From Alphaproteobacteria bacterium (GTDB taxonomy: Bacteria > Pseudomonadota > Alphaproteobacteria > GCA-2731375): a DNA stretch of 64,000 nucleotides. The stretch covers positions 6,711,573 through 6,775,572 of the forward strand of contig CBDDPY010000002.1 of assembly GCA_965232515.1 (NCBI GenBank), written 5' to 3'. The notes beneath the pieces were generated by a model. It was not told the DNA's origin. It saw only the letters and a program-made list of their open reading frames with translations, and searched no databases. Position numbers and translations under genes: made by a program. Shown here piece after piece: positions 1-64,000 of the stretch (positions are counted from its first letter, which is position 1; the number at the start of each line of letters is the position of its first letter).

Positions 1-433
1 GCTGTTCTTCCCGCCGCCGAACGTATCGCTGTTGCCGGTGCCGCATTCGCCGTTGGCCTTCCCGCTCTGCAATACCCTGTCGACCATGCTGCCGTTTCTG
101 GTTCTCGGTCGGCCGCGCCGGGTGTTCCTGTTCGGGGTCGACGGCGTCGGGCGGGATGCCGCCGGCGGCGGCGAACGCTACGGGACGAACAATAAGCACT
201 ATCGGTACGCGCCCGCCGACGATCATGAAGAGCGAATGCTGGCGCTCAACCTTCTGGCTGACACGTTGACATTCGGATTTGCGGCGGAGCTGAGTTTGGT
301 CGGCGTATCGCTGATGTACAATTTGCCGATCCCGCCGATCTATACCGTTTCGCCTGACAGCCATATCGATCTGTTTCCAAGGATCGATATCGACGCCTGC
401 ATCGAGATGCTGCGGGCGTCCGACTCCGGCTAA
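1..433 (+). CDS. Partial CDS (C-terminal part, open to window start); hypothetical protein
   Basis: Frame is open from position 2 with no upstream stop. Track ORF 32..433. No recognisable motif. Converges on the methyltransferase gene. Confidence 0.3.
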   Translation, partial: LFFPPPNVSLLPVPHSPLAFPLCNTLSTMLPFLVLGRPRRVFLFGVDGVGRDAAGGGERYGTNNKHYRYAPADDHEERMLALNLLADTLTFGFAAELSLVGVSLMYNLPIPPIYTVSPDSHIDLFPRIDIDACIEMLRASDSG

Positions 434-1419
434 ATCTCAGTCGGCGTCCCCGCGAACCAGAGATTTTCGCCCAGCCGGTGGCGGCAGAGGATCGCCTTAT
501 AGCGCCGGTCGGTATCGGCCATCAGATCCGCGAGTTCGGTCTGCAATTCCGCCGGCAGGCCTGCATTGAGCGGTAATCGGGCTGGCCCCAGTCCCTGATG
601 CGCCGATGGCTGCGGTTCGTCGCGCAGCGCCCAATGCAGATGATTGAGCATGTTGTAGTCCTGCGCATAGCTCACCTCGCCCCTGACGCCGGCGCGCGCC
701 AGGACGGCGCTCAGCGATGCCGCGCTGAAATACCAGAGATGGGCCTTGTGATAGTAGAAGCTCCGGTACCGGGGGGCGTCGTAGAGCGACAGGAGTGGAT
801 CGTCGAGGTTCGGCACTTCGACAACGAGGGTGCCGCCCGGCCGGACATAGCTGGCGAAGGTTTTGCAGGCGGCGATGGGATCGTCAATATGTTCCAGCGT
901 CTGGATGGCGACGACCAGATCGAAGGCGTTTTGGGGCAAGCCGGATTCCGCCAACGTGCCGCTATGGGTGGTCAATCCGAGCTCGTCGCGGGCGAAGGCC
1001 GCCGCGCCGGAATCGAGATCGAAGCCGACCGCTTCGCCCACCCGTTCGTTCAGGTGGGAGAGCAGATGGCCCGTCGAGCAGCCGATCTCGAGCACTCGGG
1101 CGTCGGCGGTCAGATTGGGCGCCAGCAAGTCCAGGCGCTGCTGCTGGTAGTTGACGTGCGCCTCGAAAATGTCGCGGTAATCGGCCGGGCGGCCCGGCGT
1201 CGGTCCATGGTGTTTGCGATATTCGCCGTCGTAGTAGGCCTTCAGGTCGGCGCCGGCATCGTGCTCGCGTTCGAGGATGCCGAGGTCGCAATCCGGACAG
1301 TGTAGAACCCGGCCGGGCCCGTTTCGCAGCTCCGTCGTCAAGACGGCAAGATTCTGTCGGCCACAGAGATAGCAGGCGGTCGCAGACGTTTCGGCATGCG
1401 GTTGCGGCATTGCGGTCAT
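430..1419 (-). CDS. Class I SAM-dependent methyltransferase with N-terminal CxxC...CxxC zinc ribbon
   Basis: 329 aa. Contains VLEIGCSTGHLL (SAM-binding motif I) and N-terminal CYLCG...CPDC. Confidence 0.7.
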   Translation of the reverse strand: MTAMPQPHAETSATACYLCGRQNLAVLTTELRNGPGRVLHCPDCDLGILEREHDAGADLKAYYDGEYRKHHGPTPGRPADYRDIFEAHVNYQQQRLDLLAPNLTADARVLEIGCSTGHLLSHLNERVGEAVGFDLDSGAAAFARDELGLTTHSGTLAESGLPQNAFDLVVAIQTLEHIDDPIAACKTFASYVRPGGTLVVEVPNLDDPLLSLYDAPRYRSFYYHKAHLWYFSAASLSAVLARAGVRGEVSYAQDYNMLNHLHWALRDEPQPSAHQGLGPARLPLNAGLPAELQTELADLMADTDRRYKAILCRHRLGENLWFAGTPTEI

Positions 1420-1440
1420 GATCGGGTCTTTGACCTCCGG

Positions 1441-2355
1441 TTAAGCGCTGGCGGAGAGGGCAGGAGCGCTGGCCACGGCCTGCGAACGCGCGTTGGCATT
1501 GACGAATGTTGAGATCTGTCGGTGGGTTGAATCCGGGGTAAATCCGGTGACCCGCTCGAGCTTGCTGGTGTCGATCCAGAAGCTTGGCGGGCGTTCGCCG
1601 TCATCCACCAGCTCGGAGCGTGAACCACAAAGCTCGCGCATCCGCGCAAGGGTCTCGCGCAGCGGCTGGGGCGCCGTGGCGGCCGCGTTCACGACGTGAT
1701 GGCCGTTGGGACCGGATCCGATCACGTGGTCGACCAGCCTGTTCAGTTCGCTGGCGTCGAGCAGATTGTTGAACGGCCGGTCGCCGTTGACGAAGGTGAC
1801 GGGACGGTTGTCATTGAGCGCCTGCAGCACCTGGCCGATCCAGGCGCGGAAGTAGCCCGGACCGGTGATGCCGGGCAGGCGCAGACACAAGACGTCGCAC
1901 GTGTTCGGCAAGTCCAGCAAGATCTCCTCGGCTAACCGCTTTGTCCGGCCGTAGAGGTTGGGCGCTCGCGGCTCTTCCGTCTCGCGCAGGCACGATCCGT
2001 CGATGCCGCCGTAGACGCTTAGCGTAGAGAGATAGATCAGGCCTCGGACATTGGCCTGATCGACATAGCGGGCAATGTGCAGCGCGCCATCGACATTCGT
2101 TCGCGCATAATCGGTGGCGGTCAGCGTCGGGTCCAGATGCGTGACAGCGGCGGCGTGCACCACCCAATCGACGTCGGTCGGAAGGTCGAGCGGATGCCGC
2201 AGATCGGCCTGCAGGATCCGATGCCGGTCGTCCGCCGGCAGCGACGGCGGCGTGCGATGATAAACGCTGAGGACATGGTGGCCGCGTGCCAGCAAGTCTG
2301 CGGCCATCAGACGGCCGATGAAGCCGCCGGCCCCGGTGACGAGCACGCGGCTCAT
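1441..2355 (-). CDS. NAD-dependent epimerase/dehydratase family protein
   Basis: N-terminal VLVTGAGGFIG Rossmann motif. Start trimmed to MSRVLVTG (cat at 2353-2355). Confidence 0.75.
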   Translation of the reverse strand: MSRVLVTGAGGFIGRLMAADLLARGHHVLSVYHRTPPSLPADDRHRILQADLRHPLDLPTDVDWVVHAAAVTHLDPTLTATDYARTNVDGALHIARYVDQANVRGLIYLSTLSVYGGIDGSCLRETEEPRAPNLYGRTKRLAEEILLDLPNTCDVLCLRLPGITGPGYFRAWIGQVLQALNDNRPVTFVNGDRPFNNLLDASELNRLVDHVIGSGPNGHHVVNAAATAPQPLRETLARMRELCGSRSELVDDGERPPSFWIDTSKLERVTGFTPDSTHRQISTFVNANARSQAVASAPALSASA

Positions 2356-2873
2356 TTTGACCGGTCGGTGGAAAGACCCTCGATGGCGCATTCGACCGCG
2401 CGCAGCAGCCGTCGCCGCCCTGCCTTGTCATCGGCGGCCGGCGCCCAGTCGGGGTAGGTGGCGTCCCGGTCGGGACGGAACGGCCCTGGCTTGGTCTCGT
2501 GATAGACGCACCAGCCGCTGAGCGGGTAGACCATGTGATATTGCCCGACCTCGATCCGGTAGATCAGGCAATCGTGACCGAGACGGGCGATGTCGACGAT
2601 CTCGCCGTCGTCGTCGAAGACGATCGAGGCGAGCTGGCCATCGATGATCTGGTGCCCCTCGGCCTTTTCCAGATGCTTGTGCGGGCGGCAGTAGATCCCC
2701 CGCCGTTGCACGATGATCATCTGGTGAAAAGCATCGTTCCGGTCGCCGTGAATACAGATACGGGCGTTGTCGACCTTCTCGGCCTGCGCCGTTTGCTTCA
2801 GCCAGGCAATGATGTCGGGCCCGATCCCGCCCCTGGGATCGGTCTGCACAAATGACAACGACGCCGCGGACAT
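2352..2873 (-). CDS. WbuC-family cupin fold metalloprotein
   Basis: ICIHGDRNDAFHQMIIVQRRGIYCRPHKH cupin motif, typical of WbuC in O-antigen clusters. Start taken at MSAASLSF (cat 2871-2873). Confidence 0.6.
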   Translation of the reverse strand: MSAASLSFVQTDPRGGIGPDIIAWLKQTAQAEKVDNARICIHGDRNDAFHQMIIVQRRGIYCRPHKHLEKAEGHQIIDGQLASIVFDDDGEIVDIARLGHDCLIYRIEVGQYHMVYPLSGWCVYHETKPGPFRPDRDATYPDWAPAADDKAGRRRLLRAVECAIEGLSTDRSK

Positions 2874-3177
2874 GTCCTGGCGCAGGCCAGATGGAACGGT
2901 CAGCTGGGCGGTCGGCTCGGCCGGCGCGACGGGGGGCTGGGCGAGGGCCGGCACCGGTTAGATCCCGGACCCGCCTGATGTTGATGCCGGCATATCGGAC
3001 CGATGGACCGCTACGACCGTGCCGTTGGGCGTACGCGAAGCGACGCCGTATGGACATGCCTTACGCATGCGTTAATTTTGCGCCGTCTATGCTTAACAAA
3101 CGTTTACCGACCGCCTGCCCCCGGGGGCAGGCGCCGGCGGTTGTCGCGACGGCGTCCGGCGCTATATAAGGCGCGCA

Positions 3178-4304
3178 TGGAACGGATCGATCTCGATGGT
3201 CTCCAGAGAGGGGCGCGGGTTGTCGTGGCCATGTCCGGCGGCGTCGACTCGTCGGTCTGCGCCGCGCTTTGCCATGAGGCCGGCTATGACGTCATCGGCA
3301 TCACGCTGCAGCTCTACGACCATGGCCAGGCGGCGCGGCGCCCCGGCGCCTGCTGCGCCGGCGTCGACATCCATGACGCCAAGCGGGTGGCCGAGCGCCT
3401 CGGCATTGCCCACTATGTGCTCGACTACGAGGATCGTTTTCGCCAGTCGGTGATGGACGATTTTGCCGACAGCTATCTTGCCGGCGAGACGCCGGTGCCT
3501 TGCATCCGCTGCAATCAGACCGTGAAGTTCCGGGATCTCCTGGGCACCGCCCGCGAGCTTGGCGCCGAAGCGCTGGTCACCGGCCACTATGTCCGCCGGG
3601 TGGCGGGCGAGGCCGGCCCCGAACTGCACCGCGCCGTCGATGCGGCGAAGGACCAGAGCTATTTCCTGTTCGCCACGACCGCGGCCGAGCTTGATTTCCT
3701 GCGCTTGCCCCTGGGCGAAATCGCCGACAAGGCGGCGACCCGGGCGGTCGCCCATCGCCATGGCCTGCCGGTGGCCGAGAAGGCGGACAGCCAGGACATC
3801 TGCTTCGTACCGCAGGGCCGCTATGCCGAGGTGATCGAGCGCCTGCGTCCGGGCGCGGCCGATCCCGGCGAGATCGTCGACCAGGCGGGCCGGGTGCTCG
3901 GCCGGCATGACGGTATCATCCATTTCACCATCGGCCAGCGCCGCGGCCTGGGCCTCAGCATGCCCGAACCGCTCTACGTGCTGCGGCTGGAGCCCGAAAC
4001 CCGGCGTGTCGTGGTCGGCCCACGGGCGGCATTGCTGGAGCGGCGCATCGTCCTGAAGGACGTGAACTGGCTGGATAGCGCGGCCGTGCCGCCGGCCGGC
4101 CGGGCTGTCGGCGCCCGCATCCGCTCGACCCGGCCGCCGGTCCCGGCCACCGTCTTCGCGGCGCTGGATGGGCATATCGAGGTCAGCCTGCACGAGCCTG
4201 AAGCCGGTGTGGCGCCCGGTCAGGCCTGCGTGCTCTACGACGGCAGCCGGGTTTTGGGCGGCGGCTGGATCGCCCGCGCCGAGGGCAACCGCGCCGCCGC
4301 TTGA
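3178..4304 (+). CDS. mnmA: tRNA-specific 2-thiouridylase MnmA
   Basis: [15 protein letters not shown]-loop, then DYEDRF and CIRCN motifs. 375 aa starting at MERIDLDG. Confidence 0.9.
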
Positions 4305-4367
4305 CAGCAAGGCCGCTTCGTCCCTATATCCACCGCCTGCGGCAGAGGTAGCGAGCCGCGTGCGTGT

Positions 4368-4444
4368 GGCGGGGTAGCTCAGTTGGTTAGAGCAGCGGAA
4401 TCATAATCCGCGTGTCGGGGGTTCAAGTCCCTCCCCCGCTACCA
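4368..4444 (+). tRNA. tRNA-Met (anticodon CAT); tRNA-Ile2(LAU) not excluded
   Basis: Cloverleaf read by hand. Acceptor stem GGCGGGG/CCCCGCU, D-arm GCTC-AGTTGGTTA-GAGC, anticodon stem GCGGA/TCCGC with loop AUCAUAA, T-arm GGGGG-TTCAAGT-CCCTC, A73 and encoded CCA. Confidence 0.85.
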
Positions 4445-4568
4445 AATTTCCTGAATTAGAACAATCTGCTAGAAGTCCCGCTTGCACCTTGCGTGGTGAA
4501 GATGCAGCGCTGTGCCGGGGGCATTGAGCGGGAACCAAGAGGCGTGGAGCCGTGGCACGGACGCAATC

Positions 4569-4931
4569 ATGATCCGGTCGGGTGCGGGGATTGCCGTCGT
4601 TCTGATGCTCTTGCTGTCGGCCGATGGCAAGGTCGGCGCCTCGGCCCCGCGATTCTCCAACCTGCAGGTCTTGCCGGAAGACGCGACGCCGGCCGAGGTG
4701 TTCCAGGTCATGAAGCTGATGACCCGCGCGCTCGGGACCGAGTGCCGTGTCTGTCACCGCACCGGCGCGCGCGATTTTGCCGCGGACGCGGAGCCCCTCA
4801 AGGTCACGACGCGCGGCATGATGTGGCTGGAGTCGACGGTTCGCGGCGGCATTGACTGGCGCGAACCGCCCGCCGACCTGTGTGTCGACTGCCATCGAGG
4901 TCGGCTGCGGCCGCCGCCCGGCGGCGGTTGA
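4569..4931 (+). CDS. Small secreted dihaem c-type cytochrome (photosynthetic-reaction-centre cytochrome c subunit-like domain)
   Basis: Signal peptide MIRSGAGIAVVLMLLL. Motif FSNLQVLP...LGTECRVCH and a second CVDCH. Confidence 0.6.
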   Translation: MIRSGAGIAVVLMLLLSADGKVGASAPRFSNLQVLPEDATPAEVFQVMKLMTRALGTECRVCHRTGARDFAADAEPLKVTTRGMMWLESTVRGGIDWREPPADLCVDCHRGRLRPPPGGG

Positions 4932-5032
4932 GCGGTCGGCCGCAAAGGCGAGGCCGCGTATTCTCGTAATTTCGCGAAAGGGCTATGATCGGGGACGGTT
5001 GACAATGGTCGAACCGCCGGAGAAGCGAAACA

Positions 5033-8000
5033 TTGTCTCGCGCGCGACTGGCCCCGGTGCTGCTGCTTCTTGCGCTCTTTTCGTCGAGCCACGAGGCGCG
5101 GACGGCCGACACGCAGGATGGATACGCAGGCTCCAAGGCCTGCGAAGGCTGCCACACCTACATTTACAACCAGTGGCGGGGCACACGGCATAGCTTCTCC
5201 GTCAAGACGCCGGCCGAGGCGCGATCCGCCGGTTTCCCGTTGCCCCGGCCACGCCAAGGCGGCGGCGAGCTAACGATCCGGTCGTGGGACGACGTCGCTT
5301 ACGTCATCGGCGGGCGGCAACGTATCGCCTATGCGGATGCCGCGGGTCGCGTTCAGGACACCAGCTATCACCATCGGACCGGGGGTTGGGATGCGTTTCC
5401 AACCAAGCCCATGTCCGTGTGCGGCCCGTGCCACTACACCGGCTTCGGCGTGGGCCCCGAACATTCGGACAATCCGGTGCTGCCCGGCCGCTGGGTCGAG
5501 CGAAACATCGGCTGCGAAGCCTGCCACGGACCGGGCGCGCGCCACGTCGAGAGCCTGGAGAAGGCGGACATCCAGGCCGACCCGTCGTCACGCGTCTGCG
5601 GTCAATGCCACACGGCGGTGGGCAAGGTCCTGCCCAAGGGCGAGCTGCATGCGACCCACGATCTGGTGCAGGGCTGGAACCAGGACCCGCACGTCACCGG
5701 CGTCCGCTGGAATTCCGACAACGCCTTCTGCGCGCGCTGTCACGCGCCCTATCAGGGCCACATTCCGGAGGCTGGCGAGGGTGCGGCGCGTCGGGTCTTT
5801 TCCGAGACGAAGCGGAACATCACCTGCATCGGCTGTCACAATCCGCATCAACTGACCAATGCGAACTATGGGCCTGACAACGTCTTGCTGACGCCGCCGC
5901 TGCCAATCCCGTGGCATACCCACGAAGGCCATGATGCGGACTTTACGACCACCGACTACAAGGCCTGGGACAGCACCGATGAGGTCTGCGAACGCTGCCA
6001 CCGGGGGGCGGATCGGGTCGATCTGGATCACGCCAACGCGACGTGCCAGGACTGCCACAATCAGTTCAACCGCAACCATGGACGCGAGTCCCGACGGCTC
6101 CACGACGCCAACCACCCCGCGTTGAGCTGCCGTGGCTGCCATGAGGATGCCGACCACTTAATGGCGGTGCTTTACCGGGATCCCGACTTCCTGGCGCCAA
6201 AGCACATCCACAACCTGAGGACATTGCCGGCGCGGGCGCGGACGAAGTATGGCTTCCGCTACGCGGAGCTGATCCGGCCAGGCGCGCTGGCAACGAACGT
6301 CTCGATCCAGGAAACAGCGGCCGCGGTCGCAGAGCAGAACCCGAACGGCGATTTGCCGAACCAGCCAACCGTCATTCGGCAGACCGGATCTGCTCACCAC
6401 GAGGCGCTGCGCGAACTGCTGTCAGCGCCGGTCCACCGCCGCCTCGCCGGGGACGAGACCGTGTCGGCGAAGCAACGGGCTCTATCCGAGGCGCCCGACT
6501 CTGTCGGTCGCTATCTCGACCTGGCTGATGTCTACGCGGGGCAGGGTGAATTCTCGGCGGCACGGGAGATTATCGCGCACGGGCTGGCGCTCGACGCGAG
6601 CCGGCTCCTGCTGGAGCTGCCCTTCGGCCGAGACGCGGACAGGTCCGACATGGGCGAGACGGCCGAGGCCAGGGCTCGCACATTATTGCCGCCGTCCGCG
6701 TTGCCGGGCGAGGAGGCCCTTCGAGCTTGGCTTCAGGGCTATCTGGAAATGACCGAAGGACGCTTCGCGGACGCCGCCCGGACGTTGGCGTCCGTGCAAG
6801 CGGGTTCGACCGAGCGCGTGTCGTTGCGATTTCATCTGGCGCTGGCCGAGTTGGGGCAAGGCCGCTATCGCGAGGCGCTCGTGGCAATCAAGGCGAACCT
6901 TCGTGCGAACCCTGAGCACCGGGCATCGAAAGTCGGGCTCGGATTCGTGCACCTCGCTCGGCGCCGATCCAAGCCCGCGATCGAGGCGCTGACGCGGGCG
7001 ATCGCCGACCATCCCGGTGACGCCGCGGCGCTCTATATTCTGGGGCGCGCTTATCTGACTGGCCGGGATATGGCCAACGCCGTTCAGGCCTATCGGGCCG
7101 CGGTCGATGCCGATCCCAATTTTCTCTTGGCCCGGTTCGACATGGCGCGGGCCTATGGCTTCGGCGGACGACCCGATGCGGCGACGCGCGTTTATCGAGA
7201 AATCGTCCGCCGCCAGCCTGGTCTGTTTCAGGCCCGGTTCGAGCTTGCCAATGTCTTGAAGCTGCTGAGCGACAGGCTGGCCTATCAGCTGCAGTCCGCG
7301 CGCGAGACCAGCCCGCCCACGGACATCAGCGTCGCGCGCTGGCGGGACCGCCTGTCCGGTTGGGAGCGGGAAGTCGAGAAGTTCCGGGATCTGGCGCTCT
7401 CCGAGCTGGCGATCGCGGCCAGTGTCAGACCCTCGGCGATCGAGGTGATCCGGCAGGTGGCCGAGATCTACCGGCAGTCTGGGCGCCTGTCCGAGGCCGA
7501 GCGGTTCTACCGGTGGCTGGCACGCCGCCAGCCCGAATGGTGGCTCTACCGGTATCGGCTCGGTGTCGTTCAAATCAGGCAGGGCCGCGACGCCGAGGCG
7601 ATCGAGACGCTGACACGGGCGCTGACGATGGCGCCGACGGACGGTGACACCTTTCTTGCGCTCGGCCTGGCGCAGATCCGCGCCGGCCGACTTGACGCCG
7701 CCATCGACACCTTCGAGCGCGGCAGGATCTACGAACCGTTCAATCCGGCTCTCTACACCAATCTGGGCGCGGCATATGCACGCCGCGGCAATCTCGAACA
7801 CGCGAGCGCCGCGCTCGAACGTTCGCTGGAGCTCGCCAGCTTTCCGCTGCCGCGTGTGCACCTGACACATACGAATCTCGCCATCGTGCGTATCAGGCAG
7901 GGCCGCCCCGAGGCTGCGGCTCAGTCGCTGAGACGCGCCCTGCACAGTTTTTCGCAGTACGCCTATGCCCGCGAGCTGCTCGACAGGCTGAATGCGGGTG

Positions 8001-8098
8001 AGCATCTGCACGAAGCTGACTCGCCGCCCGACGTCGTCTTCAACGATCTGCTCGAGCGCTTCGGCGAGGTCACGACGGTCGCGTTCGCCAATGACTAG
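5033..8098 (+). CDS. Nine-haem c-type cytochrome fused to a C-terminal TPR-repeat domain
   Basis: TTG start with GGAGA RBS and a signal peptide. Nine CxxCH motifs in the first roughly 370 aa: CEGCH, CGPCH, CEACH, CGQCH, CARCH, CIGCH, CERCH, CQDCH, CRGCH. Residues roughly 480-1000 are TPR-like A/L/R-rich helical repeats. Confidence 0.7.
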   Translation: MSRARLAPVLLLLALFSSSHEARTADTQDGYAGSKACEGCHTYIYNQWRGTRHSFSVKTPAEARSAGFPLPRPRQGGGELTIRSWDDVAYVIGGRQRIAYADAAGRVQDTSYHHRTGGWDAFPTKPMSVCGPCHYTGFGVGPEHSDNPVLPGRWVERNIGCEACHGPGARHVESLEKADIQADPSSRVCGQCHTAVGKVLPKGELHATHDLVQGWNQDPHVTGVRWNSDNAFCARCHAPYQGHIPEAGEGAARRVFSETKRNITCIGCHNPHQLTNANYGPDNVLLTPPLPIPWHTHEGHDADFTTTDYKAWDSTDEVCERCHRGADRVDLDHANATCQDCHNQFNRNHGRESRRLHDANHPALSCRGCHEDADHLMAVLYRDPDFLAPKHIHNLRTLPARARTKYGFRYAELIRPGALATNVSIQETAAAVAEQNPNGDLPNQPTVIRQTGSAHHEALRELLSAPVHRRLAGDETVSAKQRALSEAPDSVGRYLDLADVYAGQGEFSAAREIIAHGLALDASRLLLELPFGRDADRSDMGETAEARARTLLPPSALPGEEALRAWLQGYLEMTEGRFADAARTLASVQAGSTERVSLRFHLALAELGQGRYREALVAIKANLRANPEHRASKVGLGFVHLARRRSKPAIEALTRAIADHPGDAAALYILGRAYLTGRDMANAVQAYRAAVDADPNFLLARFDMARAYGFGGRPDAATRVYREIVRRQPGLFQARFELANVLKLLSDRLAYQLQSARETSPPTDISVARWRDRLSGWEREVEKFRDLALSELAIAASVRPSAIEVIRQVAEIYRQSGRLSEAERFYRWLARRQPEWWLYRYRLGVVQIRQGRDAEAIETLTRALTMAPTDGDTFLALGLAQIRAGRLDAAIDTFERGRIYEPFNPALYTNLGAAYARRGNLEHASAALERSLELASFPLPRVHLTHTNLAIVRIRQGRPEAAAQSLRRALHSFSQYAYARELLDRLNAGEHLHEADSPPDVVFNDLLERFGEVTTVAFAND

Positions 8099-9470
8099 TC
8101 GGGTGTTAGGCGTCGTCGCCGGGCTGTTGGGCCTGCTGGCCATTGTTGAAGGCGCGATGCTGTGGCAGCTGCATCAAGAACACGCCACGGCCAGTATCGA
8201 ACTTCGCGCCAGCAATGCCGGCCTGGAACTCGGTCCGGAGCATGGACGGGTCTTTGTTCATCCGGCGGAGCGGACCGACCAACTCGTCGCCGAGGGCGCC
8301 CTTGAAGAGGAAATCGCGGTTGCGCCCGGGACCTACGACGTCCGCGTGCTGTTTACCCGCTCAAAGGACAACCAGAGCATTTGGCTCGACGACGTCGTGC
8401 TCGAGCGAGGTGCGCGGGCGACGCACACCGTCGAGTTCGGCTCCGGCGAGCTTAGCGTCGAGGCCACGGTCGGGAGCGGCGCCGGCGAGGTCGTGGTCTA
8501 TGTCTTCGAGAGTGGCGACCAGGACAGGATCATTACGTCGATGCAACCGGGCCAACCGGTTTTGATTGCCCCCGGCACATACGATGTGCGGATCGTGCTC
8601 ACCGAAGCCGCCGAGGAGCGGGCCGTCCGCTGGCGAAAGGGCGTGCCGGTTCAAACCGGACTGCAAACCAGGATCAACGTCCGCTTCCAACAGGGCGCGT
8701 TGCTCGTCGCTGCGCTGAACGGGCAGCAACCGTTGCCCGACGGCGCCGTGGAGCTGACCGTGTTCCGCGCCGGCGACGCTCAACGCGAGGTGGTCGCCTT
8801 CGGCCTCGCCGGATCGCCACTGCATCTTGCCGCCGGGCGCTACGACATCAAGGCGACGTTTTCGGCATCGAACGACAAGCCGGTCATCTGGCTCGAGGAT
8901 CTGGCGATCACGGAGGAAGAAGCGCTGGAGAAGTCCATTGCGTTTACATCCGGAACCGCCGTCGTCAGCGCGGAGATGAAGCACGGCGCGACGCTCGACG
9001 ACTTCCAGGCCTACGTTTACTACTACAGGGTCGGGGACCACCAGGAGCCGGTTGCCTATGCCCCCGCGCCCGAACCGGTGGTGCTGGCGAGCGGCCGTTA
9101 TGACGTGCGCGTCAACTTCCACCGCTCGCACGACCGGCCCGACCTTTGGATTCGGGATCTGTTCGTGCCGCCAGGCGGGCGCGTCTCACGAACCGCGGTC
9201 TTCGCATCCGGCATGCTGCTTGTGCGGGCCTACGATGCGGCCGGGATCGAACTGGTTGGCGACAACATATTCGTGCGAGTCCATGCGGCGGGCGAGGCCA
9301 GTCGGCCCATTGCGGTCGCGCGCAGCGGCGAGATTCTCGTTCTCTCCGACGGCGTCTATGACGTTGTCGCCGAGGACACCCGAAGCCCCGGAACCGAGCG
9401 CCGCATCGATCGCGTCGCTGTGACGCCGGGGAAACTGTCGGAGCACACCCTGACGTTTGGGCGGCCGTGA
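8091..9470 (+). CDS. Membrane-anchored protein with five tandem roughly 80-90-aa beta-rich repeats
   Basis: N-terminal TM helix VLGVVAGLLGLLAIVEG. The module APGTYDVRV...IWLDD/LWIRDL recurs five times. ATG overlaps the stop of the upstream cytochrome gene. Confidence 0.55.
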   Translation: MTSRVLGVVAGLLGLLAIVEGAMLWQLHQEHATASIELRASNAGLELGPEHGRVFVHPAERTDQLVAEGALEEEIAVAPGTYDVRVLFTRSKDNQSIWLDDVVLERGARATHTVEFGSGELSVEATVGSGAGEVVVYVFESGDQDRIITSMQPGQPVLIAPGTYDVRIVLTEAAEERAVRWRKGVPVQTGLQTRINVRFQQGALLVAALNGQQPLPDGAVELTVFRAGDAQREVVAFGLAGSPLHLAAGRYDIKATFSASNDKPVIWLEDLAITEEEALEKSIAFTSGTAVVSAEMKHGATLDDFQAYVYYYRVGDHQEPVAYAPAPEPVVLASGRYDVRVNFHRSHDRPDLWIRDLFVPPGGRVSRTAVFASGMLLVRAYDAAGIELVGDNIFVRVHAAGEASRPIAVARSGEILVLSDGVYDVVAEDTRSPGTERRIDRVAVTPGKLSEHTLTFGRP

Positions 9471-9650
9471 GCCCGATATCGCGCCGTCAGGTCGCGTCGG
9501 TTAAGGCGCGCAATGGCTGATCACGACGACAGGCTGGAGCGCATCCCAAGCTGCTAAATTTGCGCCGGACCGGCAAAATCACTTACCATAATGCCGGTCG
9601 ATGGTGTCCGGCCGTGTCGGACGACCTTGTCTGCTTGAGGAGGGACCACG

Positions 9651-10400
9651 ATGGGCATCCTGCAGGGCAAAGCGTTGGTGGTGCTGGGCGCGCTGGTCGC
9701 GATAGGCGTTCTGGCCAGTCCCACGACAGGCCACGCGCTGGTCGAGACAAAAAAGCAGCCGTTCGTCAAAAACTCCGCGTTCATTGACTTCAAAAAGCTC
9801 GGCACGATCAGGAAGCTCAGCCTGGAGATCCAGAGTCTGGAACGAGTCGAGTTCAAACCGTTTGACAAGCCCAAGGGAAAGCCGAAGAAGAAGGGGCCTG
9901 TCTTCAAGTTCAGCGAGCCCATCCAGGGACCGACCGGCGGGCCGGTCGTCGACATTGAGCTGGTCTCACTGTCGCTTGTCAGCACAAGTCCGGTGTTGCT
10001 GGACGGCCAGACCGGGCACCTCGTGCTAACGCATGATCCCGCCCGGTCGAGTGGCGGACCGGGCATCATCAGGTTCGACGACAAATCCAAAAAGACCGGC
10101 AAGTTCGACGCGAAGTTCGAAAAGCTCCTGAAGCTGAAGCTGAAGGACGACAAGAACCAAAAGACCAAGGTCGACAAGGGCAAGATCGGGCTGCCAGTTA
10201 AATTCGACGGCGTCGCCTTCAGACAGCAGTCGCCGATCACGGTCACTGAGGCGTTCTGTATTGGCCCTCAGGATAGTTCGATCGCCGAATTCTGCCTGCG
10301 TCCGATACCCGAACCGCCGACACTGCTGCTGCTTGGTCTGGGTCTGACCGGGCTTGTCGCGGCATTCGCATTCGGGCGGCGCCGGGAACCGGCCGCATAA
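9651..10400 (+). CDS. PEP-CTERM sorting-domain protein, lysine-rich
   Basis: Signal peptide. C-terminus PIPEPPTLLLLGLGLTGLVAAFAFGRRR, i.e. a PEP motif, a TM helix and an Arg cluster. Central K-rich low-complexity region. GAGGAGGG RBS. Confidence 0.7.
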   Translation: MGILQGKALVVLGALVAIGVLASPTTGHALVETKKQPFVKNSAFIDFKKLGTIRKLSLEIQSLERVEFKPFDKPKGKPKKKGPVFKFSEPIQGPTGGPVVDIELVSLSLVSTSPVLLDGQTGHLVLTHDPARSSGGPGIIRFDDKSKKTGKFDAKFEKLLKLKLKDDKNQKTKVDKGKIGLPVKFDGVAFRQQSPITVTEAFCIGPQDSSIAEFCLRPIPEPPTLLLLGLGLTGLVAAFAFGRRREPAA

Positions 10401-10454
10401 AGGCAGCGGACCAAACAGCATAGCCGTTCAGTCAGTCTATTGACAGCGGCGCGC

Positions 10455-10823
10455 CTACCGCGCAGCGAGTTGTTCGACGGCTTTGACGATGTCGGCGTTG
10501 GCGAAGGGTTTGGTGATGAAGAGATCGGCGCCGCAGTCGAGGGCGGTTTCGCGGTCTTCGCGCTGGCCCTTGGCGGTCAGCACCAGCACCGGCAGGGTTT
10601 CCGCCCGGCGGTCGGCGCGCAGGCGGCGCAGGACTTCATAGCCGTCCAGTTCCGGCAGCATGACGTCAAGGATCATCACGTCGGGCGTGTCCGCCAGCGC
10701 GGCGTTCAAAGCCTTGCGCCCATCGGTTTCGACCGCCACGTCGAACCCCGCCCGTTCCAACAGAAAGGTCAGGGGTTCGACGATGTTCGGCTCGTCCTCC
10801 GCAAGCAGGACGCGCTTTGTCAT
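10455..10823 (-). CDS. Single-domain response regulator (CheY-like receiver)
   Basis: MTKRVLLAEDEPNI...DVMILDVMLPELDG...LVLTAKG. Carries the phospho-acceptor Asp and the conserved T and K. Confidence 0.8.
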   Translation of the reverse strand: MTKRVLLAEDEPNIVEPLTFLLERAGFDVAVETDGRKALNAALADTPDVMILDVMLPELDGYEVLRRLRADRRAETLPVLVLTAKGQREDRETALDCGADLFITKPFANADIVKAVEQLAAR

Positions 10824-10962
10824 GGTTAAGAATGTCCTCCCGTTGACGAACCGTCTTGCGTGAACGTCGGCAACGATTAGACGGTACCAGGGGCGTCTCT
10901 GCAATCGGGAATTGCCGGCAGAGGGGCAGGGCGGGTTGAATTCGGCCGTCCTGCGCGTCTAG

Positions 10963-12375
10963 CTACTCGGCCAATGGGTCTTCGACGCGGTGTCGGCAGC
11001 TCCGGCGCGGGCAGAGGCGGCAGCTTGGGCCGACCTCCTCGACCGGCGCCGAGGGTTCCGGGGCATAAACCGTTTGCTGCGCGTCGTCCTCGGTCATGGC
11101 CAGCATGTCGGTCACGTAGTGGCGCGGCTGGCCGAAGCCGGTCGCGCCGGCATTGCGGGCGCGGCCGACGAAGACGAAACGCGCGCCGGTCGGGAACTGC
11201 ACGCGCTGGCGCACGACGGTCTCGGGCGACTGCTGCGCGCAATAGAGCACCCAGAGCGGGCAGGCGGCGGCGTATCGCGGCACGGCGAGCCCGTCCAGAC
11301 CGAGCATTTCGATGATCGAGCCCGCCGCGTTGGCCCGGTAGTAGCCGAAGCGCGGCCGGCCATCGGCGCGCGGCAACGCGGTCAGCCGATGACAGACGGC
11401 GGTAACCTCGGCGGCAAATGCCGCCGCCAGCGCCTCGATATCGAAGCGCAGCTCGACAGCACGTTCCTTGAACGCCGCCATGGGCATCAGGATGGCGTCG
11501 ACCGCATAGTCCGATAAGGCCCGCCGCGCGCGTTCGCGGGCAGCCGCGGTTTCGATCTGCGGCTGGCGCTCGGTGATCTCGTCGATCAGGTCGCGCAGCC
11601 GTTCGTCCGTCAATGCGCGGGCCGCTGCGCGTTGGGCGGCGGCGTGTCCGCCGTTGATTTCCGGCGCGAGCGTGGCGGCGGCTGTTTCGATCTCGTTGAA
11701 ATGATTCTCGCGTGCGTCGAACAGAGCTTCCACCTCGTCCAGCGGCGTGAGCGTCCGGTCCGGCTCGTCGGCCTTGTCGAGATAGGCCGCCAGCGCCTCG
11801 CCGACATCCGACAGCGCCCGGCTTTCCTCGTGGATGATGCGGTGGAACCGGTCGCGCCGGTCGGCCGGCGCGTCGGGAAACTCGGTCAGGATTTCGGCGG
11901 CCGAGCGGACCGCCGCGATCCGTGTCAGCATACGATGCACGGTCTCGCCCAGGAACGGATCGTTCGACAGGCGGTCGGTCAGCGTCTGCGCCAGCGCCGT
12001 CGCTTGGCGTTCCGAGCGGGCGAGCGCGGCCAGCCCCCGGGCCCAGCCGGGAAACCGTCCGATCAGCTCGCCCGTGCGCTGGTCCTCGATGCCGAGGGTG
12101 CCGAGCGAGGGGAGGTGGGCGATCTCGGTGAGCGTCTCGAGCAGGCGGCGTTCGGCCGCGCCGTCGAGATCGTCCAGTTCCAGGTCCAGGGCCTCGGCGG
12201 TCTTGCGCAGCAGGGTGCCCGCGATCCGCCGTTTGTTCAGCTCGATCAGATTCAGATAGGAGGCGGAGATGCCGATCCGTTCCGCGAGCGCGACCTGGGT
12301 GATGCCGATCTCGCGCCGGCGCTGGCGGATGCGGGTGCCGAGGATCGAACGATCCATCTCGGAAAGCTGTTTCAT
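10963..12375 (-). CDS. XRE-family HTH regulator with large C-terminal domain (RamB/ScfR-like)
   Basis: N-terminal LGTRIRQRRREIGITQVALAERIGISASYLNLIE HTH. 470 aa, the size of RamB-type regulators. Confidence 0.65.
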   Translation of the reverse strand: MKQLSEMDRSILGTRIRQRRREIGITQVALAERIGISASYLNLIELNKRRIAGTLLRKTAEALDLELDDLDGAAERRLLETLTEIAHLPSLGTLGIEDQRTGELIGRFPGWARGLAALARSERQATALAQTLTDRLSNDPFLGETVHRMLTRIAAVRSAAEILTEFPDAPADRRDRFHRIIHEESRALSDVGEALAAYLDKADEPDRTLTPLDEVEALFDARENHFNEIETAAATLAPEINGGHAAAQRAAARALTDERLRDLIDEITERQPQIETAAARERARRALSDYAVDAILMPMAAFKERAVELRFDIEALAAAFAAEVTAVCHRLTALPRADGRPRFGYYRANAAGSIIEMLGLDGLAVPRYAAACPLWVLYCAQQSPETVVRQRVQFPTGARFVFVGRARNAGATGFGQPRHYVTDMLAMTEDDAQQTVYAPEPSAPVEEVGPSCRLCPRRSCRHRVEDPLAE

Positions 12376-12437
12376 AACAGCGGCTTGTCCTTCCGATCTG
12401 TAAAGAATTTACAAGCAAGTCGGTATCGCGAGGAGAA

Positions 12438-12488
12438 TTTTGACAAAAAAGTTAATAAAATTCAAATACTTATTGCTGATTTGACAAA
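12438..12488. promoter_or_regulatory. AT-rich intergenic region with two TTTGACAAA direct repeats
   Basis: TTTGACAAA at 12438-12446 and again at 12480-12488, 42 bp apart. Each contains a TTGACA -35-like hexamer. Located upstream of the ABC operon. Confidence 0.3.
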
Positions 12489-12604
12489 TCTCCCGCAGCT
12501 TATTGCCAGGGTCGATCGAAATCGCCCAAGGCCGAAACAGCACCGCGAAGCCTGGCTTCCGCCTTCGGCACCAACAACGACAAACACGCTAAGGGAGAAC
12601 ATTC

Positions 12605-13945
12605 ATGAGCAAGTGGGATATCAGTCGTCGCGGTCTGCTGAAGAGCTCCGCCGCGATGGGCGTCGGTCTCGCCGCGCCGACCATCTTTACCAGCAGCGCC
12701 TGGGCCACGAGCTATACCAACGAGCCGAAGGGCGCGACCGTCACGCTGGGCTTCAACGTGCCCCAGACCGGCGCCTATGCCGATGAGGGCGCCGACGAGC
12801 TGCGTGCGTATCAGCTCGCCGTCGAGCACATCAACGGCGAGGGCGACGGCGGCATGCTCAACACCTTTTCGTCGAAGGCACTGACGGGCAAGGGCATCAA
12901 TGGCAAGAAAGTCGAATACGTTACCGGCGACACCCAGACCAAGTCCGACGCCGCCCGCGCCAGCGCCAAGCGCATGATCGAGAAGGACGGCGCCATCATG
13001 ATCACCGGCGGCTCGTCGTCGGGCGTGGCGATCGCGGTACAGGGCCTGTGCCAGGACGCCGGCGTCATCTTCATGGCCGGCCTGACCCACTCGAACGACA
13101 CCACCGGCAAGGACAAGCGCGCCAACGGCTTCCGCCACTTCTTCAATACCGAGATGTCGGGCGCGGCGCTCGGTCCGGTGCTGAAGAATGCCTTCGGGTC
13201 CGACCGCGTCGCCTATCACCTGACGGCCGACTACACCTGGGGTTGGAGCCAGGAAGGCTCGATCATCAAGTATTCCGAGGAGCTCGGCTGGCAGACCTCC
13301 GCCGCGGTGCGCACGCCGCTCGGCGCCGGCGATTTCTCGCAGTACATCACGCCGGTCCTGAATTCGGGCGCCGACGTGCTGGTCCTGAATCACTACGGCC
13401 GCGACATGGTCAACTCGCTGACCCAGGCCGTGCAGTTCGGCCTGCGCGACAAGCAGGTCAACGGCAAGGACTTCGCCATCGTCGTGCCGCTCTACAGCCG
13501 CCTGATGGCACAGGGCGCCGGCGAGAACGTGAAGGGCATCTTCGGCTCGACCAACTGGCACTGGTCGCTGCAGGACGAGGGCTCGAAGGCCTTCGTGAAG
13601 TCGTTCGGCCAGAAGTACGGCTTCCCGCCGAGCCAGGCCGCACACACCTGCTACTGCCAGGCCATCCTCTATGCCGACGCCTGCGAGCGCGCCGGCACCT
13701 TCCGGCCGTCCGCTGTCGGCAAGCAGCTGGAAGGCTTCAAGTTCGACGGCCTTGGCAACGGTCCGACCGAATACCGCGCCGAGGACCACCAGTGCTTCAA
13801 GGACGTGCTGGTGGTGAAGGGCAAGGAGAACCCGTCCTCGAAGTTCGACGTGCTCGAAGTCGTCGAGGTCACGCCGCGTGCGCAGGTGGAGTATCCCGCC
13901 TCGATGCTGGGCGGCGAGCTGGGGCCGTACAACGACGGCGCCTGA
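12605..13945 (+). CDS. ABC transporter substrate-binding protein (HAAT/Liv-type, periplasmic binding protein type 1) with Tat signal
   Basis: SRRGLLKSSAAMGVGLAAP twin-arginine signal. Liv/amide/urea-type binding protein architecture. AAGGGAG RBS. Confidence 0.8.
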   Translation: MSKWDISRRGLLKSSAAMGVGLAAPTIFTSSAWATSYTNEPKGATVTLGFNVPQTGAYADEGADELRAYQLAVEHINGEGDGGMLNTFSSKALTGKGINGKKVEYVTGDTQTKSDAARASAKRMIEKDGAIMITGGSSSGVAIAVQGLCQDAGVIFMAGLTHSNDTTGKDKRANGFRHFFNTEMSGAALGPVLKNAFGSDRVAYHLTADYTWGWSQEGSIIKYSEELGWQTSAAVRTPLGAGDFSQYITPVLNSGADVLVLNHYGRDMVNSLTQAVQFGLRDKQVNGKDFAIVVPLYSRLMAQGAGENVKGIFGSTNWHWSLQDEGSKAFVKSFGQKYGFPPSQAAHTCYCQAILYADACERAGTFRPSAVGKQLEGFKFDGLGNGPTEYRAEDHQCFKDVLVVKGKENPSSKFDVLEVVEVTPRAQVEYPASMLGGELGPYNDGA

Positions 13946-14023
13946 TGTTCCTGACCTGACCAACTTCCGGTCGTCCCCGAAACAAACACCGGGGACGACC
14001 GGCCCCTCGGGGGAGCCCGAACC

Positions 14024-15052
14024 ATGGATGCGATATTCCTGCAGATCCTGAATGGCCTGGACAAGGGCGGCGCCTACGCCCTGATCGCGTTGGGTCTGAC
14101 AATCATTTTCGGCACGCTCGGCGTCGTGAACTTCGCGCACGGCGCGCTGTTCATGCTCGGCGCGTTTTGCGCGGTTTCGGTGAAAGCTTTGTTGAGCCTC
14201 GAGAAGGTTACGCTCGATCCCGAAAAGGTGACGGCTTGGGGCTCGCCGATGGAGATCCGCACGCCTTATGTCGAGGCGTGGCTCGGCGATTTCGGCAGCA
14301 CCCTGCTGAATTACTCCGTGCCGGTCTCGATCCTGATCGCCATTCCCGTGATGCTCTTGATCGGCATCGCCATGGAGCGCGGGCTCATTCGGTTTTTCTA
14401 TAAACGGCCGCACGCCGAACAGATCCTGGTGACCTTCGGCCTGGCGATCGTCATTCAGGAGATCGTCAAGGGGCAGTTCGGCGCCAACCCGATCCCGCAG
14501 CCGGCGCCCGATGCCGCCAAGGGCATGGTCGACTTCGGCGTCGCGCTTGGCTTCCAGGCCGGCAACGTGGTCTATCCGGCCTGGCGGCTGATCTATTTCC
14601 TGTTTTCGGTCTTGGTGATCGGCGCCGTCTTCGCGTTTCTGAGGTTCACGACGTTCGGCATGGTGGTCCGCGCTGGCATGGCCGACCGAGAGACGGTGGG
14701 TCTGCTCGGCATCGACATTGACCGGCGCTTCACCATCGTGTTCGGCATTGCCGCCGTGGTCGCCGGCCTGGCGGGCGTGATGTACACGCCGATCCTCAGC
14801 CCCGACTACCACATGGGCATGGATTTCCTGGTCTTGAGCTTCGTCGTCGTCGTGGTCGGCGGCATGGGCTCGCTCGGCGGCGCCGTCGCCGCCGGCTTCA
14901 TGCTCGGCATCCTGCAGAGCTTCGCCTCGATGAACGAGGTCAAGAACATCCTGCCCGGCATCGATCAGATCATCATCTACCTGATCGCCGTCGTCATTCT
15001 GCTGGTGCGCCCCCGTGGCCTGATGGGCCGCAAGGGCGTCATGGAGCACTGA
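14024..15052 (+). CDS. Branched-chain amino acid-type ABC permease (LivH/UrtB-like)
   Basis: Polytopic. Motifs LNGLDKGGAYALIALGLTIIFG and NFAHGALFMLGAF. Confidence 0.85.
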   Translation: MDAIFLQILNGLDKGGAYALIALGLTIIFGTLGVVNFAHGALFMLGAFCAVSVKALLSLEKVTLDPEKVTAWGSPMEIRTPYVEAWLGDFGSTLLNYSVPVSILIAIPVMLLIGIAMERGLIRFFYKRPHAEQILVTFGLAIVIQEIVKGQFGANPIPQPAPDAAKGMVDFGVALGFQAGNVVYPAWRLIYFLFSVLVIGAVFAFLRFTTFGMVVRAGMADRETVGLLGIDIDRRFTIVFGIAAVVAGLAGVMYTPILSPDYHMGMDFLVLSFVVVVVGGMGSLGGAVAAGFMLGILQSFASMNEVKNILPGIDQIIIYLIAVVILLVRPRGLMGRKGVMEH

Positions 15053-15055
15053 GCC

Positions 15056-16207
15056 ATGACCCAAGCCATCAAGAAACAGAGCGACCTGATCCTGCTGGTC
15101 TGCTTCGCCGCCGCGGTGCTGGCCGGCCCGGTCATCCTGGCGCCGATCGGCGCGGGCTATCCCGACCTGCTGCAGAAGTTCGCGATCTTCGGCATCTTCG
15201 CGCTGGGATTCAATATCCTCTTCGGCCTCACCGGCTACCTGTCCTTCGGCCACGCCGCGTTCCTGGGCGTCGGCTCCTACACGGCGGTGTGGACGTTCAA
15301 GCTGCTCAGCATGAACCCGATCCCGGCGATCATCTTCGCCACGTTGATCGGCGGTCTGTTCGCCGCCCTGATCGGCTTCATCTCGTTGCGGCGCTCGGGC
15401 ATCTACTTCTCGATCCTGACGCTCGCCTTCGCGCAGATGAGCTACAACCTCGCCTATTCGGTGCTGACGCCGATCACCAACGGCGAGACCGGCCTGCAGC
15501 TGGCGCAGTCCGACCCGCGGGTGCTGGACGTCGCCTTCGGGCGCGATTACGGCGCCGTGCTGCCGTCGTCCGACCTGTTCGGCCTCACCATGACCGGCTA
15601 TCCCGGCTTTTACTTCTGCGCGATGATGCTGATCCTCTGCTTCTTCATCTCGATGCGCATCTTCCGTTCGCCGTTCGGCATGATGCTACGCGCGGTGAAG
15701 TCGAACCAGAACCGGATGAACTACACCGGGCTCAACACCCGGCCCTACGCGATGGCGGCGTTCGTGATTTCAGGCATGTATGCGGGCCTGGCCGGCGGCC
15801 TGATGGCGGTGACCGACCCGCTGGCGGGCGCCGAGCGCATGCAGTGGACGGCGTCCGGCGAGGTCGTGCTGATGACCATTCTTGGCGGCGCCGGCACCTT
15901 GCTCGGCCCCGTCATCGGCGCGGGCGCGATCAAGTACTTCGAGAACATCTTCTCCGCCTTCAACGAGGGCATCCTGATGCAGGCTTTCGACTTCCTGCCG
16001 GAAGGGTTGCAGCACCTCATGGTGTCGCTGACGTCACTGTTCGTCGGCGAGGGCTGGCACCTGACGCTGGGCGCCTTGTTCATGATCATCGTGATCTTCC
16101 TGCCGGGCGGCCTGATGGAAGGCTTCAACCGCCTGCGGGGCTGGATCGCGGGCCGCTTCGGCGGTGGCGGCGGCGCGCCCGAATTGTCGCCGGCGACGGC
16201 AGGCTAG
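15056..16207 (+). CDS. Branched-chain amino acid-type ABC permease (LivM/UrtC-like)
   Basis: Polytopic. [16 protein letters not shown] motif. Confidence 0.85.
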
Positions 16208-16218
16208 GGGAGGTCGAT

Positions 16219-16970
16219 ATGAACATTCTCTCGGTCCAGAACGTCAACAAGCATTTTGGCGGCCTGCAGGCGCTGAACGAGGTGAACCTCGAGGTCGAGG
16301 CCGGCACGGTGCACGCCATCATCGGCCCGAACGGGGCAGGCAAGTCGACGTTGCTTAACTGCTTCGTCGGCCGGCTCGAGCCGGACACCGGCTCGGTCAT
16401 GTTCGACGGCCAGTCGCTGCTGGGCATCAAGCCGCACGAGATCAACCAGACCGGCGTCGCCCGCGTGTTTCAGACGCCAGAGATCTTTGGCGACCTGACC
16501 CTGCTGGACAATGTGATGATTCCCGCCTTCGCCAAGCGGGACGGCGCCTTCACCATGAACGCCTGGGGGTCCGTCGCGGGCGAGGCCGACATCTATTCCA
16601 AGGCGATGACCATGCTGTCCGACGTCGGCCTCGCCAATCAGGCGCACGACATCGCCGGTCAGTTGTCGCGTGGCGACAAGCGGCGGCTGGAACTGGCCAT
16701 GTGCCTGGTGCAGGACCCGAAGCTCTTGCTGCTCGACGAGCCGACGGCCGGCATGGCCCGGGCCGACACCAACAACACCATCGACCTGATGAAGCGGATC
16801 GCCGAGAGCGGCGTCACCATGGTGGTGATCGAGCACGACATGCACGTGGTGTTTTCGCTGGCCGACAAGATCAGCGTCCTGGCGCAGGGTACCGTGATCG
16901 CCGAGGGCCTGCCGGACAGCATCAAAGGAGATCCGCGCGTCCAGGAAGCCTATCTCGGAGGAGCCCACCT

Positions 16971-16974
<4 letters not shown>
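16219..16974 (+). CDS. ABC transporter ATP-binding protein (LivG/UrtD-like)
   Basis: Walker A GPNGAGKST, signature LSRGDKRRLELA, Walker B LLLLDEP. Confidence 0.85.
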
Positions 16975-17801
<827 letters not shown>

Positions 17802-17832
17802 TCGCACCCGCGCCGTTCGGGAGAGAGGACGG

Positions 17833-18522
17833 ATGCCCGAGCCCGCCGCCGGAATGCAGTTGCCGCTCGCGCTGAATACGAAGCTCGAAGAGGACTTCAT
17901 CTCGCCGCTGACCGCGGTGCGCGGCGCGATCGAGATCCTGCGCGACTATCCGGACCTGGCGGCCGACGAGCGAAACCGGTTCATCGAAACGGCGCTGCGC
18001 GAATGCGCCCGGCTGGAAAAGGGCGTGGCGGACCTGGCCGAGACGGTCTACGCCGCCGGCCAGCGCGCGCATCTGCGGCCGGCCACCAGTCTGTCGCCGG
18101 AGACCTATCGCGAATATGCCGGCCGCATCCGCTTCCACGACGCCATCGACGTGGTCGAGATCGATTTCAGCGACTTCGCCTTCCGCAACTCGAAGATCGT
18201 CAATGACTTCCATGACGTTATCGAGGCCGAGGTGAGCGCGACCGGCCGCGACTGGTATTTCGTCGTCAACCACCAGGCCTGCAGTGTCTGGCCGGAAGCC
18301 TGGGTCGCTTTTGCGCACCGCGGCAAGAAGGTGCAGGTGGCCCATGCGCTCGCAACGGTCCGCTATGCGGCCGAGCCCGACTCCGGTGACCAGTCATCGA
18401 ACGCGTCGCGCGCCGGCCACGACCCCAACATGTTTGCGTCGAGAGACCTTGCTCTGGCGCACGTTGAAGAGTTGCGCCATGCCGCCGACCTGACGCCGCC
18501 GCAACGACAACATCGACACTAG
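17833..18522 (+). CDS. Hypothetical protein with HisKA-like N-terminal helix (phosphotransfer-like?)
   Basis: EEDFISPLTAVRGAIEIL resembles a histidine-kinase dimerisation segment, but the His is replaced and there is no ATPase domain. Confidence 0.35.
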   Translation: MPEPAAGMQLPLALNTKLEEDFISPLTAVRGAIEILRDYPDLAADERNRFIETALRECARLEKGVADLAETVYAAGQRAHLRPATSLSPETYREYAGRIRFHDAIDVVEIDFSDFAFRNSKIVNDFHDVIEAEVSATGRDWYFVVNHQACSVWPEAWVAFAHRGKKVQVAHALATVRYAAEPDSGDQSSNASRAGHDPNMFASRDLALAHVEELRHAADLTPPQRQHRH

Positions 18523-18662
18523 ACCCGTCACGTCGGTTGCTCGCCGGTTTGGCCACAACCGAGATCTGCGCGTCAGCAATCTTGCTGATTGAATATCACC
18601 GATTTTCTACAGACTCGGAAAAATAGAATCGATACCATTTATGCGAATCAATAAGGGTATTA

Positions 18663-19922
18663 ATGAGGGCAAGCATCGTGTCTGGCGATATCGACGTCAG
18701 CAACACCATGAAGTTGCTGAATGATGCCGAGTTGATTTTTCCCGAGGCAATTTCATTCTTCGCCGGCCGGCCGCCAGACAGATTTATCGAAACCGCGCGC
18801 GTGCCCGCGTGGCTCGCGAACTTCGTCGACAAGAACAAGACGATCGATATCGGTGCCGGCGACGACGCCTGGCTGACGATCGGTCAATACGCCGCGACAA
18901 ACGGCATCATGCTGGAGGCGGCAACGCGCTATCTCGCGAACGATGCCGACATCCGCGTCGCGCCCGAGGCCTGCATGATCACAAACGGGGCGCAGGAGGC
19001 GGTGACCATTTGCCTTGCGGGACTGGTCGGGCAAAATCGCTGCGTGCTGGCGGCCGATCCGACCTATATCGGCCTGACTGGCGCCGCCGACGTCCTCGAC
19101 ATCGCTGTCGAGGTCGTGCCCGACGACCTTGAGTTCGTCGACCGGGTCGAGCATGCGCTCGTCGACCGCGGGCCCGATCAGCTGCCGGTCGGCGCGCTTT
19201 ACCTGGTGCCGGACTTCGCCAACCCGTCGAGCCGCCATCTCTCGGTCGCCGAGCGCCGCCGCCTGATCGAGCTCGCAGACCGCCACGACTTTTATATCCT
19301 CGAAGATGTGGCCTACCGCTGGTTCGCCTACGACGGCCGCTCGACGCCGCCGATGAAGTCGCTCGACGACGTGGGCCGTGTCATTTACATCGAGACCTTC
19401 GCCAAGACCTTTCTGCCGGGCGTGCGGCTGGCCATCATGGTGGCCGACCGTGCCGTCGAAGGCGGCACTCTGGCACAGCAGCTGGCGGCCATCAAAAGCT
19501 ATGTCTCGGTGAATACGTCGCCGTTGAACCAGGCGATCTTGGCCGGGTTCCTGGACGAACAGAACTACTCGCTTGCCGATTGGATGGCGCCGCGCCGCGC
19601 CTCGCTGCAGTCCCGGCGCGACGCCTTCGACCGCGCCTTGACGGCGCATTTCGGCACCGGCGCCAATGCCATCGCGCGCTGGGAGCTGCCGCTCGGCGGC
19701 TTCTTCTTCCGGCTGCAGATCGGCGCGAGCTTCGGCATCGACGATTTTCTGCGTTGCGCCCGCGATGGCGGCGTCATCGCCATGCCCATGTGCTGCTTCT
19801 CGACCGCGGGCGGGCATGCCGACGAGATCAGGCTGTCGTTCAGCAACAACACGGCCGAGGACATCGCCGAAGGTGTCGCGCGTCTCGCCGCCTTTCTCGA
19901 AAACCACAATCCGGCGACTTGA
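18663..19922 (+). CDS. PLP-dependent aminotransferase class I/II family protein
   Basis: Fold-type I layout with IETFAKTF (Schiff-base lysine) and FYILEDVAYRWF. Confidence 0.65.
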   Translation: MRASIVSGDIDVSNTMKLLNDAELIFPEAISFFAGRPPDRFIETARVPAWLANFVDKNKTIDIGAGDDAWLTIGQYAATNGIMLEAATRYLANDADIRVAPEACMITNGAQEAVTICLAGLVGQNRCVLAADPTYIGLTGAADVLDIAVEVVPDDLEFVDRVEHALVDRGPDQLPVGALYLVPDFANPSSRHLSVAERRRLIELADRHDFYILEDVAYRWFAYDGRSTPPMKSLDDVGRVIYIETFAKTFLPGVRLAIMVADRAVEGGTLAQQLAAIKSYVSVNTSPLNQAILAGFLDEQNYSLADWMAPRRASLQSRRDAFDRALTAHFGTGANAIARWELPLGGFFFRLQIGASFGIDDFLRCARDGGVIAMPMCCFSTAGGHADEIRLSFSNNTAEDIAEGVARLAAFLENHNPAT

Positions 19923-19980
19923 AAAGTCGACTGGTGTCAGTAAGTTAAGCGATTTTTGTGAAGTTGTTTGTCGAAAGCGA

Positions 19981-20526
19981 TCAGGGCAACGGAAAGGCAT
20001 CGAGGTAGCCCTGATAGTCGGGCTCGACGTCGATCTCAAGCGTCTCCAGCACACGAACCACGGCGTTGTAGAAGCCGATCACCAGCACCAGCTCGACCAG
20101 CAGCTTGTGGCCGAGCGCGGCTTCGAGTTCGGCATAGGTCGGATCGGCGATCCGCCGCGTTTCCGTCATCTCGCGCGCCGCCCGCAGCACGGCGCGGTCG
20201 AGCGCCGGCAGGCCGCTGTCCTGACCGGCGGACTCCGCGGCAATCGCTCTGACGTCGTCGTCGCTGACGCCGAAATCGCGGCCGATGCCGATGTGATGGC
20301 TATATTCGTAGGCGCTGCGCGCGAGGTAGCCGACCTGCAGAATAGCCATCTCGCGCAGGCGCGGGTCCAGCGAACTCTCGTAGCGGATCCAATGCCCGAG
20401 TTTCTGGAAATGCCGCGTGCCGTCGGGGCTGTGCGTCAGCGCCCGGTAGAGATTGATGTTGCGCTTCAGCAGGTCGCGGTCGTCTTCGGCGAGGTCCGGC
20501 GGGTCGAGGTAGGGCAGGCGCGCCAT
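19981..20526 (-). CDS. Carboxymuconolactone decarboxylase (AhpD-like) family protein
   Basis: AILQVGYLARSAYEYSHH motif of the CMD/AhpD family. Confidence 0.7.
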   Translation of the reverse strand: MARLPYLDPPDLAEDDRDLLKRNINLYRALTHSPDGTRHFQKLGHWIRYESSLDPRLREMAILQVGYLARSAYEYSHHIGIGRDFGVSDDDVRAIAAESAGQDSGLPALDRAVLRAAREMTETRRIADPTYAELEAALGHKLLVELVLVIGFYNAVVRVLETLEIDVEPDYQGYLDAFPLP

Positions 20527-20538
20527 CGATCCGGCCTC

Positions 20539-21345
<807 letters not shown>

Positions 21346-21379
21346 TTGCCTTGCGTTTTCCTCCCGTTAGCGCCGCTGC

Positions 21380-21826
21380 TTAAGGCAAGTCCTTCAACAC
21401 CTCGTCCGGATGATCGGCGGGCGTCACCTTGGCATAGACCTTGGCGATGCGGCCTTCCGGATCGATCAGATAGCTGATTCGCGCAGGATATTGCGCGTCC
21501 GCTGAGTCGGCCGCCCCATAGGTCATGCTGATGGCGCGGTCCTCGTCGCACAACAGATCGTAGGGAAAGCCGAACTTTTCTTGAAACGCCCGGTTCTCCG
21601 CCGGCGTATCGCAGCTGATCCCGAGCACGATGGCGTTCTTGGCTGTGAAGTCTTGGATTCGATCACGGAACCCTTTGCCTTCAATGGTTCAGCCGGGGGT
21701 GTCAGCCTTCGGATACCACCAGAGAACGACGTAGTGCCCCCGATACTGATCCAGTGAGGTCTGAATCCCCTGCTGGTTCGGCAGCGAAAAGGCGGGGGCG
21801 ACATCCGCCTCATTCAACAAAGCCAC
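21380..21826 (-). CDS. Bcp-type thiol peroxidase (peroxiredoxin) with in-frame TGA at the peroxidatic Cys position; candidate selenoprotein, or a pseudogene
   Basis: Hand translation of the minus strand gives MALLNEADVAPAFSLPNQQG...HYVVLWWYPKADTPG-[TGA 21689-21691]-TIEGKGFRDRIQDFTAKNAIVLGISCD...LKDLP. Collinear with E. coli Bcp (PGCT). GTG start with an AAAGGAG RBS. Confidence 0.55.
21647..21688 (-). ncRNA. Candidate SECIS-like stem-loop immediately 3' of the in-frame UGA
   Basis: mRNA positions +7 to +42 after UGA: GAAG(GCAAA)GGGUUC[CGUGAUC]GAAUCC(AAGA)CUUC. A 4-bp plus 6-bp interrupted stem with a 7-nt apical loop containing G/U 23-24 nt after the UGA. Confidence 0.35.
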
Positions 21827-21927
21827 GCGAGTCTCCTTTCCATTGTTGACGAGATAGAAACAAAAGATAATTGAACAAAAACAGTAATTTAAAAGCTTGT
21901 TCTCATGTTTTATCGAAGTTTGACGAC

Positions 21928-22176
21928 TTAGCCGTCATCCGGCGTTTCCAAGCGGATGGCGAACGGGATGCCGTCAGCCGTGCCACGCAAGACAACGGCT
22001 GGGTTGCCGCCTGCGATCGCGGTGTCACCTGGGGCTGGCGTTGCCTGAGGCGTGGATTCGGCCTCACGGGCATCCGCGCCGGCGAACAGGTCATCGAACT
22101 GTTTTCGGCTCTCCGCCAAGAGGCTGTCGAAGGCGTCCGACATGCCGCCAACGTTGCTGTCCGAATCAGACGCCAT
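21928..22176 (-). CDS. Small acidic hypothetical protein
   Basis: 82-aa ORF directly downstream of the isochorismatase-family gene. No motif. Confidence 0.25.
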   Translation of the reverse strand: MASDSDSNVGGMSDAFDSLLAESRKQFDDLFAGADAREAESTPQATPAPGDTAIAGGNPAVVLRGTADGIPFAIRLETPDDG

Positions 22177-22182
22177 CGGTTT

Positions 22183-22893
22183 TCAGGCGTCCACCTTGGG
22201 GCGTTCGTTCCACCAGCGCTGGAAGTTTTCGTTCGCGGTGCCGCCTAGACCGGCGCTCGCCACCTGCTTGATGTACCCCAGCGCTTCGTCGGCCGAGACC
22301 ACGTCGCAGTATTTGGCGTCGAGGTCGAAGAGGTTCGCCTCGTGCGGTCCGTCGGCCCGGTCGCCGACGGCCTCGCGCACCACGATGGTGAGATAGCCGC
22401 TCTGCATCGAGTCGAGCGCCGAGGCGCGGACGCAGCCGCTGGTCGTGCAGCCCGTGACGATGACCGTGTCGACTCCCTGCGATTTCAGGTAGGCGTCGGC
22501 GTCGGTGCCGAAGAACGCGCTGGCGAATTTCTTCTCGACAACATATTCGCCGGGCTGCGGCCGGAGGCGGTCGTCGATCTCGACCATGTGCGAGCCGCGC
22601 CGCAGGATCGACAGCGACGGCACTTTCTTGATGAACACGCCGGCGTCGCGATAGTCGGCGTCATAGGCCGTGGTCGTATAGACGATTGGCAGGCCGCCGA
22701 GCCGGAACGCCGTCAACAGGTCCTTCGTGACCGCGATCTCGTTCGTGAGATCGCCGCCGAGCGGGGTCGACGGGTCGGTGAAGCCGTTGATGAAATCGAC
22801 GATCAGCAGCGCCGGCTTCTGGCCGTAGCCCGAGCGGACGGCGAAGCCCTTCTGCTCATAGTCGTCCCGCGTGCCGCGCTGCCAGTCGTTCAT
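22183..22893 (-). CDS. Isochorismatase-family cysteine hydrolase (N-carbamoylsarcosine amidase-like)
   Basis: LLIVDFINGF...VVEKKFASAFFGT...TVIVTGCTTSGCVRAS. Start trimmed to MNDWQRG (cat 22891-22893). Confidence 0.75.
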   Translation of the reverse strand: MNDWQRGTRDDYEQKGFAVRSGYGQKPALLIVDFINGFTDPSTPLGGDLTNEIAVTKDLLTAFRLGGLPIVYTTTAYDADYRDAGVFIKKVPSLSILRRGSHMVEIDDRLRPQPGEYVVEKKFASAFFGTDADAYLKSQGVDTVIVTGCTTSGCVRASALDSMQSGYLTIVVREAVGDRADGPHEANLFDLDAKYCDVVSADEALGYIKQVASAGLGGTANENFQRWWNERPKVDA

Positions 22894-23086
22894 CACCCAC
22901 CTCCCGATTACCGTCCGGCAATCATGCCCCAGCCGCGGGGCATTTTGAAAGCCGTTGTTCGTCCAACCGACGTCGCCGCCACGACGGAATTGTCGTTTGT
23001 GCTTGGCAAGGGCGGCGCGAGGCCGGAAACTTGGGCCCCAACCCAAGAAGTCAATCAAGCAAAACTGGGTTTCCGGAGGCCAACAG

Positions 23087-24160
23087 ATGAGTGAAGAGTC
23101 CTACGACAACCGTTCCCCACGGCCGGCGGCGCACGGCCTCGGCGGCAAATCCGCCCTCGGGCCGCGCTACCGGCCGAGCTCGCTGGTGACCTCGCGCGGG
23201 CCGTCGGCGCTGTCCGCCGGCAGCCGCCAGTCCGCCGTCAGCGGCCGCAAGGAAATCTTCTGCGCCTTCGGCATCGACGTCGACGCGGTGGCCGGCTGGC
23301 TCGGCTCCTATGGCGGCGAAGACTCGCCCTGCGACATCTCCCGCGGCCTGTTCTCGGGCGAGGTCGGCACGCCGCGGCTGGTGCGGCTGTTCGACCGCAT
23401 GGGAATCAAGACCACCTGGTTCATCCCCGGCCATTCCGTCGAAACCTTCCCCGAGCAGTGCAAGATGGTGGTCGACGCCGGCCACGAGATCGGCATGCAT
23501 GGCTACAGCCATGAAAATCCCATCGCCATGACGCCCGAGCAGGAAGAGGCCGTCATGGATAAGTGCATCGAGCTGATCGAGCGCCTGTGCGGCCGCCGCC
23601 CGACCGGTTATGTGGCGCCGTGGTGGGAGTTCAGCCCGGTCACCAATGAGCTGCTGCTGTCGAAAGGCATCAAGTACGACCACAGCCTGATGAACAACGA
23701 CTTCCAGCCGTTCTACGTGCGGGTGGGGGACAGCTGGACGCCGATCGACTATTCGAAGCACCCGGACGAGTGGATGCGGCCGCTGGTGCGCGGCCAGGAG
23801 ACCGATCTGATCGACATCCCCGGCAGCTGGCATCTCGACGATCTGCCGCCGATGATGTTCATCAAGTCGGCGCCGAACAGCCACGGCTTCGTCAATCCGC
23901 ACGATGTCGAGGCCTACTGGCGCGACCAGTTCGATTGGGTCTATCGGGAGTACGACTACGCGGTCTACACGCTGACGATCCATCCCGACGTCTCGGGCCG
24001 GCCGCACGTGCTGATGATGCTGGAGCGCCTGTTCGAACATATCTCCAGCCATCCGGGCGTGCGCTTCTGCACCTTCGATGAAATCGCCGACGACTTCGCG
24101 CAGCGCTTCCCGCGCGGCTCCGTCGACAACATCGAAGCGGCCTCGCTGGCGCAACGCTAG
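23087..24160 (+). CDS. Polysaccharide deacetylase-family hydrolase (PuuE allantoinase-like)
   Basis: [11 protein letters not shown]...[14 protein letters not shown]...[23 protein letters not shown]. Start at MSEESYD. Confidence 0.75.
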
Positions 24161-24171
24161 GGCCGGGCGCT

Positions 24172-24507
24172 ATGTGCAGCCTCTGCGGCGTGCTCGGCGG
24201 CCGGGGCCACTGGACGGAAACGGCCAGCAACCCGGACGCTTTCCAGAGCCGCGCCGAGACCCATACCTGGCATCGTGAGCGGCAGACCCGAACGCGGCTC
24301 GTCAACGCGGTGCTGCGGCACTACGGGCTCAAGCTTGATGACTGGTCGGGCAACGCCTACATGCTGCGCAGCAAGACCGGCCGCACGGCGCTGGTCGACA
24401 ACCTGACCGAGGTCTGGACCGCGGCCGAGCAGATCGGCCGCGGGGTCTGCGACCCGCTCGACGAGGACTTGCTGGCGTCCTTGTCCGATTCCGGGTCGGC
24501 GCGATGA
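24172..24507 (+). CDS. Hypothetical protein (N-terminal CxxC)
   Basis: 111-aa ORF starting MCSLCG. ATGA overlap with the downstream CobW gene. Confidence 0.35.
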   Translation: MCSLCGVLGGRGHWTETASNPDAFQSRAETHTWHRERQTRTRLVNAVLRHYGLKLDDWSGNAYMLRSKTGRTALVDNLTEVWTAAEQIGRGVCDPLDEDLLASLSDSGSAR

Positions 24508-25556
24508 CCGACTATGCCGCCCTGATCCCGATCAACGTGATCACCGGCTTTCTCGGCAGCGGCAAGACCAGCCTGCTGCAGCGGCTGCTGGCCTCGCCAA
24601 GCCTGTGCGATACAGCGGTGCTGGTGAACGAGTTCGGCGAGGTCGGGCTCGACCACCAACTGCTGCAGCATGTCGCCGAGAGCACGCTGCTGCTGGACAA
24701 CGGTTGCCTGTGCTGTGCCGTGCGCGGCGATTTGCAGGACTCGTTGCGGCAGCTTTTCTCGCAGCGCGAGCGCGCCGAGATCTCGCCGTTCCGCCGGGTC
24801 GTGATCGAGACATCCGGCCTCGCCGATCCCGTGCCGATCGCCTACACCATCTTGGCCGAGCCGGTGATCCAGCATCATTTCCGTCTCGGCAACGTGGTCA
24901 CCACCATCGACGCGGTGAATGGCGGACAGCAACTCGACGCCTACCCGGAATCGGTGAAACAGGCAGCCATCGCCGACCGCGTGGTCGTGACCAAGACCGA
25001 TCTGGACGAGGAGGGACGTTTCGGCGCCCTGGAGCATCGCCTCCGGCAACTCAATCCGTCGGCGCCGGTGATCCGCGCGGCGGACGGGGTGCTGGACCCC
25101 GAACAGCTCCTGGCCCAGGACGTCTACGATGCCGACAGCAAGCAGCGGGACGTCGAAGACTGGCTCGCCGCCCACACGGTGTCGACCGAAAACCAGGGTG
25201 GCCACGACCATACACACGGCGTCGCGTCGTTCTGCCTGACCTTCGATGCGCCGCTCGACTGGACGGCGTTCGGCATCTGGATGACCATGCTGCAGCACCG
25301 GCATGGCGAGAACGTGCTGCGTATCAAGGGCATGCTGAACGTCGCGGGTCAGTCGGCGCCGGTGCTGATCAATGGCGTCCAGCACATCGTGCACCCGCCG
25401 ACCCATCTCGACGCCTGGCCCGATGCCGACCACCGCTCGCGCATCGTTTTCATCACGCGCGGCCTCGACCAGGCGCGCATCGAAGCCTCGCTTGCCGCCT
25501 TCAACCGGTTGGCAAATCCCGTCGCGGCGCGGATGCCCGTCGACGCCTTGGCCTGA
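24504..25556 (+). CDS. CobW/COG0523-family G3E GTPase (metallochaperone)
   Basis: INVITGFLGSGKTSLL P-loop, a CxCC motif (GCLCCAV) and an ETSGLADP switch. Confidence 0.85.
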   Translation: MTDYAALIPINVITGFLGSGKTSLLQRLLASPSLCDTAVLVNEFGEVGLDHQLLQHVAESTLLLDNGCLCCAVRGDLQDSLRQLFSQRERAEISPFRRVVIETSGLADPVPIAYTILAEPVIQHHFRLGNVVTTIDAVNGGQQLDAYPESVKQAAIADRVVVTKTDLDEEGRFGALEHRLRQLNPSAPVIRAADGVLDPEQLLAQDVYDADSKQRDVEDWLAAHTVSTENQGGHDHTHGVASFCLTFDAPLDWTAFGIWMTMLQHRHGENVLRIKGMLNVAGQSAPVLINGVQHIVHPPTHLDAWPDADHRSRIVFITRGLDQARIEASLAAFNRLANPVAARMPVDALA

Positions 25557-25564
25557 TTAGACGA

Positions 25565-26092
25565 TCAGCTTGAAGGTCCGGGTGTCGTCATCCGCGGCGG
25601 CGGCCGTCGCGGCGTCCAGCCCGTGCGGAAGGCTCGGACCACGAAGTGCAGCAGGTAGAAGATCACCGCCAGGATCACCAGCAGGATGATCGACAACAGC
25701 TTGCTGCCGAATTCGGCATCGACGATGGCGCCGCGGCTCATCAGATGCTCGCTCAGCACCTCGATGGCCTGAATGGTGGCGCCGGCGCAAAAAATCACCG
25801 CGATCAGGATGGCGATCTGCAACGTGTCGAAGACCAGGGTTTCCACATTCAGCTGGCCGCTGCTGTGGAAGATATTTTTCCGAAACGACTGCCAGTGCGC
25901 GATGGCATAGCCGATGACGCCGACCAGCGAGGCGAACCAGAAGATCACGTTGCTGAAGCGGATATTCGGAATGTGCTCGACCAGATAAGTCTCGAACGGC
26001 TGATAGAAGTAGAGAAAGATCAGCAGGATAATGACGCCGCCGAGGACGATCCAAAACCGCGGCCGCTCAGAATGTTCCTGTTCCTCGGACAT
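25565..26092 (-). CDS. Small integral membrane protein (paralog of 41016..41486)
   Basis: Four predicted TM helices. Shares IFLYFYQPFE and DAEFG(S/K)(K/R)L with the downstream paralog. Confidence 0.5.
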   Translation of the reverse strand: MSEEQEHSERPRFWIVLGGVIILLIFLYFYQPFETYLVEHIPNIRFSNVIFWFASLVGVIGYAIAHWQSFRKNIFHSSGQLNVETLVFDTLQIAILIAVIFCAGATIQAIEVLSEHLMSRGAIVDAEFGSKLLSIILLVILAVIFYLLHFVVRAFRTGWTPRRPPPRMTTPGPSS

Positions 26093-26365
26093 GGGCTGTT
26101 CTTCGCCTCGTTGGTTACCGGCAGGGATCGTATACGAAATCCCGCGCCCGTCAAAAGCGCTTCACCGATGCCCCTGACTCGCCCGCGCCGAACCTGCAAG
26201 ACGTAAATCAGATTGACCGGATGACGCGCGTTGGTGATCATTCGGGAAACGATAAATCCGCGGAGGCGTTTCTTGCTGGTTTCGGATTATCCGACAACCG
26301 CCCTGGGCGGTGCGTGTTCGGTGCGCGTGCGCGTCGACCTGACGTGGGCGACGTAAGGACGGAGC

Positions 26366-28423
26366 ATGACCAGTCGTCTCTGTATCGATGTTGGCGGGAC
26401 ATTCACCGATCTGTTGCTGGTCGACGACGACAGCGGTCGGCGGACGCATCTGAAGACGCCGACGACGCCGGGCGATCCGGCGGCGGGAATCCTGAGCGGT
26501 ATCGAGCAGATCACGGTCGAGGCCGGCGTCGCCGCGGCGGAGATCGGCGCGGTGCTGCACGGGTCAGGCTTGGCCGTCGACGCGGTGCGGCGGAAGACGG
26601 GCGCCAGGGTCGGCCTGCTGGTGACGCAAGGCTTCGAGCATCTGCTGCACCTGGCGCGCGCGCGGACGCCGGCGCCCATGGGCGGCTGGACGACGATGAA
26701 AAAGTCGGCGCCGCTCGCCGACATCGAATTCACGCACGGCGTGACTGAACGCATCAACGCGCGCGGCGACGTGGTGACGCCGCTCGACGAGGCCAAGGCG
26801 CGCGCCGCCGTGCGCGCGTTGTTGGACGCCGGCGCCGACTCAATCGTCGTCGCATTCCTGCACGCCCATGCCAACCCCGCGCACGAGCAGCGGGTCAAGG
26901 CCCTGGTGGCGGAAATGGCTGCCGATATGCCGGTGGCGCTGTCGTCCGAGATGTCGTCGCGGCACGGCGAGTACGAGCGCACGCTGGTCGCGGTGATGAA
27001 CGCCTATCTGCGGCCTGGCATGCAGCGCTACCTGGACGACATCGAGACGAAGCTGCGCGGCGCGGATGTGGCGGCGCCGATCAGCATGATCCGTCCGGAC
27101 GGCGGGCGCATGGCCGCGATCTATGCGACCGAGCGGCCGGCCCAGACCATGCTGTCGGGTCCCGCCGCCGCCGTGTCCGCCGCCGCCGCGGCAGCGGCGC
27201 AGGCCGGACACCAGAATGCGATCAGCTTCGACATGGGCGGCACGTCCACCGGTGTCGCGGTCATCCGCGACGGCGAAAGCCAGACTGGTTCGCACATGAC
27301 GTTCGCCGACGATGCCGTTGCCGTACCGTCAATCGACATGCGCAAGATCGGCCGGGGCGGCGGGGCGGTCGCCCATGTCCCGGTGACGGGCGCCCTGCGG
27401 GTCGGGCCCGAGGGCGCCGGCGCCGTTCCCGGCCCGGCCTGTTATGGTCGGGGCGGCGACCGGCCGACGTTGACCGATGCCAACGCCGTTCTGGGCCGCC
27501 TGCCGGGAACGCTGCTCGGCGGCCGGATGCCGCTCGACACCCGCGCCGCCGAGGAAGCGATGGGCAAGCTCGCCCGGACGCTCGGTCTCGACACCTATCA
27601 GACGGCCCTCGCCATCGTCGACGTCTGCAACGAGGATCTGGCGGGCGAGGTGCGGCTGGCCGCGGTGGCGCACGGGCTGGACACCGGCGATATGGCGATG
27701 GTCGCCGGCGGCGGCGCCGGACCGATGCATGCCGTCGCACTGGCGCGGCTGATCGGCTGTTATCCGGTTATCGTGCCGCCGACGCCCGGCCTGCTGTCGG
27801 CATGCGGCTTTCTGAACGCCGACATTCGCCATGAATGCGGTCGCGCTGTCATGCGCCTTGTCGACGAGATCGACAGCGCCCGTTTCGGTGACGTGCTCGA
27901 CCGGCTGGCGGCCGACGCCACCGCGCTGCTCGAGGCCGAGCAGGTGGAACCCGCGGCCCGGTCGCTGCGGTTCGAGGCGGACCTGCGATATCTCCGTCAA
28001 GGCAGCGAATTCACGTTCACCGTCGAGCCGGCCGGTCTGCGCAACGGCGGTCTTCAGGATCTCGCCACACGCTTCGCGGCGGCACACGAGCGGCGGCACG
28101 GCGTCAAGCTCGATCAACCGATCGAGCTGCTGGCGATCCGCGCCATTGGCCTAGGTCGGACGGCGCAGCCGTCTGATGCGACCGTCGAGGCGGGTGGACC
28201 TGACGCCTCGGCCGCCATTGTCGACCAGCGCCAGGTCTATTTCGATCAGGGGTTTGTCGCGACTGACATCTACGACCGGGCTTTGCTGCGCGCGGGCAAC
28301 CGCCTGATCGGACCGGCGATCGTCGAGCAGGCGGACGCGACCACGGTCGTGCATCCGGGGCATGTCGCCGAGGTCGATGCGCACGGCAACATGCTCATCC
28401 GGCCCGAGGCCGTTCGGCACTAG
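26366..28423 (+). CDS. hyuA: Hydantoinase/oxoprolinase A subunit (N-methylhydantoinase A-like)
   Basis: LCIDVGGTFTDLLLVD N-terminal motif. 685 aa, the size of the HyuA family. Confidence 0.85.
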   Translation: MTSRLCIDVGGTFTDLLLVDDDSGRRTHLKTPTTPGDPAAGILSGIEQITVEAGVAAAEIGAVLHGSGLAVDAVRRKTGARVGLLVTQGFEHLLHLARARTPAPMGGWTTMKKSAPLADIEFTHGVTERINARGDVVTPLDEAKARAAVRALLDAGADSIVVAFLHAHANPAHEQRVKALVAEMAADMPVALSSEMSSRHGEYERTLVAVMNAYLRPGMQRYLDDIETKLRGADVAAPISMIRPDGGRMAAIYATERPAQTMLSGPAAAVSAAAAAAAQAGHQNAISFDMGGTSTGVAVIRDGESQTGSHMTFADDAVAVPSIDMRKIGRGGGAVAHVPVTGALRVGPEGAGAVPGPACYGRGGDRPTLTDANAVLGRLPGTLLGGRMPLDTRAAEEAMGKLARTLGLDTYQTALAIVDVCNEDLAGEVRLAAVAHGLDTGDMAMVAGGGAGPMHAVALARLIGCYPVIVPPTPGLLSACGFLNADIRHECGRAVMRLVDEIDSARFGDVLDRLAADATALLEAEQVEPAARSLRFEADLRYLRQGSEFTFTVEPAGLRNGGLQDLATRFAAAHERRHGVKLDQPIELLAIRAIGLGRTAQPSDATVEAGGPDASAAIVDQRQVYFDQGFVATDIYDRALLRAGNRLIGPAIVEQADATTVVHPGHVAEVDAHGNMLIRPEAVRH

Positions 28424-28436
28424 GGGCGCGGGCGCA

Positions 28437-30509
28437 ATGACAGAACAGAACACGCCCGCCCATCCGGTCTCGCTCGACGACCTGCTGCGGTCGAACAAGG
28501 ATCAGTTCGACAAGGTCTTCGACACCCAGATGCGCCGCATCGACGTCGGCGGTACGACCTATACGCCGGCCGCCGAAGAGGCGCCGCCGCCCAAGGTGGT
28601 CGTTGCGGCCGAACAGGAAAGCGAAATGCCGTCGGCGTCGCCGTCCGGCCAGGAACCGGTGCTGGCGCTCGCCGCGCCGGAGACGCTCACGCGCGTCGAG
28701 GCCCGGCCGAGCGCGGACGTGGATCCGGAGCGCGCGCCGGACGCGATCTCGCTTGATCTGGTCGAGGGCGCGTTGCGGAACGCCCGGCGCGAGATGGACG
28801 CCGCTCTGCGGTGGCAGGCCATCTCGCCGGCGATCCGCGACCAGCATGACGCGTTTCCGACGCTTGCCGACGCCGAGGGCCGAATGCTCGCCGGTTCGTT
28901 CGGCGGCTTTCTGCGGGACATGTTGCAGCAGCAGATGCCGGATCTGCAGCCGGGCGACGTGATCCTGCAGAGCGACCCCTACCGCAGCGACGGCGCGGTT
29001 GGCCACGTGAACGACTGGCTGGTGCTGATGCCGGTGTTCTACGGTGACGTGCCGGTCGGGTTCAGCGCCATGTGCGGCCACATGGTCGACGTCGGCGGGC
29101 CGGTGCCCGGCAGCCTGCCGACCTCGGCGACCTCGATCTTCGGCGAAGGCATCCGCATCCCGCCGATCAAGCTCTACGCGGGCGGTGAGCCGAACCGGGC
29201 CGTGCTCGACCTGTTATGGAATAACACCCGGACGCCCGACCTGAACTACGCCGATCTGATGGCGCTGGTTGCCGCCTGCCGGGTCGGCGAGCGGCGCCTG
29301 ATCGAGATCTGCGACCGCTTCGGCGTGGCGCCTTTCCGGCGCGCCGGCGAGGCGCTGCGCGAACGCACGAAACGCACCCTGCGGCGCCTGATCGTCCAAT
29401 ATCTGCCCGAGGAACCGCAGTCGTTCGAGGACCATATCGACAGCGACGGACGGGGGAACGGGCCGTTCAAGATCAAGCTGACGGTCTGGCGCGAGGGCGA
29501 GCAGGCCTTCTTCGACTGGACCGGAACGGCCGCCCAGGCGCCGGGGCCGGTCAACTTCTATCTGCATGACGGTCTGTTTAAATCCGTCGTCGGCGCCTAT
29601 TTGAGTCGGGCGGTCGATCCGCGTATCCAGCTCAACGATGCATTCTACGATCTGATCCACGTTACCCTGCCGAAGGGCTCGTTGCTGCGCCCGACATTTC
29701 CAGCAGCGCTTGGCGGACGCGCGCATGCCATGTCGCGGCAGTTCGACGTGCTGACGGGCGCCATGAGCCGCACCATGCCCCGCGAGGCGACGGCGGCCGG
29801 CTGCGGCTCCAGCCCGCAATTCCGCTTCGCCGGGATCGATCGCGACGGTCGACCCTTCCAGTTCGCGGATCACGTTTTCGGCGGCATTCCCGGCCGGCCC
29901 GTCGCCGACGGCATCGACGGCCATGCCTGGCAACCGATGGCCGAGACCGCGCCCGTCGAAACTCTCGAAAGCTGCTATCCTGTCATCGTCGAGCGTTGCG
30001 GCGCGGTGCCGGACTCCGGCGGGGTTGGACAGCATCGCGGCGGCAACGGGGTGGAGAAGGTCTACCTGCTGCTCGAGACGGGGGAGGTGTCAATTCACGA
30101 CGATCGCGAGCGCACGCAGCCCTGGGGTATTGGGGGCGGCGGGCCGGGCGCCAGTTCGGCGAAGTGGATCGAGCGGAAGGACGGCGAGCGCGCGCCGCTG
30201 CCGTCGAAGATTGATCGTCTCAAGGTGCGCAACGGCGACCGCATTATCTTCCGCACCGCCGCCGGCGGCGGCTGGGGCGATCCGCTGGAGCGCGATCCGG
30301 TTCGGGTCCGTAAAGATGTGGTCCGCGGCCTCGCGACCGCCGAAGCGACGCGGGCGGCCTACGGCGTCGTGCTGACAGAGGACGGCCTTGAGATTGACAT
30401 CGGCGCGACCGAGGAGTTGCGAGACGAAAAGCGCCGGAACCGGCGACCGACGTCGGCATTCGACTTCGGTGAGCGGCGGCGCGACAATGGCGACACGGAT
30501 ACGAGTTGA
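28437..30509 (+). CDS. hyuB: Hydantoinase B/oxoprolinase subunit (N-methylhydantoinase B-like) with roughly 95-aa Pro/Ala-rich N-terminal extension
   Basis: The conserved core begins near DAISLDLVEGALRNARREMD. The true start may be internal. Confidence 0.8.
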   Translation: MTEQNTPAHPVSLDDLLRSNKDQFDKVFDTQMRRIDVGGTTYTPAAEEAPPPKVVVAAEQESEMPSASPSGQEPVLALAAPETLTRVEARPSADVDPERAPDAISLDLVEGALRNARREMDAALRWQAISPAIRDQHDAFPTLADAEGRMLAGSFGGFLRDMLQQQMPDLQPGDVILQSDPYRSDGAVGHVNDWLVLMPVFYGDVPVGFSAMCGHMVDVGGPVPGSLPTSATSIFGEGIRIPPIKLYAGGEPNRAVLDLLWNNTRTPDLNYADLMALVAACRVGERRLIEICDRFGVAPFRRAGEALRERTKRTLRRLIVQYLPEEPQSFEDHIDSDGRGNGPFKIKLTVWREGEQAFFDWTGTAAQAPGPVNFYLHDGLFKSVVGAYLSRAVDPRIQLNDAFYDLIHVTLPKGSLLRPTFPAALGGRAHAMSRQFDVLTGAMSRTMPREATAAGCGSSPQFRFAGIDRDGRPFQFADHVFGGIPGRPVADGIDGHAWQPMAETAPVETLESCYPVIVERCGAVPDSGGVGQHRGGNGVEKVYLLLETGEVSIHDDRERTQPWGIGGGGPGASSAKWIERKDGERAPLPSKIDRLKVRNGDRIIFRTAAGGGWGDPLERDPVRVRKDVVRGLATAEATRAAYGVVLTEDGLEIDIGATEELRDEKRRNRRPTSAFDFGERRRDNGDTDTS

Positions 30510-30592
30510 GGACGACGGCCGATAATGGGCGTGCGTGAATTGCGTTTTCAAACGCGCGGCAGAGCAACGACAAAAAGACGGGTGCTGGGGAC

Positions 30593-33409
30593 ATGTACGA
30601 GATCGGAATATCACTGCTGATTGCGGCGATCGTTGTTATCGCGATCGTCTACATCATCTCCATCTGGATCTATAAACGCGCGCCGGCCAACATGGGCTTC
30701 ATTCGGACCGGCTTCCTCGGCACCAAAGTGTGTCTCGGCCGCGGCGCCATCGTGCTGCCGGTGTTCCATGAGGTCACCTGGATCTCGCTCGAGACCATCA
30801 AGCTGATCGTCAGCCGCTCGCGCGACCAGGCGATCCTGACCTCGGACAAGATCCGCGTCGATGTCGTCGCCGAGCTCTATGCCCATGTCGGCCATAGCGA
30901 GGACGCGCTGCTGACCGCCAGCCGCAGCCTGGGCGAGAAGACCTTCGATCCGGAAAAGGTCCGCAACCTGCTGGAAGCGAAGGTGGTGAGCGCGCTGCGC
31001 AGCTACGCGGCGACGAAGACGTTGACCGAGCTGCACGAGAACCGCGATGCCTTCGCGCAGGAGATCAAGGCGAATGTGCTGGAGAGCTTCAGCGCCAACG
31101 GTCTCATGCTCGAAGAGGTCACGATCGTGACCATGGAGCAGTCGTCGAAGGAATACTTCAAGACCGACAACGTGTTCGACGCCGAGGGCCTGAAGATCAT
31201 CACCGAGATCACCTCGGACGCCCGCCGGCGCGTGCATGACACCGAGAAAAAGACCACGGTCGCTATCCGCCAGAAGGATCTGGACACGCAGCTCGAGCTG
31301 CTCGAGATCGAGCGGCAGGAGGCCTTCGCGCGCGCCGATCAGGACAAGTCTGTCGCCAACGAGCAGGCGCTGCAGCTCGGCCAGAAGCAGATCTACGTGC
31401 TGGACCAGCGCATGGCCGTCGAAGAAAAGGAGATCGAGAACGACAAGAACCTCGAACGGCTGCGCACGGAACGCGATGTCGCGGTCACCGAGGAGGCGAA
31501 GAAGCGCGAGATCGCCGAGATCCAGAAGGCCCTGGCGTTGGAGCAGGAGCGGCGCGACCGCGAGATCGCCATCATCGCCAAGGCCGAGCAGGAGGAGCTC
31601 GCCAATATCGGCCGCAATCTGTCGCTGGAGAAGGCCGAGAAGGATCGCGAAATCGAGCTGATCGGGAAGGCGAAGCAGGAGGAACTGGCCGAGATCCAGC
31701 GCGGGCTCGAGCGCGAGCGTGCCGAGAAGGACCGCGAGATCGAGCTGACTGAGAAGGAGCGCGAGCGGCAACAGGCCGAGATCCAGCGCGTCACCGCCGT
31801 GACCGAGGATGAAGAAGTCGCGCGCGACAAGCGGCACCAGGTCGCCGAAGCGACAGCGCTCGCCATGCGCAAGCGCAGCCTCGAAACCAAGCTCGCCATG
31901 CTGAACATCGACAAGGACGAGGCCGTGGCGGCCGCCGTGCAGCAGCAGGAAGTCTCTCACGAGAAGGCCCGCGTGCTGAGCGAGCAGCAGCGTTTCGTGC
32001 TGGAGCAGCGCTGGCAGGTCGAGAAGGAGGAGATCGAGAAAGCGCTGGCGCTGGAGAAGGCGCAGATCAACAAGGAAGCCGCGATCCTCGAGGAGTCGAA
32101 AGTGCGCGAGGCGGCCGAGATCCGTCGCACGCTCGCCCGCGAGCAGGAGGAGCGGGACCGCGAGATCGCGCTCGTGGCCAAGGCCGAGGAGCTGGAGCGC
32201 GCGGAGATCCGCCGGGCGCTGGCCCGCGAGCAGGAGGAGCGCGACAGCCAAGTGGCGCTGGTCGCCAAGGATGGCGAGGTCCGCCGGGCCGAGGTGCAGC
32301 AGACGCTGCAGGTCGAGATGGCCGAGCGCGACCGCGAGATTTCGCTGATCTCCAAGGAACAGGAGCGCGAAAAGGTGGATATCCAGCGCTTCCTGGCGCG
32401 CGAGGTCGAGGAGCGCAACCGCGAGATCGTGCTGGTCGACAAGACCCGCGAGCTGGAGGAGGTCGAGGCGAAGCGGCTGCAAACCACGGCCGAGAAGGAG
32501 CGGGCCGAGCATGCGGTCCAATCGGTGCGCCAGCGGGCCGATGCCGAGCTGTCGAAGGAGATCGATTTGATCTCGGCGGCGAAGCTGGCCGAGAGCCGGC
32601 GGATCGACGAGGAAAACAAGGCTCAGATTACGCGCATGCACATGCTGACTCAGTCGGAGGCCCGCAAGGCCGCGGCGCAGCAGGAATCGGAGGCGACGCT
32701 GATTCGGGCGCGGGCCACCAGCGAGGCTCAGAAGATCACCGCCGACGGCATCGAGCGCGAGGCCGGCGCCAAGGGCCGCGCCGAAGCGGAGATCGAGGCG
32801 CTCAAGGCCGACAACGCCAAGCGCATGCTGGAGGCCGAGGCCAGCGGCATCGAGGCCAAGGCCGACGCCTTGAAGAAGTACAACGACGCCGCGACATTCC
32901 TGGAGCTCGCGAAGCTGCACATCGAGGCCGAGCGCGATATCCATATCGATCAGGCCAAGGCGATGGGCAACGCGTTGTCGGGCGCGCAGATCCGCATGTA
33001 TGGCGGCGGCGACGGCACGGTCGACACCATTCGCGGCATGTTCACCTCCGGCTTCGGCCTGGGCGAGGCGCTGGAAGGCGTGGCCCAGTCGTTGCCCGAG
33101 GGCATTCGCGAGCGCTTTGCCGAGAACGGCATCCGCGGCCTGTTCGGTCGTCCCGGCGGCAACGGCGAGTTCCGCCAGTCGGTCGCGCGGCTGGCCGAGC
33201 TGGTGCAGAGCAACATGCGCTCGCGCAAGGCGCGCGAGGTGCCGTTCAAGGACGCCATGGCGACGCTGCAGGCGCAGGTCGGCGACGACGCGGCGGCGGG
33301 CCGCGCGCTGACGGTGTTGAACGAGCTCAACGCCAACGGCACCTTCGACGAGGTGCCGTTCGAGAGCGTCTGGTCGCTTCTGCAGGCGACGATGAAGGCG
33401 GCGGATTGA
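30593..33409 (+). CDS. Flotillin/SPFH (band-7, YqiK-like) protein with expanded coiled-coil tandem repeats
   Basis: N-terminal TM helix plus an SPFH domain (GFIRTGFLG...VVAELYAHV). About eight 25-30-aa repeats of the form E(K/R)DREI-L(I/V)-KA-QEELAEIQR-L. Confidence 0.75.
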   Translation: MYEIGISLLIAAIVVIAIVYIISIWIYKRAPANMGFIRTGFLGTKVCLGRGAIVLPVFHEVTWISLETIKLIVSRSRDQAILTSDKIRVDVVAELYAHVGHSEDALLTASRSLGEKTFDPEKVRNLLEAKVVSALRSYAATKTLTELHENRDAFAQEIKANVLESFSANGLMLEEVTIVTMEQSSKEYFKTDNVFDAEGLKIITEITSDARRRVHDTEKKTTVAIRQKDLDTQLELLEIERQEAFARADQDKSVANEQALQLGQKQIYVLDQRMAVEEKEIENDKNLERLRTERDVAVTEEAKKREIAEIQKALALEQERRDREIAIIAKAEQEELANIGRNLSLEKAEKDREIELIGKAKQEELAEIQRGLERERAEKDREIELTEKERERQQAEIQRVTAVTEDEEVARDKRHQVAEATALAMRKRSLETKLAMLNIDKDEAVAAAVQQQEVSHEKARVLSEQQRFVLEQRWQVEKEEIEKALALEKAQINKEAAILEESKVREAAEIRRTLAREQEERDREIALVAKAEELERAEIRRALAREQEERDSQVALVAKDGEVRRAEVQQTLQVEMAERDREISLISKEQEREKVDIQRFLAREVEERNREIVLVDKTRELEEVEAKRLQTTAEKERAEHAVQSVRQRADAELSKEIDLISAAKLAESRRIDEENKAQITRMHMLTQSEARKAAAQQESEATLIRARATSEAQKITADGIEREAGAKGRAEAEIEALKADNAKRMLEAEASGIEAKADALKKYNDAATFLELAKLHIEAERDIHIDQAKAMGNALSGAQIRMYGGGDGTVDTIRGMFTSGFGLGEALEGVAQSLPEGIRERFAENGIRGLFGRPGGNGEFRQSVARLAELVQSNMRSRKAREVPFKDAMATLQAQVGDDAAAGRALTVLNELNANGTFDEVPFESVWSLLQATMKAAD

Positions 33410-33425
33410 GCGCGTAACCGGGCCG

Positions 33426-34508
33426 ATGCCGCAGTACGACGTCATCCTGGAGCATGTCGACAAGACCTTCGACGGTGACGTCCGAGCGGTGATCGACTTC
33501 AACGCTGAGATCGAGCAGGGCGAGTTCGTCGCCATGCTCGGTCCCAGCGGCTGCGGCAAGACCACGACACTGCGCATGATCGGCGGCCTGGAGGAGGTGA
33601 CGGCCGGCAAGATTTTCATCGCCGGCCAGGACGTGACCGATCTGCCGCCGTCGCATCGCGACACGGCGATGATGTTTCAGAGCTTCGCGCTGTTCCCGCA
33701 CCGCACCGTGTTCCAGAACGTCGAGTTCAGCTTGAAGATGAAAGGCATCGCGCCGGACGAGCGGGCGCGTCATGTCTGGGAAATGTTGGAGATGGTCGGC
33801 CTCGCCGATTTCTCCAGTCGGCGTCCGAGCGACCTCAGCGGCGGTCAGCAGCAACGCGTGGCCTTGGCCCGCGCGCTGATCAGCCGGCCGACGGTGCTCT
33901 TGCTGGACGAGCCGCTGGGCGCGCTCGACTACAACCTGCGTCAGACCATGATGGTCGAGCTGAAGAAGATCCAGCGCGAGACCGGCATCACCTTCATCAT
34001 GGTCACGCACTCGCAGCAGGAAGCCATGTCGATGGCCGACAAGGTCATCGTCATGAGCGACTCCGTGATCCAGCAGATCGGCACCTCGCGTGAAATCCAT
34101 GAGTATCCGCGCACCAAATTCGTCGCCGAGTTCATTGGCAACAACAACCTGTTCCCCGGCGTGATCAAGTCGCGGAGCGGCTCGATCATCTTCGTCGAGT
34201 TCAACGACCATCTGCTCTATGTGAAAGCGCCCGAGGAATTGCGCGATGTCGAGGTGGGCCGGGAGATCTATTTCTCCGTCCGCGCCGACCTCATGCATGC
34301 CGGCGACCACCCCGACATGGCGAACCGGATCGAGGGCAGCTACGTCACCACAGAGTTCATGGGCACGCTGGAAACGGATGTCTTCGAGGTCGCGCCCGGC
34401 ATCTACGTGCATGTCGAGCAGCACCGCAAGGTAACCGACCATGTCTACAGCATGGGCGACCGCGAAACGATCTGCTGGGCGGCCGAGGCCGGCGTCATTC
34501 TGGAATAA
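33426..34508 (+). CDS. ABC transporter ATP-binding protein (PotA/spermidine-putrescine type)
   Basis: GPSGCGKTT Walker A, LSGGQQQRVALARAL signature, LLLDEPLGALD, and a C-terminal TOBE-like domain. Confidence 0.85.
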   Translation: MPQYDVILEHVDKTFDGDVRAVIDFNAEIEQGEFVAMLGPSGCGKTTTLRMIGGLEEVTAGKIFIAGQDVTDLPPSHRDTAMMFQSFALFPHRTVFQNVEFSLKMKGIAPDERARHVWEMLEMVGLADFSSRRPSDLSGGQQQRVALARALISRPTVLLLDEPLGALDYNLRQTMMVELKKIQRETGITFIMVTHSQQEAMSMADKVIVMSDSVIQQIGTSREIHEYPRTKFVAEFIGNNNLFPGVIKSRSGSIIFVEFNDHLLYVKAPEELRDVEVGREIYFSVRADLMHAGDHPDMANRIEGSYVTTEFMGTLETDVFEVAPGIYVHVEQHRKVTDHVYSMGDRETICWAAEAGVILE

Positions 34509-34552
34509 CCGCCGGCTGCCCATTGGTATCTCCAAAATCGGGTGAGTAAGGC

Positions 34553-36019
34553 ATGACCAAGGGAGAAGGCGAGCGCGCCTTGCGGGTGGCGGTGATCGGC
34601 GCCGGCATGTCGGGCATTCTCGCCGCCATCAAGCTGCGCGAGGCCGGCATCACCGACATCGCGATCTACGAGAAGGCAGACCGTCTGGGCGGCACGTGGC
34701 GCGACAACACCTATCCCGGCCTGTCCTGCGACGTGCCCTCCCACCTCTACACCTATTCTTTCGAGCCGAACCCGGACTGGAGCCATCGCTTTTCGCCCGG
34801 GGCCGAGATCCAGGCCTATTTCGAGAAGGTCGCGGCGAAATACGACGTCGAGCCGCTGATCGCCTACAACGCCGAGGTCACGCGCGCCGCGTTCGAGGAC
34901 GGCAAGTGGCGGCTTGAGATCAAGGACGGGCGGACCGATTTGGTCGACATCGTGTTGACCGCGACCGGCGTGCTGCACCACCCGGTCTACCCAACGATCG
35001 ACGGTCTCACCAGCTTTGCCGGCGCCTGTTTCCACAGCGCGCGTTGGGACCACGGCGTGCCGCTCGCGGGCAAACGGGTCGGCATCATCGGCACCGGCTC
35101 GACCGGCGTTCAGATCCTGCCCGCCATCGTCGACGAGGTCGCCTCGATCAGCCTGTTCCAGCGCACCGCGCAATGGATCCTGCCGCTGCCGAATCCCGCG
35201 CACAGCGAAGAGGAGAAGGCGGCGTTCCGGGCATCGCCCGAGCTGCTGCGGGCGACCTACCTCGATCTGGCGGAGCGGTTCCAGAACACCTTCGCCCGCG
35301 CCGTGGTCGGCGATTCCGCGCAGATGCAGCGCATCGCGGATGCCTGCCAGGCGAACCTTGACGACAATGTCGCCGATCCCGAGCTGCGGCAAAAGTTGAC
35401 GCCGGACTATCAGGTCGCCTGCAAACGCCTGATCATGTCGGATCAGTTCTATCCCGCGATCCAGAAACCGAACGCCCATCTAGTGACCGAGGCGATCACC
35501 CGCATCGAGCCCGAGGGCGTGCGCGCCGCCGATGGGCAACTGCACGAGCTGGACGTGCTGGTGCTGGCGACCGGCTTCGACGGCCACCGCTTCATGCGGC
35601 CGATGCAAATCGTCGGCCGCGACGGCCGGACCTTGGAAGACGCCTGGGCCGCCGCGAACGAGGCCTATCGCTCGGTCGCTGTGCCCGGCTTCCCGAACTT
35701 CTTCACGATGGTCGGTCCGAACAGCCCGATCGGCAATTTCTCGCTGATCATGATCTCCGAGATGCAGCTCGCCTACATCATGCAGCTCATCGAGCTGGTC
35801 CGGACGGGCGAATGCCGGGAGGTCGCGCCGACCGCGGCCGCGACTGTGCGCTTCAACGCTGCCATCAAGGAGGCCATGAAAGGCACGGTCTGGGTTACCG
35901 GCTGCCGCAGCTGGTATCTCGACAAGAACGGCAATCCGGCGATGTGGCCCTGGACCTTCGAGCGCTTTGAGGCCGAGATGGCCAAGCCCGACCTCAGCGA
36001 ATTCGAGCTCGTCGCCTGA
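34553..36019 (+). CDS. Class B flavin-containing / Baeyer-Villiger-type monooxygenase
   Basis: VAVIGAGMSGI FAD motif, DRLGGTW, and GKRVGIIGTGSTG NADPH motif. Confidence 0.8.
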   Translation: MTKGEGERALRVAVIGAGMSGILAAIKLREAGITDIAIYEKADRLGGTWRDNTYPGLSCDVPSHLYTYSFEPNPDWSHRFSPGAEIQAYFEKVAAKYDVEPLIAYNAEVTRAAFEDGKWRLEIKDGRTDLVDIVLTATGVLHHPVYPTIDGLTSFAGACFHSARWDHGVPLAGKRVGIIGTGSTGVQILPAIVDEVASISLFQRTAQWILPLPNPAHSEEEKAAFRASPELLRATYLDLAERFQNTFARAVVGDSAQMQRIADACQANLDDNVADPELRQKLTPDYQVACKRLIMSDQFYPAIQKPNAHLVTEAITRIEPEGVRAADGQLHELDVLVLATGFDGHRFMRPMQIVGRDGRTLEDAWAAANEAYRSVAVPGFPNFFTMVGPNSPIGNFSLIMISEMQLAYIMQLIELVRTGECREVAPTAAATVRFNAAIKEAMKGTVWVTGCRSWYLDKNGNPAMWPWTFERFEAEMAKPDLSEFELVA

Positions 36020-36140
36020 GTTCCTGGATGCCCGGATCAAGTCCGGGCATGACGTTGCGGTGATGCGATCGGACCAAATTCGTCATTACCGGGCTTGACC
36101 CGGTAATCCAGTCAGCGGTCCATGCGGATTGGAAGCTGCG

Positions 36141-36968
36141 TCACCTGAACCGGCGCATCAGCAGCGTGTAGATCACCAGGAACAGGCCGATCATCAGCAG
36201 CGAGAACACGGTCGACGCCGTGCCCAGCGCAAACAATGTCGGTCTTATGCGCTGGGTCATCGAGGCGTTGATGTCGAGCGGCAGGGTGTTGAACTCGCCG
36301 GCGAGCAATGTGGTGCGCGCGAACTCGTCGTAGGACAGCGTGAAGCCGAACAACCCGGCGGCGACGATGCCGGGCGTGATCAGCGGCAGCGTCACCTCCT
36401 TGAAGACCGTCCATTCGTCGGCGCCCATATCGCGGGCCGCCTCCTCCAGTCTGCCGTCGAAACGGTTGAACACGGCCATCATCACCAGGAAGCCGAACGG
36501 CAAGGTCCAGACCACGTGCACGCCCAGCGCCGAGGAATACCAGGCCGGCGGAATGCCGATCTGCCGCATCAGTGAGGCGAGGCCGAGGCTGAGCAGAATG
36601 CCGGGCACCATCAGGCCCGCCATCACCGTGTAGAACAGCACGTTCGACCCGGTGAAACGCTTGCGGAAGGCCATCGCCAGCATGGTCGAGAACAAAGCCG
36701 TAATGACCATGACGATCAGCGCCAGGATCAGCGAGCGCAACAGCGCGCCCTGCAGATCGCCGACAGTGGACGGCTCGATCAGCTTCTGCCACCAGTGCAG
36801 ACTGAAGCCGCGCATGGGAAAGCTGGTGCCGCCGCGACGGCCCTGGAACGACAGCACGAACATCGCGATCATCGGGCCGTAGATGAACAGGATGAAGATG
36901 ACGTAGTAGACGCTGAACCCGCCCTTGATCCAGGCTTTCTTGCGGCGCTCCGGGGTCCAGCGCGCCAT
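36141..36968 (-). CDS. ABC transporter permease (PotC-like)
   Basis: Six TM helices in a binding-protein-dependent inner-membrane component layout. Confidence 0.8.
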   Translation of the reverse strand: MARWTPERRKKAWIKGGFSVYYVIFILFIYGPMIAMFVLSFQGRRGGTSFPMRGFSLHWWQKLIEPSTVGDLQGALLRSLILALIVMVITALFSTMLAMAFRKRFTGSNVLFYTVMAGLMVPGILLSLGLASLMRQIGIPPAWYSSALGVHVVWTLPFGFLVMMAVFNRFDGRLEEAARDMGADEWTVFKEVTLPLITPGIVAAGLFGFTLSYDEFARTTLLAGEFNTLPLDINASMTQRIRPTLFALGTASTVFSLLMIGLFLVIYTLLMRRFR

Positions 36969-36969
36969 C

Positions 36970-37950
36970 TCAGAGCTCCTTGCGGATGTTGACGACGCGC
37001 AGGATCACGACCACGCCGATCATCATGGCCAGCATCAGCATCAACGCGTTGACCGCCGCGAAGGGATAGTTCGCGATCGCGTAATAGTTCAGGATCACCG
37101 TGCCGGTGGTCGTGGTCTTGCCGCCATAGACCACGACGGCCGTGGCGAATTCGCCCATGATCATGACGAAGATGAAGATCATGCCGATGGCCACGCCCGG
37201 CAGCGACAGCGGGCCGATGATCTCGCGGAAGATCTGGAACGACGTCGCGCCCATGTCGCGCGCGGCTTCCAGGATCGCCTTGTCGATCTTCGCCAGCGAA
37301 AAGAAGATCGGCCCGACGCAGAGCACGACATAGAGCTGCACCAGCGCCATGGTGTAGCCGAACTCCGAATAGAGCAGCAGGCTTGTCGGCTTGTCGATGG
37401 CGCCGATATTGATCAGGAACGTGTTCAACAGCCCGCGCCGGCCCAGCATCGGCAGCCAGGCCACGGCGCGGATCAGATAGCTGGTCCAGAACGGCACCAT
37501 GGCCAGCAGGAACAGCGCCATCTGCCACTTGAACGACTGCACCTGCATGGCCAGGAAGTAGGCGATGGGATAGCCGACGATCAGGCACAGCACCATGACC
37601 GCCAGCGTGAAATAGAGCGTCGAGCCCAGCGTGCGCAGGAACACGCTCGGCGTCAGGAAGCGATCACTCTCGGGGTCGAAAAAGCCCTCCGCCTCGAAAT
37701 AGGCGCGATAGTTCTCCAGCGTCAGCGCCGGCTCCATACCGTGGCCGGACGACGACCAGAAGCTGAAGACGATGATGCCGAGCAGCGGCAGCACCAGAAA
37801 CAGGATCAGCCAGGCGCTCGGCAGCGTGATCAACCAGGCCGTCGGGAAGCCGGGCTCGCGCCGCAGCTTCTTGGCCTCGTCGATTGCTTGCGGCGGGACC
37901 GGCTGGCTGCCGATCAGGCCGGCGTGATGTGTATCGGCGATCTGCTGCAT
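36970..37950 (-). CDS. ABC transporter permease (PotB-like)
   Basis: Polytopic, with an EAARDMGAT EAA loop. Confidence 0.8.
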   Translation of the reverse strand: MQQIADTHHAGLIGSQPVPPQAIDEAKKLRREPGFPTAWLITLPSAWLILFLVLPLLGIIVFSFWSSSGHGMEPALTLENYRAYFEAEGFFDPESDRFLTPSVFLRTLGSTLYFTLAVMVLCLIVGYPIAYFLAMQVQSFKWQMALFLLAMVPFWTSYLIRAVAWLPMLGRRGLLNTFLINIGAIDKPTSLLLYSEFGYTMALVQLYVVLCVGPIFFSLAKIDKAILEAARDMGATSFQIFREIIGPLSLPGVAIGMIFIFVMIMGEFATAVVVYGGKTTTTGTVILNYYAIANYPFAAVNALMLMLAMMIGVVVILRVVNIRKEL

Positions 37951-38042
37951 GCTGGCATCGACGACGCGTTACGACCGAAACGGGCGGGCGCGGCCATTGC
38001 CGCCCCGCCCGCCGGTTACACCATTGATTGCCGGACCCGCGC

Positions 38043-39332
38043 TTAGGCGCTCAGGAACTCGGTCCAGCGCTTCACCAGATAGTCGTTCTCGTCCATCAGC
38101 GAGTTCCAGACGGCGATGTTGCTGAAGCGGTCCCAATAGGAGCCGCCGTCGCGCACTTCGCCCTTTTCGACGATGATGGTGTCGAACGGATCCGGCAGCT
38201 CCTTCGCCGCCGGCTTGCCCATGTACCAGTAGTCCCACTCTTCGGGCTCGAGGTGCTTCTTCACGTTCTCGGGCACCGACATGTAGTAGCCCTGGCGCGC
38301 CACGAACGCGCCGGCCCAGCCGTCGAGCCACCAGTTGAGATATTCATAAGCGGCGTCGAGCTGCTTGCCCGTGACCTTGGCCGAGATCGCCAGGCCGCCG
38401 TGCCAGCCGCGCATGCCTTCCTTCGGGAAGGCGTAGATGCAGGGCACGCCTTCCGCCTTCACGGCGGTGACGGCGGGCGACCACATGCTTTGCACCGCGA
38501 CCTCGCCGCTGACCATCAGGTTCACCGACTGGCCGAAGGTTTCCCAGAACGCTCGGAAATGGCCTTCCTTCTTCCTCTCGATCAGGAAATTGATCAGGAA
38601 GTCGATTTCCTCCCGGGTCATGTTGCCCTTGTCTTTGAAGGTGTAGGCGCCCATGGCCTCGATCGCCAGCGCGGCGTCCATGGTGCCGATCTGCGGCACG
38701 TTCAACAGCGCCACCTGGCCCTTGAAGTCGGCGCTGAACAGGTCGGCCCAGCTCTCGATGTCGCGGCCGGTTTCTTCCGGGTTGTAGCCGAGCGAATCCG
38801 CGTTGTGCCAGCCGGGCAGCATCGAGATGTAGCGCGACGGGCCATCGACCCGGTTGCCGTCGGCGTCCAGCCAGAGGTGCCGAAACGGCGCATCGCCCTG
38901 GCCGGCATTCGATTCCGGTGTCAGTTTGCCGGTTTTGGAGAGGTTGGTGACCTTATCCCATTCCTTGATTCGTTGCGTATCGATCGGCTGCCAGACCTTC
39001 GCCGGGATGAAGACATCCATGTCGTTGAAATAGCCTTCGGCGATCTCGTATTGATCGTTTTGGTTCAGCATCTTGCCGAACATGGCGCCATACCCCAACG
39101 CCTGCCCGCGTACCCCGATGCCGAGATCCTGGGACGCCTTGCCCTGAATCTCGTTGATGACGCTCACGCCCAAACCGATGGTGCGCAGCGATTCCGCGCC
39201 ATGACCGATGCTGGGGAAGCCGCCGACGAACGAACCCGCCGCGACGGCGCTCGCGGTCGTGCCCATGAACTTGCGGCGGCTGATGCCCCTGCTCTTGGTC
39301 TTGCTGGTACCCGTTGGCTTCTTTGCCGTCAT
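38043..39332 (-). CDS. ABC transporter substrate-binding protein (PotD/PotF-like) with Tat signal
   Basis: SRRKFMGTTASAVAAGSF twin-arginine signal. 429 aa. Confidence 0.8.
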   Translation of the reverse strand: MTAKKPTGTSKTKSRGISRRKFMGTTASAVAAGSFVGGFPSIGHGAESLRTIGLGVSVINEIQGKASQDLGIGVRGQALGYGAMFGKMLNQNDQYEIAEGYFNDMDVFIPAKVWQPIDTQRIKEWDKVTNLSKTGKLTPESNAGQGDAPFRHLWLDADGNRVDGPSRYISMLPGWHNADSLGYNPEETGRDIESWADLFSADFKGQVALLNVPQIGTMDAALAIEAMGAYTFKDKGNMTREEIDFLINFLIERKKEGHFRAFWETFGQSVNLMVSGEVAVQSMWSPAVTAVKAEGVPCIYAFPKEGMRGWHGGLAISAKVTGKQLDAAYEYLNWWLDGWAGAFVARQGYYMSVPENVKKHLEPEEWDYWYMGKPAAKELPDPFDTIIVEKGEVRDGGSYWDRFSNIAVWNSLMDENDYLVKRWTEFLSA

Positions 39333-39516
39333 ATTCTGCCTCCCGTTGTTACTGGGTAATCCCGTGTCTCACGGTCCCAAAGATGTGGATCGCTATGCCA
39401 ATGGCGTATCCGCTAACAGCTAGCTTTTATTTAGGATTTTCCATGACGTGCTTTGTCGAATGATAGCTTAGAGTCGGGGGCTGGGAAACGCAAAGAAAGT
39501 AAGGGGGAGGCGGAGT

Positions 39517-40989
39517 TTGAGCGTACTGATCAAGAACGGCCGCGTGGTTACGGCGAACGACGATTACCGGGCCGATATCTTCATCAACAACTCCACCGTC
39601 GACGTTATCGGGCGCAACCTGGAGATCGACGCCGACCGGGTGATCGACGCCGCCGGCAAGCTGGTGATTCCGGGCGGCATCGATCCGCACACGCATATGC
39701 AGATGCCGTTCGGCGGCACCGAGACGTCGGACACGTTCGAGACCGGTACGCGCGCCGCGGCCTTCGGCGGCACCACCTGCATCATCGATTTCGCCATTCA
39801 GGCCCGCGGCACGTCGACCATCGCCGCGCTTGACGACTGGCACGCCAAGGCCGAGGGCCGGACCGCCATCGACTACGCCTTCCACATGATCATCACCGAC
39901 ATGCCGGAAGAGCGCATGCCGGAAATGCGCCGCCTGTCGGATGAGGGTGTCACCAGCTACAAGATGTTCATGGCTTATCCCGGCGTGCTGCTGTCGGACG
40001 ACGCCACGATCTTCCGCGCCATGCGCAAGGCCGGCGAAGACGGCACGCTGGTCTGCATGCATGCCGAGAACGGCATCGTCATCGACGAGCTGGTCAAGAT
40101 CGCGCTGGCCGAGGGCAAGACCACGCCGCGCTATCACGCCTACACCCGGCCGACCCGGCTCGAGGCAGAGGGCGCGCACCGGGCGCTCGCCATCGCCGAG
40201 GTCGCGCAGGCGCCGGTCTATATCGTTCACCTGAGCTGCTACGAGGCGCTGCAGGAGTTACGTCTGGCGCAGGCCCGCGGCGTCATGGCCCATGCCGAGA
40301 CCTGTCCGCAATACCTGCTGCTGGACGTCGATCATTACGACGAGCCCGGATTCGATGGCGCGAAATACGTGCTGACGCCGCCGCTGCGCGAGCAATGGCA
40401 CCAGGACGAGCTCTGGAACGGGCTGCGCACCAGCGCGCTGGACGTGATCTCGACCGACCATTGCCCGTTCTGCATGCGCGAGCAGAAGGAATTGGGGCGC
40501 GACGATTTCAGCAAGATCCCGAACGGCGGCCCCGGCGTCGAGAACCGCATGAGCCTGATCTACCACCACGGCGTCAATCTCGGGCGGATTTCGCTGAACC
40601 GCTTCGTCGAACTGACCTCGACCAAGGCGGCGAAGATCTTCGGCCTGTTCCCCCGCAAGGGCACGATCGCCGTCGGCAGCGATGCCGATATCGTGATCTT
40701 CGATCCCGAGCGCGAGGAGACGATCAGCCGCTTCAACGCCCACACCCATCACATGAACATCGACTACAGCGCCTACGAGGGCTTCAAGGTCAAGGGCTTT
40801 ACCGAGACCGTGCTGTCGCGCGGCAAGATCGTAATCGACAACGGCAACTATGTCGGCCGCCCGGGCGACGGTTCATTCGTCAAGCGCGGCCCCTACGGCG
40901 GCCAATACGCCAACGCGCACGCCCACATGCGCCGCGATCCGCTCGACCCCGCCCACGGCCTCGGCTCGCCGCGCCATCGGCACAGCTGA
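39517..40989 (+). CDS. Dihydropyrimidinase / D-hydantoinase
   Basis: LIKNGRVV...IPGGIDPHTHMQMPF with metal-binding HxH. TTG start with an AAGGGGGAGG RBS. Confidence 0.85.
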   Translation: MSVLIKNGRVVTANDDYRADIFINNSTVDVIGRNLEIDADRVIDAAGKLVIPGGIDPHTHMQMPFGGTETSDTFETGTRAAAFGGTTCIIDFAIQARGTSTIAALDDWHAKAEGRTAIDYAFHMIITDMPEERMPEMRRLSDEGVTSYKMFMAYPGVLLSDDATIFRAMRKAGEDGTLVCMHAENGIVIDELVKIALAEGKTTPRYHAYTRPTRLEAEGAHRALAIAEVAQAPVYIVHLSCYEALQELRLAQARGVMAHAETCPQYLLLDVDHYDEPGFDGAKYVLTPPLREQWHQDELWNGLRTSALDVISTDHCPFCMREQKELGRDDFSKIPNGGPGVENRMSLIYHHGVNLGRISLNRFVELTSTKAAKIFGLFPRKGTIAVGSDADIVIFDPEREETISRFNAHTHHMNIDYSAYEGFKVKGFTETVLSRGKIVIDNGNYVGRPGDGSFVKRGPYGGQYANAHAHMRRDPLDPAHGLGSPRHRHS

Positions 40990-41015
40990 CGCCGCGGACG
41001 TTTTATGATGGCGGA

Positions 41016-41486
41016 TTAGGCCTCGGTCTGCTTCGCCGGGCGGATGATCTTCAAGAGCCAGAAGATGATGCAGAAAATCCCGGTCAGGATGATCAGGGCC
41101 ACGACCGCGGCGAGGCGCTTGCCGAACTCAGCGTCGAGCGTGTAGCCCGGCTGCAACAGATAGACGCAGAGCACCTGCACCGACTGCAGCGTCGCGCCGC
41201 CGCTCAACAGGATGGCGACGAAGGTGGAGCCGCGCAGCGAACTCAGGACCACGGACTCGATGCTGTTCTGCTGCACGATATGCACTCGGTAGGCGTGCCA
41301 GTGGTAGGTGCAGAAGCCGATGATGCCGACGATCAGCGCGACCCAGAAGATCGCGTTGTCGAAGCCGACGCCGTGGATCACGGTGTTGAACAGGTCTTCG
41401 AACGGCTTATAGAAGTATAGAAAAATCAGAACGATGATGAAGACGATGTAGCCGACCAGCGTCCAGAACCACTGCCACCCTGTCAT
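41016..41486 (-). CDS. Small integral membrane protein (paralog of 25565..26092)
   Basis: IFLYFYKPFE and DAEFGKRL shared with the upstream paralog. Four TM helices. Confidence 0.5.
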   Translation of the reverse strand: MTGWQWFWTLVGYIVFIIVLIFLYFYKPFEDLFNTVIHGVGFDNAIFWVALIVGIIGFCTYHWHAYRVHIVQQNSIESVVLSSLRGSTFVAILLSGGATLQSVQVLCVYLLQPGYTLDAEFGKRLAAVVALIILTGIFCIIFWLLKIIRPAKQTEA

Positions 41487-41584
41487 AGCTTACGACCCAC
41501 TGTTTTTCTTGGAACCGGTTTGGAAGTTGGCGCCATCACAGCATTGATTGGTGACGCGCGCCAAGCGCATTCGCGAACCCATGA

Positions 41585-42673
41585 TTACGCCGCCGCTTCC
41601 GGGATCGCGACGATCAGCAGGATTCCGAAAAGGATCATAAAGACCGCGTCCTTGGCGGCGCCGAGGCCGGACCGCTCCGAGCCGGTCGTGGCGATCAGCA
41701 TGATGATCTCAAGCACAAAGAAGACGATGGCCAGGAAGAAGAACGGCCAGATCGTGCTCCACCAGGACAGCCCCTCGGGCGCCGCGACCGACTGCACCAG
41801 CCGCCAGATCAGCAGCATGATCGGCAACAGGATCATGAACCCATAGGCCAGCAGAAAGCGATATCGGGTGAGCGCGCGGTCCAGCAGCCAGAAGACGACG
41901 AAGAACAGCACGATGAACAGCAGATCCAGAACGAGCGCCGCGTAGTTTTCGCCTGTCGCCGCCTGCGTCAGGTTCAGGTAGCCCAGGATCAGCAGGAACA
42001 CGAGGCCGTCGCAGAACAGCCATTCGCGCACCGTTTCGCCGCCGGACTTGACGCTCCAGGCCCGTGTCGCCTTGTCGAACAGCAAGACCAGCGCGACCGC
42101 CAGGCTGGCCGGATACACGAGCTGCAGCATCAACGTGTATTGCTGCGGTCCGGGCACATAGATCCAGTTCAACAGCAGAAACGCCACGGCCAGCACCAGC
42201 AGGCCAATCAGCCGCGCGCCCGACGACGTGGCGGTCGCCGGCGGCGCGCCGGCTTCGGCGGCCGCAGGTGAGTCGCTCACATTGACGCTGATCGCCCGCG
42301 ATTGCCTCGGCAGCCGGACGATGGCGAAAACGAGAAACCCGATCAGGCCCACGATGCCGGCGATGGCCATGACGGTCAGGAAGACGACCGATCGCCTGTC
42401 GCCGCGCCAGTCGGCGGCGGCGAGTTGCGCTTCGGCCGCCGGATAGAACTGCCAGATCAGGATGGCGGCAATGACAATGAGCGCCGCCAGCGCCAGGAGA
42501 AACTCGTACCAGTTCGGCGCCGGCGCAACCGCCTGCCCATCGGCCGTCGCCGTGGCCGGTCGCCGCGCGTACCGGGTGATCAAATAAATCACGAACGCGC
42601 CGATCGCGACCGCGGCGATGGCGATCATCACGCCGACGAAATCCAGCGACCTGCTATCCACGTATCGCCCCAC
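41585..42673 (-). CDS. Polytopic membrane protein, hypothetical
   Basis: Roughly 8-10 predicted TM helices. No motif. Confidence 0.45.
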   Translation of the reverse strand: MGRYVDSRSLDFVGVMIAIAAVAIGAFVIYLITRYARRPATATADGQAVAPAPNWYEFLLALAALIVIAAILIWQFYPAAEAQLAAADWRGDRRSVVFLTVMAIAGIVGLIGFLVFAIVRLPRQSRAISVNVSDSPAAAEAGAPPATATSSGARLIGLLVLAVAFLLLNWIYVPGPQQYTLMLQLVYPASLAVALVLLFDKATRAWSVKSGGETVREWLFCDGLVFLLILGYLNLTQAATGENYAALVLDLLFIVLFFVVFWLLDRALTRYRFLLAYGFMILLPIMLLIWRLVQSVAAPEGLSWWSTIWPFFFLAIVFFVLEIIMLIATTGSERSGLGAAKDAVFMILFGILLIVAIPEAAA

Positions 42674-42745
42674 CCCACAACAACAAGATTCGGGTTACGC
42701 GGCAGGCCCGCCGTCGGGTGGCGGCGGTCTGCCCGATCCCGTCAT

Positions 42746-43432
42746 TCACAACGCGTTTCGCAGTTCCAGTCCGTCGAGATAGCTCAGCACGCGGTCCAGC
42801 GGCTCGACGTCGCCGAACTTGGCGTCGATATCGAACAGGTTCCATTCGACCACGCCCGCGACCCGGTCGCCGACCGCCTCGCGCACGACGATGGGCCGGA
42901 AGCCCTCGGCGATGGCGTCCTCGACCGTATTGCGCACGCAGGCCGCCATGGTCACGCCCGTGACGATCACCGTGTCGACCTGGGCCGCGCGCAGGAAACC
43001 GGCCAGCGGCGTGCCGTGGAAGGCCGAAGCCCGCTTCTTGACGATGACCTGCTCGTCCGCCTCAGGCGCGATGCGGTCATCGATGGCCACTGCCTCCGAA
43101 CCCAGCTTCAGCAGCTCGGCCGGGATCTTCTTGTGCCACAGTCCCATGTCCGTGTTCGGGCCCTCGGTCACGGCATAGGCCGTGGTCGTGTAGACGATCG
43201 GAATGCGTTTCGCGCGCGATGCCGCCAGCAACTGCTGCACGCTCGGGATAATCACATCCATATCGTCGCACGAGAACGCGTGTCCCGGCCGCGTCCACGC
43301 GTTGGCGAGGTCGATATTGATCAGTGCCGGCCGCTCACCGAAGCCGACACGACGTTGAAAGCCGCGATCCTGATACAGCGCGGAATCGGCGGCAAAGACC
43401 TTTTCCAAGGCTTCTTTGAGTTCGTCGGTCAT
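42746..43432 (-). CDS. Isochorismatase-family hydrolase (paralog of 22183..22893)
   Basis: PALINIDLANAW...IVKKRASAFHGT...TVIVTGVTMAACVRN. Confidence 0.75.
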   Translation of the reverse strand: MTDELKEALEKVFAADSALYQDRGFQRRVGFGERPALINIDLANAWTRPGHAFSCDDMDVIIPSVQQLLAASRAKRIPIVYTTTAYAVTEGPNTDMGLWHKKIPAELLKLGSEAVAIDDRIAPEADEQVIVKKRASAFHGTPLAGFLRAAQVDTVIVTGVTMAACVRNTVEDAIAEGFRPIVVREAVGDRVAGVVEWNLFDIDAKFGDVEPLDRVLSYLDGLELRNAL

Positions 43433-43567
43433 TGTGGGCAGATGCTAGCACCCGCCAAAATGACTGTCGATGCAGGGCGGTGCGGGAAAATTGACACTCC
43501 GACCGGCAGCCCGCAACATGATCGGGGCGACCAACCAGCGACAGCGGACGCAAAGGAGCATCGACCG

Positions 43568-44467
43568 ATGCAGGCAGATCAGGAGGTCGAGGGTGCGACC
43601 ATCCGCCCCCTGACACCGGCTGTCGGGGCCGAGATTTCGGGCGTCGATCTCGCCAATCTGACCGACCGGCAATTCGCGCTGATCTCCGATGCGTTCGACC
43701 GCTATGCCGGCCTGTTGTTCCGGGATCAGAAGCTGTCGCCGGACGATCTGGTGGCGTTCAGCCGGCGCTGGGGCGAGCTCGACGTGGCGCCGGTCATGGA
43801 GAACGGGCGGACCGCCGTGCCGGGTTATCCCGAGATCTACATCGTGTCGAACGTCAAGGACGCGGACGGCAAACCGATCGGCAGCCTGGGCGCGGGCGAG
43901 GCCGTCTGGCACACAGACATGTCCTACCTGCCGAGCCCGCCCTATGCGTCCATGCTCTATGCCCTCGAGGTGCCGCCGTCGGGTGGCGACACCTCGCTCT
44001 GCGGCATGAAGGCCGCCTATGACAGCCTGCCGACCGAGCTGCGCGAACGCATCGCCGGCCTGGAGATCAAGCATGACGGCACCTACAACTCGGGCGGCTA
44101 CCTGCGCGAGGGGGTGACCGCCAGCGACGATCCCGTGAACTCGGTGGGACAGGTGCATCCCGCGGTCTGCCGACACCCGGCCACGGGCGACGCGCTGCTC
44201 TATCTCGGTCGCCGCCGCAACGCCTACGTCATGGGCCTTGGCCTCGAGGAGTCGGAAGGTCTGCTCGACGAATTGTGGGACTATGCGGTGCGGCCGGAAC
44301 ACACCTATACGCACCATTGGCGGGTCGGCGACGTTCTGCTCTGGGACAACCGCGCGACGATGCACCGCCGCGACCCCTTCGACGCGACGACGCGACGCCT
44401 GATGCAACGTACCCAGATCAAGGGCCAGTCGCAGCCGCGCGCCGCGGTCGATGCCGGCGCGAGCTGA
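43568..44467 (+). CDS. TauD/TfdA-family Fe(II)/2-oxoglutarate dioxygenase
   Basis: WHTDMSY (HxD) ... TMHRR with the distal His and Arg. 299 aa from MQADQE. The upstream part of the 721-aa track ORF is read-through in the high-GC frame, not coding. Confidence 0.8.
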   Translation: MQADQEVEGATIRPLTPAVGAEISGVDLANLTDRQFALISDAFDRYAGLLFRDQKLSPDDLVAFSRRWGELDVAPVMENGRTAVPGYPEIYIVSNVKDADGKPIGSLGAGEAVWHTDMSYLPSPPYASMLYALEVPPSGGDTSLCGMKAAYDSLPTELRERIAGLEIKHDGTYNSGGYLREGVTASDDPVNSVGQVHPAVCRHPATGDALLYLGRRRNAYVMGLGLEESEGLLDELWDYAVRPEHTYTHHWRVGDVLLWDNRATMHRRDPFDATTRRLMQRTQIKGQSQPRAAVDAGAS

Positions 44468-45209
44468 CGCGGGCATCGGACGACGGCGGACCTCTGCCAG
44501 CCGATGGGTCTGGCTGGGTGTCGTTCTCGCTGTCCTGGCGGGCGCGCCGCTGCGGGCGGAGACGCCGGTCGATCTTGAGCTGATCCTCGCCGTCGATGCC
44601 TCCGGCAGTGTCGACCCGCGCGAATACGCCCTGCAGATGTCGGGCATCGCATCGGCGTTTCGCGACGACGAGGTGATTGCCGCAATTCAGTCGGGTCCGT
44701 TGGCGCGCATCGGCGTCGCGGTCGTGATCTGGTCGGAGTCGCGCCGGCCGAAAGACCTGATCCCTTGGCAGGTCGTGTCGGACCGGGCGTCGGCGGCCGT
44801 CTTCGCCCACACCGTCGAGACCCACCCGCGCAACATCCCGGACGGCGGCACGGGTATCGGCCGTGCCGTGCTCTACGCCATCAGCCTGTTCGACCGCAAC
44901 GCGCTCACGAGTTCCCGGCACGTCATCGACGTGTCCGGCGACGGGCGTGAGACGACTTTTCGCGAGTATAGCGTGCCGCCGGCCCAGGCTCGCGCCCGTG
45001 CGATCTCCCGCGGAATCACCGTCAACGGCCTGGCGATCCTCACCGACGATTCCGAGCTCACCGAGTATTACCGTCGTGAGGTCGTCGGCGGTACCGACGC
45101 GTTTGCCATGTCGGCCGCGTCCTACGACGACTTCGCCACGGCCATGCGCCGCAAGCTGATCCGTGAGATCGATTACCGGCCGATCATCAGCCGGCTCTCG
45201 CCGCGATAG
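44451..45209 (+). CDS. DUF1194 (vWA-like) secreted protein
   Basis: Signal peptide, then LELILAVDASGSVDP...IDVSGDG with MIDAS-like residues. Confidence 0.55.
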   Translation: MPARADAGIGRRRTSASRWVWLGVVLAVLAGAPLRAETPVDLELILAVDASGSVDPREYALQMSGIASAFRDDEVIAAIQSGPLARIGVAVVIWSESRRPKDLIPWQVVSDRASAAVFAHTVETHPRNIPDGGTGIGRAVLYAISLFDRNALTSSRHVIDVSGDGRETTFREYSVPPAQARARAISRGITVNGLAILTDDSELTEYYRREVVGGTDAFAMSAASYDDFATAMRRKLIREIDYRPIISRLSPR

Positions 45210-45222
45210 TGCTGTCGTCGTT

Positions 45223-45966
45223 TCACCGATAGTCGGGATTCGGATAATCGAAGCGGCAGCCGGCTTCCCACATCGAGCGCTGGTTGCCGTGCGCCGGCAC
45301 ACCGCCAGCGTCCTTCAGCATGCGGGCAAGGTGCAACAGGTTCCAGGTCATGAAAGTCGTGTTGCGGTTGGTGAAATCGTTCTCCGGACCGCCCGAGCCG
45401 TCGTCCAGATAGGACGGGCCGGGGCCGGCCTCGCCGATCCAGCCGGCGTCGACCTGCGGCGGGATCACGTAGCCCAGATGCTGCAGCGAGAACAGGATGT
45501 TCATGGCGCAATGCTTGACGCCGTCCTCGTTGCCCGTGACCAGACAGCCGCCGACCCGGCCGTAATAGGCGTATTGGCCGGCCTCGTTCAGATCGCCTGA
45601 GGTCGAATAGAGCCGCTCGATCACCTTGGTGCAGACGGACGATTTCTCGCCCAGCCAGATCGGCGTCGTCACGACCAGAATGTCGGCGGCCTTGACCTTC
45701 TCGTAGATCCCGGGCCAGTCGTCGTCGTCCCAGCCATGCTCGCGCATGTCGCCGTAGACGCCATAGGCGATGTCGTGGTCGACCGGCCGCAGCACCTCAA
45801 CGCTGACGCCGTTCTTTTCCATGATCGCCCTCGCGATATCGATCAGGCCTTGCGTGTGCGAGACCTCGGGGCTGCGCTTCAGCGTGCAGTTCAGGAACAG
45901 CGCCTTGAGGTCGGAGAAATCCCACTGGCTGGTCTCGCACCACTTCTCCTGCAGTTCGTTCAACAT
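45223..45966 (-). CDS. Flavodoxin-like fold NAD(P)H-dependent FMN reductase family protein
   Basis: ALFLNCTLKRSPEVSHT...ADILVVTTPIWLG. Confidence 0.65.
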   Translation of the reverse strand: MLNELQEKWCETSQWDFSDLKALFLNCTLKRSPEVSHTQGLIDIARAIMEKNGVSVEVLRPVDHDIAYGVYGDMREHGWDDDDWPGIYEKVKAADILVVTTPIWLGEKSSVCTKVIERLYSTSGDLNEAGQYAYYGRVGGCLVTGNEDGVKHCAMNILFSLQHLGYVIPPQVDAGWIGEAGPGPSYLDDGSGGPENDFTNRNTTFMTWNLLHLARMLKDAGGVPAHGNQRSMWEAGCRFDYPNPDYR

Positions 45967-45980
45967 CTCTTGTCCTTTCG

Positions 45981-47273
45981 TCAGGTGGTTGTCGTCGGCT
46001 CGTTCGGTTGCGCCACCATGCCGGTGCGGATCGGCAGCTCGCTCACCGCTTTCGTTTCCTCGCATTCGCCGAACAGTTCGGTCATCCGGCCATAGGCGCG
46101 GGCGAGCGGCGCGGCGCTGATGCCGTGCAGCAGCGCGCTCAGGCCGACGGTGACGATCACCGCGGCCAGGATCTCGTCGCCATGTGCGATCTCGGCCGTC
46201 TCCACGATCAGCAGCGCGAACAGAATGGAAGCGAGGCCGCGCGGACCGAACCAGCCAAGGAAGGCCATGGTCGGCAGACGCACGCCGGTGCCGATCAGCG
46301 AGATGGCGATCGGCAGCATGCGGATCACGGTCAGGCTGAGGGCGGCATACAGCACAAAGGTCCAGTTCAGGTGCGCCAACCCTTCCGGCAGCATCGCCGC
46401 GCCGAAGATCAGGAACGTCAGCAGCATCAGCAATTGCCCCTGCGTCTCCATGAACTCGAACAGGAAGGTGCAGGGATGGGTCACCGCGTTGCCGAACATG
46501 AGGCCGGCGGTGAACGCGGCGATGAAGCCATTGCCGCCGATCGCTTCGGCCGCCACGAAACCGAGCACGGCCAGCGCCAGCACGCCGATGCCTTCGAATG
46601 CCTCGGTCATCCAGCCCTTGTCGGCGGCCGTATCGACAAGGCGGGCGCCGACATAGCCCAGCATGATGCCGGCGACCGGTCCAAGCGTGACCTGCAAGGC
46701 GCCGAAGGTCAGCCAGTCCGTCGCATCTCTGGCGTCCGCGCCGGCGGTGCCGGCGAGCGCGGCCAGCAGCAATACAGCGGGCAGGGCGATGCCGTCGTTC
46801 AGCCCGCTTTCGACATTTAACGCCTGCCGGATGCGGACGGGTACCGACCGGTCAGAGACCACGGCCTGGCCCAGCGCCGCGTCAGTCGGCGCCAGAATGG
46901 CGGCCAGCAGCGCCGCTTCCCAAATGGAGAAGTCGGGGAACAGGTACGCCGCCACGCCGGTGCCGGCGAGGATCACCAGCGGCAGGCCGACGATCAGCAT
47001 TCGCTGCGGCAGATTATGGTCGCGCCGCAGCAGGCCGAGATCTATCCGCGCGGCATCGGCGAACAGCACTAGGATCAGCGTCAGTTCGGCGATCAGATGG
47101 ATCAGGCCGTGACCGATATCGATATGCGCGACGTCGAAGCCGCCGGGCCCGATGGCCAGGCCGAACAGCACGAAGACCAGCGGCGGCGTAACGATCGTGC
47201 CGTCGAGCTTCTTCGAAACCAGACCGAAGGCGATTACGCCGGCACAGATAATGATAGTGCCGTGAAGATCCAT
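45981..47273 (-). CDS. Cation:proton (Na+/H+) antiporter, CPA1 family
   Basis: 12-TM layout with GLAIGPGG and LFADAARIDL. Confidence 0.8.
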   Translation of the reverse strand: MDLHGTIIICAGVIAFGLVSKKLDGTIVTPPLVFVLFGLAIGPGGFDVAHIDIGHGLIHLIAELTLILVLFADAARIDLGLLRRDHNLPQRMLIVGLPLVILAGTGVAAYLFPDFSIWEAALLAAILAPTDAALGQAVVSDRSVPVRIRQALNVESGLNDGIALPAVLLLAALAGTAGADARDATDWLTFGALQVTLGPVAGIMLGYVGARLVDTAADKGWMTEAFEGIGVLALAVLGFVAAEAIGGNGFIAAFTAGLMFGNAVTHPCTFLFEFMETQGQLLMLLTFLIFGAAMLPEGLAHLNWTFVLYAALSLTVIRMLPIAISLIGTGVRLPTMAFLGWFGPRGLASILFALLIVETAEIAHGDEILAAVIVTVGLSALLHGISAAPLARAYGRMTELFGECEETKAVSELPIRTGMVAQPNEPTTTT

Positions 47274-47422
47274 TGCGTCCCCATGCCAATGCCCATCGAC
47301 CGCGCCCCCGAGGCAACGGCGGCGTTTTTGATGAAGCGCATGATCACAAGGTTACAGTCGGCCGACCCAGAGTGTAGGGTGGAGCCGCGTCGGGTTGGAA
47401 TCAGGTTGGACTGGCAGCAGGC

Positions 47423-48025
47423 GTGCGCGGGGGACAGGGGGACAACGATCGAGAATTGATCGACGGCCTGCGCGCCGGCAGTGAACGACATGCCGAGCAG
47501 CTGGTCCGCACTCATGCCGGCTGGATGCGGTCGCTGGTCCGGCGGATCCTGCGCGACGACGCCCTTGCCGACGACTGCGTGCAGGAAGCCTTTCTCAAGG
47601 CGTTCCGCAACATCGATGGCTTTGAGGGCCGATCGAGCCTGAAGACCTGGCTGCATCGCATCACCGTCAACGAAGCACTGATGAAGCTGCGGTCCTTGAA
47701 GCGCCTGGACGAACGGCCGATCGACGACCTGCTGCCGGAATTCGATGCGAACGCCTGCCGCATCGAGATGCCGTGGACACGCCTGGCGACGACAGAAGAG
47801 ATCGTCGAGCGCGAGAGCACGCGGGCGCTGGTGCTGTCAAAAATCGGTGAACTGCCGGACAGCTATCGTATCATTCTGCAATTGCGTGACATCGAAGAGC
47901 TGACGACGTCAGAGGTCGCTGAGATGTTGGGTATCAGCGAGGCCAACGTGAAGGTGCGCCTGCATCGGGCGCGGTCCGCGTTGAAGAATATCCTGGAACC
48001 GTTGCTGCGGGGAGAGGCGCTATGA
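47423..48025 (+). CDS. ECF-type RNA polymerase sigma-70 factor
   Basis: Region 2 LVRRIL...DCVQEAFLKAFRN and region 4 LPDSYRIILQLRDIEELTTSEVAEMLGIS. GTG start; the exact start is uncertain. Confidence 0.8.
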   Translation: MRGGQGDNDRELIDGLRAGSERHAEQLVRTHAGWMRSLVRRILRDDALADDCVQEAFLKAFRNIDGFEGRSSLKTWLHRITVNEALMKLRSLKRLDERPIDDLLPEFDANACRIEMPWTRLATTEEIVERESTRALVLSKIGELPDSYRIILQLRDIEELTTSEVAEMLGISEANVKVRLHRARSALKNILEPLLRGEAL

Positions 48026-48333
48026 GCCGCGCGCGGCCGTTCAGCCTGTGGCGGTTGATGAAGGGCCTGATGCTTCGGCATATGCCGGCCATGATCACCT
48101 GCCAGGAGTTCGAGGACTTCATCCTCGACTATCTGGAAGGTCAGTTGCCGGCAAGCCAACGCCGCGTCTTCGCGTTCCACCTGAAGATCTGCCGCGAATG
48201 CCGGGACTATCTGGCCGCGTACCGGCGCACGGCCGAAGTCGGCAAGGCCGCGTTCGACGAACCGACCGCGCCCGTCCCCGACGACGTGCCGGAAGATCTG
48301 GTCAAGGCCATCCTCGACGCCCGCCGGGCCTGA
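48022..48333 (+). CDS. Anti-sigma factor, zinc-finger (zf-HC2/ChrR-like)
   Basis: ITCQEFEDFILDYLEGQL...HLKICRECRDY. ATGA overlap with the sigma factor gene. Confidence 0.65.
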   Translation: MSRARPFSLWRLMKGLMLRHMPAMITCQEFEDFILDYLEGQLPASQRRVFAFHLKICRECRDYLAAYRRTAEVGKAAFDEPTAPVPDDVPEDLVKAILDARRA

Positions 48334-48380
48334 CCGACCGCCGCGTCACTTGCGGATTGCGGTTCAACCAAGAGCAAGCC

Positions 48381-48884
48381 ATGACCGACGCCGCGCGTTT
48401 CAGGATCGTCCACTTGATGGAACGGCCGCAGGCCGCGGCAACGCTCGAGCGTTGGTTCATCGAAGAATGGACGCCTTGGTATGGCCCCGACGGGCAGGGC
48501 GATGCGGCAGCCGATCTTGCCGCCTGCGCCGCCCGGGACACGCTGCCGATCTGCCTCGTCGCAGTCGGCCGCGGTGGCGACGTGCTCGGCACGGCTGCCC
48601 TCAAGGCCGAGTCGGTCGGCAGCGACAGCGCGCCCGGCCCCTGGCTCGCGGCGCTCCTGGTGGGTCGACCGTATCGTGGACGCGGCGTTGCAACGGCGCT
48701 GGTGGCGTCGATCGCGGTCGAGGCGCGGCGACTGGGCTTTGACGCGATCTACACCTCGACCGACAGCGCGGCTGATATCATGCAACGCCAAGGCTGGCAG
48801 GCTTGCGGCGAAGCCGAGTCGCTCAGAGGGACGATCAGCGTATTTCGCCGCGATCTAGGTACTTGGTCGGCTTCCGGTGCTTGA
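48381..48884 (+). CDS. GNAT-family N-acetyltransferase
   Basis: RGRGVATALVASI acetyl-CoA binding motif. Confidence 0.6.
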   Translation: MTDAARFRIVHLMERPQAAATLERWFIEEWTPWYGPDGQGDAAADLAACAARDTLPICLVAVGRGGDVLGTAALKAESVGSDSAPGPWLAALLVGRPYRGRGVATALVASIAVEARRLGFDAIYTSTDSAADIMQRQGWQACGEAESLRGTISVFRRDLGTWSASGA

Positions 48885-48942
48885 ATCCGGTGGCGATGCT
48901 GTATCCTGTCGGCCCCATATCCAGGCACAGACGAGGTAAGAG

Positions 48943-49575
48943 ATGGCAGAGATCGAGTACTTCTATTCCGCCCATTCGGCCTTTGCCTATCTCGGCTCGG
49001 CCCGGTTCATGGCGATCGCCGAGGCGGCCGGCCGCACAATCGTGCATCGGCCATACGATCTGCGCCAAGGAGTCGCCGAATGCGGCTCGGTACCGTTCGG
49101 CAAACGCACGCCGGCGCATATCGACTATTTCTTCGGCCGCGAGATCGTGCGCTGGGGCGAAATCCGCGGCGCGGCGCTGATGGACGGCATGCCCACCCAT
49201 CACATGAAGGACATGACCTTGCCGAACGCCGTGTTGATTGCGGCCATTCAACAGGGACTGAACGTTGATCGGCTGGCCCACGTGATGCTGGAGTCGCACT
49301 GGCGCGACGATGCCGATCTGGTCGACGAGCCGACGCTCTCGCGGCTCTGCCGGGAATGTGATATCGACCCGGCGCCGTTGCTCGAAGCCGCTGGTACGCC
49401 CGAGATCCTCGCCATCTATGCGGCGAACACCGAGGAAGCGATCGCCCGCTCGGTCTTCGGCTCGCCGACCTATTTCGTGGATGGCGACATGTTCTACGGT
49501 CAGGACCGGCTGGAGATGGTCGAGCGCGCCCTGCATCAGCCGTTTGCCGGAACCTGGCCGCCGGCGGCCGCCTGA
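48943..49575 (+). CDS. 2-hydroxychromene-2-carboxylate isomerase family (DsbA-like thioredoxin fold)
   Basis: IEYFYSAHSAFAY and FGSPTYFVDGDMFYGQDRLEMV. Confidence 0.7.
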   Translation: MAEIEYFYSAHSAFAYLGSARFMAIAEAAGRTIVHRPYDLRQGVAECGSVPFGKRTPAHIDYFFGREIVRWGEIRGAALMDGMPTHHMKDMTLPNAVLIAAIQQGLNVDRLAHVMLESHWRDDADLVDEPTLSRLCRECDIDPAPLLEAAGTPEILAIYAANTEEAIARSVFGSPTYFVDGDMFYGQDRLEMVERALHQPFAGTWPPAAA

Positions 49576-49739
49576 ACGGCACGCGCCAATTTTCTTTACG
49601 CGGCCTGGAGCGGGGCTGGTAGAATAGCGCTACCGGATGCCGCCCACCGGCAGGTGTGGCGGTTTCGTCCGGTGGAATTCGCCATCAAGAACAGATCCCA
49701 TGCATGGGCCTCGATCCGAGTCGCCGGGCGGCGTCTCCA

Positions 49740-50968
49740 TGACGCCGCGACACGCCAGTTCTCCGGAGTCGGCATACGCCTGGTGGCGGCTGCTCGCTGC
49801 GGTGCTGATCAGCACGATCGGCGGCGTCGGCATGTGGTCGTCCGTCGTGGCCCTGCCGTCGGTGCAGGCTGAGTTCGACGCCGCGCGCGGCGATGCCGCG
49901 CTGCCCTACACGTTCACGATGATCGGTATCGCCGTCGGCAGCGTCGTCATGGGCCGTGTCGCGGATCGTTTCGGCGTCGTGGTGCCGGTGATCGGCGCGG
50001 CCTTCGCCCTCTGCGTGGGCTATGTCGCGGCTGCGTTCGCGACCGACCTCTGGCAGTTCGCCATCGTGCATGGCCTGTTGATCGCGCTGTTCGGCAGCGC
50101 CGCCACCTTCGCGCCCCTGATCGCCGATACCTCGCATTGGTTCATCCGTCGGCGCGGTATCGCGGTCGCGATCTGCGCTTCCGGCAGCTATCTCGCCGGC
50201 GCTTTCTGGCCGCCGGTGATCCAGTCCGTCATCGACATCGTCGGTTGGCGACAGGCCCATATGGGCATTGGCATCTTCTGCGCCGTGACCATTCTGCCGC
50301 TGGCGCTGGCGTTGCGCCGACCGCCGCCGGTGCTGGCCGACGCGGCCGATTTGGCCGGCGGCAGCCGTCCGCGCGGCACGCCCGGCCTGCCGCCGGCGGT
50401 GCTGCAAGCGCTTCTGGTGGTCGCCGGCGTCGCCTGCTGCGTCGCCATGTCGATGCCGCAGGTGCATATCGTCGCCTACTGCGTTGACCTCGGCTATGGC
50501 GCGGCGCGCGGCGCCGAAATGCTGTCCCTGATGTTGGGCTTCGGCATCGTCAGCCGCCTGGCGTCCGGCTGGATCGCCGATCGTATCGGCGGTCTGCCGA
50601 CCCTGTTGCTGGGCTCGGTGCTGCAGGCGACGGCGTTGATCCTCTACCTGCCGTTCGACGGCCTGTATGCGCTCTACATGGTGGCGGCGCTGTTCGGGCT
50701 GTTCCAGGGTGGCATCGTGCCGAGCTACGCCATTGTCGTGCGGGAGTATTTCCCGGCGTCGGAAGCCGGCGCCCGCGTCGGACTGGTCTTGACCGCGACG
50801 GTTGTCGGCATGGCCTTCGGCGGCTGGATGACCGGCGCGATCTTCGATCTGACCGGCAGCTACCGGACCGCCTTCCTGAACGGTATCGCCTGGAACGTCC
50901 TCAACATGGCGATCGCCACCTGGCTACTGTTCCGCACGCTGCGGCCGCGGGCGTCGATGGCGCTTTGA
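49740..50968 (+). CDS. MFS transporter
   Basis: 12 TM helices with G(R/K)(V/I)ADR(F/I)G motifs. Start at MTPRHAS. Confidence 0.75.
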
Positions 50969-51007
50969 GATGCCGGCGGCTGCGATGGTTGCGAGGCGTA
51001 TTCTCTG

Positions 51008-51529
51008 TCAGGGCATGTCCTGCGTGCCGAAGGCAGTGCAGATAAGCAGGCGGTCGACCTGCTCGCCATCGGTCGACAGCGGCATATCGAGGCTTTCGGT
51101 TCGCAGATAGGTCTTGTTGACAAAATGGGCGGTGCCCAGATTGCGGAGGGGCCGTCGGTTTTCAATCACCCAGGACGGTCCCAGACTGAGCTCGTGCATC
51201 GCGCGGCTGTCGTAGATTTCGTCCCAATACCGCCCGGTGCTGTCACGGCCCAGGGTTTCGGTGATGTAGGTGCCGATCAGCCGCCACCGATATCGACGTC
51301 TGGGCTGATATTCGATATCCAGAAGCAAGATATGCGGCAGCAATCGGACGGGAAATTTGAGTGGATCGATATCGGTCGGGGCCGGCATCGGCCGTTTGCC
51401 CCTCAAGTCGTTCCAGACCTTCAGCCCGTCGTGCAGAAGCGGATGCTGAATATTCAGGTCGGGATCGAGCTCGTATTCGATGGTGCCGAAGAAAGAACTC
51501 TGGCCGACAGATTGATCGCCGGGATTCAT
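51008..51529 (-). CDS. Small PAS-like domain protein (alphaproteobacterial PAS_5-type)
   Basis: LKVWNDLRGKRPMPAPTDIDPLKFPVRLLPHILLLDIEY. Confidence 0.5.
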   Translation of the reverse strand: MNPGDQSVGQSSFFGTIEYELDPDLNIQHPLLHDGLKVWNDLRGKRPMPAPTDIDPLKFPVRLLPHILLLDIEYQPRRRYRWRLIGTYITETLGRDSTGRYWDEIYDSRAMHELSLGPSWVIENRRPLRNLGTAHFVNKTYLRTESLDMPLSTDGEQVDRLLICTAFGTQDMP

Positions 51530-51580
51530 GAAATTCCAATTCAGGTCCGTCACGGCGGCGGTGGCAGCGACGGTGTGCAC

Positions 51581-51859
51581 TTAGTGTAATCGGAACTCGC
51601 CGTCGATCGCACGGAATTCGCTGGGCTTGATCAATTCGGCGGTGGCGAGCTTTACGGAATGCAGCCGGCCGTCGAGATTGGCTTCCCAGAAATCCAGGAA
51701 CCTGGTCAGCACCGGATATTTCGGCGCCACGTCATAGTCCTGCCAGATATAGGATTGCAGCAGGCTCGGATGGTCTGGCAGATGGTAGAGGATTTCGGCT
51801 GTCGCCAGACGATAGCCCATGAGCTGCAGTTCGATGGCCGTCGAGCTTGTCACGGTCAT
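51581..51859 (-). CDS. Usg-family protein
   Basis: LMGYRLATAEILYHLPDHPSLLQSYIWQDYDVAPKYP...LHSVKLA. Confidence 0.5.
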   Translation of the reverse strand: MTVTSSTAIELQLMGYRLATAEILYHLPDHPSLLQSYIWQDYDVAPKYPVLTRFLDFWEANLDGRLHSVKLATAELIKPSEFRAIDGEFRLH

Positions 51860-52006
51860 GTTCACTACCCTCCTCTGAACGCGCCACATGGCCAAAAGTT
51901 TGGCCCATGCGTGGCCCGATCCTCAACCAGAATAGAGTGGGAAGGTTAATAAAATCAGTCTGTTAGCAGCACTCGTCGCCGGCTGCCAATTTTCTCCGGT
52001 CCGGCG

Positions 52007-52035
52007 CTTGACAGGAATATGCAGCCCCCATATAT
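52007..52035 (+). promoter_or_regulatory. Sigma-32-type heat-shock promoter of groESL
   Basis: CTTGACA - 12/13 nt - CCCCATATAT, matching the CTTGAAA-N13-14-CCCCATNT consensus. Confidence 0.45.
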
Positions 52036-52048
52036 CCGTCGCCGTAGA

Positions 52049-52075
52049 CTGGCACTGTCTTTGTTAGAGTGCCAG
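52049..52075 (+). promoter_or_regulatory. CIRCE (HrcA operator) inverted repeat
   Basis: CTGGCACTG-tctttgtta-GAGTGCCAG against the consensus TTAGCACTC-N9-GAGTGCTAA. Located between the promoter and groES. Confidence 0.6.
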
Positions 52076-52136
52076 GCCGCGTTTCCCCATATTTCAGCGC
52101 GCGGAATGGCCGTGCGCGAGACAGGAGGTTCAGCTG

Positions 52137-52454
52137 ATGAAATTCAGGCCGTTGCACGACCGGGTCGTAGTTCGCCGCGTCGAGGAAGACGAGCGGACGG
52201 CCGGCGGCATTATCGTCCCCGACACCGCAAAAGAAAAGCCGATGCAGGGCGAGGTTGTTTCCGTCGGCCCCGGCGCCCGTAACGAGAAGGGCGAGATCGT
52301 GGCGTTGGATGTCAAGGCCGGCGACCGTGTGCTGTTCGGCAAGTGGTCGGGCACCGAGGTCAAGATGGACGGCGAAGAGCTGTTGATCATGAAGGAATCC
52401 GATGTGATGGCCATTATCGAGGTCAAGAAGGCCTCGAAGAAGAAGGCCGCCTAG
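52137..52454 (+). CDS. groES: Co-chaperonin GroES
   Basis: [14 protein letters not shown]...[13 protein letters not shown]. Confidence 0.95.
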
Positions 52455-54104
<1,650 letters not shown>

Positions 54105-54130
54105 TCCATCCCGGACAGATCATCTACAAA

Positions 54131-54160
54131 GGGCCGCGCCCCCGCGCGGCCCTTTTTCTT
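54131..54160 (+). terminator. Rho-independent terminator after groEL
   Basis: GGGCCGCGCccccGCGCGGCCC followed by TTTTTCTTT. Confidence 0.55.
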
Positions 54161-54266
54161 TGGGTCATAACGGTCATGAAACGATCACGGCGACGTCACG
54201 CGGGTGCAATTTGCGATGGTTAACGCTTGCGTCCTGGGACAAGCTTTAACGCAGGGGGCAACCGAT

Positions 54267-55853
54267 ATGCCAAATCAGCGAACCAGGTTACATGTCAGCC
54301 GCCGGAAGCTGTTGGGCGGCGCGGCCGCAACGGCAGGTCTTGTCGGCAGCGGCCTGATCGGCATGCCGGCGATCGCGCGGGCCGGGCGGCCGGTGATTAC
54401 GCACGGCGTGCAGACCGGCGACGTCACGCAGTCGCGGGCGATCATCTGGTCGCGGGCCGACCGGCCGTCGCGCATGATCGTCGAGGTCGCGGCCACCGAA
54501 TCGTTCAACAATCCGCGCCGCATCGTCGGGCCGGCGGCGTTGGAGGCGTCCGACTTCGCCACAAAGATCGACCTGACCGGCCTGCCGGCGGGCGAGGACG
54601 TGTTCTATCGGGTGAGCTACCAGAACCTGAGCGATCTCGCGGCGACGAGCGAGCCGGTGGTCGGCCGGCTGCGCACGGCGCCGGGGGACCGGCGCGACAT
54701 CAATTTCGTCTGGACCGGCGACACGGCCGGGCAGGGCTGGGGCATCGACGAAGCCTGGGGCGGGATGAAAGGTTACGCGACCATGCGCGGCCAACACCCT
54801 GATTTCTTTATTCATTCCGGCGATACGATTTATGCCGACAATCCGATTGAGGCGGAAGTCCAGATGCCCGACGGCGGCGTCTGGAAGAACGTGATTATCG
54901 AGGAAAAGGCCAAGGTCGCCGAGACGCTGCACGAGTTCCGCGGCAACTACAAATACAACCTGCTGGACGAACACGTGCGCGCCTTCAACGCCGAGGTGCC
55001 GTTCTATGCGCAGTGGGACGACCACGAGACGGTCAACAACTGGTATCCGAACGAAATCCTGAACGACGACCGCTATCAGGTTAAGAACGTTGCGCTTTTG
55101 GCCGCGCGTGCGAACCGGGCGTTCCACGAGTTCATGCCCACGCGGCAGTTCGCGCACGACCGCGAGCGGATCTACCGCAAGATCCACTACGGGCCGCTGC
55201 TGGACATCTTCTTCCTGGATATGCGCAGCTACCGCGGCGACAACGGGCCGAACAACCAGGCGACGCCCGGCCCGGAGACGGCGTTCCTGGGCGCGGAACA
55301 GATCCGCTGGCTGAAGCGGGAACTGCTGGCGAGTCGGGCGACCTGGAAGGTGATCGCGTCCGACATGCCGCTTGGCCTGATCGTCTACGACAATTGGCGT
55401 GAGAAGAACACATTCGAAAACGGCGCCAACGGCGACGGCCCGGTGCGCGGCCGCGAGCACGAAATTGCCGACTTGCTGCGCTTTATGATGCACAACGATG
55501 TGCACAATATCGTCTTTTTGACAGCCGACGTGCACTATACTGCAGCTCACTATTACGACCCGGCGAAAGCCCAGTTCGGCGACTTCATGCCGTTCTGGGA
55601 ATTCGTTTCGGGACCGATCCATGCCGGCTCGTTCGGGCCGGGCGACATGGACAACACCTTCGGGCCGCAGGTGATGTATCAGAAGTCGCCGGAGGGTAAA
55701 CCGAACCTGCCGCCGTCGGACGGGCTGCAGTTTTTCGGAAAGGTCCGCATCGACGGACAGTCGGGCGTGATGACGGTCGGACTGAAGGACATCGCCGACG
55801 AGGTACTCTACAGCGTCGACCTGACGCCGAAGACCGGCGCGTCACCGGCCTAG
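54267..55853 (+). CDS. PhoD-family alkaline phosphatase/phosphodiesterase with Tat signal
   Basis: SRRKLLGGAAATAGL twin-arginine signal. HSGDTIYAD and WDDHE metallophosphatase motifs. Confidence 0.8.
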   Translation: MPNQRTRLHVSRRKLLGGAAATAGLVGSGLIGMPAIARAGRPVITHGVQTGDVTQSRAIIWSRADRPSRMIVEVAATESFNNPRRIVGPAALEASDFATKIDLTGLPAGEDVFYRVSYQNLSDLAATSEPVVGRLRTAPGDRRDINFVWTGDTAGQGWGIDEAWGGMKGYATMRGQHPDFFIHSGDTIYADNPIEAEVQMPDGGVWKNVIIEEKAKVAETLHEFRGNYKYNLLDEHVRAFNAEVPFYAQWDDHETVNNWYPNEILNDDRYQVKNVALLAARANRAFHEFMPTRQFAHDRERIYRKIHYGPLLDIFFLDMRSYRGDNGPNNQATPGPETAFLGAEQIRWLKRELLASRATWKVIASDMPLGLIVYDNWREKNTFENGANGDGPVRGREHEIADLLRFMMHNDVHNIVFLTADVHYTAAHYYDPAKAQFGDFMPFWEFVSGPIHAGSFGPGDMDNTFGPQVMYQKSPEGKPNLPPSDGLQFFGKVRIDGQSGVMTVGLKDIADEVLYSVDLTPKTGASPA

Positions 55854-55972
55854 ACGCCGATACCGGCTTGGCATTATGACTCCATGACGGGGTGGCCGTT
55901 GGCCGTCCCGCATGGGGCCATACTGCCGGCCACGCCGAACAGGGCGGCGGGCCGCCAAGAAGCGGGACTTGC

Positions 55973-57556
<1,584 letters not shown>

Positions 57557-57914
57557 CATGTTGCAGAAAAGGAGCGCGACACCGACGACCATCCTTCGAG
57601 ACGCGTCCCTTCGGGCCGCTCCTCAGGATGAGGAAGCTCTTGATTGCGAGGCGCTGTTCTCATGCCCGGAGCAAGGCACCCCCACGTCGTCATTGCCGGA
57701 CTTGATCCGGCAATCCAGGCAGCACTTGCCCCACGCGTCCTTCTGGATCACCGGGTCAGGCCCGGTGATGACAAGGGAGGGGTGGCCGACCGATGGAATT
57801 CGAACAACACGTTTTGAGTCGGACACTCAGGACGAGGGGGCTCTTGTCTGCAACGGGTGGTCCTCATGCTGAGGAGCGGCGGAGCCGCGTCTCGAAGCAT
57901 GGCTGCCCCGGGGC

Positions 57915-59012
57915 GTGGCCATGTTGCCTAGGCTGGAAGCGCGGGGGGCGGCCTCGCAGGTTTGGGTGTATCTGACGCCGCTGCTGGCGGTGGGGCTGAC
58001 GCTCGTCGCGGGGTTCGTGTTGTTCCTGGCGCTCGGCTTCGATGCCGCAAATGCGCTCTACATCTTTTTCGTGAAGCCCGTCAGCAGCGCCTATGGCGTC
58101 GGCGAGCTGCTGGTGAAGGCGGCGCCGCTCTGCCTCTGCGCGGTCGGGCTCGCGATCGGCTTCCGGGCGAACGTCTGGAACATCGGCGCCGACGGGCAGT
58201 TGACGCTGGGCGCGATCTGCGGCGGCGGGCTGGCGCTCGCCTTCTACGGCAACGAGGGGTTCTGGCTGCTGCCGCTGATGGTGGTCGGCGGCGTGCTGGG
58301 CGGCATGGCCTGGGCAGCGATCCCGGCGTTTTTGCGCACGCGCTACAACGCCAACGAGATCCTGGTCAGCCTGATGCTGACCTACGTGGCGACGCTGTTC
58401 CTGAGCTATCTGGTGCATGGGCCCTGGCGCTCGCCGGAGGGCTACAACTTCCCGGAAAGCCGGCTTTTCAACGACCCCGCCATCCTGCCGATCCTGTGGT
58501 CGGGCACGCGCGCGCATCTGGGCGTGCTGTTCGCGCTGCTGGCCGTGATCGCCGGCTGGATCCTGCTTGCGCGCACGTTCGTCGGCTTCCAGATCAAGGT
58601 CGTCGGCCTGACGCCGGCCGCGGCCGGCTACGCCGGTTTCAGCCAGAAGCGGCTGATCTGGTTCTCGCTGCTGTTGAGCGGCGGGCTCGCGGGCCTCGCC
58701 GGCCTGGGCGAGGTGGCGGGGCCGATCGGCCAGCTCTTGCCGTCGGTGTCGCCGGGCTACGGCTTCACCGCCATCATCGTCGCCTTCCTCGGCCGCCTGC
58801 ATCCCGTCGGCATCTTGCTGGCTTCGTTGTTGATGGCCTTGTCGTACTTGGGCGGCGAGGCGGTGCAGATCGAGGTCGGCCTGCCGCTCGCCGTCACCGG
58901 CGTGTTCCAGGGCATGCTGCTGTTCTTCCTGCTGGCCTGCGACGTGCTGATTCGATATCGCGTGCGCTTCGGCGCGCCGGCCGCCGTCACGGCGCAGAGG
59001 CCCGCTCACTGA
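57915..59012 (+). CDS. ABC transporter permease (BMP/nucleoside-system permease)
   Basis: Polytopic. Follows the tandem ATPase. Confidence 0.8.
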   Translation: MAMLPRLEARGAASQVWVYLTPLLAVGLTLVAGFVLFLALGFDAANALYIFFVKPVSSAYGVGELLVKAAPLCLCAVGLAIGFRANVWNIGADGQLTLGAICGGGLALAFYGNEGFWLLPLMVVGGVLGGMAWAAIPAFLRTRYNANEILVSLMLTYVATLFLSYLVHGPWRSPEGYNFPESRLFNDPAILPILWSGTRAHLGVLFALLAVIAGWILLARTFVGFQIKVVGLTPAAAGYAGFSQKRLIWFSLLLSGGLAGLAGLGEVAGPIGQLLPSVSPGYGFTAIIVAFLGRLHPVGILLASLLMALSYLGGEAVQIEVGLPLAVTGVFQGMLLFFLLACDVLIRYRVRFGAPAAVTAQRPAH

Positions 59013-59941
59013 TGGGCGGGCTCGACACCACGGCGGCCGTGCTGATTACCGTGGTCGGTGCGGCGACGCCGTTGCTGTTCGCGGCCTTGGGCGAGCTGGT
59101 GACCGAGAAGTCGGGCGTTTTGAACCTGGGCGTCGAGGGCATGATGCTGGTCGGCGCCGTCGCCGGCTTCGCCACCGCCATCGGCAGCGGCAGCATTGTG
59201 CTGGCGATCGTCGTCGCCGCGCTCGCCGGGGCCGGCATGGCGCTGCTGTTCGGTGTTTTGACGCTGACGCTGCTGGCGAACCAGGTGGCGACCGGGCTGG
59301 CGCTGACCATGTTCGGCATCGGCTTGAGCTCGCTGATCGGCCAGGACTTCGTCGGCACGCCGCTGCCGGGTCTCGACAAGCTCTACATTCCCGGCCTGAC
59401 CGATCTGCCGGTGATCGGCCCGCTGCTGTTCGGGCAGGACGCGCTGGTCTATCTGTCGTTCGCGGCCGTGCTGGGCGTGAGCTGGTTCCTCTACCGCTCG
59501 CGGGGCGGGCTGGTGCTCAGGGCGGTAGGCGAGAACCACGACGCGGCGCACGCCATCGGCTATCCCGTCGTGCGCATCCGCTATCTCGCAGTGCTGTTCG
59601 GCGGCGCCATGAGCGGGCTTGCCGGCGGGTACCTGTCCTTGGCCTATACGCCGATGTGGGCCGAGAACATGACCGCCGGCCGCGGCTGGATCGCGCTGGC
59701 GCTGGTGGTGTTCGCGACCTGGAAGCCGGGCCGGGTGCTGCTGGGCGCCTATCTGTTCGGCGGTGTCACCATCCTGCAGCTCCACGTCCAGGGCTTCGGC
59801 ATCGCCGCGCCGTCGCAGCTGTTGTCGATGCTGCCGTATGTGGCGACGATCCTGGTGCTGGTGCTGATATCGCGCGATAGTATCCGTATCCGGTTGAACG
59901 CGCCGGCGGCGATCGGCAAGGTGTTCCATCCCGACGCCTGA
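59012..59941 (+). CDS. ABC transporter permease
   Basis: Polytopic. ATGA overlap with the upstream permease. Confidence 0.8.
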   Translation: MGGLDTTAAVLITVVGAATPLLFAALGELVTEKSGVLNLGVEGMMLVGAVAGFATAIGSGSIVLAIVVAALAGAGMALLFGVLTLTLLANQVATGLALTMFGIGLSSLIGQDFVGTPLPGLDKLYIPGLTDLPVIGPLLFGQDALVYLSFAAVLGVSWFLYRSRGGLVLRAVGENHDAAHAIGYPVVRIRYLAVLFGGAMSGLAGGYLSLAYTPMWAENMTAGRGWIALALVVFATWKPGRVLLGAYLFGGVTILQLHVQGFGIAAPSQLLSMLPYVATILVLVLISRDSIRIRLNAPAAIGKVFHPDA

Positions 59942-59992
59942 CCGGCGTCGATCGATTCAAACAACGAGTGAAGTTGGCAAGGAGGCTTTGAT

Positions 59993-61084
59993 ATGGGGAA
60001 AAGATGGTTCGGGGGTGTGCTGGCGGCGGCGATGGCCGCGGTTGGCCTGCTGTTCGGCGGCGCGGCGCAGGCCGACGGCCATGAGCAGCTGAAGGTCGGC
60101 TTCGTTTATGTCGGGCCGATCGGCGACCACGGCTGGACCTACCGGCATGACAAGGGCCGGCAGGCGATCGAGGCGGCGCTCGGCGACAAGGTCGAGACCA
60201 CCTATGTCGAGAGCGTGGCCGAAGGCGCGGATGCCGAGCGCGTGATCCGGCAGCTCGCGGCGAGCGGCCACAAGCTGATCTTCACCACCTCGTTCGGCTT
60301 CATGAACCCGACGGTGAAGGTGGCGAAGGCCTTCCCCGACGTGCGCTTCGAGCACGCCACCGGCTACAAGCGGGCCGACAATGTCAGCACCTATATGGCG
60401 CGGTTCTACGAGGGCCGGCACATCGCCGGGCTGATCGCCGGCAACATGACCAAGTCGGGCACCATCGGCTATATCGGCTCGTTCCCGATACCCGAAGTCG
60501 TGCGCGGCATCAACGCCTTTACCATCGCGCTGCGCAGCGTGCGGCCGGACGCGGAAGTGAAGGTGGTCTGGGTCAACAGCTGGTACGACCCGGGCAAGGA
60601 AGGCGACGCGGCGAAGGCGCTGATCGACCAGGGCGCCGACGTGATCCTGCAGCACACGGACTCGCCGGCGCCGATCCAGGCGGCGCAGGAGCGCGGCGTC
60701 TGGGCCGTGGGCCAGGCGTCCGATATGTCGAAGTTCGGGCCGAAGTCGCACCTGACCGCCATCATCGACGACTGGGACGGTTACTACGTTCAGCGCGCGA
60801 AAGACGTGATGGCCGGCAGCTGGGCCTCGGGCGACACCTGGGGCGGCTTGGACACCGGCATGGTCCGGATGTCGGACTACAATTCGGCGATCCCGGCCGA
60901 CGTCGTCGCCATCGCCAAGAAGGCCGAGGCCGACATCAAGTCCGGCGCGATCCACCCCTTCCAGGGCCCGATCCGCAACCAGGCCGGCGAGCTCGTCGTC
61001 GCCGAAGGCGAACGCCTCGACGACGGCAAGCTCCTGTCCATGGACTGGTACGTCGAAGGCGTCCAGGGCAAGCTGCCGAAGTAG
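59993..61084 (+). CDS. BMP-family ABC transporter substrate-binding lipoprotein (PnrA/purine-nucleoside-binding-like)
   Basis: Signal peptide, then KVGFVYVGPIGDHGWTYRHD...GTIGYIGSFPIPEV. Confidence 0.85.
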   Translation: MGKRWFGGVLAAAMAAVGLLFGGAAQADGHEQLKVGFVYVGPIGDHGWTYRHDKGRQAIEAALGDKVETTYVESVAEGADAERVIRQLAASGHKLIFTTSFGFMNPTVKVAKAFPDVRFEHATGYKRADNVSTYMARFYEGRHIAGLIAGNMTKSGTIGYIGSFPIPEVVRGINAFTIALRSVRPDAEVKVVWVNSWYDPGKEGDAAKALIDQGADVILQHTDSPAPIQAAQERGVWAVGQASDMSKFGPKSHLTAIIDDWDGYYVQRAKDVMAGSWASGDTWGGLDTGMVRMSDYNSAIPADVVAIAKKAEADIKSGAIHPFQGPIRNQAGELVVAEGERLDDGKLLSMDWYVEGVQGKLPK

Positions 61085-61114
61085 CGCTTGGCCGTAAGGT
61101 AACGAACGAGATCA

Positions 61115-61146
61115 CCCCGGCGGTGCTAAGCCGCCGGGTTTTTTCC
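61115..61146 (+). terminator. Rho-independent terminator after the ABC operon
   Basis: CCCCGGCGG-tgctaag-CCGCCGGG followed by TTTTTT. Confidence 0.6.
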
Positions 61147-61334
61147 CGGTCTGTTTGCCGAATCAACTTCCGATTTCGGCAGCCGCCGTCTCTGTTTTTG
61201 TTGATGACGTCAGAACTGTTTTAGGGTCTGAGTGTGACCGGCGGGTGTTGGTGTCCCAACTCCAGCGGGGCGGTGTATAACCTACATTTTATTTTCTTTT
61301 TGGTTGGGCCTTGCCTAGTTCCCGGAGATAGACA

Positions 61335-61916
61335 GTGTGCAGAATTTTCGTCGCTTTGGCCGCGGCAGCTTTTGCTTTTTTGTTCATACAAAGCCCACGG
61401 GCGCAATTCATCGAACCCATGCCAAAAATCACGCCCGGTAGCTGCAGCTATCACTCATCATTGGTTTCAATGTTGGCGAGAATTTTAGGAGCCACCATCG
61501 TTTGGAGGGGGCGTCAGAAACAGAACGGTGAATCCATCGTCGAATACGAACTCTACAACTCAGACCAGGGTTGGGCTTTGGTCCGCCATTATCCAGGCAC
61601 AACTGGGCGGCGCGCAAAGGGATGTGTGTTGGACTTCGGCAGATATCGCACCATAGACGCGGAGAGGAAAGAGGGTCGGGATATTGGTTGTGTTCCTGAT
61701 CTTGGGTACGCCGCCATTTTGAAAGACCTCGCCGGCATCACTTTACGTTGGGCGGGCCTGAATTCCAGAGGGACACATATGTACGCATTGTACGTGGACC
61801 GGCGAGGTCGATGGGCGTTGCGTCTGCCAACACTCGGGCGTTCGTCTGCTCTTTCGAATGACTGGGAATGTTCGGCGGAGGTTGGATACGGCTCAACGGA
61901 AGTTTCTAGGTTCTGA
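61335..61916 (+). CDS. Secreted hypothetical protein in low-GC islet
   Basis: Signal peptide MCRIFVALAAAAFAFLF. Cys-containing, no known motif. GC content is well below its neighbours. Confidence 0.4.
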   Translation: MCRIFVALAAAAFAFLFIQSPRAQFIEPMPKITPGSCSYHSSLVSMLARILGATIVWRGRQKQNGESIVEYELYNSDQGWALVRHYPGTTGRRAKGCVLDFGRYRTIDAERKEGRDIGCVPDLGYAAILKDLAGITLRWAGLNSRGTHMYALYVDRRGRWALRLPTLGRSSALSNDWECSAEVGYGSTEVSRF

Positions 61917-61929
61917 ATTTTGGAGTTTG

Positions 61930-61943
61930 GATTACGGTGACAG
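61930..61943 (+). repeat. 14-bp direct repeat GATTACGGTGACAG (copy 1)
   Basis: Identical 14-mer recurs at 62803-62816. A partial third copy AATTACGGTGA lies at 62742-62752. Confidence 0.4.
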
Positions 61944-62055
61944 CGCACTTTTTTCATTCGCAAATGCCCGGTCGGCTATTTGGCCCCTTGGGCCTATGAA
62001 CCATGCTGTAGGGCACGGAGTATGATTATTGTTCATCAGTGCATTTAGTGCACTG

Positions 62056-62529
62056 TCACCGGAATGTGTTCTTAGTGATGATAAAGAACACCGATATTCC
62101 ACCAATCATTTCTTCAACGCTTCCGGTCACATCGTAGTCAGGCATCATCTGTGCCTTCGCAGCTTGAATTGCGTCCTCAAGCGCCGCGTCTGTAAGAAAT
62201 GTGGACCTTGGGTAGCGATATCCGACCGTAACCTGAATAAAGTCCGGCGTCTGTTCGTTTTCGCTATAGATCGGCCTTACCACTAGGAGGTCACCATCAG
62301 GCGTGTTCATTGCCATCCCCAAGCCGGTTTCCGGTGTCCCCATGGGCGTCGCCGCGCCTGCTGCAACAGCCTGATGCAGGTTCGCTATCCACTCGTCCTT
62401 AGTCATGGCGAACATCGCTCGCGCATCGTCCTTGGACAAAATCTCGATTGTCGGCGTTGCCTCCTGTGCCACGACCGTGACCGGGAGCAATAGCAACATG
62501 AGCGTACCGATTCGCCTAATCACTTCCAC
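62056..62529 (-). CDS. Secreted hypothetical protein in low-GC islet
   Basis: Signal peptide LMLLLLPVTVVAQEA. No known motif. Confidence 0.4.
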   Translation of the reverse strand: MEVIRRIGTLMLLLLPVTVVAQEATPTIEILSKDDARAMFAMTKDEWIANLHQAVAAGAATPMGTPETGLGMAMNTPDGDLLVVRPIYSENEQTPDFIQVTVGYRYPRSTFLTDAALEDAIQAAKAQMMPDYDVTGSVEEMIGGISVFFIITKNTFR

Positions 62530-62802
62530 ATGGCGCCTTCTGCTTGAGGTTCTCGGAAGGGGCTGGGCTGATCCGAATTCGCTTAATGGCCATCAGCATT
62601 GGACGTTGCCTCATTACAGTCCGCGACAGTGTAACAGAGAGTAGGCGGTGATGAGCGGTTCGATGAGGGCAAGATAAATTAGTAAGCATCATGGGACGCT
62701 AAGTTTTTGCCCAAACGTAGTTTTTTGTATTGCGGCGAAAGAATTACGGTGATTGTGCATTTGTTCTTTCGGAAAGTATGCGAAAAATCACCCGGTCGGT
62801 TA

Positions 62803-62816
62803 GATTACGGTGACAG
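62803..62816 (+). repeat. 14-bp direct repeat GATTACGGTGACAG (copy 2)
   Basis: Identical to 61930-61943. Together they bracket roughly 870 bp containing the 62056..62529 ORF. Confidence 0.4.
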
Positions 62817-62929
62817 TTTACGGATTGCGACGACAGTCTATTAAGTCACCCTCTGATTTGTGCCGACGGTTGACGGTTCGTGACGCAAGCGCGGCCGACC
62901 ACGGCGCGTGACGGTGCGGGTAGCGTGAG

Positions 62930-63787
62930 ATGCCGCGAATTGTGATTGCGACGACGGACGATCATCTTGCGCTCGACCGGTCCGACGCCCTGTTCCGTGA
63001 CGCGCTTGTGCGACTGGGCGCCGATGTGCACGTGGCGTCATGGCGCGGGGCGGGCATGTGGACGGCGGTCGGGGCCGGCGATGCGCTGGTCGTGCGGTCG
63101 GTCTGGGATTATCCCGAACATCCCGCCGCGTTCGCGGACTGGCTCGAACGGCTGTCGCGGCTCGACAAGCCAGTTATGAACCCGCCCGCGTTGATGCGCT
63201 GGAACGCGGACAAGACGTATCTGCTCGACCTCGGCCGGCGCGGGGTGCCGACGCCGCGAACCGCCGCCGTCCGCTCGGCCGACGAGCTCGCCGCCGCGTT
63301 CGCGGCGATCCAGGACGACACGGGCGTGATCAAGCCCTGCGTGGGCGGGAGCGGCCGGGATGTAGAGAAGGTCGATCTCGCCGGCGCCCAGGCTTACCTG
63401 AACCGGAACGCAGCCGACGGACGCCGGTTTCTCCTGCAGGAGATGCTGCCCGAGATCGCGGCGGGCGAACTGTCTTTCGTCTTCATCGGCGGCAGGCACA
63501 CGCATACGGTCCGCTCGCGCCCGGCCAGCGGCGACTTCCGCGTGAACAGTCAGTACGGGCCGTCCGATATCGCCTTGTTCCACGCGCCGACGGATCTGGT
63601 GGCGCAGGCCGCGGTGGTGGTGTCCCTGCTGCCGAGCCCGCCGACCTATGCGCGGATCGACGGCGTTGTCCGCGACGGCCGGTTCATCTGCCTCGAAGCC
63701 GAGGTCATTGACCCAACGCTGTTCCTGCATCTGCACCCGCCGGCTGCCGAACGTCTGGCCGAGGCGGTCCTGGCCGAGGTCGCATAG
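62930..63787 (+). CDS. ATP-grasp domain protein (RimK/glutathione synthetase-like)
   Basis: VRSVWDY...KPVMNPPALMRWNADKTYLLDL...IKPCVGGSGRDV...LLQEMLPEIAAGELSFVFIGG. Confidence 0.7.
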   Translation: MPRIVIATTDDHLALDRSDALFRDALVRLGADVHVASWRGAGMWTAVGAGDALVVRSVWDYPEHPAAFADWLERLSRLDKPVMNPPALMRWNADKTYLLDLGRRGVPTPRTAAVRSADELAAAFAAIQDDTGVIKPCVGGSGRDVEKVDLAGAQAYLNRNAADGRRFLLQEMLPEIAAGELSFVFIGGRHTHTVRSRPASGDFRVNSQYGPSDIALFHAPTDLVAQAAVVVSLLPSPPTYARIDGVVRDGRFICLEAEVIDPTLFLHLHPPAAERLAEAVLAEVA

Positions 63788-63807
63788 CCGGTTGCGTGTG
63801 TGCGCCT

Positions 63808-64000
63808 CAGTACTCCGCGTAGATCTCGATGACGTTGTCCTCGGGATCGCGGAAGAAGAGGGTGCGGTGGCGCCAGGCGGGGAGGTCGGTTGGCGGCCGG
63901 GCGATGGTGACGCCTTTCGCGACGAGTTCGTCGTGGCAGGCGTCGACGGCGGGGGGCGGCACGCGGAAGGCGAGCTGGACCGCGGCCGAGCCGGGTGTGG
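63808..64000 (-). CDS. Partial CDS (C-terminal part): VOC/glyoxalase-family protein
   Basis: The minus-strand translation ends ...WRHRTLFFRDPEDNVIEIYAEY*. The FRDP(D/E)xN motif is typical of the C-termini of VOC/glyoxalase/bleomycin-resistance proteins. Confidence 0.45.

Follow-up and report, generated by a model that had tools for sequence, protein, structure and literature searches.

A rare nonahaem cytochrome–TPR fusion encoded with a five-domain partner: an undescribed set of exported proteins, most likely forming a tethered device for electron transfer in the bacterial cell envelope

Related systems

The nearest described relatives of the cytochrome considered here are OcwA and OmhA, the surface multihaem terminal reductases of the Gram-positive bacteria Thermincola potens (PDB 6I5B) and Carboxydothermus ferrireducens (PDB 6QVM), respectively. 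The available parts of two reports (PMC6703420; PMC9250108) describe OcwA as a surface reductase that carries nine haems, includes a c554-like module and reduces nitrite and hydroxylamine in vitro, and present both OcwA and OmhA without a TPR domain. Further points of comparison are the c554/MccA branch of the NrfA-HAO group, the reaction-centre cytochrome PufC, the substrates of the PEP-CTERM system (e.g., the floc protein PepA) and the porin-cytochrome conduits (MtrCAB, Pcc, Ext).

Organization of the locus

In the window, i.e., the whole 64-kb stretch of DNA that was analysed, ORF and domain analysis identified within positions 4569-10400 four plus-strand genes, here called g1 to g4, each having an exported-type product. 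These genes, their parts and the two genes that follow them are:

4569-4931, + strand: g1, 120-aa dihaem c-type cytochrome, PufC-like half
4743-4757 and 4881-4895, + strand: CxxCH motifs of g1 (motif positions)
5033-8098, + strand: g2, 1021-aa nonahaem cytochrome-TPR fusion, single ORF
5033-5104, + strand: g2 aa 1-24, Sec-type signal peptide (inspection)
5105-6232, + strand: g2 aa 25-400, haem domain (nine CxxCH, profile search, alignment)
6233-6391, + strand: g2 aa 401-453, linker, poorly conserved, low-confidence prediction
6392-8002, + strand: g2 aa 454-990, TPR-like superhelix (Pfam TPR, AlphaFold, Foldseek)
8003-8095, + strand: g2 aa 991-1021, acidic C-terminal tail (conservation, pI)
8091-9470, + strand: g3, single-pass protein, putative anchor helix followed by five transthyretin-like beta-sandwiches in tandem
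8103-8171, + strand: g3 aa 5-27, putative anchor (hydrophobic helix)
8187-8441, 8442-8690, 8691-8948, 8949-9206 and 9207-9467, + strand: g3 domains D1, D2, D3, D4 and D5
9651-10400, + strand: g4, Lys-rich exported protein with PEP-CTERM tail
g4 aa 1-29, + strand: signal peptide
10302-10397, + strand: g4 aa 218-249, PEP-CTERM sorting signal (Pfam, TIGR02595)
10455-10904, - strand: lone receiver domain, downstream of g4
10963-12375, - strand: HTH_3/ScfR regulator, downstream of g4

Re-analysis of ORFs, profiles and motifs located, gene by gene and at the positions given, the features of g1-g4 that a preliminary description of this DNA had listed. The receiver and XRE regulators do lie downstream on the opposite strand, as had been stated, but are not conserved with the module. 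As with the porin-cytochrome conduits, genes for exported multihaem cytochromes are clustered with those of non-haem partners; unlike them, the locus has neither beta-barrel porin nor lipoprotein cytochrome, the partners being instead a TPR scaffold and a stalk with a predicted inner-membrane anchor. The literature that was searched contained nothing about the family or about the cluster, which had been called unrecognised as a described system.

The nine-haem domain of g2

Translation of g2 starts at a TTG (5033), with the ribosome-binding site GGAGAAG 7 nt upstream, and the ORF is unbroken over its 1021 codons. The CxxCH motifs, at aa 37, 130, 161, 189, 233, 265, 319, 338 and 366 (span aa 37-370), use up all 18 cysteines of the protein; since, in addition, their number and spacing are the same in 11/11 full-length orthologues, a chance pattern is excluded and the nine-haem count previously proposed is exact both in the window protein and in each of these orthologues.

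In a profile search of the PDB, the haem domain matched OcwA (6i5b, 2e-20, residues 12-199) and OmhA (6qvm, 2e-17, residues 221-483), no significant alignment with the former extending past haem 4, or with the latter past haem 6. For the last haems the matching models are those of c3, c7 and MtrA, and a weak match to MtrA (5e-7) covers the region of haems 2-9. By these alignments, haems 1-4 (or 1-6) share homology with the c554-like module of OcwA/OmhA, whereas the remainder does not. The homology takes in the beta-sheet insertion of the N-terminal four-haem module, located between its first two haems, where AlphaFold places strands of g2, with low confidence, at aa 88-121; across the haem domain the pLDDT remains below 50 and the model is unusable for haem ligation. 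OcwA and g2 have further in common the nine CxxCH motifs and their export. On the other hand, g2 has neither a detectable NrfA-like pentahaem C-terminal module nor a three-helix bundle, haem 9 being followed by the linker and then by the TPR domain; its last three haems are c3/c7/MtrA-like and there is no conserved Met for a His-Met haem 9; finally, its host is a diderm and its partner genes differ. By its GroEL, the window has its closest named kin among the Alphaproteobacteria.

With the c554/MccA branch g2 shares the packing signature of haems 1-4, including CHGPGxxH after haem 3, and possibly a five-coordinate haem 2. However, the similarity is much weaker (MccA, 3.5e-7; c554, 1e-5), the number of haems differs, g2 has no CX15CH or copper site and catalytic residues were not identified in it.

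TPR superhelix and acidic tail of g2

The second part of g2 scores above cut-off with more than 10 Pfam TPR models (TPR_16 at 2e-32) and is modelled by AlphaFold, with pLDDT > 90, as a helical-repeat superhelix of ~530 aa (aa 454-990), which in Foldseek matches the TPR superhelix of O-GlcNAc transferase (3e-15). A TPR-like C-terminal scaffold had thus been correctly recognized, although it makes up about half of the protein instead of two thirds. The fusion, which had been considered unusual, is intact and belongs to an undescribed family, but the cytochrome-TPR architecture is not unique, as TPR and HEAT domains joined to cytochromes also occur in unrelated proteins (P0021-P0027; L016). By its modelled fold the TPR half, which is basic (pI 9.7), would be a protein-docking scaffold. 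Conservation, about 0.25 in the linker, reaches 0.63 at aa 1001-1021 of the acidic tail (pI 4.25), which represents a candidate docking peptide.

The putatively membrane-anchored protein g3

The ATG of g3 (8091) overlaps the TAG of g2 (8096-8098) within ATGACTAG (8091..8098, + strand), and the junction between the two genes is equally tight in orthologous loci; this arrangement points to translational coupling, whereby synthesis of g3 would keep pace with that of g2. Among 31 g3 homologues, 29 carry a hydrophobic helix at the N-terminus and a second helix occurs in none; the helix, regarded here as an anchor, could instead be a cleaved signal peptide. It is followed by five repeats of 83-87 aa, with pairwise identities of 23-32% and a GxYD[VI] motif at aa 80, 162, 249, 335 and 421, which AlphaFold models as five beta-sandwiches (mean pLDDT 91.5) of the seven-stranded transthyretin-like fold. 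Five beta-rich repeats of ~85 aa, a single membrane pass and an ATG over the g2 stop, all previously reported, were seen. The ectodomain is acidic (pI 5.1).

No match to g3 was found in NCBIfam, or at the sequence level in the PDB, and DUF4397 reaches 24.9 bits (cut-off 30.6). A likeness confined to the fold, with 18% identity and no sequence-level match, links g3 to Kustc1130 (PDB 6HIF chain Y), a transthyretin-like protein by which the hydrazine dehydrogenase complex of anammox is assembled and which is a single soluble domain as opposed to five domains on a membrane anchor. The transthyretin-like fold is a generic one, and domains of carboxypeptidase D or of pilins match g3 at least as well as Kustc1130 does.

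The dihaem cytochrome g1

The N-terminus of g1 is, as judged by eye, signal-peptide-like, and its two CxxCH motifs (C59 and C105) account for all four of its cysteines. PDB chains of PufC match g1 with E down to 4e-7, but the scores with the curated families stay below their cut-offs, marginally so for Pfam CytoC_RC (PF02276; 22.0 bits, cut-off 22.4) and widely for NF040706 PufC (21.7 bits, cut-off 150), while NF033196 c_type_nonphoto is matched over nearly the full model length (54.7 bits, E 8e-15, cut-off 70); by the curated threshold g1 is related to the latter family without belonging to it. Invariant positions in the alignment (5/5 sequences) are M48, C59, C62, H63, M84, C105, C108 and H109. 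Each half of g1 consists of a Met followed by CxxCH (M48...C59xxCH and M84...C105xxCH), and the two halves align to units 1-2 of PufC, each with a helix-borne Met and CxxCH. Met48 and Met84 are probable axial haem ligands, and g1 corresponds to the first half of the reaction-centre cytochrome. Unlike PufC, which has four haem units, g1 has two, no pufLM genes lie near it and the neighbourhood is non-photosynthetic.

The PEP-CTERM protein g4

Separated from g3 by a 180-nt spacer, g4 has a ribosome-binding site of its own. Its C-terminal tail, IPEPPTLLLLGLGLTGLVAAFAFGRRR, contains the PEP motif, a transmembrane helix and a basic cluster and scores above cut-off with both Pfam PEP-CTERM (PF07589; 22.0 vs 20.7) and TIGR02595 (20.0 vs 16). 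The canonical signal peptide, PEP motif, transmembrane segment and Arg cluster are those of PEP-CTERM substrates such as PepA, but the body of the protein, which has a conserved Cys pair and contains 12% Lys (1.5-2.5% in g1-g3), fits no named PEP-CTERM family. No exosortase (Xrt/EpsH) was found among the ORFs scanned in the 64-kb window, which is part of a 7.33-Mb contig. Homologues of g4 lie downstream of g3 in L006, L007, L011, L012 and L015.

Conservation and rarity

Synteny was assessed across metagenomic loci, 13 of which include sequence upstream of g3, whereas 11, the window included, hold the g2 start and the sequence upstream of it. The adjacency of g2 and g3 is found in 13/13 loci and g1 lies beside them in 8/11 (window included), its orthologues adjoining g2 in L002, L003, L004, L006, L007, L012 and L018; in three loci g1 is absent within 8-10 kb. 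The g4 gene is absent in about half of the loci and the remaining flanking genes differ from locus to locus. The conserved core thus consists of g2 and g3, g1 being frequent, though sometimes divergent or absent, and g4 being confined to part of the family. The latter is rare, with about 22 representatives in a database of 1.84 billion. Neither the window nor the related loci contain a quinol dehydrogenase, an outer-membrane porin-cytochrome partner or a readily recognizable substrate-handling gene, nor does any of them have a gene for an outer-membrane beta-barrel porin or for a lipoprotein cytochrome; ccm and nrf genes are absent from the 64-kb window.

Intact g2 orthologues of 924-1078 aa occur on many metagenomic contigs and, being found in independent assemblies, show the fusion to be genuine, without an overlooked stop or frameshift. 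Two loci, L002 and L003, have an apparently split g2, and L001 has an interrupted copy.

The co-occurrence of the genes in related genomes, the intact fusion and the nine CxxCH motifs found throughout indicate that, as had been surmised, the genes form a functional unit.

A proposed tethered redox module and its alternatives

The electron-transfer or matrix-associated role suggested in the preliminary description is plausible, given the OcwA/OmhA kinship of the haem domain and the recurrent exosortase-type neighbours, although function and localisation, as well as complex formation, topology and the direction of electron flow, are inferred. The reading that we prefer, with a confidence that falls somewhat short of even, is that g1-g4 constitute a self-contained envelope redox module of a diderm bacterium, in which a periplasmic nine-haem chain is tethered by g3 and has g1 as its redox partner. 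The protein g3 would be anchored in the inner membrane, project its acidic stalk of five domains into the periplasm and bind g2 through the basic TPR domain of the latter and/or its conserved C-terminal tail; the haem chain would thereby be tethered and positioned in the periplasm, not free to diffuse. The net charges are complementary (g3, -18; g2 TPR domain, +10; g4, +13). The small g1 could join the haem chain to the general c-type cytochrome pool of the respiratory chain, and the chain could pass electrons to or from an extracytoplasmic substrate. In the sub-lineage of the window, the Lys-rich exosortase substrate might be an outer partner, either held by the scaffold or linking the module to the surface or matrix.

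The orthologue alignment of the g2 haem domain contains eight invariant His outside the motifs and no invariant Met or Lys. In reductases of the OcwA/OmhA type, haems 2 and 5 are five-coordinate, with distal His-His motifs, and haem 9 has His-Met ligation. The lack of an invariant Met argues against a His-Met haem 9. Eight conserved distal His for nine haems suggest that there may be one open-coordinated haem able to bind a small molecule; the analogy with c554, MccA and OcwA would make it haem 2. The same observation, together with the homology (up to 2e-20) to the N-terminal module in which these three proteins have their open haem 2 and the fact that most of the homologous group (c554, MccA, OcwA, OmhA, NrfA) are enzymes having a five-coordinate haem, would also fit a g2 that is mainly an enzyme, i.e., a periplasmic multi-electron reductase or oxidase of a small N, S or O compound (nitrite, hydroxylamine, NO, sulfite), with catalysis at the five-coordinate haem of the c554/OcwA-type module, g1 giving it electrons or taking them up, and no role for the TPR half or g3 beyond keeping g2 in position. 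This deserves serious consideration but is on the whole unlikely: the catalytic residues of MccA and the distal His-His motifs of OcwA could not be located in g2, whose sole HH pair (aa 112-113) is not invariant, the NrfA-like C-terminal module is missing, as is the three-helix bundle, a variable residue or a partner protein could provide the ninth distal ligand, and no substrate-related genes are conserved near the module.

A second alternative, which we regard as improbable, assigns the module to the assembly or modification of surface and matrix proteins. Lys-rich exosortase substrates in transit to the surface would be handled by the TPR scaffold together with the g3 stalk, and the haems, instead of taking part in respiration, would sense redox state or supply the oxidant or reductant for a modification or cross-link. 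Indeed, proteins with PEP-CTERM, VPLPA-CTERM or IPTL-CTERM-type tails, some of them mutually unrelated, flank the module in 8 loci; Lys-rich ones (g4 homologues or analogues) adjoin it in 7, and 7 of these flanking proteins contain 12-16% Lys as opposed to ~2% in the g1-g3 of the same genomes. Furthermore, the best NCBIfam match of the g2 TPR half is PrsT (TIGR02917) of the XrtA/PEP-CTERM system. However, its 137.8 bits are far under the cut-off of 312, a level commonly reached when TPR proteins cross-match, and g2, with no Cys in its signal peptide, lacks a lipoprotein signal; an exosortase-type neighbour is missing in about half of the loci, the conserved block includes no exosortase or polysaccharide gene, and nine haems with a dedicated dihaem partner exceed the needs of a sensor.

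TPR proteins of the NrfG type aid haem attachment in the NrfA and SirA/MccA systems, and the TPR half of g2 might, in the manner of CcmI/CycH or NrfG, act as an integral chaperone of maturation that offers the apocytochrome to a haem lyase and plays no part once the complex is complete. A weak Pfam match to TPR_CcmH_CycH (PF23914; 36.3 bits) would fit this idea. It is nevertheless very hard to credit, since the match is below the cut-off of 42, all nine g2 sites are canonical CxxCH that require no special lyase, no haem lyase gene lies near the module, and the 530-aa superhelix, the conserved tail and the strict coupling to g3 would be left unaccounted for. That there is no module at all, but chance neighbours or a fusion created by assembly or annotation, as the split or interrupted g2 copies might suggest, has a negligible probability and is ruled out by the 13/13 adjacency of g2 and g3 and by the intact fusions of 10 database representatives and of no fewer than 8 independent contigs, the damaged copies being attributable to low-coverage long-read contigs with frame changes and to one transposase insertion.

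The tethered redox module thus remains the preferred reading. The genes encode a rare, conserved and previously undescribed set of exported proteins that most likely represents a tethered electron-transfer device of the bacterial cell envelope and would operate as an inner-membrane-tethered periplasmic haem relay or reductase.

Organization and conservation of the cluster

GC3-based gene calling and ORF listing identify four consecutive plus-strand genes in the window, and the analysis bears out the preliminary description of their products as a cytochrome, a cytochrome–TPR fusion, a repeat protein and a PEP-CTERM protein; a receiver-domain and an XRE regulator are also present downstream on the minus strand, as had been stated. 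The features of this region are:

3003–4304, mnmA, upstream of g1–g4
4368–4444 (+), tRNA-Met (CAT), upstream of g1–g4
4569–4931 (+), g1, small dihaem cytochrome, 120 aa
5033–8098 (+), g2, nine-haem cytochrome fused to a TPR scaffold, a single open frame of 1021 codons
From 8091 (+), g3, single-pass, probably membrane-anchored protein with five transthyretin-like beta-sandwich domains
9651–10400 (+), g4, lysine-rich protein scoring above the Pfam and TIGRFAM PEP-CTERM thresholds
10455–10904 (−), receiver-domain protein
10963–12375 (−), HTH_3/M78-like/ScfR-type ("XRE") regulator

The start codon of g2 is TTG, with GGAGAAG upstream, and g2 and g3 are translationally coupled, the ATG of g3 at 8091 lying within ATGACTAG, whose TAG is the stop codon of g2, an overlap already noticed from the sequence. 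The promoter scan, the terminator scan and RNA folding yielded nothing above background in the three intergenic spacers, and a tRNA was the sole match of the Rfam scan.

An exhaustive HMMER search of 1.84 billion proteins with the g2 haem domain as query returned about 22 orthologous representatives with an identity of 48% or more, below which the scores fall sharply to unrelated multihaem architectures; the g3 family comprises about 35 clusters, nearly all of 437–490 aa. The g2–g3 synteny is strict, a cytochrome–TPR gene lying directly upstream of g3 in 13/13 loci, that is, in every locus having sequence upstream of g3, with the codons of the two genes mostly overlapping or abutting; the pairing holds even for the most divergent member (40% identity). 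The gene for the dihaem cytochrome adjoins g2 in seven related loci and, with the window included, in 8 of the 11 loci in which the start of g2 and some upstream sequence are both present, being co-directional with g2 in the window, L006, L007 and L012 and divergent in L002, L003, L004 and L018; no g1 was found within 8–10 kb in L001, L008 and L009. Homologues of g4, 31–56% identical, are located downstream of g3 in L006, L007, L011, L012 and L015, while the other flanking genes vary from locus to locus and the GC content across loci ranges from 52 to 67%. The co-occurrence in related genomes on which the preliminary description depended is thus found for a conserved core consisting of g2 and g3, with g1 as a frequent third member and a lysine-rich exosortase substrate as a recurrent fourth.

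The module is rare and yet present in distinct hosts: the window is Alphaproteobacteria-like as judged from its GroEL, and the source labels of the other loci include one Gammaproteobacteria MAG and one Terriglobia MAG. The GroEL in question, encoded by a groES–groEL pair at 52068–54104 (+), has its nearest named relatives among Alphaproteobacteria (Rhodospirillales and Stellaceae labels, 82–84% identity), and a second GroEL, 85% identical to it, is encoded on the same 7.33-Mb contig (P0226). Elsewhere in the window, 30593–34508 (+) codes for a 938-aa protein whose N-terminal domain is of the SPFH/Band-7 type and, after it, for an ABC ATPase; the AT skew of this region is strongly positive, at about +0.2.

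The two regulators are not conserved with the module and were rejected as parts of it. A gene weakly similar to that of the receiver protein (33% identity) occurs only in L006, 3.5 kb away, and the ScfR-type regulator is the divergent neighbour of a Liv-type branched-chain amino-acid ABC transporter (12605–17801, +), which it is more likely to regulate than the cytochrome genes. The tRNA-Met gene and g1 are 124 nt apart, and no two related loci have the same genes around the module, which hints at mobility; a tRNA-linked genomic island was considered and rejected, the GC content being unremarkable and a tRNA occurring in only one of the ten related loci scanned (L013, about 5 kb from the module).

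The nine-haem domain of g2

The nine CxxCH motifs of g2 are found between residues 37 and 370 and, together, use all 18 cysteines of the protein; the count holds in the window and in all 11 full-length orthologues examined, which have exactly nine motifs at matching spacing, the full-length orthologues ranging from 924 to 1078 aa. That g2 is one gene and not two is confirmed by the intact cytochrome–TPR fusions present on the independent contigs L004, L006, L007, L008, L009, L012 and L018. Three further orthologues are apparently broken. In L001, which lies on the same contig as L005 in the Terriglobia MAG, a DDE transposase (10346–11671) has inserted within the TPR-coding half, leaving pieces of 680 and 309 aa; in L002 (8001–10926) and L003 (8001–11219) frame changes give the orthologue the appearance of two genes. 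Because the contigs of the latter two derive from low-coverage, roughly 10x long-read assemblies, these frame changes are probably due to sequencing error, pseudogenes being a possible alternative.

Searched as a single sequence, the haem domain matches OcwA (6I5B) at 1e-12 and OmhA (6QVM) at 3e-9, both multihaem surface reductases of Gram-positive bacteria; with a profile of 11 orthologues these values become 2e-20 and 2e-17, respectively, followed by MccA, MtrA (chain 6r2q_A) and c554. The OcwA alignment spans haems 1–4 together with the beta-sheet insertion lying between the first two, and that with OmhA extends to haem 6. OcwA, a nonahaem terminal reductase on the cell surface of a Gram-positive host, combines a c554-like with an NrfA-like module and a three-helix bundle (PMC6703420), and is classed together with OmhA, MccA and c554 (PMC9250108). 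The second half of the g2 haem domain is unlike OcwA, its last three haems matching c3 and c7 models, and the three-helix bundle is not detectable in g2; haem 9 is followed by a conserved segment containing His393, a poorly conserved linker and the TPR domain.

Eight histidines outside the motifs are invariant (H53, 171, 206, 209, 220, 272, 333 and 393) and the orthologue alignment contains no invariant methionine or lysine, so that one of the nine haems is left without an obvious conserved sixth ligand. Since a five-coordinate haem 2 is a feature of c554, MccA and OcwA, to which the N-terminal module is related, there is room in g2 for one haem with open coordination. In the AlphaFold model of full-length g2 the haem domain has a pLDDT <50, the alignment being shallow (16 sequences) and haems not being placed by the method.

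The TPR superhelix and its proposed membrane-anchored partner

In the C-terminal half of g2, more than 10 Pfam TPR models exceed their thresholds, and AlphaFold predicts with high confidence a superhelix from residue 454 to 990; the TPR-like scaffold of the preliminary description is therefore present, occupying about half of the protein and not two thirds. The superhelix resembles the TPR domain of O-GlcNAc transferase, a type of structure that constitutes a generic docking scaffold for peptides and proteins, and Foldseek with the g2 model retrieved generic TPR superhelices only. This half of the protein is basic (pI 9.7) and terminates in a conserved acidic tail.

The g3 product has a single N-terminal hydrophobic helix followed by the five tandem repeats of about 85 aa that had been predicted; they measure 83–87 aa, are 23–32% mutually identical and each carry a GxYD[VI] motif. 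In domain 4, residues 308–323 (window 9012–9059) form a Tyr/His-rich strand (Y308-x-Y310-x-Y312 ... H317 ... Y323) invariant in 31/31 g3 homologues, for which a role in binding, in metal coordination or in electron hopping is conceivable. The g3 family, absent from Pfam, and the body of g4 are both without a curated family.

The dihaem cytochrome and the lysine-rich sorted proteins

The g1 product, with an N-terminus that by eye resembles a signal peptide, has the two CxxCH motifs originally reported, which contain all four of its cysteines. It aligns with units 1 and 2 of the four haem-binding units of the reaction-centre cytochrome PufC (best PDB E 4e-7), g1 itself having only two, and scores just under the cut-offs of PF02276 and NCBIfam NF033196 ("c_type_nonphoto"). 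Two invariant methionines, 11 and 21 residues ahead of the two motifs, have a spacing that we take to be that of PufC, where the Met ligand is carried on a helix, as in the Blastochloris viridis structure.

The g4 product consists of a signal peptide, a lysine-rich body matching no named PEP-CTERM family, a conserved cysteine pair and a canonical PEP-CTERM tail; its lysine content is indeed high (12%, compared with about 2% Lys and 8–11% Arg in g1–g3). Just upstream of the module in L018, a VPEP-tailed protein with 14% Lys that is not homologous to g4 is encoded at 3324–3974 (+). Further ORFs with PEP-CTERM/VPLPA-CTERM/IPTL-CTERM-like tails that are not g4 homologues lie around the module in distant loci:

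L018 9433–10269 (−)
L008 11600–12067 (−)
L008 18753–19535 (+)
L012 10481–11170 (−)

Secreted, moderately lysine-rich neighbours of the module having no recognizable sorting tail are encoded at L009 6185–6931 (+), L001 14091–14954 (−) and L002 12262–13275 (−), the first two being weakly similar to one another. The link between the module and exosortase substrates is real as a genomic association, and the recurrence of lysine-rich substrates suggests a connection of some members of the family with the cell surface or matrix; these proteins could serve as outer docking partners, be clients of the scaffold or be acted on by redox chemistry.

Relation to known systems

In its working the module comes closest to other clustered multihaem electron-transfer systems, while belonging to none of them. 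Porin–cytochrome conduits have a porin gene, whereas neither porin nor quinol dehydrogenase, ccm or exosortase genes occur in the 64-kb window or in the conserved block; OcwA and OmhA possess an NrfA-like module and a helix bundle, both missing from g2; and g2 scores under the cut-offs for PrsT and CcmI/NrfG. Cytochrome–TPR and cytochrome–HEAT fusions exist elsewhere (database proteins P0021–P0027), but the one distant cytochrome–TPR fusion examined (P0025) has no g3-like neighbour, so that the g2–g3 pairing is peculiar to the orthologues described here; since, moreover, TPRs are absent from the nearest relatives of the haem domain outside this group, the whole combination is specific to this small family. 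The searched literature on multihaem, TPR and PEP-CTERM proteins contains no account of the cluster, in keeping with the initial impression that it is not a described system, and that on Tenderiales Uet, Geobacter Tn-seq and peat multihaem cytochromes is unrelated to it.

Possible working and significance

Two readings of g2 can be envisaged, of which a tethered relay or "wire" is ranked first and an enzyme, for which the possible open-coordination haem would leave scope, second. As a tethered relay, the module would operate with g3 as a type II inner-membrane protein projecting as a stalk into the periplasm, its acidic surface binding the basic TPR superhelix of g2, the conserved g2 tail, or both; the nine-haem chain would thereby be held at a set position instead of diffusing, g1 would join it to the pool of c-type cytochromes, and the chain might give electrons to, or accept them from, an extracytoplasmic substrate. 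It is conceivable, if rather improbable, that the module amounts to a porin-free electron-transfer apparatus of the diderm envelope, in which an OcwA-like chain of nine haems spans the periplasm, held by the g3 stalk and the TPR superhelix and coupled by them to lysine-rich surface or matrix proteins sorted by an exosortase; in that case respiratory electron flow would be wired to the extracellular matrix or act chemically upon it.

By way of multihaem cytochromes, cells deliver electrons to minerals, electrodes and partner organisms outside, and uncharacterized multihaem clusters are common in metagenomes; to our knowledge, the diderm routes known so far depend on soluble periplasmic shuttles and porin–cytochrome complexes. 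In the module described here, a haem chain with relatives among the surface reductases of Gram-positive bacteria is combined with a scaffold of its own and a membrane stalk; neither this architecture nor the link to exosortase substrates was to be expected. The module also extends the OcwA/OmhA lineage to Proteobacteria and other diderms. Should the parts form a complex, they would represent a new architectural way of positioning a haem wire in the envelope, redox chemistry might be tied to floc or matrix assembly, and functions would be provided for two families now without any, the g3 repeat protein and the lysine-rich g4.

Follow-up and report, generated by a model that had tools for sequence, protein, structure and literature searches.

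A nonahaem cytochrome c fused to a long TPR solenoid, and its overlapping partner gene, in an alphaproteobacterium

Introduction

Multihaem cytochromes drive the iron, nitrogen and sulfur cycles as well as microbial electrochemistry. To our knowledge, the understanding of these proteins comes almost wholly from a few anaerobes. In a 64 kb stretch of alphaproteobacterial DNA (hereafter the window, meaning all of its 64,000 nucleotides), one long open reading frame (ORF) appeared to join nine haem-binding CxxCH sites to a tail of tetratricopeptide repeats (TPRs). The questions raised by this locus were whether such a fusion is genuine and what a nine-haem protein with a TPR arm might do. No paper or curated family model was found for the nonahaem-TPR protein, and literature searches for multihaem-TPR fusions turned up no account of the family; only extracellular electron-transfer (EET) clusters that carry TPR genes separately were found (PMC10376724; Tenderiales preprint).

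Results

The gene and its export signal

The ORF at 5033-8098 on the + strand was unbroken over 1021 codons, starting with TTG at 5033 and ending with TAG at 8096-8098. The following features were assigned to the gene and its 1021-aa product.

5019-5025, + strand: Shine-Dalgarno-like GGAGAAG, 7 nt upstream of the TTG, read from the sequence
5033-5098, + strand: Sec-type signal peptide (residues 1-22, MSRARLAPVLLLLALFSSSHEA), with an n-h-c pattern and without a lipobox Cys
5108-6277, + strand: nonahaem cytochrome c domain (residues ~26-415), with nine CxxCH conserved in homologues and profile matches
6278-6385, + strand: variable, probably disordered linker (residues 416-451), with a gappy, poor alignment and pLDDT of 28-38
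6386-8002, + strand: TPR-type alpha-solenoid of ~13 helical hairpins (residues ~452-990), from Pfam, AlphaFold2 and Foldseek
8027-8086, + strand: nearly invariant C-terminal tail F-V-x-N-D-L-L-E-x-F-G-E-V-T-T-V-x-F (residues ~999-1018), from 22 homologues

As read from the sequence, the TTG was the earliest start available after the preceding stop, and the GGAGAAG in front of it bore out the TTG start with a good ribosome-binding site that had been given in a preliminary description of the locus. The codon-position GC of the ORF (0.69/0.50/0.79) was usual for genuine genes in a window of 65% GC and thus provided a coding signal. A scan of 4300-10600 for promoters and terminators yielded none above the shuffled expectation, and a tRNA-Met was the sole match in the Rfam scan.

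The signal peptide, which was judged by eye, reads MSRAR-LAPVLLLLALFSS-SHEA/RT and is plausible as a Sec type. In the homologues, the signal peptides were either type I or lipoprotein-type (LTGC, LSGC, ASSC, LTLAC). As every homologue carried one of these signals, all of them were considered to be exported. Export is needed because haem attachment by the Ccm or Ccs system takes place in the periplasm.

The haem domain

The first Cys of the nine CxxCH motifs was located at residues 37, 130, 161, 189, 233, 265, 319, 338, and 366 (C37 to H370), and the motifs start at nt 5141, 5420, 5513, 5597, 5729, 5825, 5987, 6044, and 6128 (span 5141-6142), giving a spacing of 93-31-28-44-32-54-19-28. On six-frame translation, 12 CxxCH were counted in the 64 kb, with nine in this ORF, two in the ORF at 4569-4931, and one elsewhere. 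Thus, the cluster was far beyond chance. Moreover, when 22 full-length homologues were aligned, which is the set behind the conservation counts given here, all nine sites of the preliminary description proved invariant.

Seven extra His residues (H53, H171, H209, H220, H272, H333, and H393) were invariant in the 22 homologues, and H206 was conserved in 21 of them. Eight conserved non-motif His could serve as distal ligands to the nine haems, so that a coordination site may be left open in one of them. By counting and by homology with c554, OcwA, and MccA, this may be haem 2, and the His count would be compatible with one such haem, as in haem 2 of OcwA.

The haem-domain profile matched OcwA (6i5b) over residues 13-199 with an E-value of 1.9e-20, which covers haems 1-4, and OmhA (6qvm) over residues 221-482 with 2.6e-16, followed by MccA (4.7e-7) and cytochrome c554 (1.9e-5). 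A weak, insignificant stretch aligned to OcwA residues 280-391, and the NrfA matches had E-values of 0.01-0.9. Judging from these comparisons, the haem domain is distantly related to OcwA, OmhA, and cytochrome c554, with the similarity spanning the first four to six haems, and a c554-like N-terminal tetrahaem module is present by the same alignments. A DmsE/MtrA identity was rejected, the models scoring 43-46 bits against cut-offs of 192-325.

The TPR arm and the C-terminal tail

At residues 452-987, AlphaFold2 predicted 26 confident helices (~13 hairpins) with a pLDDT of ~90, and a long hairpin of helices is inserted in the solenoid at residues 732-798. Over residues ~560-990, TPR_16 (111.5 bits, cut-off 32.7), TPR_19 (99.1), TPR_1 (95.4), and TPR_2 (94.1) were matched in Pfam, and TPR_8 and other TPR families also exceeded their gathering cut-offs. 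When Foldseek was run with the full-length AlphaFold2 model, the TPR part alone was picked up, and the best matches were the OGT TPR superhelix with target-normalised TM-scores of 0.86-0.88 (1w3b: E 3.7e-15, TMt 0.86). The TPR fold of the preliminary description was thus confirmed by Pfam, AlphaFold2, and Foldseek, but its length of about 500 residues was slightly low, as the solenoid covers ~535.

In the C-terminal tail, L1007, E1008, F1010, G1011, E1012, T1015, and V1016 were at least 90% conserved among the 22 homologues, and residues 1001-1010 were modelled with a pLDDT of 88. The tail could sit in the TPR groove itself, which would favour a self-capped structural solenoid over an open docking site.

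Several known families, namely, PrsT (PEP-CTERM/exosortase), CcmI/NrfG, PilW, MamA, and the N-terminal domains of BcsC/PgaA, have a TPR superhelix and a periplasmic location in common with the window protein; unlike it, they have no haem-binding motifs. CcmI/NrfG was rejected on the score of TPR_CcmH_CycH (PF23914, 36.3 bits against a cut-off of 42) and on the N-terminus, which is a haem domain without a membrane module. PrsT was rejected on TIGR02917 (137.8 bits against 312.2) and on the missing lipobox, and MamA on 95.6 bits against 200.

Conservation of the fusion

Both halves were kept in ~40 full-length homologues of ~1000 aa, with 34-67% identity and 97-100% coverage. Among 1.84 billion representatives, the full nine-haem module was seen only in ~1000-aa proteins or their fragments. 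The short database matches (470-750 aa) were the only point in favour of an assembly or frameshift artefact uniting two separate genes. However, the 680-aa variant, the one short form of which the locus was inspected, was a copy disrupted by an IS element, with the TPR remainder located downstream; the 473-aa match had a tail like that of this disrupted copy and was thus apparently truncated, and the 508- and 512-aa matches had fragment-like tails. Accordingly, all four were rejected as stand-alone haem domains. As a 7.33 Mb contig and, independently of it, Logan assemblies contain the identical 1021-aa protein, as the full-length fusions were independent of one another, and as GC3 was continuous over the haem/TPR junction, an artefact was regarded as having a negligible chance of being correct. 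The fusion proposed in the preliminary description therefore held in the homologue search, in which the halves were never found as separate intact genes.

The host of the window was placed by its GroEL, for which the best named matches were Alphaproteobacteria with 82-84% identity, and one homologue of the nonahaem-TPR protein (P0020) was labelled Gammaproteobacteria bacterium. IS insertions were found at two related loci (L003 and L091), and a split reading frame, perhaps a frameshift, was found at another (L084), which shows that some genomes can dispense with the module or are letting it decay.

The partner gene and its neighbourhood

Three genes close to the nonahaem-TPR gene were characterised in the window.

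4569-4931, + strand: exported dihaem c-type cytochrome, 120 aa, with two CxxCH (CRVCH and CVDCH) and a CytoC_RC match just below the cut-off
8091-9470, + strand: partner gene, 459 aa (~460 aa in the family), whose ATG overlaps the upstream TAG (ATGACTAG)
9651-10400, + strand: Lys-rich secreted protein with a PEP-CTERM sorting signal (Pfam PEP-CTERM, 22.0 bits, cut-off 20.7)

In the partner protein, a membrane helix at the N-terminus (residues 2-30) is followed by five beta-sandwich repeats in tandem, which are transthyretin/Ig-like, ~85 aa each, and all provided with a G-x-Y-D motif. In all of the 12 loci compared, namely, the window and 11 related loci, the partner gene overlapped or abutted the cytochrome stop codon, while the flanks differed. 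The partner is a family-specific protein and was obligate at the loci inspected. In a genome scan with back-translated patterns that proved common to many multihaem cytochromes (TCIGCHNPH-like and ExxIGCEACH), the matches listed were distant relatives with no orthologue of the nonahaem-TPR gene among them. These 79 more distant multihaem-cytochrome loci (L005-L083), some of which encode multihaem-TPR proteins, served as a negative control, and the partner gene was absent from all of them. The number of partner homologues was similar to that of the cytochrome, and many matches were on contigs of the same size. Moreover, the net charges of the TPR part (+10) and the partner ectodomain (-18) were opposite.

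The product of 4569-4931 belongs to the non-photosynthetic relatives of PufC, a cytochrome of the reaction centre, with scores just or somewhat below the cut-offs (Pfam CytoC_RC, 22.0 bits against 22.4; NCBIfam c_type_nonphoto, 54.7 against 70). A dihaem cytochrome was a neighbour in 4 of the 12 loci and was the sole recurrent redox neighbour, i.e., a facultative companion; homologues adjoin the nonahaem-TPR gene at L001 (65-68% identity), L003 (divergent strand, CytoC_RC E 8e-14), and L088. The PEP-CTERM protein was likewise facultative, being in the same position at L001 and L002 (53-56% identity), L084 (25%), and L090, where the product ends in VPEPASLGLLL... Near the module, no porin, quinol dehydrogenase, or terminal reductase/oxidase was found in the window or the 11 related loci, and no secretion genes were linked at the 12 loci. 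A response regulator and an HTH regulator are located downstream in the window, and a response regulator is located near the module in L001.

Taken as a whole, the structural and genomic part of this work (a real gene, a conserved fusion, invariant haem motifs, an export signal, a TPR fold, and strict partner synteny) is held with high confidence.

Discussion

The reading preferred here is a multihaem relay in the periplasm that is fixed in position by the TPR arm, with the beta-sandwich partner as the probable site of attachment, and a probability of roughly 45% is given to this mechanism as a whole. The genes at 5033-8098 and 8091-9470 would form a self-contained two-gene periplasmic module. 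The cytochrome would be exported through Sec, and nine c-type haems would presumably then be attached covalently to a compact domain of ~390 residues. Haems 1-4 of this domain are homologous to the c554-like module of OcwA and OmhA. With ~1 haem per 40 residues, the domain should act as a short multi-electron relay or store. A predicted flexible linker would connect it to the TPR superhelix of ~13 hairpins, which would serve as a docking arm and grip either the translationally coupled, membrane-anchored five-beta-sandwich partner or a client that the partner delivers. Docking would place the haem relay at a defined spot in the cell envelope, where it could exchange electrons with small soluble cytochromes, for example the PufC-like dihaem protein encoded next to it. 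The direction of electron flow and the substrate belong to the inferred part of this mechanism. Support for the docking role came from strict synteny with the downstream partner gene, the start of which overlaps the cytochrome stop codon in the window. Of the docking or assembly role in an electron-transfer chain that was put forward in the preliminary description, docking remained plausible. For the chain, no quinol dehydrogenase, porin, or terminal oxidoreductase was found near the gene in the window or the 11 related loci, and the dihaem cytochrome of 4 of the 12 loci was the only recurrent redox neighbour.

An alternative is that the protein is primarily an enzyme, in which a five-coordinate haem 2 turns over nitrite, hydroxylamine, NO, sulfite, or peroxide, and the TPR arm and the partner arrange the enzyme in a larger assembly, in the way that hydrazine dehydrogenase is organised by Kustc1130. 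Kustc1130, which also speaks for the docking on the partner proposed for the relay, is an electrostatic assembly factor of the octahaem hydrazine dehydrogenase (PMC6469936; 6HIF for the enzyme with its factor) and has the same fold as the partner repeats. However, it is one soluble domain, compared with five on a membrane helix in the partner, its sequence identity to the partner is 18%, and hydrazine dehydrogenase has no TPR arm; as the beta-sandwich is a very common fold, this parallel is weak. Concerning the haem pocket, OcwA has two five-coordinate haems with His-His distal pockets (H281/282 and H380/381), and its haem coordination and c554-like module have been described (PMC6703420). These pairs were not clearly conserved in the window family, in which the sole His-His pair, H112/H113, was partly conserved (H113 in 16 of the 22 sequences). 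Moreover, no CxxCK or P460-type motif was found in the nonahaem-TPR protein, no nitrogen- or sulfur-cycle genes were located nearby, and the haem domain was modelled unreliably by AlphaFold2 (pLDDT < 50), so that the haem packing could not be read from the model. Accordingly, the enzyme was considered unlikely, although it is the best placed of the alternatives to the relay.

Somewhat less likely still is a terminal extracellular electron-transfer reductase/oxidase on the cell surface, anchored through the envelope by the TPR arm and the beta-sandwich stalk. The nearest solved relatives, the nonahaem OcwA (Thermincola potens, 6I5B) and the undecahaem OmhA (Carboxydothermus ferrireducens, 6QVM), are cell-surface metal reductases of the NrfA/c554/MccA group. 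The window protein has nine CxxCH haems, as OcwA does, and has YxGSxxCxxCH...W..T.H and CExCHGPGxxH in common with both. In addition, some homologues are lipoproteins, a PEP-CTERM surface protein is adjacent at some loci, and the stalk would reach ~20 nm if the five beta-sandwiches were fully extended, as estimated from typical domain dimensions. However, the similarity to OcwA was limited to the c554-like N-terminal module, with no significant alignment to the NrfA-like C-terminal pentahaem module, and the C-terminal three-helix bundle of OcwA and OmhA is replaced by the 535-residue TPR solenoid. OcwA and OmhA belong to thermophilic Firmicutes, whereas the nonahaem-TPR hosts are apparently Gram-negative, and the host of the window resembles an ordinary large-genome heterotrophic alphaproteobacterium. 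The beta-sandwich partner is absent from OcwA systems, and its N-terminal helix anchor is typical of the inner membrane. Furthermore, beta-barrel porin or secretion genes were linked in 0 of the 12 loci, while in Mtr/Pcc porin-cytochrome conduits the porin gene is located beside the periplasmic decahaem.

The TPR arm as a chaperone or assembly device (like CcmI, NrfG, or PrsT), or a redox sensor whose haems report the periplasmic redox state through the TPR-partner pair, is improbable, as the scores that point to it (TPR_CcmH_CycH, PrsT, and MamA) were all under curated cut-offs and reflect generic TPR similarity, the regulators seen in the window and L001 were not kept beside the module at other loci, the partner has no signalling domain, and nine haems would be excessive for a sensor.

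The same overall plan is seen in the octahaem-TPR proteins of ~770 aa (e.g., Congregibacter brevis P0075 and Thiodictyon P0062), labelled in databases as 'multiheme c-type cytochrome' or 'tetratricopeptide repeat protein', in which a signal peptide and a c554-like multihaem domain are likewise followed by a TPR array. They were distantly homologous to the window protein across both halves, with 22-24% identity and pairwise E-values of 4e-10 to 5e-12. However, they have eight CxxCH with a different spacing (137-30-62-62-19-26-38), an arm of ~330 residues compared with ~535, and no conserved C-terminal tail. No NCBIfam model reached its cut-off for either member scanned, and no paper was found on multihaem-TPR fusions; the octahaem-TPR class thus also appears to be without a characterised member.

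A more speculative extension, which we consider rather unlikely, is that the pair represents an unrecognised envelope structure of aerobic soil Proteobacteria, in which an inner-membrane stalk would carry one or more TPR-clamped multihaem units. Such a structure might act as a porin-independent, periplasm-spanning conduit or capacitor, or as a scaffolded open-haem enzyme similar to the hydrazine dehydrogenase-Kustc1130 assembly.

Significance

The pair is a rare module, most probably of soil bacteria. An OcwA/c554-type haem module is now found in large-genome bacteria, most probably from soil, where it carries a very long TPR arm and comes with a stalk protein of its own, and where the customary porins and quinol dehydrogenases are missing from its surroundings. 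Databases give the family no name other than 'tetratricopeptide repeat protein', so that metabolic surveys miss the nine haems. If the protein is a minor accessory redox protein, the value of the finding would be smaller, but still useful. If the pair forms a complex, it would represent a new way to position a haem wire in the cell envelope, and the organisation of multihaem proteins by non-haem domains could be studied in a system of only two genes that is open to genetic work.

The fused gene

The features of the cytochrome region were as follows:

4368–4444, forward strand, tRNA-Met (CAT), directly ahead of the dihaem cytochrome gene and the nonahaem-TPR module
4569–4931, PufC-like dihaem cytochrome, also found at the related loci L001, L003, and L088
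5019–5025, GGAGAAG as read from the sequence, preceding the TTG start at 5033
5033–8098, forward strand, nonahaem-TPR ORF, TTG at 5033 to TAG at 8096–8098, 1021 aa, uninterrupted
8091–9470, forward strand, partner gene, 459 aa, ATG at 8091 falling inside the final codons of the cytochrome ORF (ATGACTAG)
9651–10400, forward strand, Lys-rich secreted PEP-CTERM protein with an exosortase sorting signal, also found at L001, L084, and L090
10455–12375, reverse strand, stand-alone response regulator of 149 aa and HTH/ScfR-like regulator, just downstream of the module

The TTG at 5033 was the earliest start available past the upstream stop codon. The preliminary description had proposed a TTG start with a ribosome-binding site, and this was borne out by the GGAGAAG ahead of it and by the typical signal peptide that results (MSRAR, LAPVLLLLALFSS, and SHEA|RT in turn). 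The codon-position GC of the ORF (0.69/0.50/0.79) resembled that of other real genes in this 65% GC window. Translated in all six frames, the whole window contained only 12 CxxCH motifs, namely, nine in 5033–8098, two in 4569–4931, and one elsewhere; thus, the cluster of nine, which spans C37 to H370, was not a product of chance. All nine motifs were invariant in 22 aligned homologues, in agreement with the nine haem sites originally counted.

The remainder of the protein had been described as a TPR-like tail of about 500 residues. Pfam TPR families scored well above their cut-offs over residues ~560–990, AlphaFold2 modelled 26 helices over residues 452–987 (pLDDT ~90), and the top Foldseek matches were to the TPR superhelix of O-GlcNAc transferase (target-normalised TM-score of 0.86–0.88). 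Accordingly, the repeat solenoid stood, while its length was revised slightly upward to ~535 residues. The C-terminal tail, FVxNDLLExFGEVTTVxF, was nearly invariant in the homologue alignment and was modelled with high confidence as far as residue 1010; it may serve as a plug or cap for the solenoid. Both labels, multihaem cytochrome c and TPR protein, truly apply to the window protein.

Conservation of the fusion

Among 5.8 billion proteins searched were an identical 1021-aa protein on a 7.33 Mb contig and ~40 homologues of ~1000 aa with 34–67% identity over 97–100% of the query. When the haem domain alone was used in an exhaustive HMMER search of 1.84 billion cluster representatives, only 36 proteins fell below E 1e-30. 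The whole nine-haem module was matched only by ~1000-aa proteins or fragments, and the next tier covered only the first 170–250 residues. None of the short forms is a stand-alone gene: a 680-aa form was cut by an IS element, and just downstream came the remainder of its TPR arm, followed by the partner gene; a 473-aa match had a tail matching this disrupted copy and looks truncated; and the 508- and 512-aa matches had tails that read like fragments. The halves were therefore not always encoded separately, and the fusion proposed at the outset is genuine. An assembly artefact was excluded by the identical protein and the ~40 full-length fusions.

A commoner class of octahaem-TPR proteins (~770 aa) shares the overall design; thus, a multihaem-TPR fusion as such was already visible in databases. 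However, the octahaem class was only 22–24% identical to the window protein, differed in haem count and spacing, and had a shorter TPR arm. It also had no partner gene among the 79 loci listed by a scan of genome contigs, some of which encode multihaem-TPR proteins. No curated family model reached its cut-off for either class, no paper on multihaem-TPR fusions emerged from literature searches, and public records call family members only 'tetratricopeptide repeat protein'.

The partner gene

No Pfam or NCBIfam family was found for the 459-aa partner product. In its AlphaFold2 model (pLDDT 90.9), a membrane helix at the N-terminus precedes five beta-sandwich domains of ~85 residues each; these repeats were 23–32% identical to each other and had a G-x-Y-D motif in common. 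At each of the 12 loci (the window and 11 related loci), the cytochrome gene was directly followed by the partner gene, although the flanking genes were wholly different. Its homologues numbered 35 proteins (40–94% identity), about as many as in the cytochrome family, and a large share of them were on contigs of the same size as those bearing cytochrome matches. The 79 listed loci with more distant multihaem cytochromes had no partner gene.

Repeat 4 carried a strikingly conserved aromatic/His patch (residues 304–325, YVYYYRVGDHQEPVAY), in which Y308, Y310, Y312, H317, and Y323 were invariant in 30 homologues. The TPR arm might bind at this patch, or the patch could even supply a haem with an external ligand.

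Some genomes carry a decaying module. The partner gene of L003 (10093–11529) and the TPR-encoding part of the L091 cytochrome gene (7346–8671) were each split by an IS element, and the L084 partner was called as two overlapping ORFs (9021–10362), which suggests a frameshift.

The haem domain and its relatives

Among all PDB sequences, the top match was 6I5B (OcwA; E 4.9e-13 for the sequence by itself and 1.9e-20 for the family profile), followed by 6QVM (OmhA; E 2.6e-16), MccA (E 4.7e-7), cytochrome c554 (E 1.9e-5), and octahaem nitrite reductase (E 4.5e-5). The significant alignment covered haems 1–4, extending to about haem 6 for OmhA. OcwA is a nonahaem surface reductase of Thermincola potens with a c554-like N-terminal module (PMC6703420; bioRxiv 10.1101/2022.02.24.481543), and it is this module to which haems 1–4 aligned.

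Seven non-motif histidines (H53, H171, H209, H220, H272, H333, and H393) were invariant in the 22-homologue alignment, H206 was kept in 21 of the 22, and no conserved Met was found there. With eight such conserved histidines and nine haems, eight haems could be bis-His ligated and one left open. This assignment comes from counting, since AlphaFold2 gave no usable model of the haem domain (pLDDT < 50). Haem 2 of the c554-like module is five-coordinate in c554, OcwA, and MccA.

Proposed role of the module

Both products were predicted to be exported or membrane-anchored, and the two genes are most economically read as one periplasmic module of cytochrome and partner. The haem domain would act as a multi-electron relay, which is feasible because of its haem density (~1 per 40 residues). 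The TPR superhelix would be the obvious docking element, and the partner the obvious client or anchor of the arm, because its start overlaps the cytochrome stop codon and the two genes are strictly co-inherited. The net charges (+10 for the TPR versus −18 for the partner ectodomain) and the precedent of Kustc1130, a hydrazine dehydrogenase assembly factor with a single beta-sandwich domain, are weak hints of such pairing.

An enzyme organised into a super-complex, with the putative open haem as its site, is unlikely. An OcwA-like extracellular reductase is less probable still: the protein is related to OcwA and OmhA, yet lacks the defining C-terminal architecture of both, the NrfA-like module and three-helix bundle of OcwA being undetectable. 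A chaperone or redox sensor is very improbable. A response regulator was near the module also in the closest relative, L001, and absent there in the other loci; the HTH/ScfR-like regulator weakly matched Peptidase_M78 (IrrE-like).

Genomic context and host

None of the 12 loci had a porin, a NapC/CymA-type quinol dehydrogenase, or a terminal oxidoreductase linked to the module. At least four genomes kept the PEP-CTERM protein gene downstream of it. In L003, L084, L085, L087, and L091, IS elements or transposase genes lay next to the module or within it; with the upstream tRNA-Met, this suggests that the module may be a mobile or accessory islet. One cytochrome homologue was labelled Gammaproteobacteria, and two of the loci carried PSCyt2, PSD1, and DUF1501 genes, a combination typical of Planctomycetota.

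Ordinary heterotrophic functions accounted for the rest of the window, with ABC transporters, hydantoinase-type enzymes, and GroES/GroEL among them; its genes included the following:

26366–30509, forward strand, hydantoinase/oxoprolinase-type gene pair
30593–33409, forward strand, SPFH/Band 7 protein of 938 aa, its sole domain N-terminal (residues 47–180)
39517–40989, dihydropyrimidinase
52137–54104, forward strand, groES-groEL pair

The pair at 26366–30509 resembled caprolactamase CapA/CapB and acetophenone carboxylase subunits, far below equivalog cut-offs; together with the dihydropyrimidinase, it represents ordinary heterotrophic nitrogen-heterocycle metabolism. The 938-aa protein had no NCBIfam match and a long C-terminal part without annotation. 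A marked positive AT skew was observed across its gene.

The best named matches of the window GroEL were from Stellaceae, Algihabitans, and Rhodospirillales. GroEL places the host among uncultured Alphaproteobacteria and, since these named relatives were only 82–84% identical, indicates a poorly sampled lineage. A second GroEL (P0285, 85% identical) was on the same 7.33 Mb contig; thus, this genome carries two or more chaperonin copies.

The function of the module is what we infer; the nonahaem-TPR family itself is rare and uncharacterised, its fusion is real and conserved, and its partner is an obligate, five-domain protein.

Follow-up and report, generated by a model that had tools for sequence, protein, structure and literature searches.

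The Prx selenoprotein family of Zhang and Gladyshev is known from metagenomes of the Sargasso Sea and the GOS. It is defined by the peroxiredoxin (Prx) domain pfam00578 together with a TxxU motif, and 253 such sequences are counted in 34 GOS samples (PMC2398784, Table 2). Herein, the family is among the most abundant selenoproteins of surface-ocean metagenomes (PMC2398784). Among sequenced organisms, it comprises 91 genes in 78 organisms (PMC5029168), and a 2026 review describes it with the motif PxxxTxxU (PMC13188914). The supplement of the 2008 GOS study lists, under the entry "#Peroxiredoxin", reads containing WWYPKADTPGUTIEGNGFRDRIQDF, for example JCVI_READ_560720, in which this stretch is preceded by LL.

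The gene described in this article lies in the window, i.e., the whole 64-kb stretch of alphaproteobacterial DNA that was analyzed, and its product is 58% identical to JCVI_READ_560720 over 122 residues. The Pfam domain, the PxxxTxxU motif, a predicted peroxidatic selenocysteine (Sec), a putative bacterial SECIS element (bSECIS) downstream of it, and abundant Cys homologs are common to the window gene and the Prx TxxU family. Nothing substantive differs; the window copy is a new sequence, from an alphaproteobacterium of uncultured type, that carries no selenoprotein annotation. It is a member of a selenoprotein subfamily already catalogued from ocean metagenomes in 2008, and the result amounts to a corrected annotation rather than a discovery and leaves the knowledge of selenoproteins and of peroxiredoxins unchanged.

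Three further systems invite comparison. PrxU from Eubacterium acidaminophilum and related anaerobes (NF040737) belongs to the same superfamily and likewise has a peroxidatic Sec. However, it is a 2-Cys-type, AhpC/Prx1-like protein with models of ~233 aa, and the organisms and the SECIS differ too. Membership in PrxU is rejected for the window protein, which reaches 34.7 bits against a cut-off of 270 bits (NCBIfam peroxi_PrxU, NF040737). A first-pass annotation of this DNA had named PrxU-type proteins as the known Sec-containing peroxiredoxins; the gene instead belongs to the separate and long-known Prx TxxU family. Its remark that Sec-containing peroxiredoxins are known mostly from anaerobes is outdated, as ~40% of Sec users are aerobes and 36% anaerobes (PMC5029168) and Prx is abundant in the surface ocean (PMC2398784). 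The cysteine-containing Bcp/PrxQ proteins include Xanthomonas campestris BCP (3gkk, 5iph, and 5iiz), Sulfolobus Bcp1 (3drn), and E. coli Bcp (PRK09437). With ~150 aa, they have the length of the window protein and resemble it in fold family, in the YPKxxTPGCT active-site loop, and in the catalytic Arg, whereas the window protein would carry Sec in place of the peroxidatic Cys and lacks a resolving Cys at Cp+5 and at the Xanthomonas alpha-3 position. The archetypal bacterial SECIS elements, which are bound by SelB, are those of E. coli fdhF and fdnG, the fdhF element containing a bulged U. They have in common with the window hairpin an in-CDS stem-loop 3' of the UGA and a small apical loop presenting G-U at a fixed distance, whereas there is no similarity in sequence.

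Reading frame and active site

On the minus strand, the gene forms a single frame of 148 codons that contains one internal stop, a TGA, and ends with its own TAA at 21382..21380 (Table 1). Its N-terminal part reads VALLNEADV...WWYPKADTPG before the TGA, and the layout of the whole protein is VALLNEADVAPAFSLPNQQGIQTSLDQYRGHYVVLWWYPKADTPG-TGA-TIEGKGFRDRIQDF...VLKDLP-TAA. Translation of this strand bears out the continuous Bcp homolog that the first-pass annotation had proposed, including its GTG start and its AAAGGAG ribosome-binding site. A mechanical ORF caller sees just two pieces here, one of 82 aa at the C-terminal end (21380..21628) and one of 45 aa at the N-terminal end, hence the split annotation at this locus. 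The gene is real and complete, though standard pipelines split or truncate it.

Table 1. Coordinates of the gene, its predicted recoding elements, and two neighboring genes within the window
Feature	Position	Strand	Remarks
Bcp/PrxQ-type selenoprotein peroxiredoxin CDS (predicted)	21380..21826	minus	148 codons + TAA; Sec would be residue 46
GTG start codon	21824..21826	minus	read from sequence; N terminus (MALL...) agrees with full-length homologs P0001 and P0004
Shine-Dalgarno AAAGGAG	21833..21839	minus	read from sequence; 6-nt spacer to GTG
UGA codon, predicted to be read as selenocysteine (U46)	21689..21691	minus	peroxidatic position of PxxxTxxU
Bacterial SECIS hairpin inside the CDS (predicted)	21646..21683	minus	fold and synonymous constraint
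Upper stem GGGUUC/GAAUCC	21673..21668 with 21660..21655	minus	
Apical loop CGUGAUC	21667..21661	minus	
Isochorismatase-family hydrolase gene	22183..22893	minus	PF00857, E=1.1e-36; upstream of the peroxiredoxin gene
CMD/AhpD-like gene	19981..20526		CMD domain present; 181 aa; two genes from the peroxiredoxin gene

Entered with C in place of U, the protein matches the Pfam family AhpC-TSA (PF00578) over residues 8–129 (E=1.3e-32, 112.8 bits, cut-off 26). A search of solved structures returns BCP/PrxQ proteins as the best matches, aligned end to end with E values of 5e-23 to 1e-19; peroxiredoxins of this type make up all of the first nine PDB matches and the majority of the 17 listed. Against NCBIfam, the highest scores stay under the respective cut-offs: PRK09437 gives 110.2 bits (cut-off 140) and Deinococcus PrxQ 101.7 bits (cut-off 260). 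The active-site residues are P39, T43, U46, and R116. The motif P39-K-A-D-T43-P-G-U46 aligns to TPGCT in the solved BCP/PrxQ structures 5iph and 3gkk, so that the TGA indeed sits on the peroxidatic Cys, as had been read from the sequence at first pass. R116 aligns with the conserved catalytic Arg of the solved BCP structures, and the P, T, and U of PxxxTxxU as well as this Arg are invariant in 81 orthologs.

A resolving Cys was not found at Cp+5, where the window protein has K51 and all 81 orthologs have K, N, or Q, nor at the position of the resolving Cys in helix alpha-3 of the Xanthomonas protein, which is Q82 here. Other cysteines occur at position 72 in 23 and at position 93 in 26 of the 81 orthologs. 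As the subfamily has no conserved resolving Cys, the protein is proposed to be of the 1-Cys (1-Sec) type. Judged by its sequence, the locus very probably codes for a functional 148-residue peroxiredoxin of the thiol-peroxidase type that is closest to Bcp/PrxQ proteins and has selenocysteine U46 in place of the peroxidatic cysteine.

In the mechanism proposed for this gene, the UGA would be recoded during translation. The hairpin would present its 7-nt loop, 21 nt past the UGA, to the elongation factor SelB, and SelB would bring Sec-tRNA(Sec) to the ribosome instead of release factor 2, so that selenium would be incorporated at U46. The U46 selenolate, placed by P39, T43, and R116, would then attack a peroxide, either H2O2 or an organic hydroperoxide, and thereby become a selenenic acid. 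This would probably be reduced directly by a thiol donor of the thioredoxin or glutaredoxin type.

The hairpin downstream of the UGA

The hairpin starts 6–7 nt past the UGA and consists of a lower stem UGAAG/CUUCA, two internal loops (GCAAA and AAGA), and the upper stem and apical loop given in Table 1. Counting the U of the UGA as 1, the lower stem pairs (U)GAAG at 9–13 with CUUC(A) at 42–46, the upper stem pairs positions 19–24 with 32–37, and the apical loop occupies 25–31. The SECIS-like hairpin of the first-pass annotation is recovered in full, i.e., with its stems, its loop, and the loop G and U 23–24 nt past the UGA. The published bSECIS model specifies a loop of 3–9 nt, an upper stem of 4–16 bp, a distance of 16–37 nt from the UGA to the loop, and a minimum free energy (MFE) of -7.5 kcal/mol or lower (PMC13188914). 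It further asks for a G at loop position 1 or 2, in most cases with G or U after it (PMC13188914). Measured against this model, the window hairpin has a 7-nt loop, a 6-bp stem, G-U at loop positions 2–3, and a spacing of 21 nt; the 36-nt core folds with -8.0 kcal/mol, and in the context from the UGA to +60 the hairpin is itself the MFE structure at -10.3 kcal/mol. The hairpin falls within all published bSECIS criteria.

The upper stem forms with an ensemble probability of 0.7–0.98. In its 62-nt context, the sequence folds no better than its shuffles (z = -0.32), and the MFE belongs, by a slight margin, to a competing fold. Hence, folding energy alone does not validate the hairpin, and it is the comparative data that place it beyond chance. 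Pairing is kept in 97.4% of cells across 74 distinct sequences, compared with 12–64% when slid. The window contains the 19-nt core motif once, against 0.05 occurrences expected by chance. A covariation test found no two-sided compensatory changes in the stem, which is nearly invariant, so that the shuffle control is uninformative here. Neither at the gathering threshold nor in a sensitive scan was an Rfam match to the hairpin found; the only match of the sensitive scan is the weak and unrelated Acido-Lenti-1 (E=0.36).

Constraint on the hairpin can be appreciated from synonymous codon entropy, which was measured across 81 Sec-form genes with Arg116 as the internal control. At the majority of conserved residues in these genes, relative synonymous entropy is ~0.6–1.0 and thus near saturation; over the hairpin codons, it is 0–0.38 of the maximum. 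Phe53 is encoded by TTC in 80/80, Arg54 by CGT in 81/81, and Ile57 by ATC in 71/71 genes. Gly50 uses GGC, GGA, and GGT 68, 11, and 2 times, respectively, and Asp55 uses GAT 75 and GAC 6 times. Where two codons alternate in the stem, pairing is unaffected: GGG (69) and GGA (12) at Gly52 both preserve the pair with U, and CGA (67) and AGA (14) at Arg56 both preserve the G-A needed for the stem. Arg116 in the same genes is spread over CGC (48), CGG (25), CGT (5), CGA (2), and AGA (1). The gene is a clean and deeply sampled example of an in-ORF SECIS freezing synonymous sites.

In the Cys forms, amino-acid variation over the hairpin stretch is much higher. The divergent Cys form L083 reads GGT TTC CGG GAT CGG TCC and can no longer form the hairpin. 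L084 and L086, also Cys forms, have retained the hairpin and look like Sec-to-Cys conversions with a fossil SECIS. Because these two keep the hairpin, its presence alone is no proof of current Sec decoding.

Conservation in relatives and competing explanations

Orthologs were collected by scanning one genome per species (GTDB representatives) with peptide patterns that leave out the Sec site. The scan gave 80 loci from distinct species-level genomes, labeled as MAGs of Alphaproteobacteria/Rhodospirillaceae, Gammaproteobacteria, Gemmatimonadetes, Latescibacterota, and Verrucomicrobiales. The orthologous codon is TGA in 80/80, and it is TGC in the Cys forms L083, L084, and L086, which were confirmed on DNA. 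This answers the comparison of Sec with Cys at the orthologous position that had been suggested at first pass. Close relatives with TGC and no conserved hairpin had been named there as the observation that would count against Sec; the opposite is found, with TGA throughout the 80 loci and frozen hairpin codons. The closest relative, L001 (MAG PL25a_bin.159), shares 93% identity and synteny with the window and has TGA, as has the next closest at 78% identity.

In protein databases, the same gene appears in several guises. Among the best 120 protein clusters, 40 have Cys (PGCT) at the site, 54 have "W", and ~22 are fragments of 101–104 aa or 82 aa, which begin two codons past the Sec site ("MEGKGF...") or deeper in the sequence. 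For two of the "W" clusters, DNA from metagenome contigs was inspected, and in both the W is a TGA. The annotation error of the window, an 82-aa fragment, is repeated in the orthologs of all 80 species-level genomes and in dozens of metagenome protein clusters; elsewhere it takes the form of 101–104-aa fragments or of "W" mistranslations.

Purifying selection is strong on either side of the TGA. Compared with L001, the 44 codons upstream of the TGA contain 13 synonymous and 2 nonsynonymous differences (omega ~0.03), and the part downstream contains 26 synonymous and 7 nonsynonymous differences (omega ~0.06). From the sequence comparisons described here, the in-frame TGA is very probably a genuine Sec codon served by a functional SECIS. 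The gene, thus, marks the alphaproteobacterium as a probable Sec user and predicts that selA, selB, selC, and selD lie elsewhere in its genome. In two relatives, parts of this machinery are close by. In L012, the Sec-Prx gene is transcribed divergently from selA at a distance of 145 bp; selA is followed by selB, whose 3' end contains the tRNA-Sec, an arrangement that occurs in some Alpha- and Gammaproteobacteria. In L057, the tRNA-Sec lies 2.9 kb from the peroxiredoxin gene.

Instead of being decoded, the gene might be a relic, i.e., a recently stranded pseudogene ending at codon 46 in a lineage that has lost its Sec machinery. No decay is seen, as there are no frameshifts and no extra stops, the ribosome-binding site and start codon are intact, and the SECIS is perfect. 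Such a relic would accord with the window itself, within which homologs of SelA, SelB, and SelD were not found with E. coli and closer proteobacterial probes, nor was a tRNA-Sec, the one tRNA there being for Met. It would also accord with the apparent Sec-to-Cys conversions in L084 and L086, by which the Sec trait would be evolutionarily labile. With omega as low as 0.03–0.06 on both sides of the TGA, synteny with L001 intact, and the gene free of decay, the loss would need to be very recent. Hence, a relic gene is quite improbable.

A second explanation takes the UGA as an ordinary sense codon, either through reassignment to Trp or Gly or through leaky, near-cognate readthrough that would insert Trp or Cys without Sec machinery. 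Near-cognate readthrough of UGA does occur at a low level in bacteria, and the "W" in 54 of the best 120 clusters would fit a Trp codon. These calls, however, are artefacts of gene callers using genetic code 4, because the call for L088 also read through a genuine stop (...ADLG*KLSRP*). In the window, TGA is the stop of 17/30 other Pfam-supported genes; UGA is therefore a normal stop here, the code is standard, and reassignment is rejected. Moreover, Trp in the peroxidatic position would kill catalysis, and a sense codon would account neither for the conservation of the hairpin nor for the physical linkage of the L012 gene with selA, selB, and tRNA-Sec. Taken as a whole, this explanation is extremely unlikely.

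An error of sequencing or assembly, or a private nonsense mutation in a true TGC or TGT codon, would need a single substitution. It is effectively refuted: 80 other species, each assembled independently, have TGA at this codon, including both closest relatives; so do many contigs from metagenomes, in the guise of W calls and truncated fragments, and the constraint on hairpin codons is specific to the TGA-containing clade.

Genomic neighborhood

The window is ordinary chromosomal DNA of 65% GC, with genes for MnmA, tRNA-Met, Liv-type ABC transporters, hydantoinases A and B, a CobW-like GTPase, GroES/GroEL, PhoD, and others. A GC3 screen of the window for further genes bridged by a TGA returned antisense frames and ordinary adjacent genes and missed the peroxiredoxin gene, and is, thus, not discriminating. 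A second interrupted gene, considered for the gap at 26.1–28.4 kb, is rejected, as an intact hydantoinase A is located there.

Conservation of neighbors was determined by tblastn of the real window neighbors, ORF clustering being confounded by spurious high-GC ORFs. The CMD/AhpD-like gene had been brought forward at first pass as an adjacent gene from a family with Sec members. This link does not hold: the gene is two genes off, its product contains neither a Cys nor an in-frame TGA in its coding sequence, and hence no CxxC or CxxU redox motif, and reaches 22.5 bits against 175 with the AhpD-related selenoprotein models, and among the relatives it is conserved only in L001. An SDR gene 34 nt downstream of the peroxiredoxin gene is likewise common only to L001.

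The isochorismatase-family hydrolase gene is the only neighbor conserved across relatives. It is found upstream in 29/80 loci with 59–87% identity, and the hydrolase may be a functional partner of the peroxiredoxin. A more far-reaching proposal is that the hydrolase gene and the Sec-Prx gene behind it make up a mobile two-gene module with a horizontally spread, "portable" SECIS and a shared, dedicated substrate pathway. This proposal is doubtful. In at least five phylum-level groups, the 19-nt SECIS core does not vary by a single nucleotide, and the Cys-converted copies L084 and L086 still have it. If it were true, the "portable" SECIS would be accepted by very different SelB proteins, and a dedicated substrate pathway would be common to the peroxiredoxin and the hydrolase.

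The start of the hydrolase gene is probably M56 of a 291-aa ORF that runs to 23058; the alignments in relatives begin near residue 52–56.

Selenocysteine machinery beside the peroxiredoxin gene in relatives

Some relatives carry parts of the selenocysteine (Sec) machinery close to the gene of the Sec-containing peroxiredoxin (Prx). In L012, a gammaproteobacterial MAG contig, Sec-Prx, selA, selB and tRNA-Sec all lie within 218-4296. The nesting of tRNA-Sec and selB herein corresponds to the arrangement reported by Mukai 2021, as cited in PMC9312934. In the related locus L057, a tRNA-Sec gene likewise accompanies Sec-Prx, and no recognisable selB lies beside it within the 7.6-kb contig.

Coordinates of the features discussed, in the window or in the related locus named.
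Feature	Location	Position	Strand	Remark
CMD-family protein ("AhpD-like")	window	19981-20526	-	
Candidate 82-aa ORF	window	21928-22176	-	between isochorismatase-family gene and Prx; coding status uncertain
Isochorismatase-family hydrolase (PF00857)	window	22183-23058	-	291-aa ORF; probable true start 22893 (M56)
CobW/COG0523-type GTPase (350 aa) and preceding 111-aa ORF	window	24172-25556	+	
Sec-Prx	L012	3853-4296	+	divergent from selA
selA	L012	3708..2254	-	
selB	L012	about 2290..218	-	comes after selA
tRNA-Sec	L012	317..222	-	within 3' end of selB reading frame
tRNA-Sec	L057	6106-6200		2.9 kb downstream of Sec-Prx (2757-3194)
Cys-form homolog	L084	3001-3450		TGC at peroxidatic codon; 52% identical to window protein
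Cys-form homolog	L086	120-572		TGC at peroxidatic codon; 62% identical to window protein

Cys-form homologs and base composition

Two Cys-form homologs, L084 and L086, retain an intact SECIS-like hairpin sequence (GGA/GGG TTC CGT GAY MGA ATC C) and appear to have converted from Sec to Cys, the SECIS remaining as a fossil. In a third, L083 (TGC, 71% identical to the window protein), the hairpin is lost. The GC3 of Prx is 0.73 (21380-21826) versus 0.88 for SDR, the gene directly downstream, and 0.85 for the CMD gene (neighbours, 19981-21345). Part of this low value arises because the SECIS forces A/T-ending codons. Together with the near-identity of the SECIS across several phyla, it may hint at a horizontal acquisition of Prx.

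Rendering of the Sec codon in protein databases

Mis-annotation of Sec-Prx across public protein sets (P0002-P0104; contigs L087 and L088) is systematic. The Sec codon is rendered as Trp in 54 of the best 120 protein-database clusters, since short contigs were gene-called under a UGA=Trp code; in the metagenome contig L088, the same call also runs past the true stop codon. About 22 more of these 120 clusters are fragments, whose first residue lies just after the Sec codon.

Gene neighbourhood

The sole neighbour of Sec-Prx conserved among the 80 related loci is the isochorismatase-family hydrolase: 29 of them carry it upstream, encoded on the Prx strand, with 59-87% identity (various loci from L001 to L046). 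This pairing spans MAGs of Alpha- and Gammaproteobacteria and may reflect co-transcription or a functional partnership. M56 is probably the true hydrolase start because homolog alignments begin at about residue 52-56. The candidate 82-aa ORF is weakly conserved, being found in the nearest relative, L001, only (51% identity), and has no Pfam match; the spacer separating this ORF from the start of Prx is AT-rich, measures 101 nt and contains no match to a sigma-70 consensus.

The first-pass annotation had pointed to the AhpD-like neighbour as belonging to a family with Sec members. This CMD-family protein is shared with L001 only and contains zero cysteines, hence neither a CxxC nor a CxxU motif, and was rejected as an AhpD-type redox protein or selenoprotein candidate. 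A selenoprotein variant has been described among CobW-related proteins (PMC13188914); the CobW/COG0523-type GTPase gene, 2.7 kb from Prx, has a frame free of TGA. Elsewhere in the window, a large 1021-aa protein (5033-8098, +) has weak matches of multihaem cytochrome c type in the N-terminal third and numerous TPR repeats toward the C terminus—an unusual architecture with no connection to Sec-Prx.
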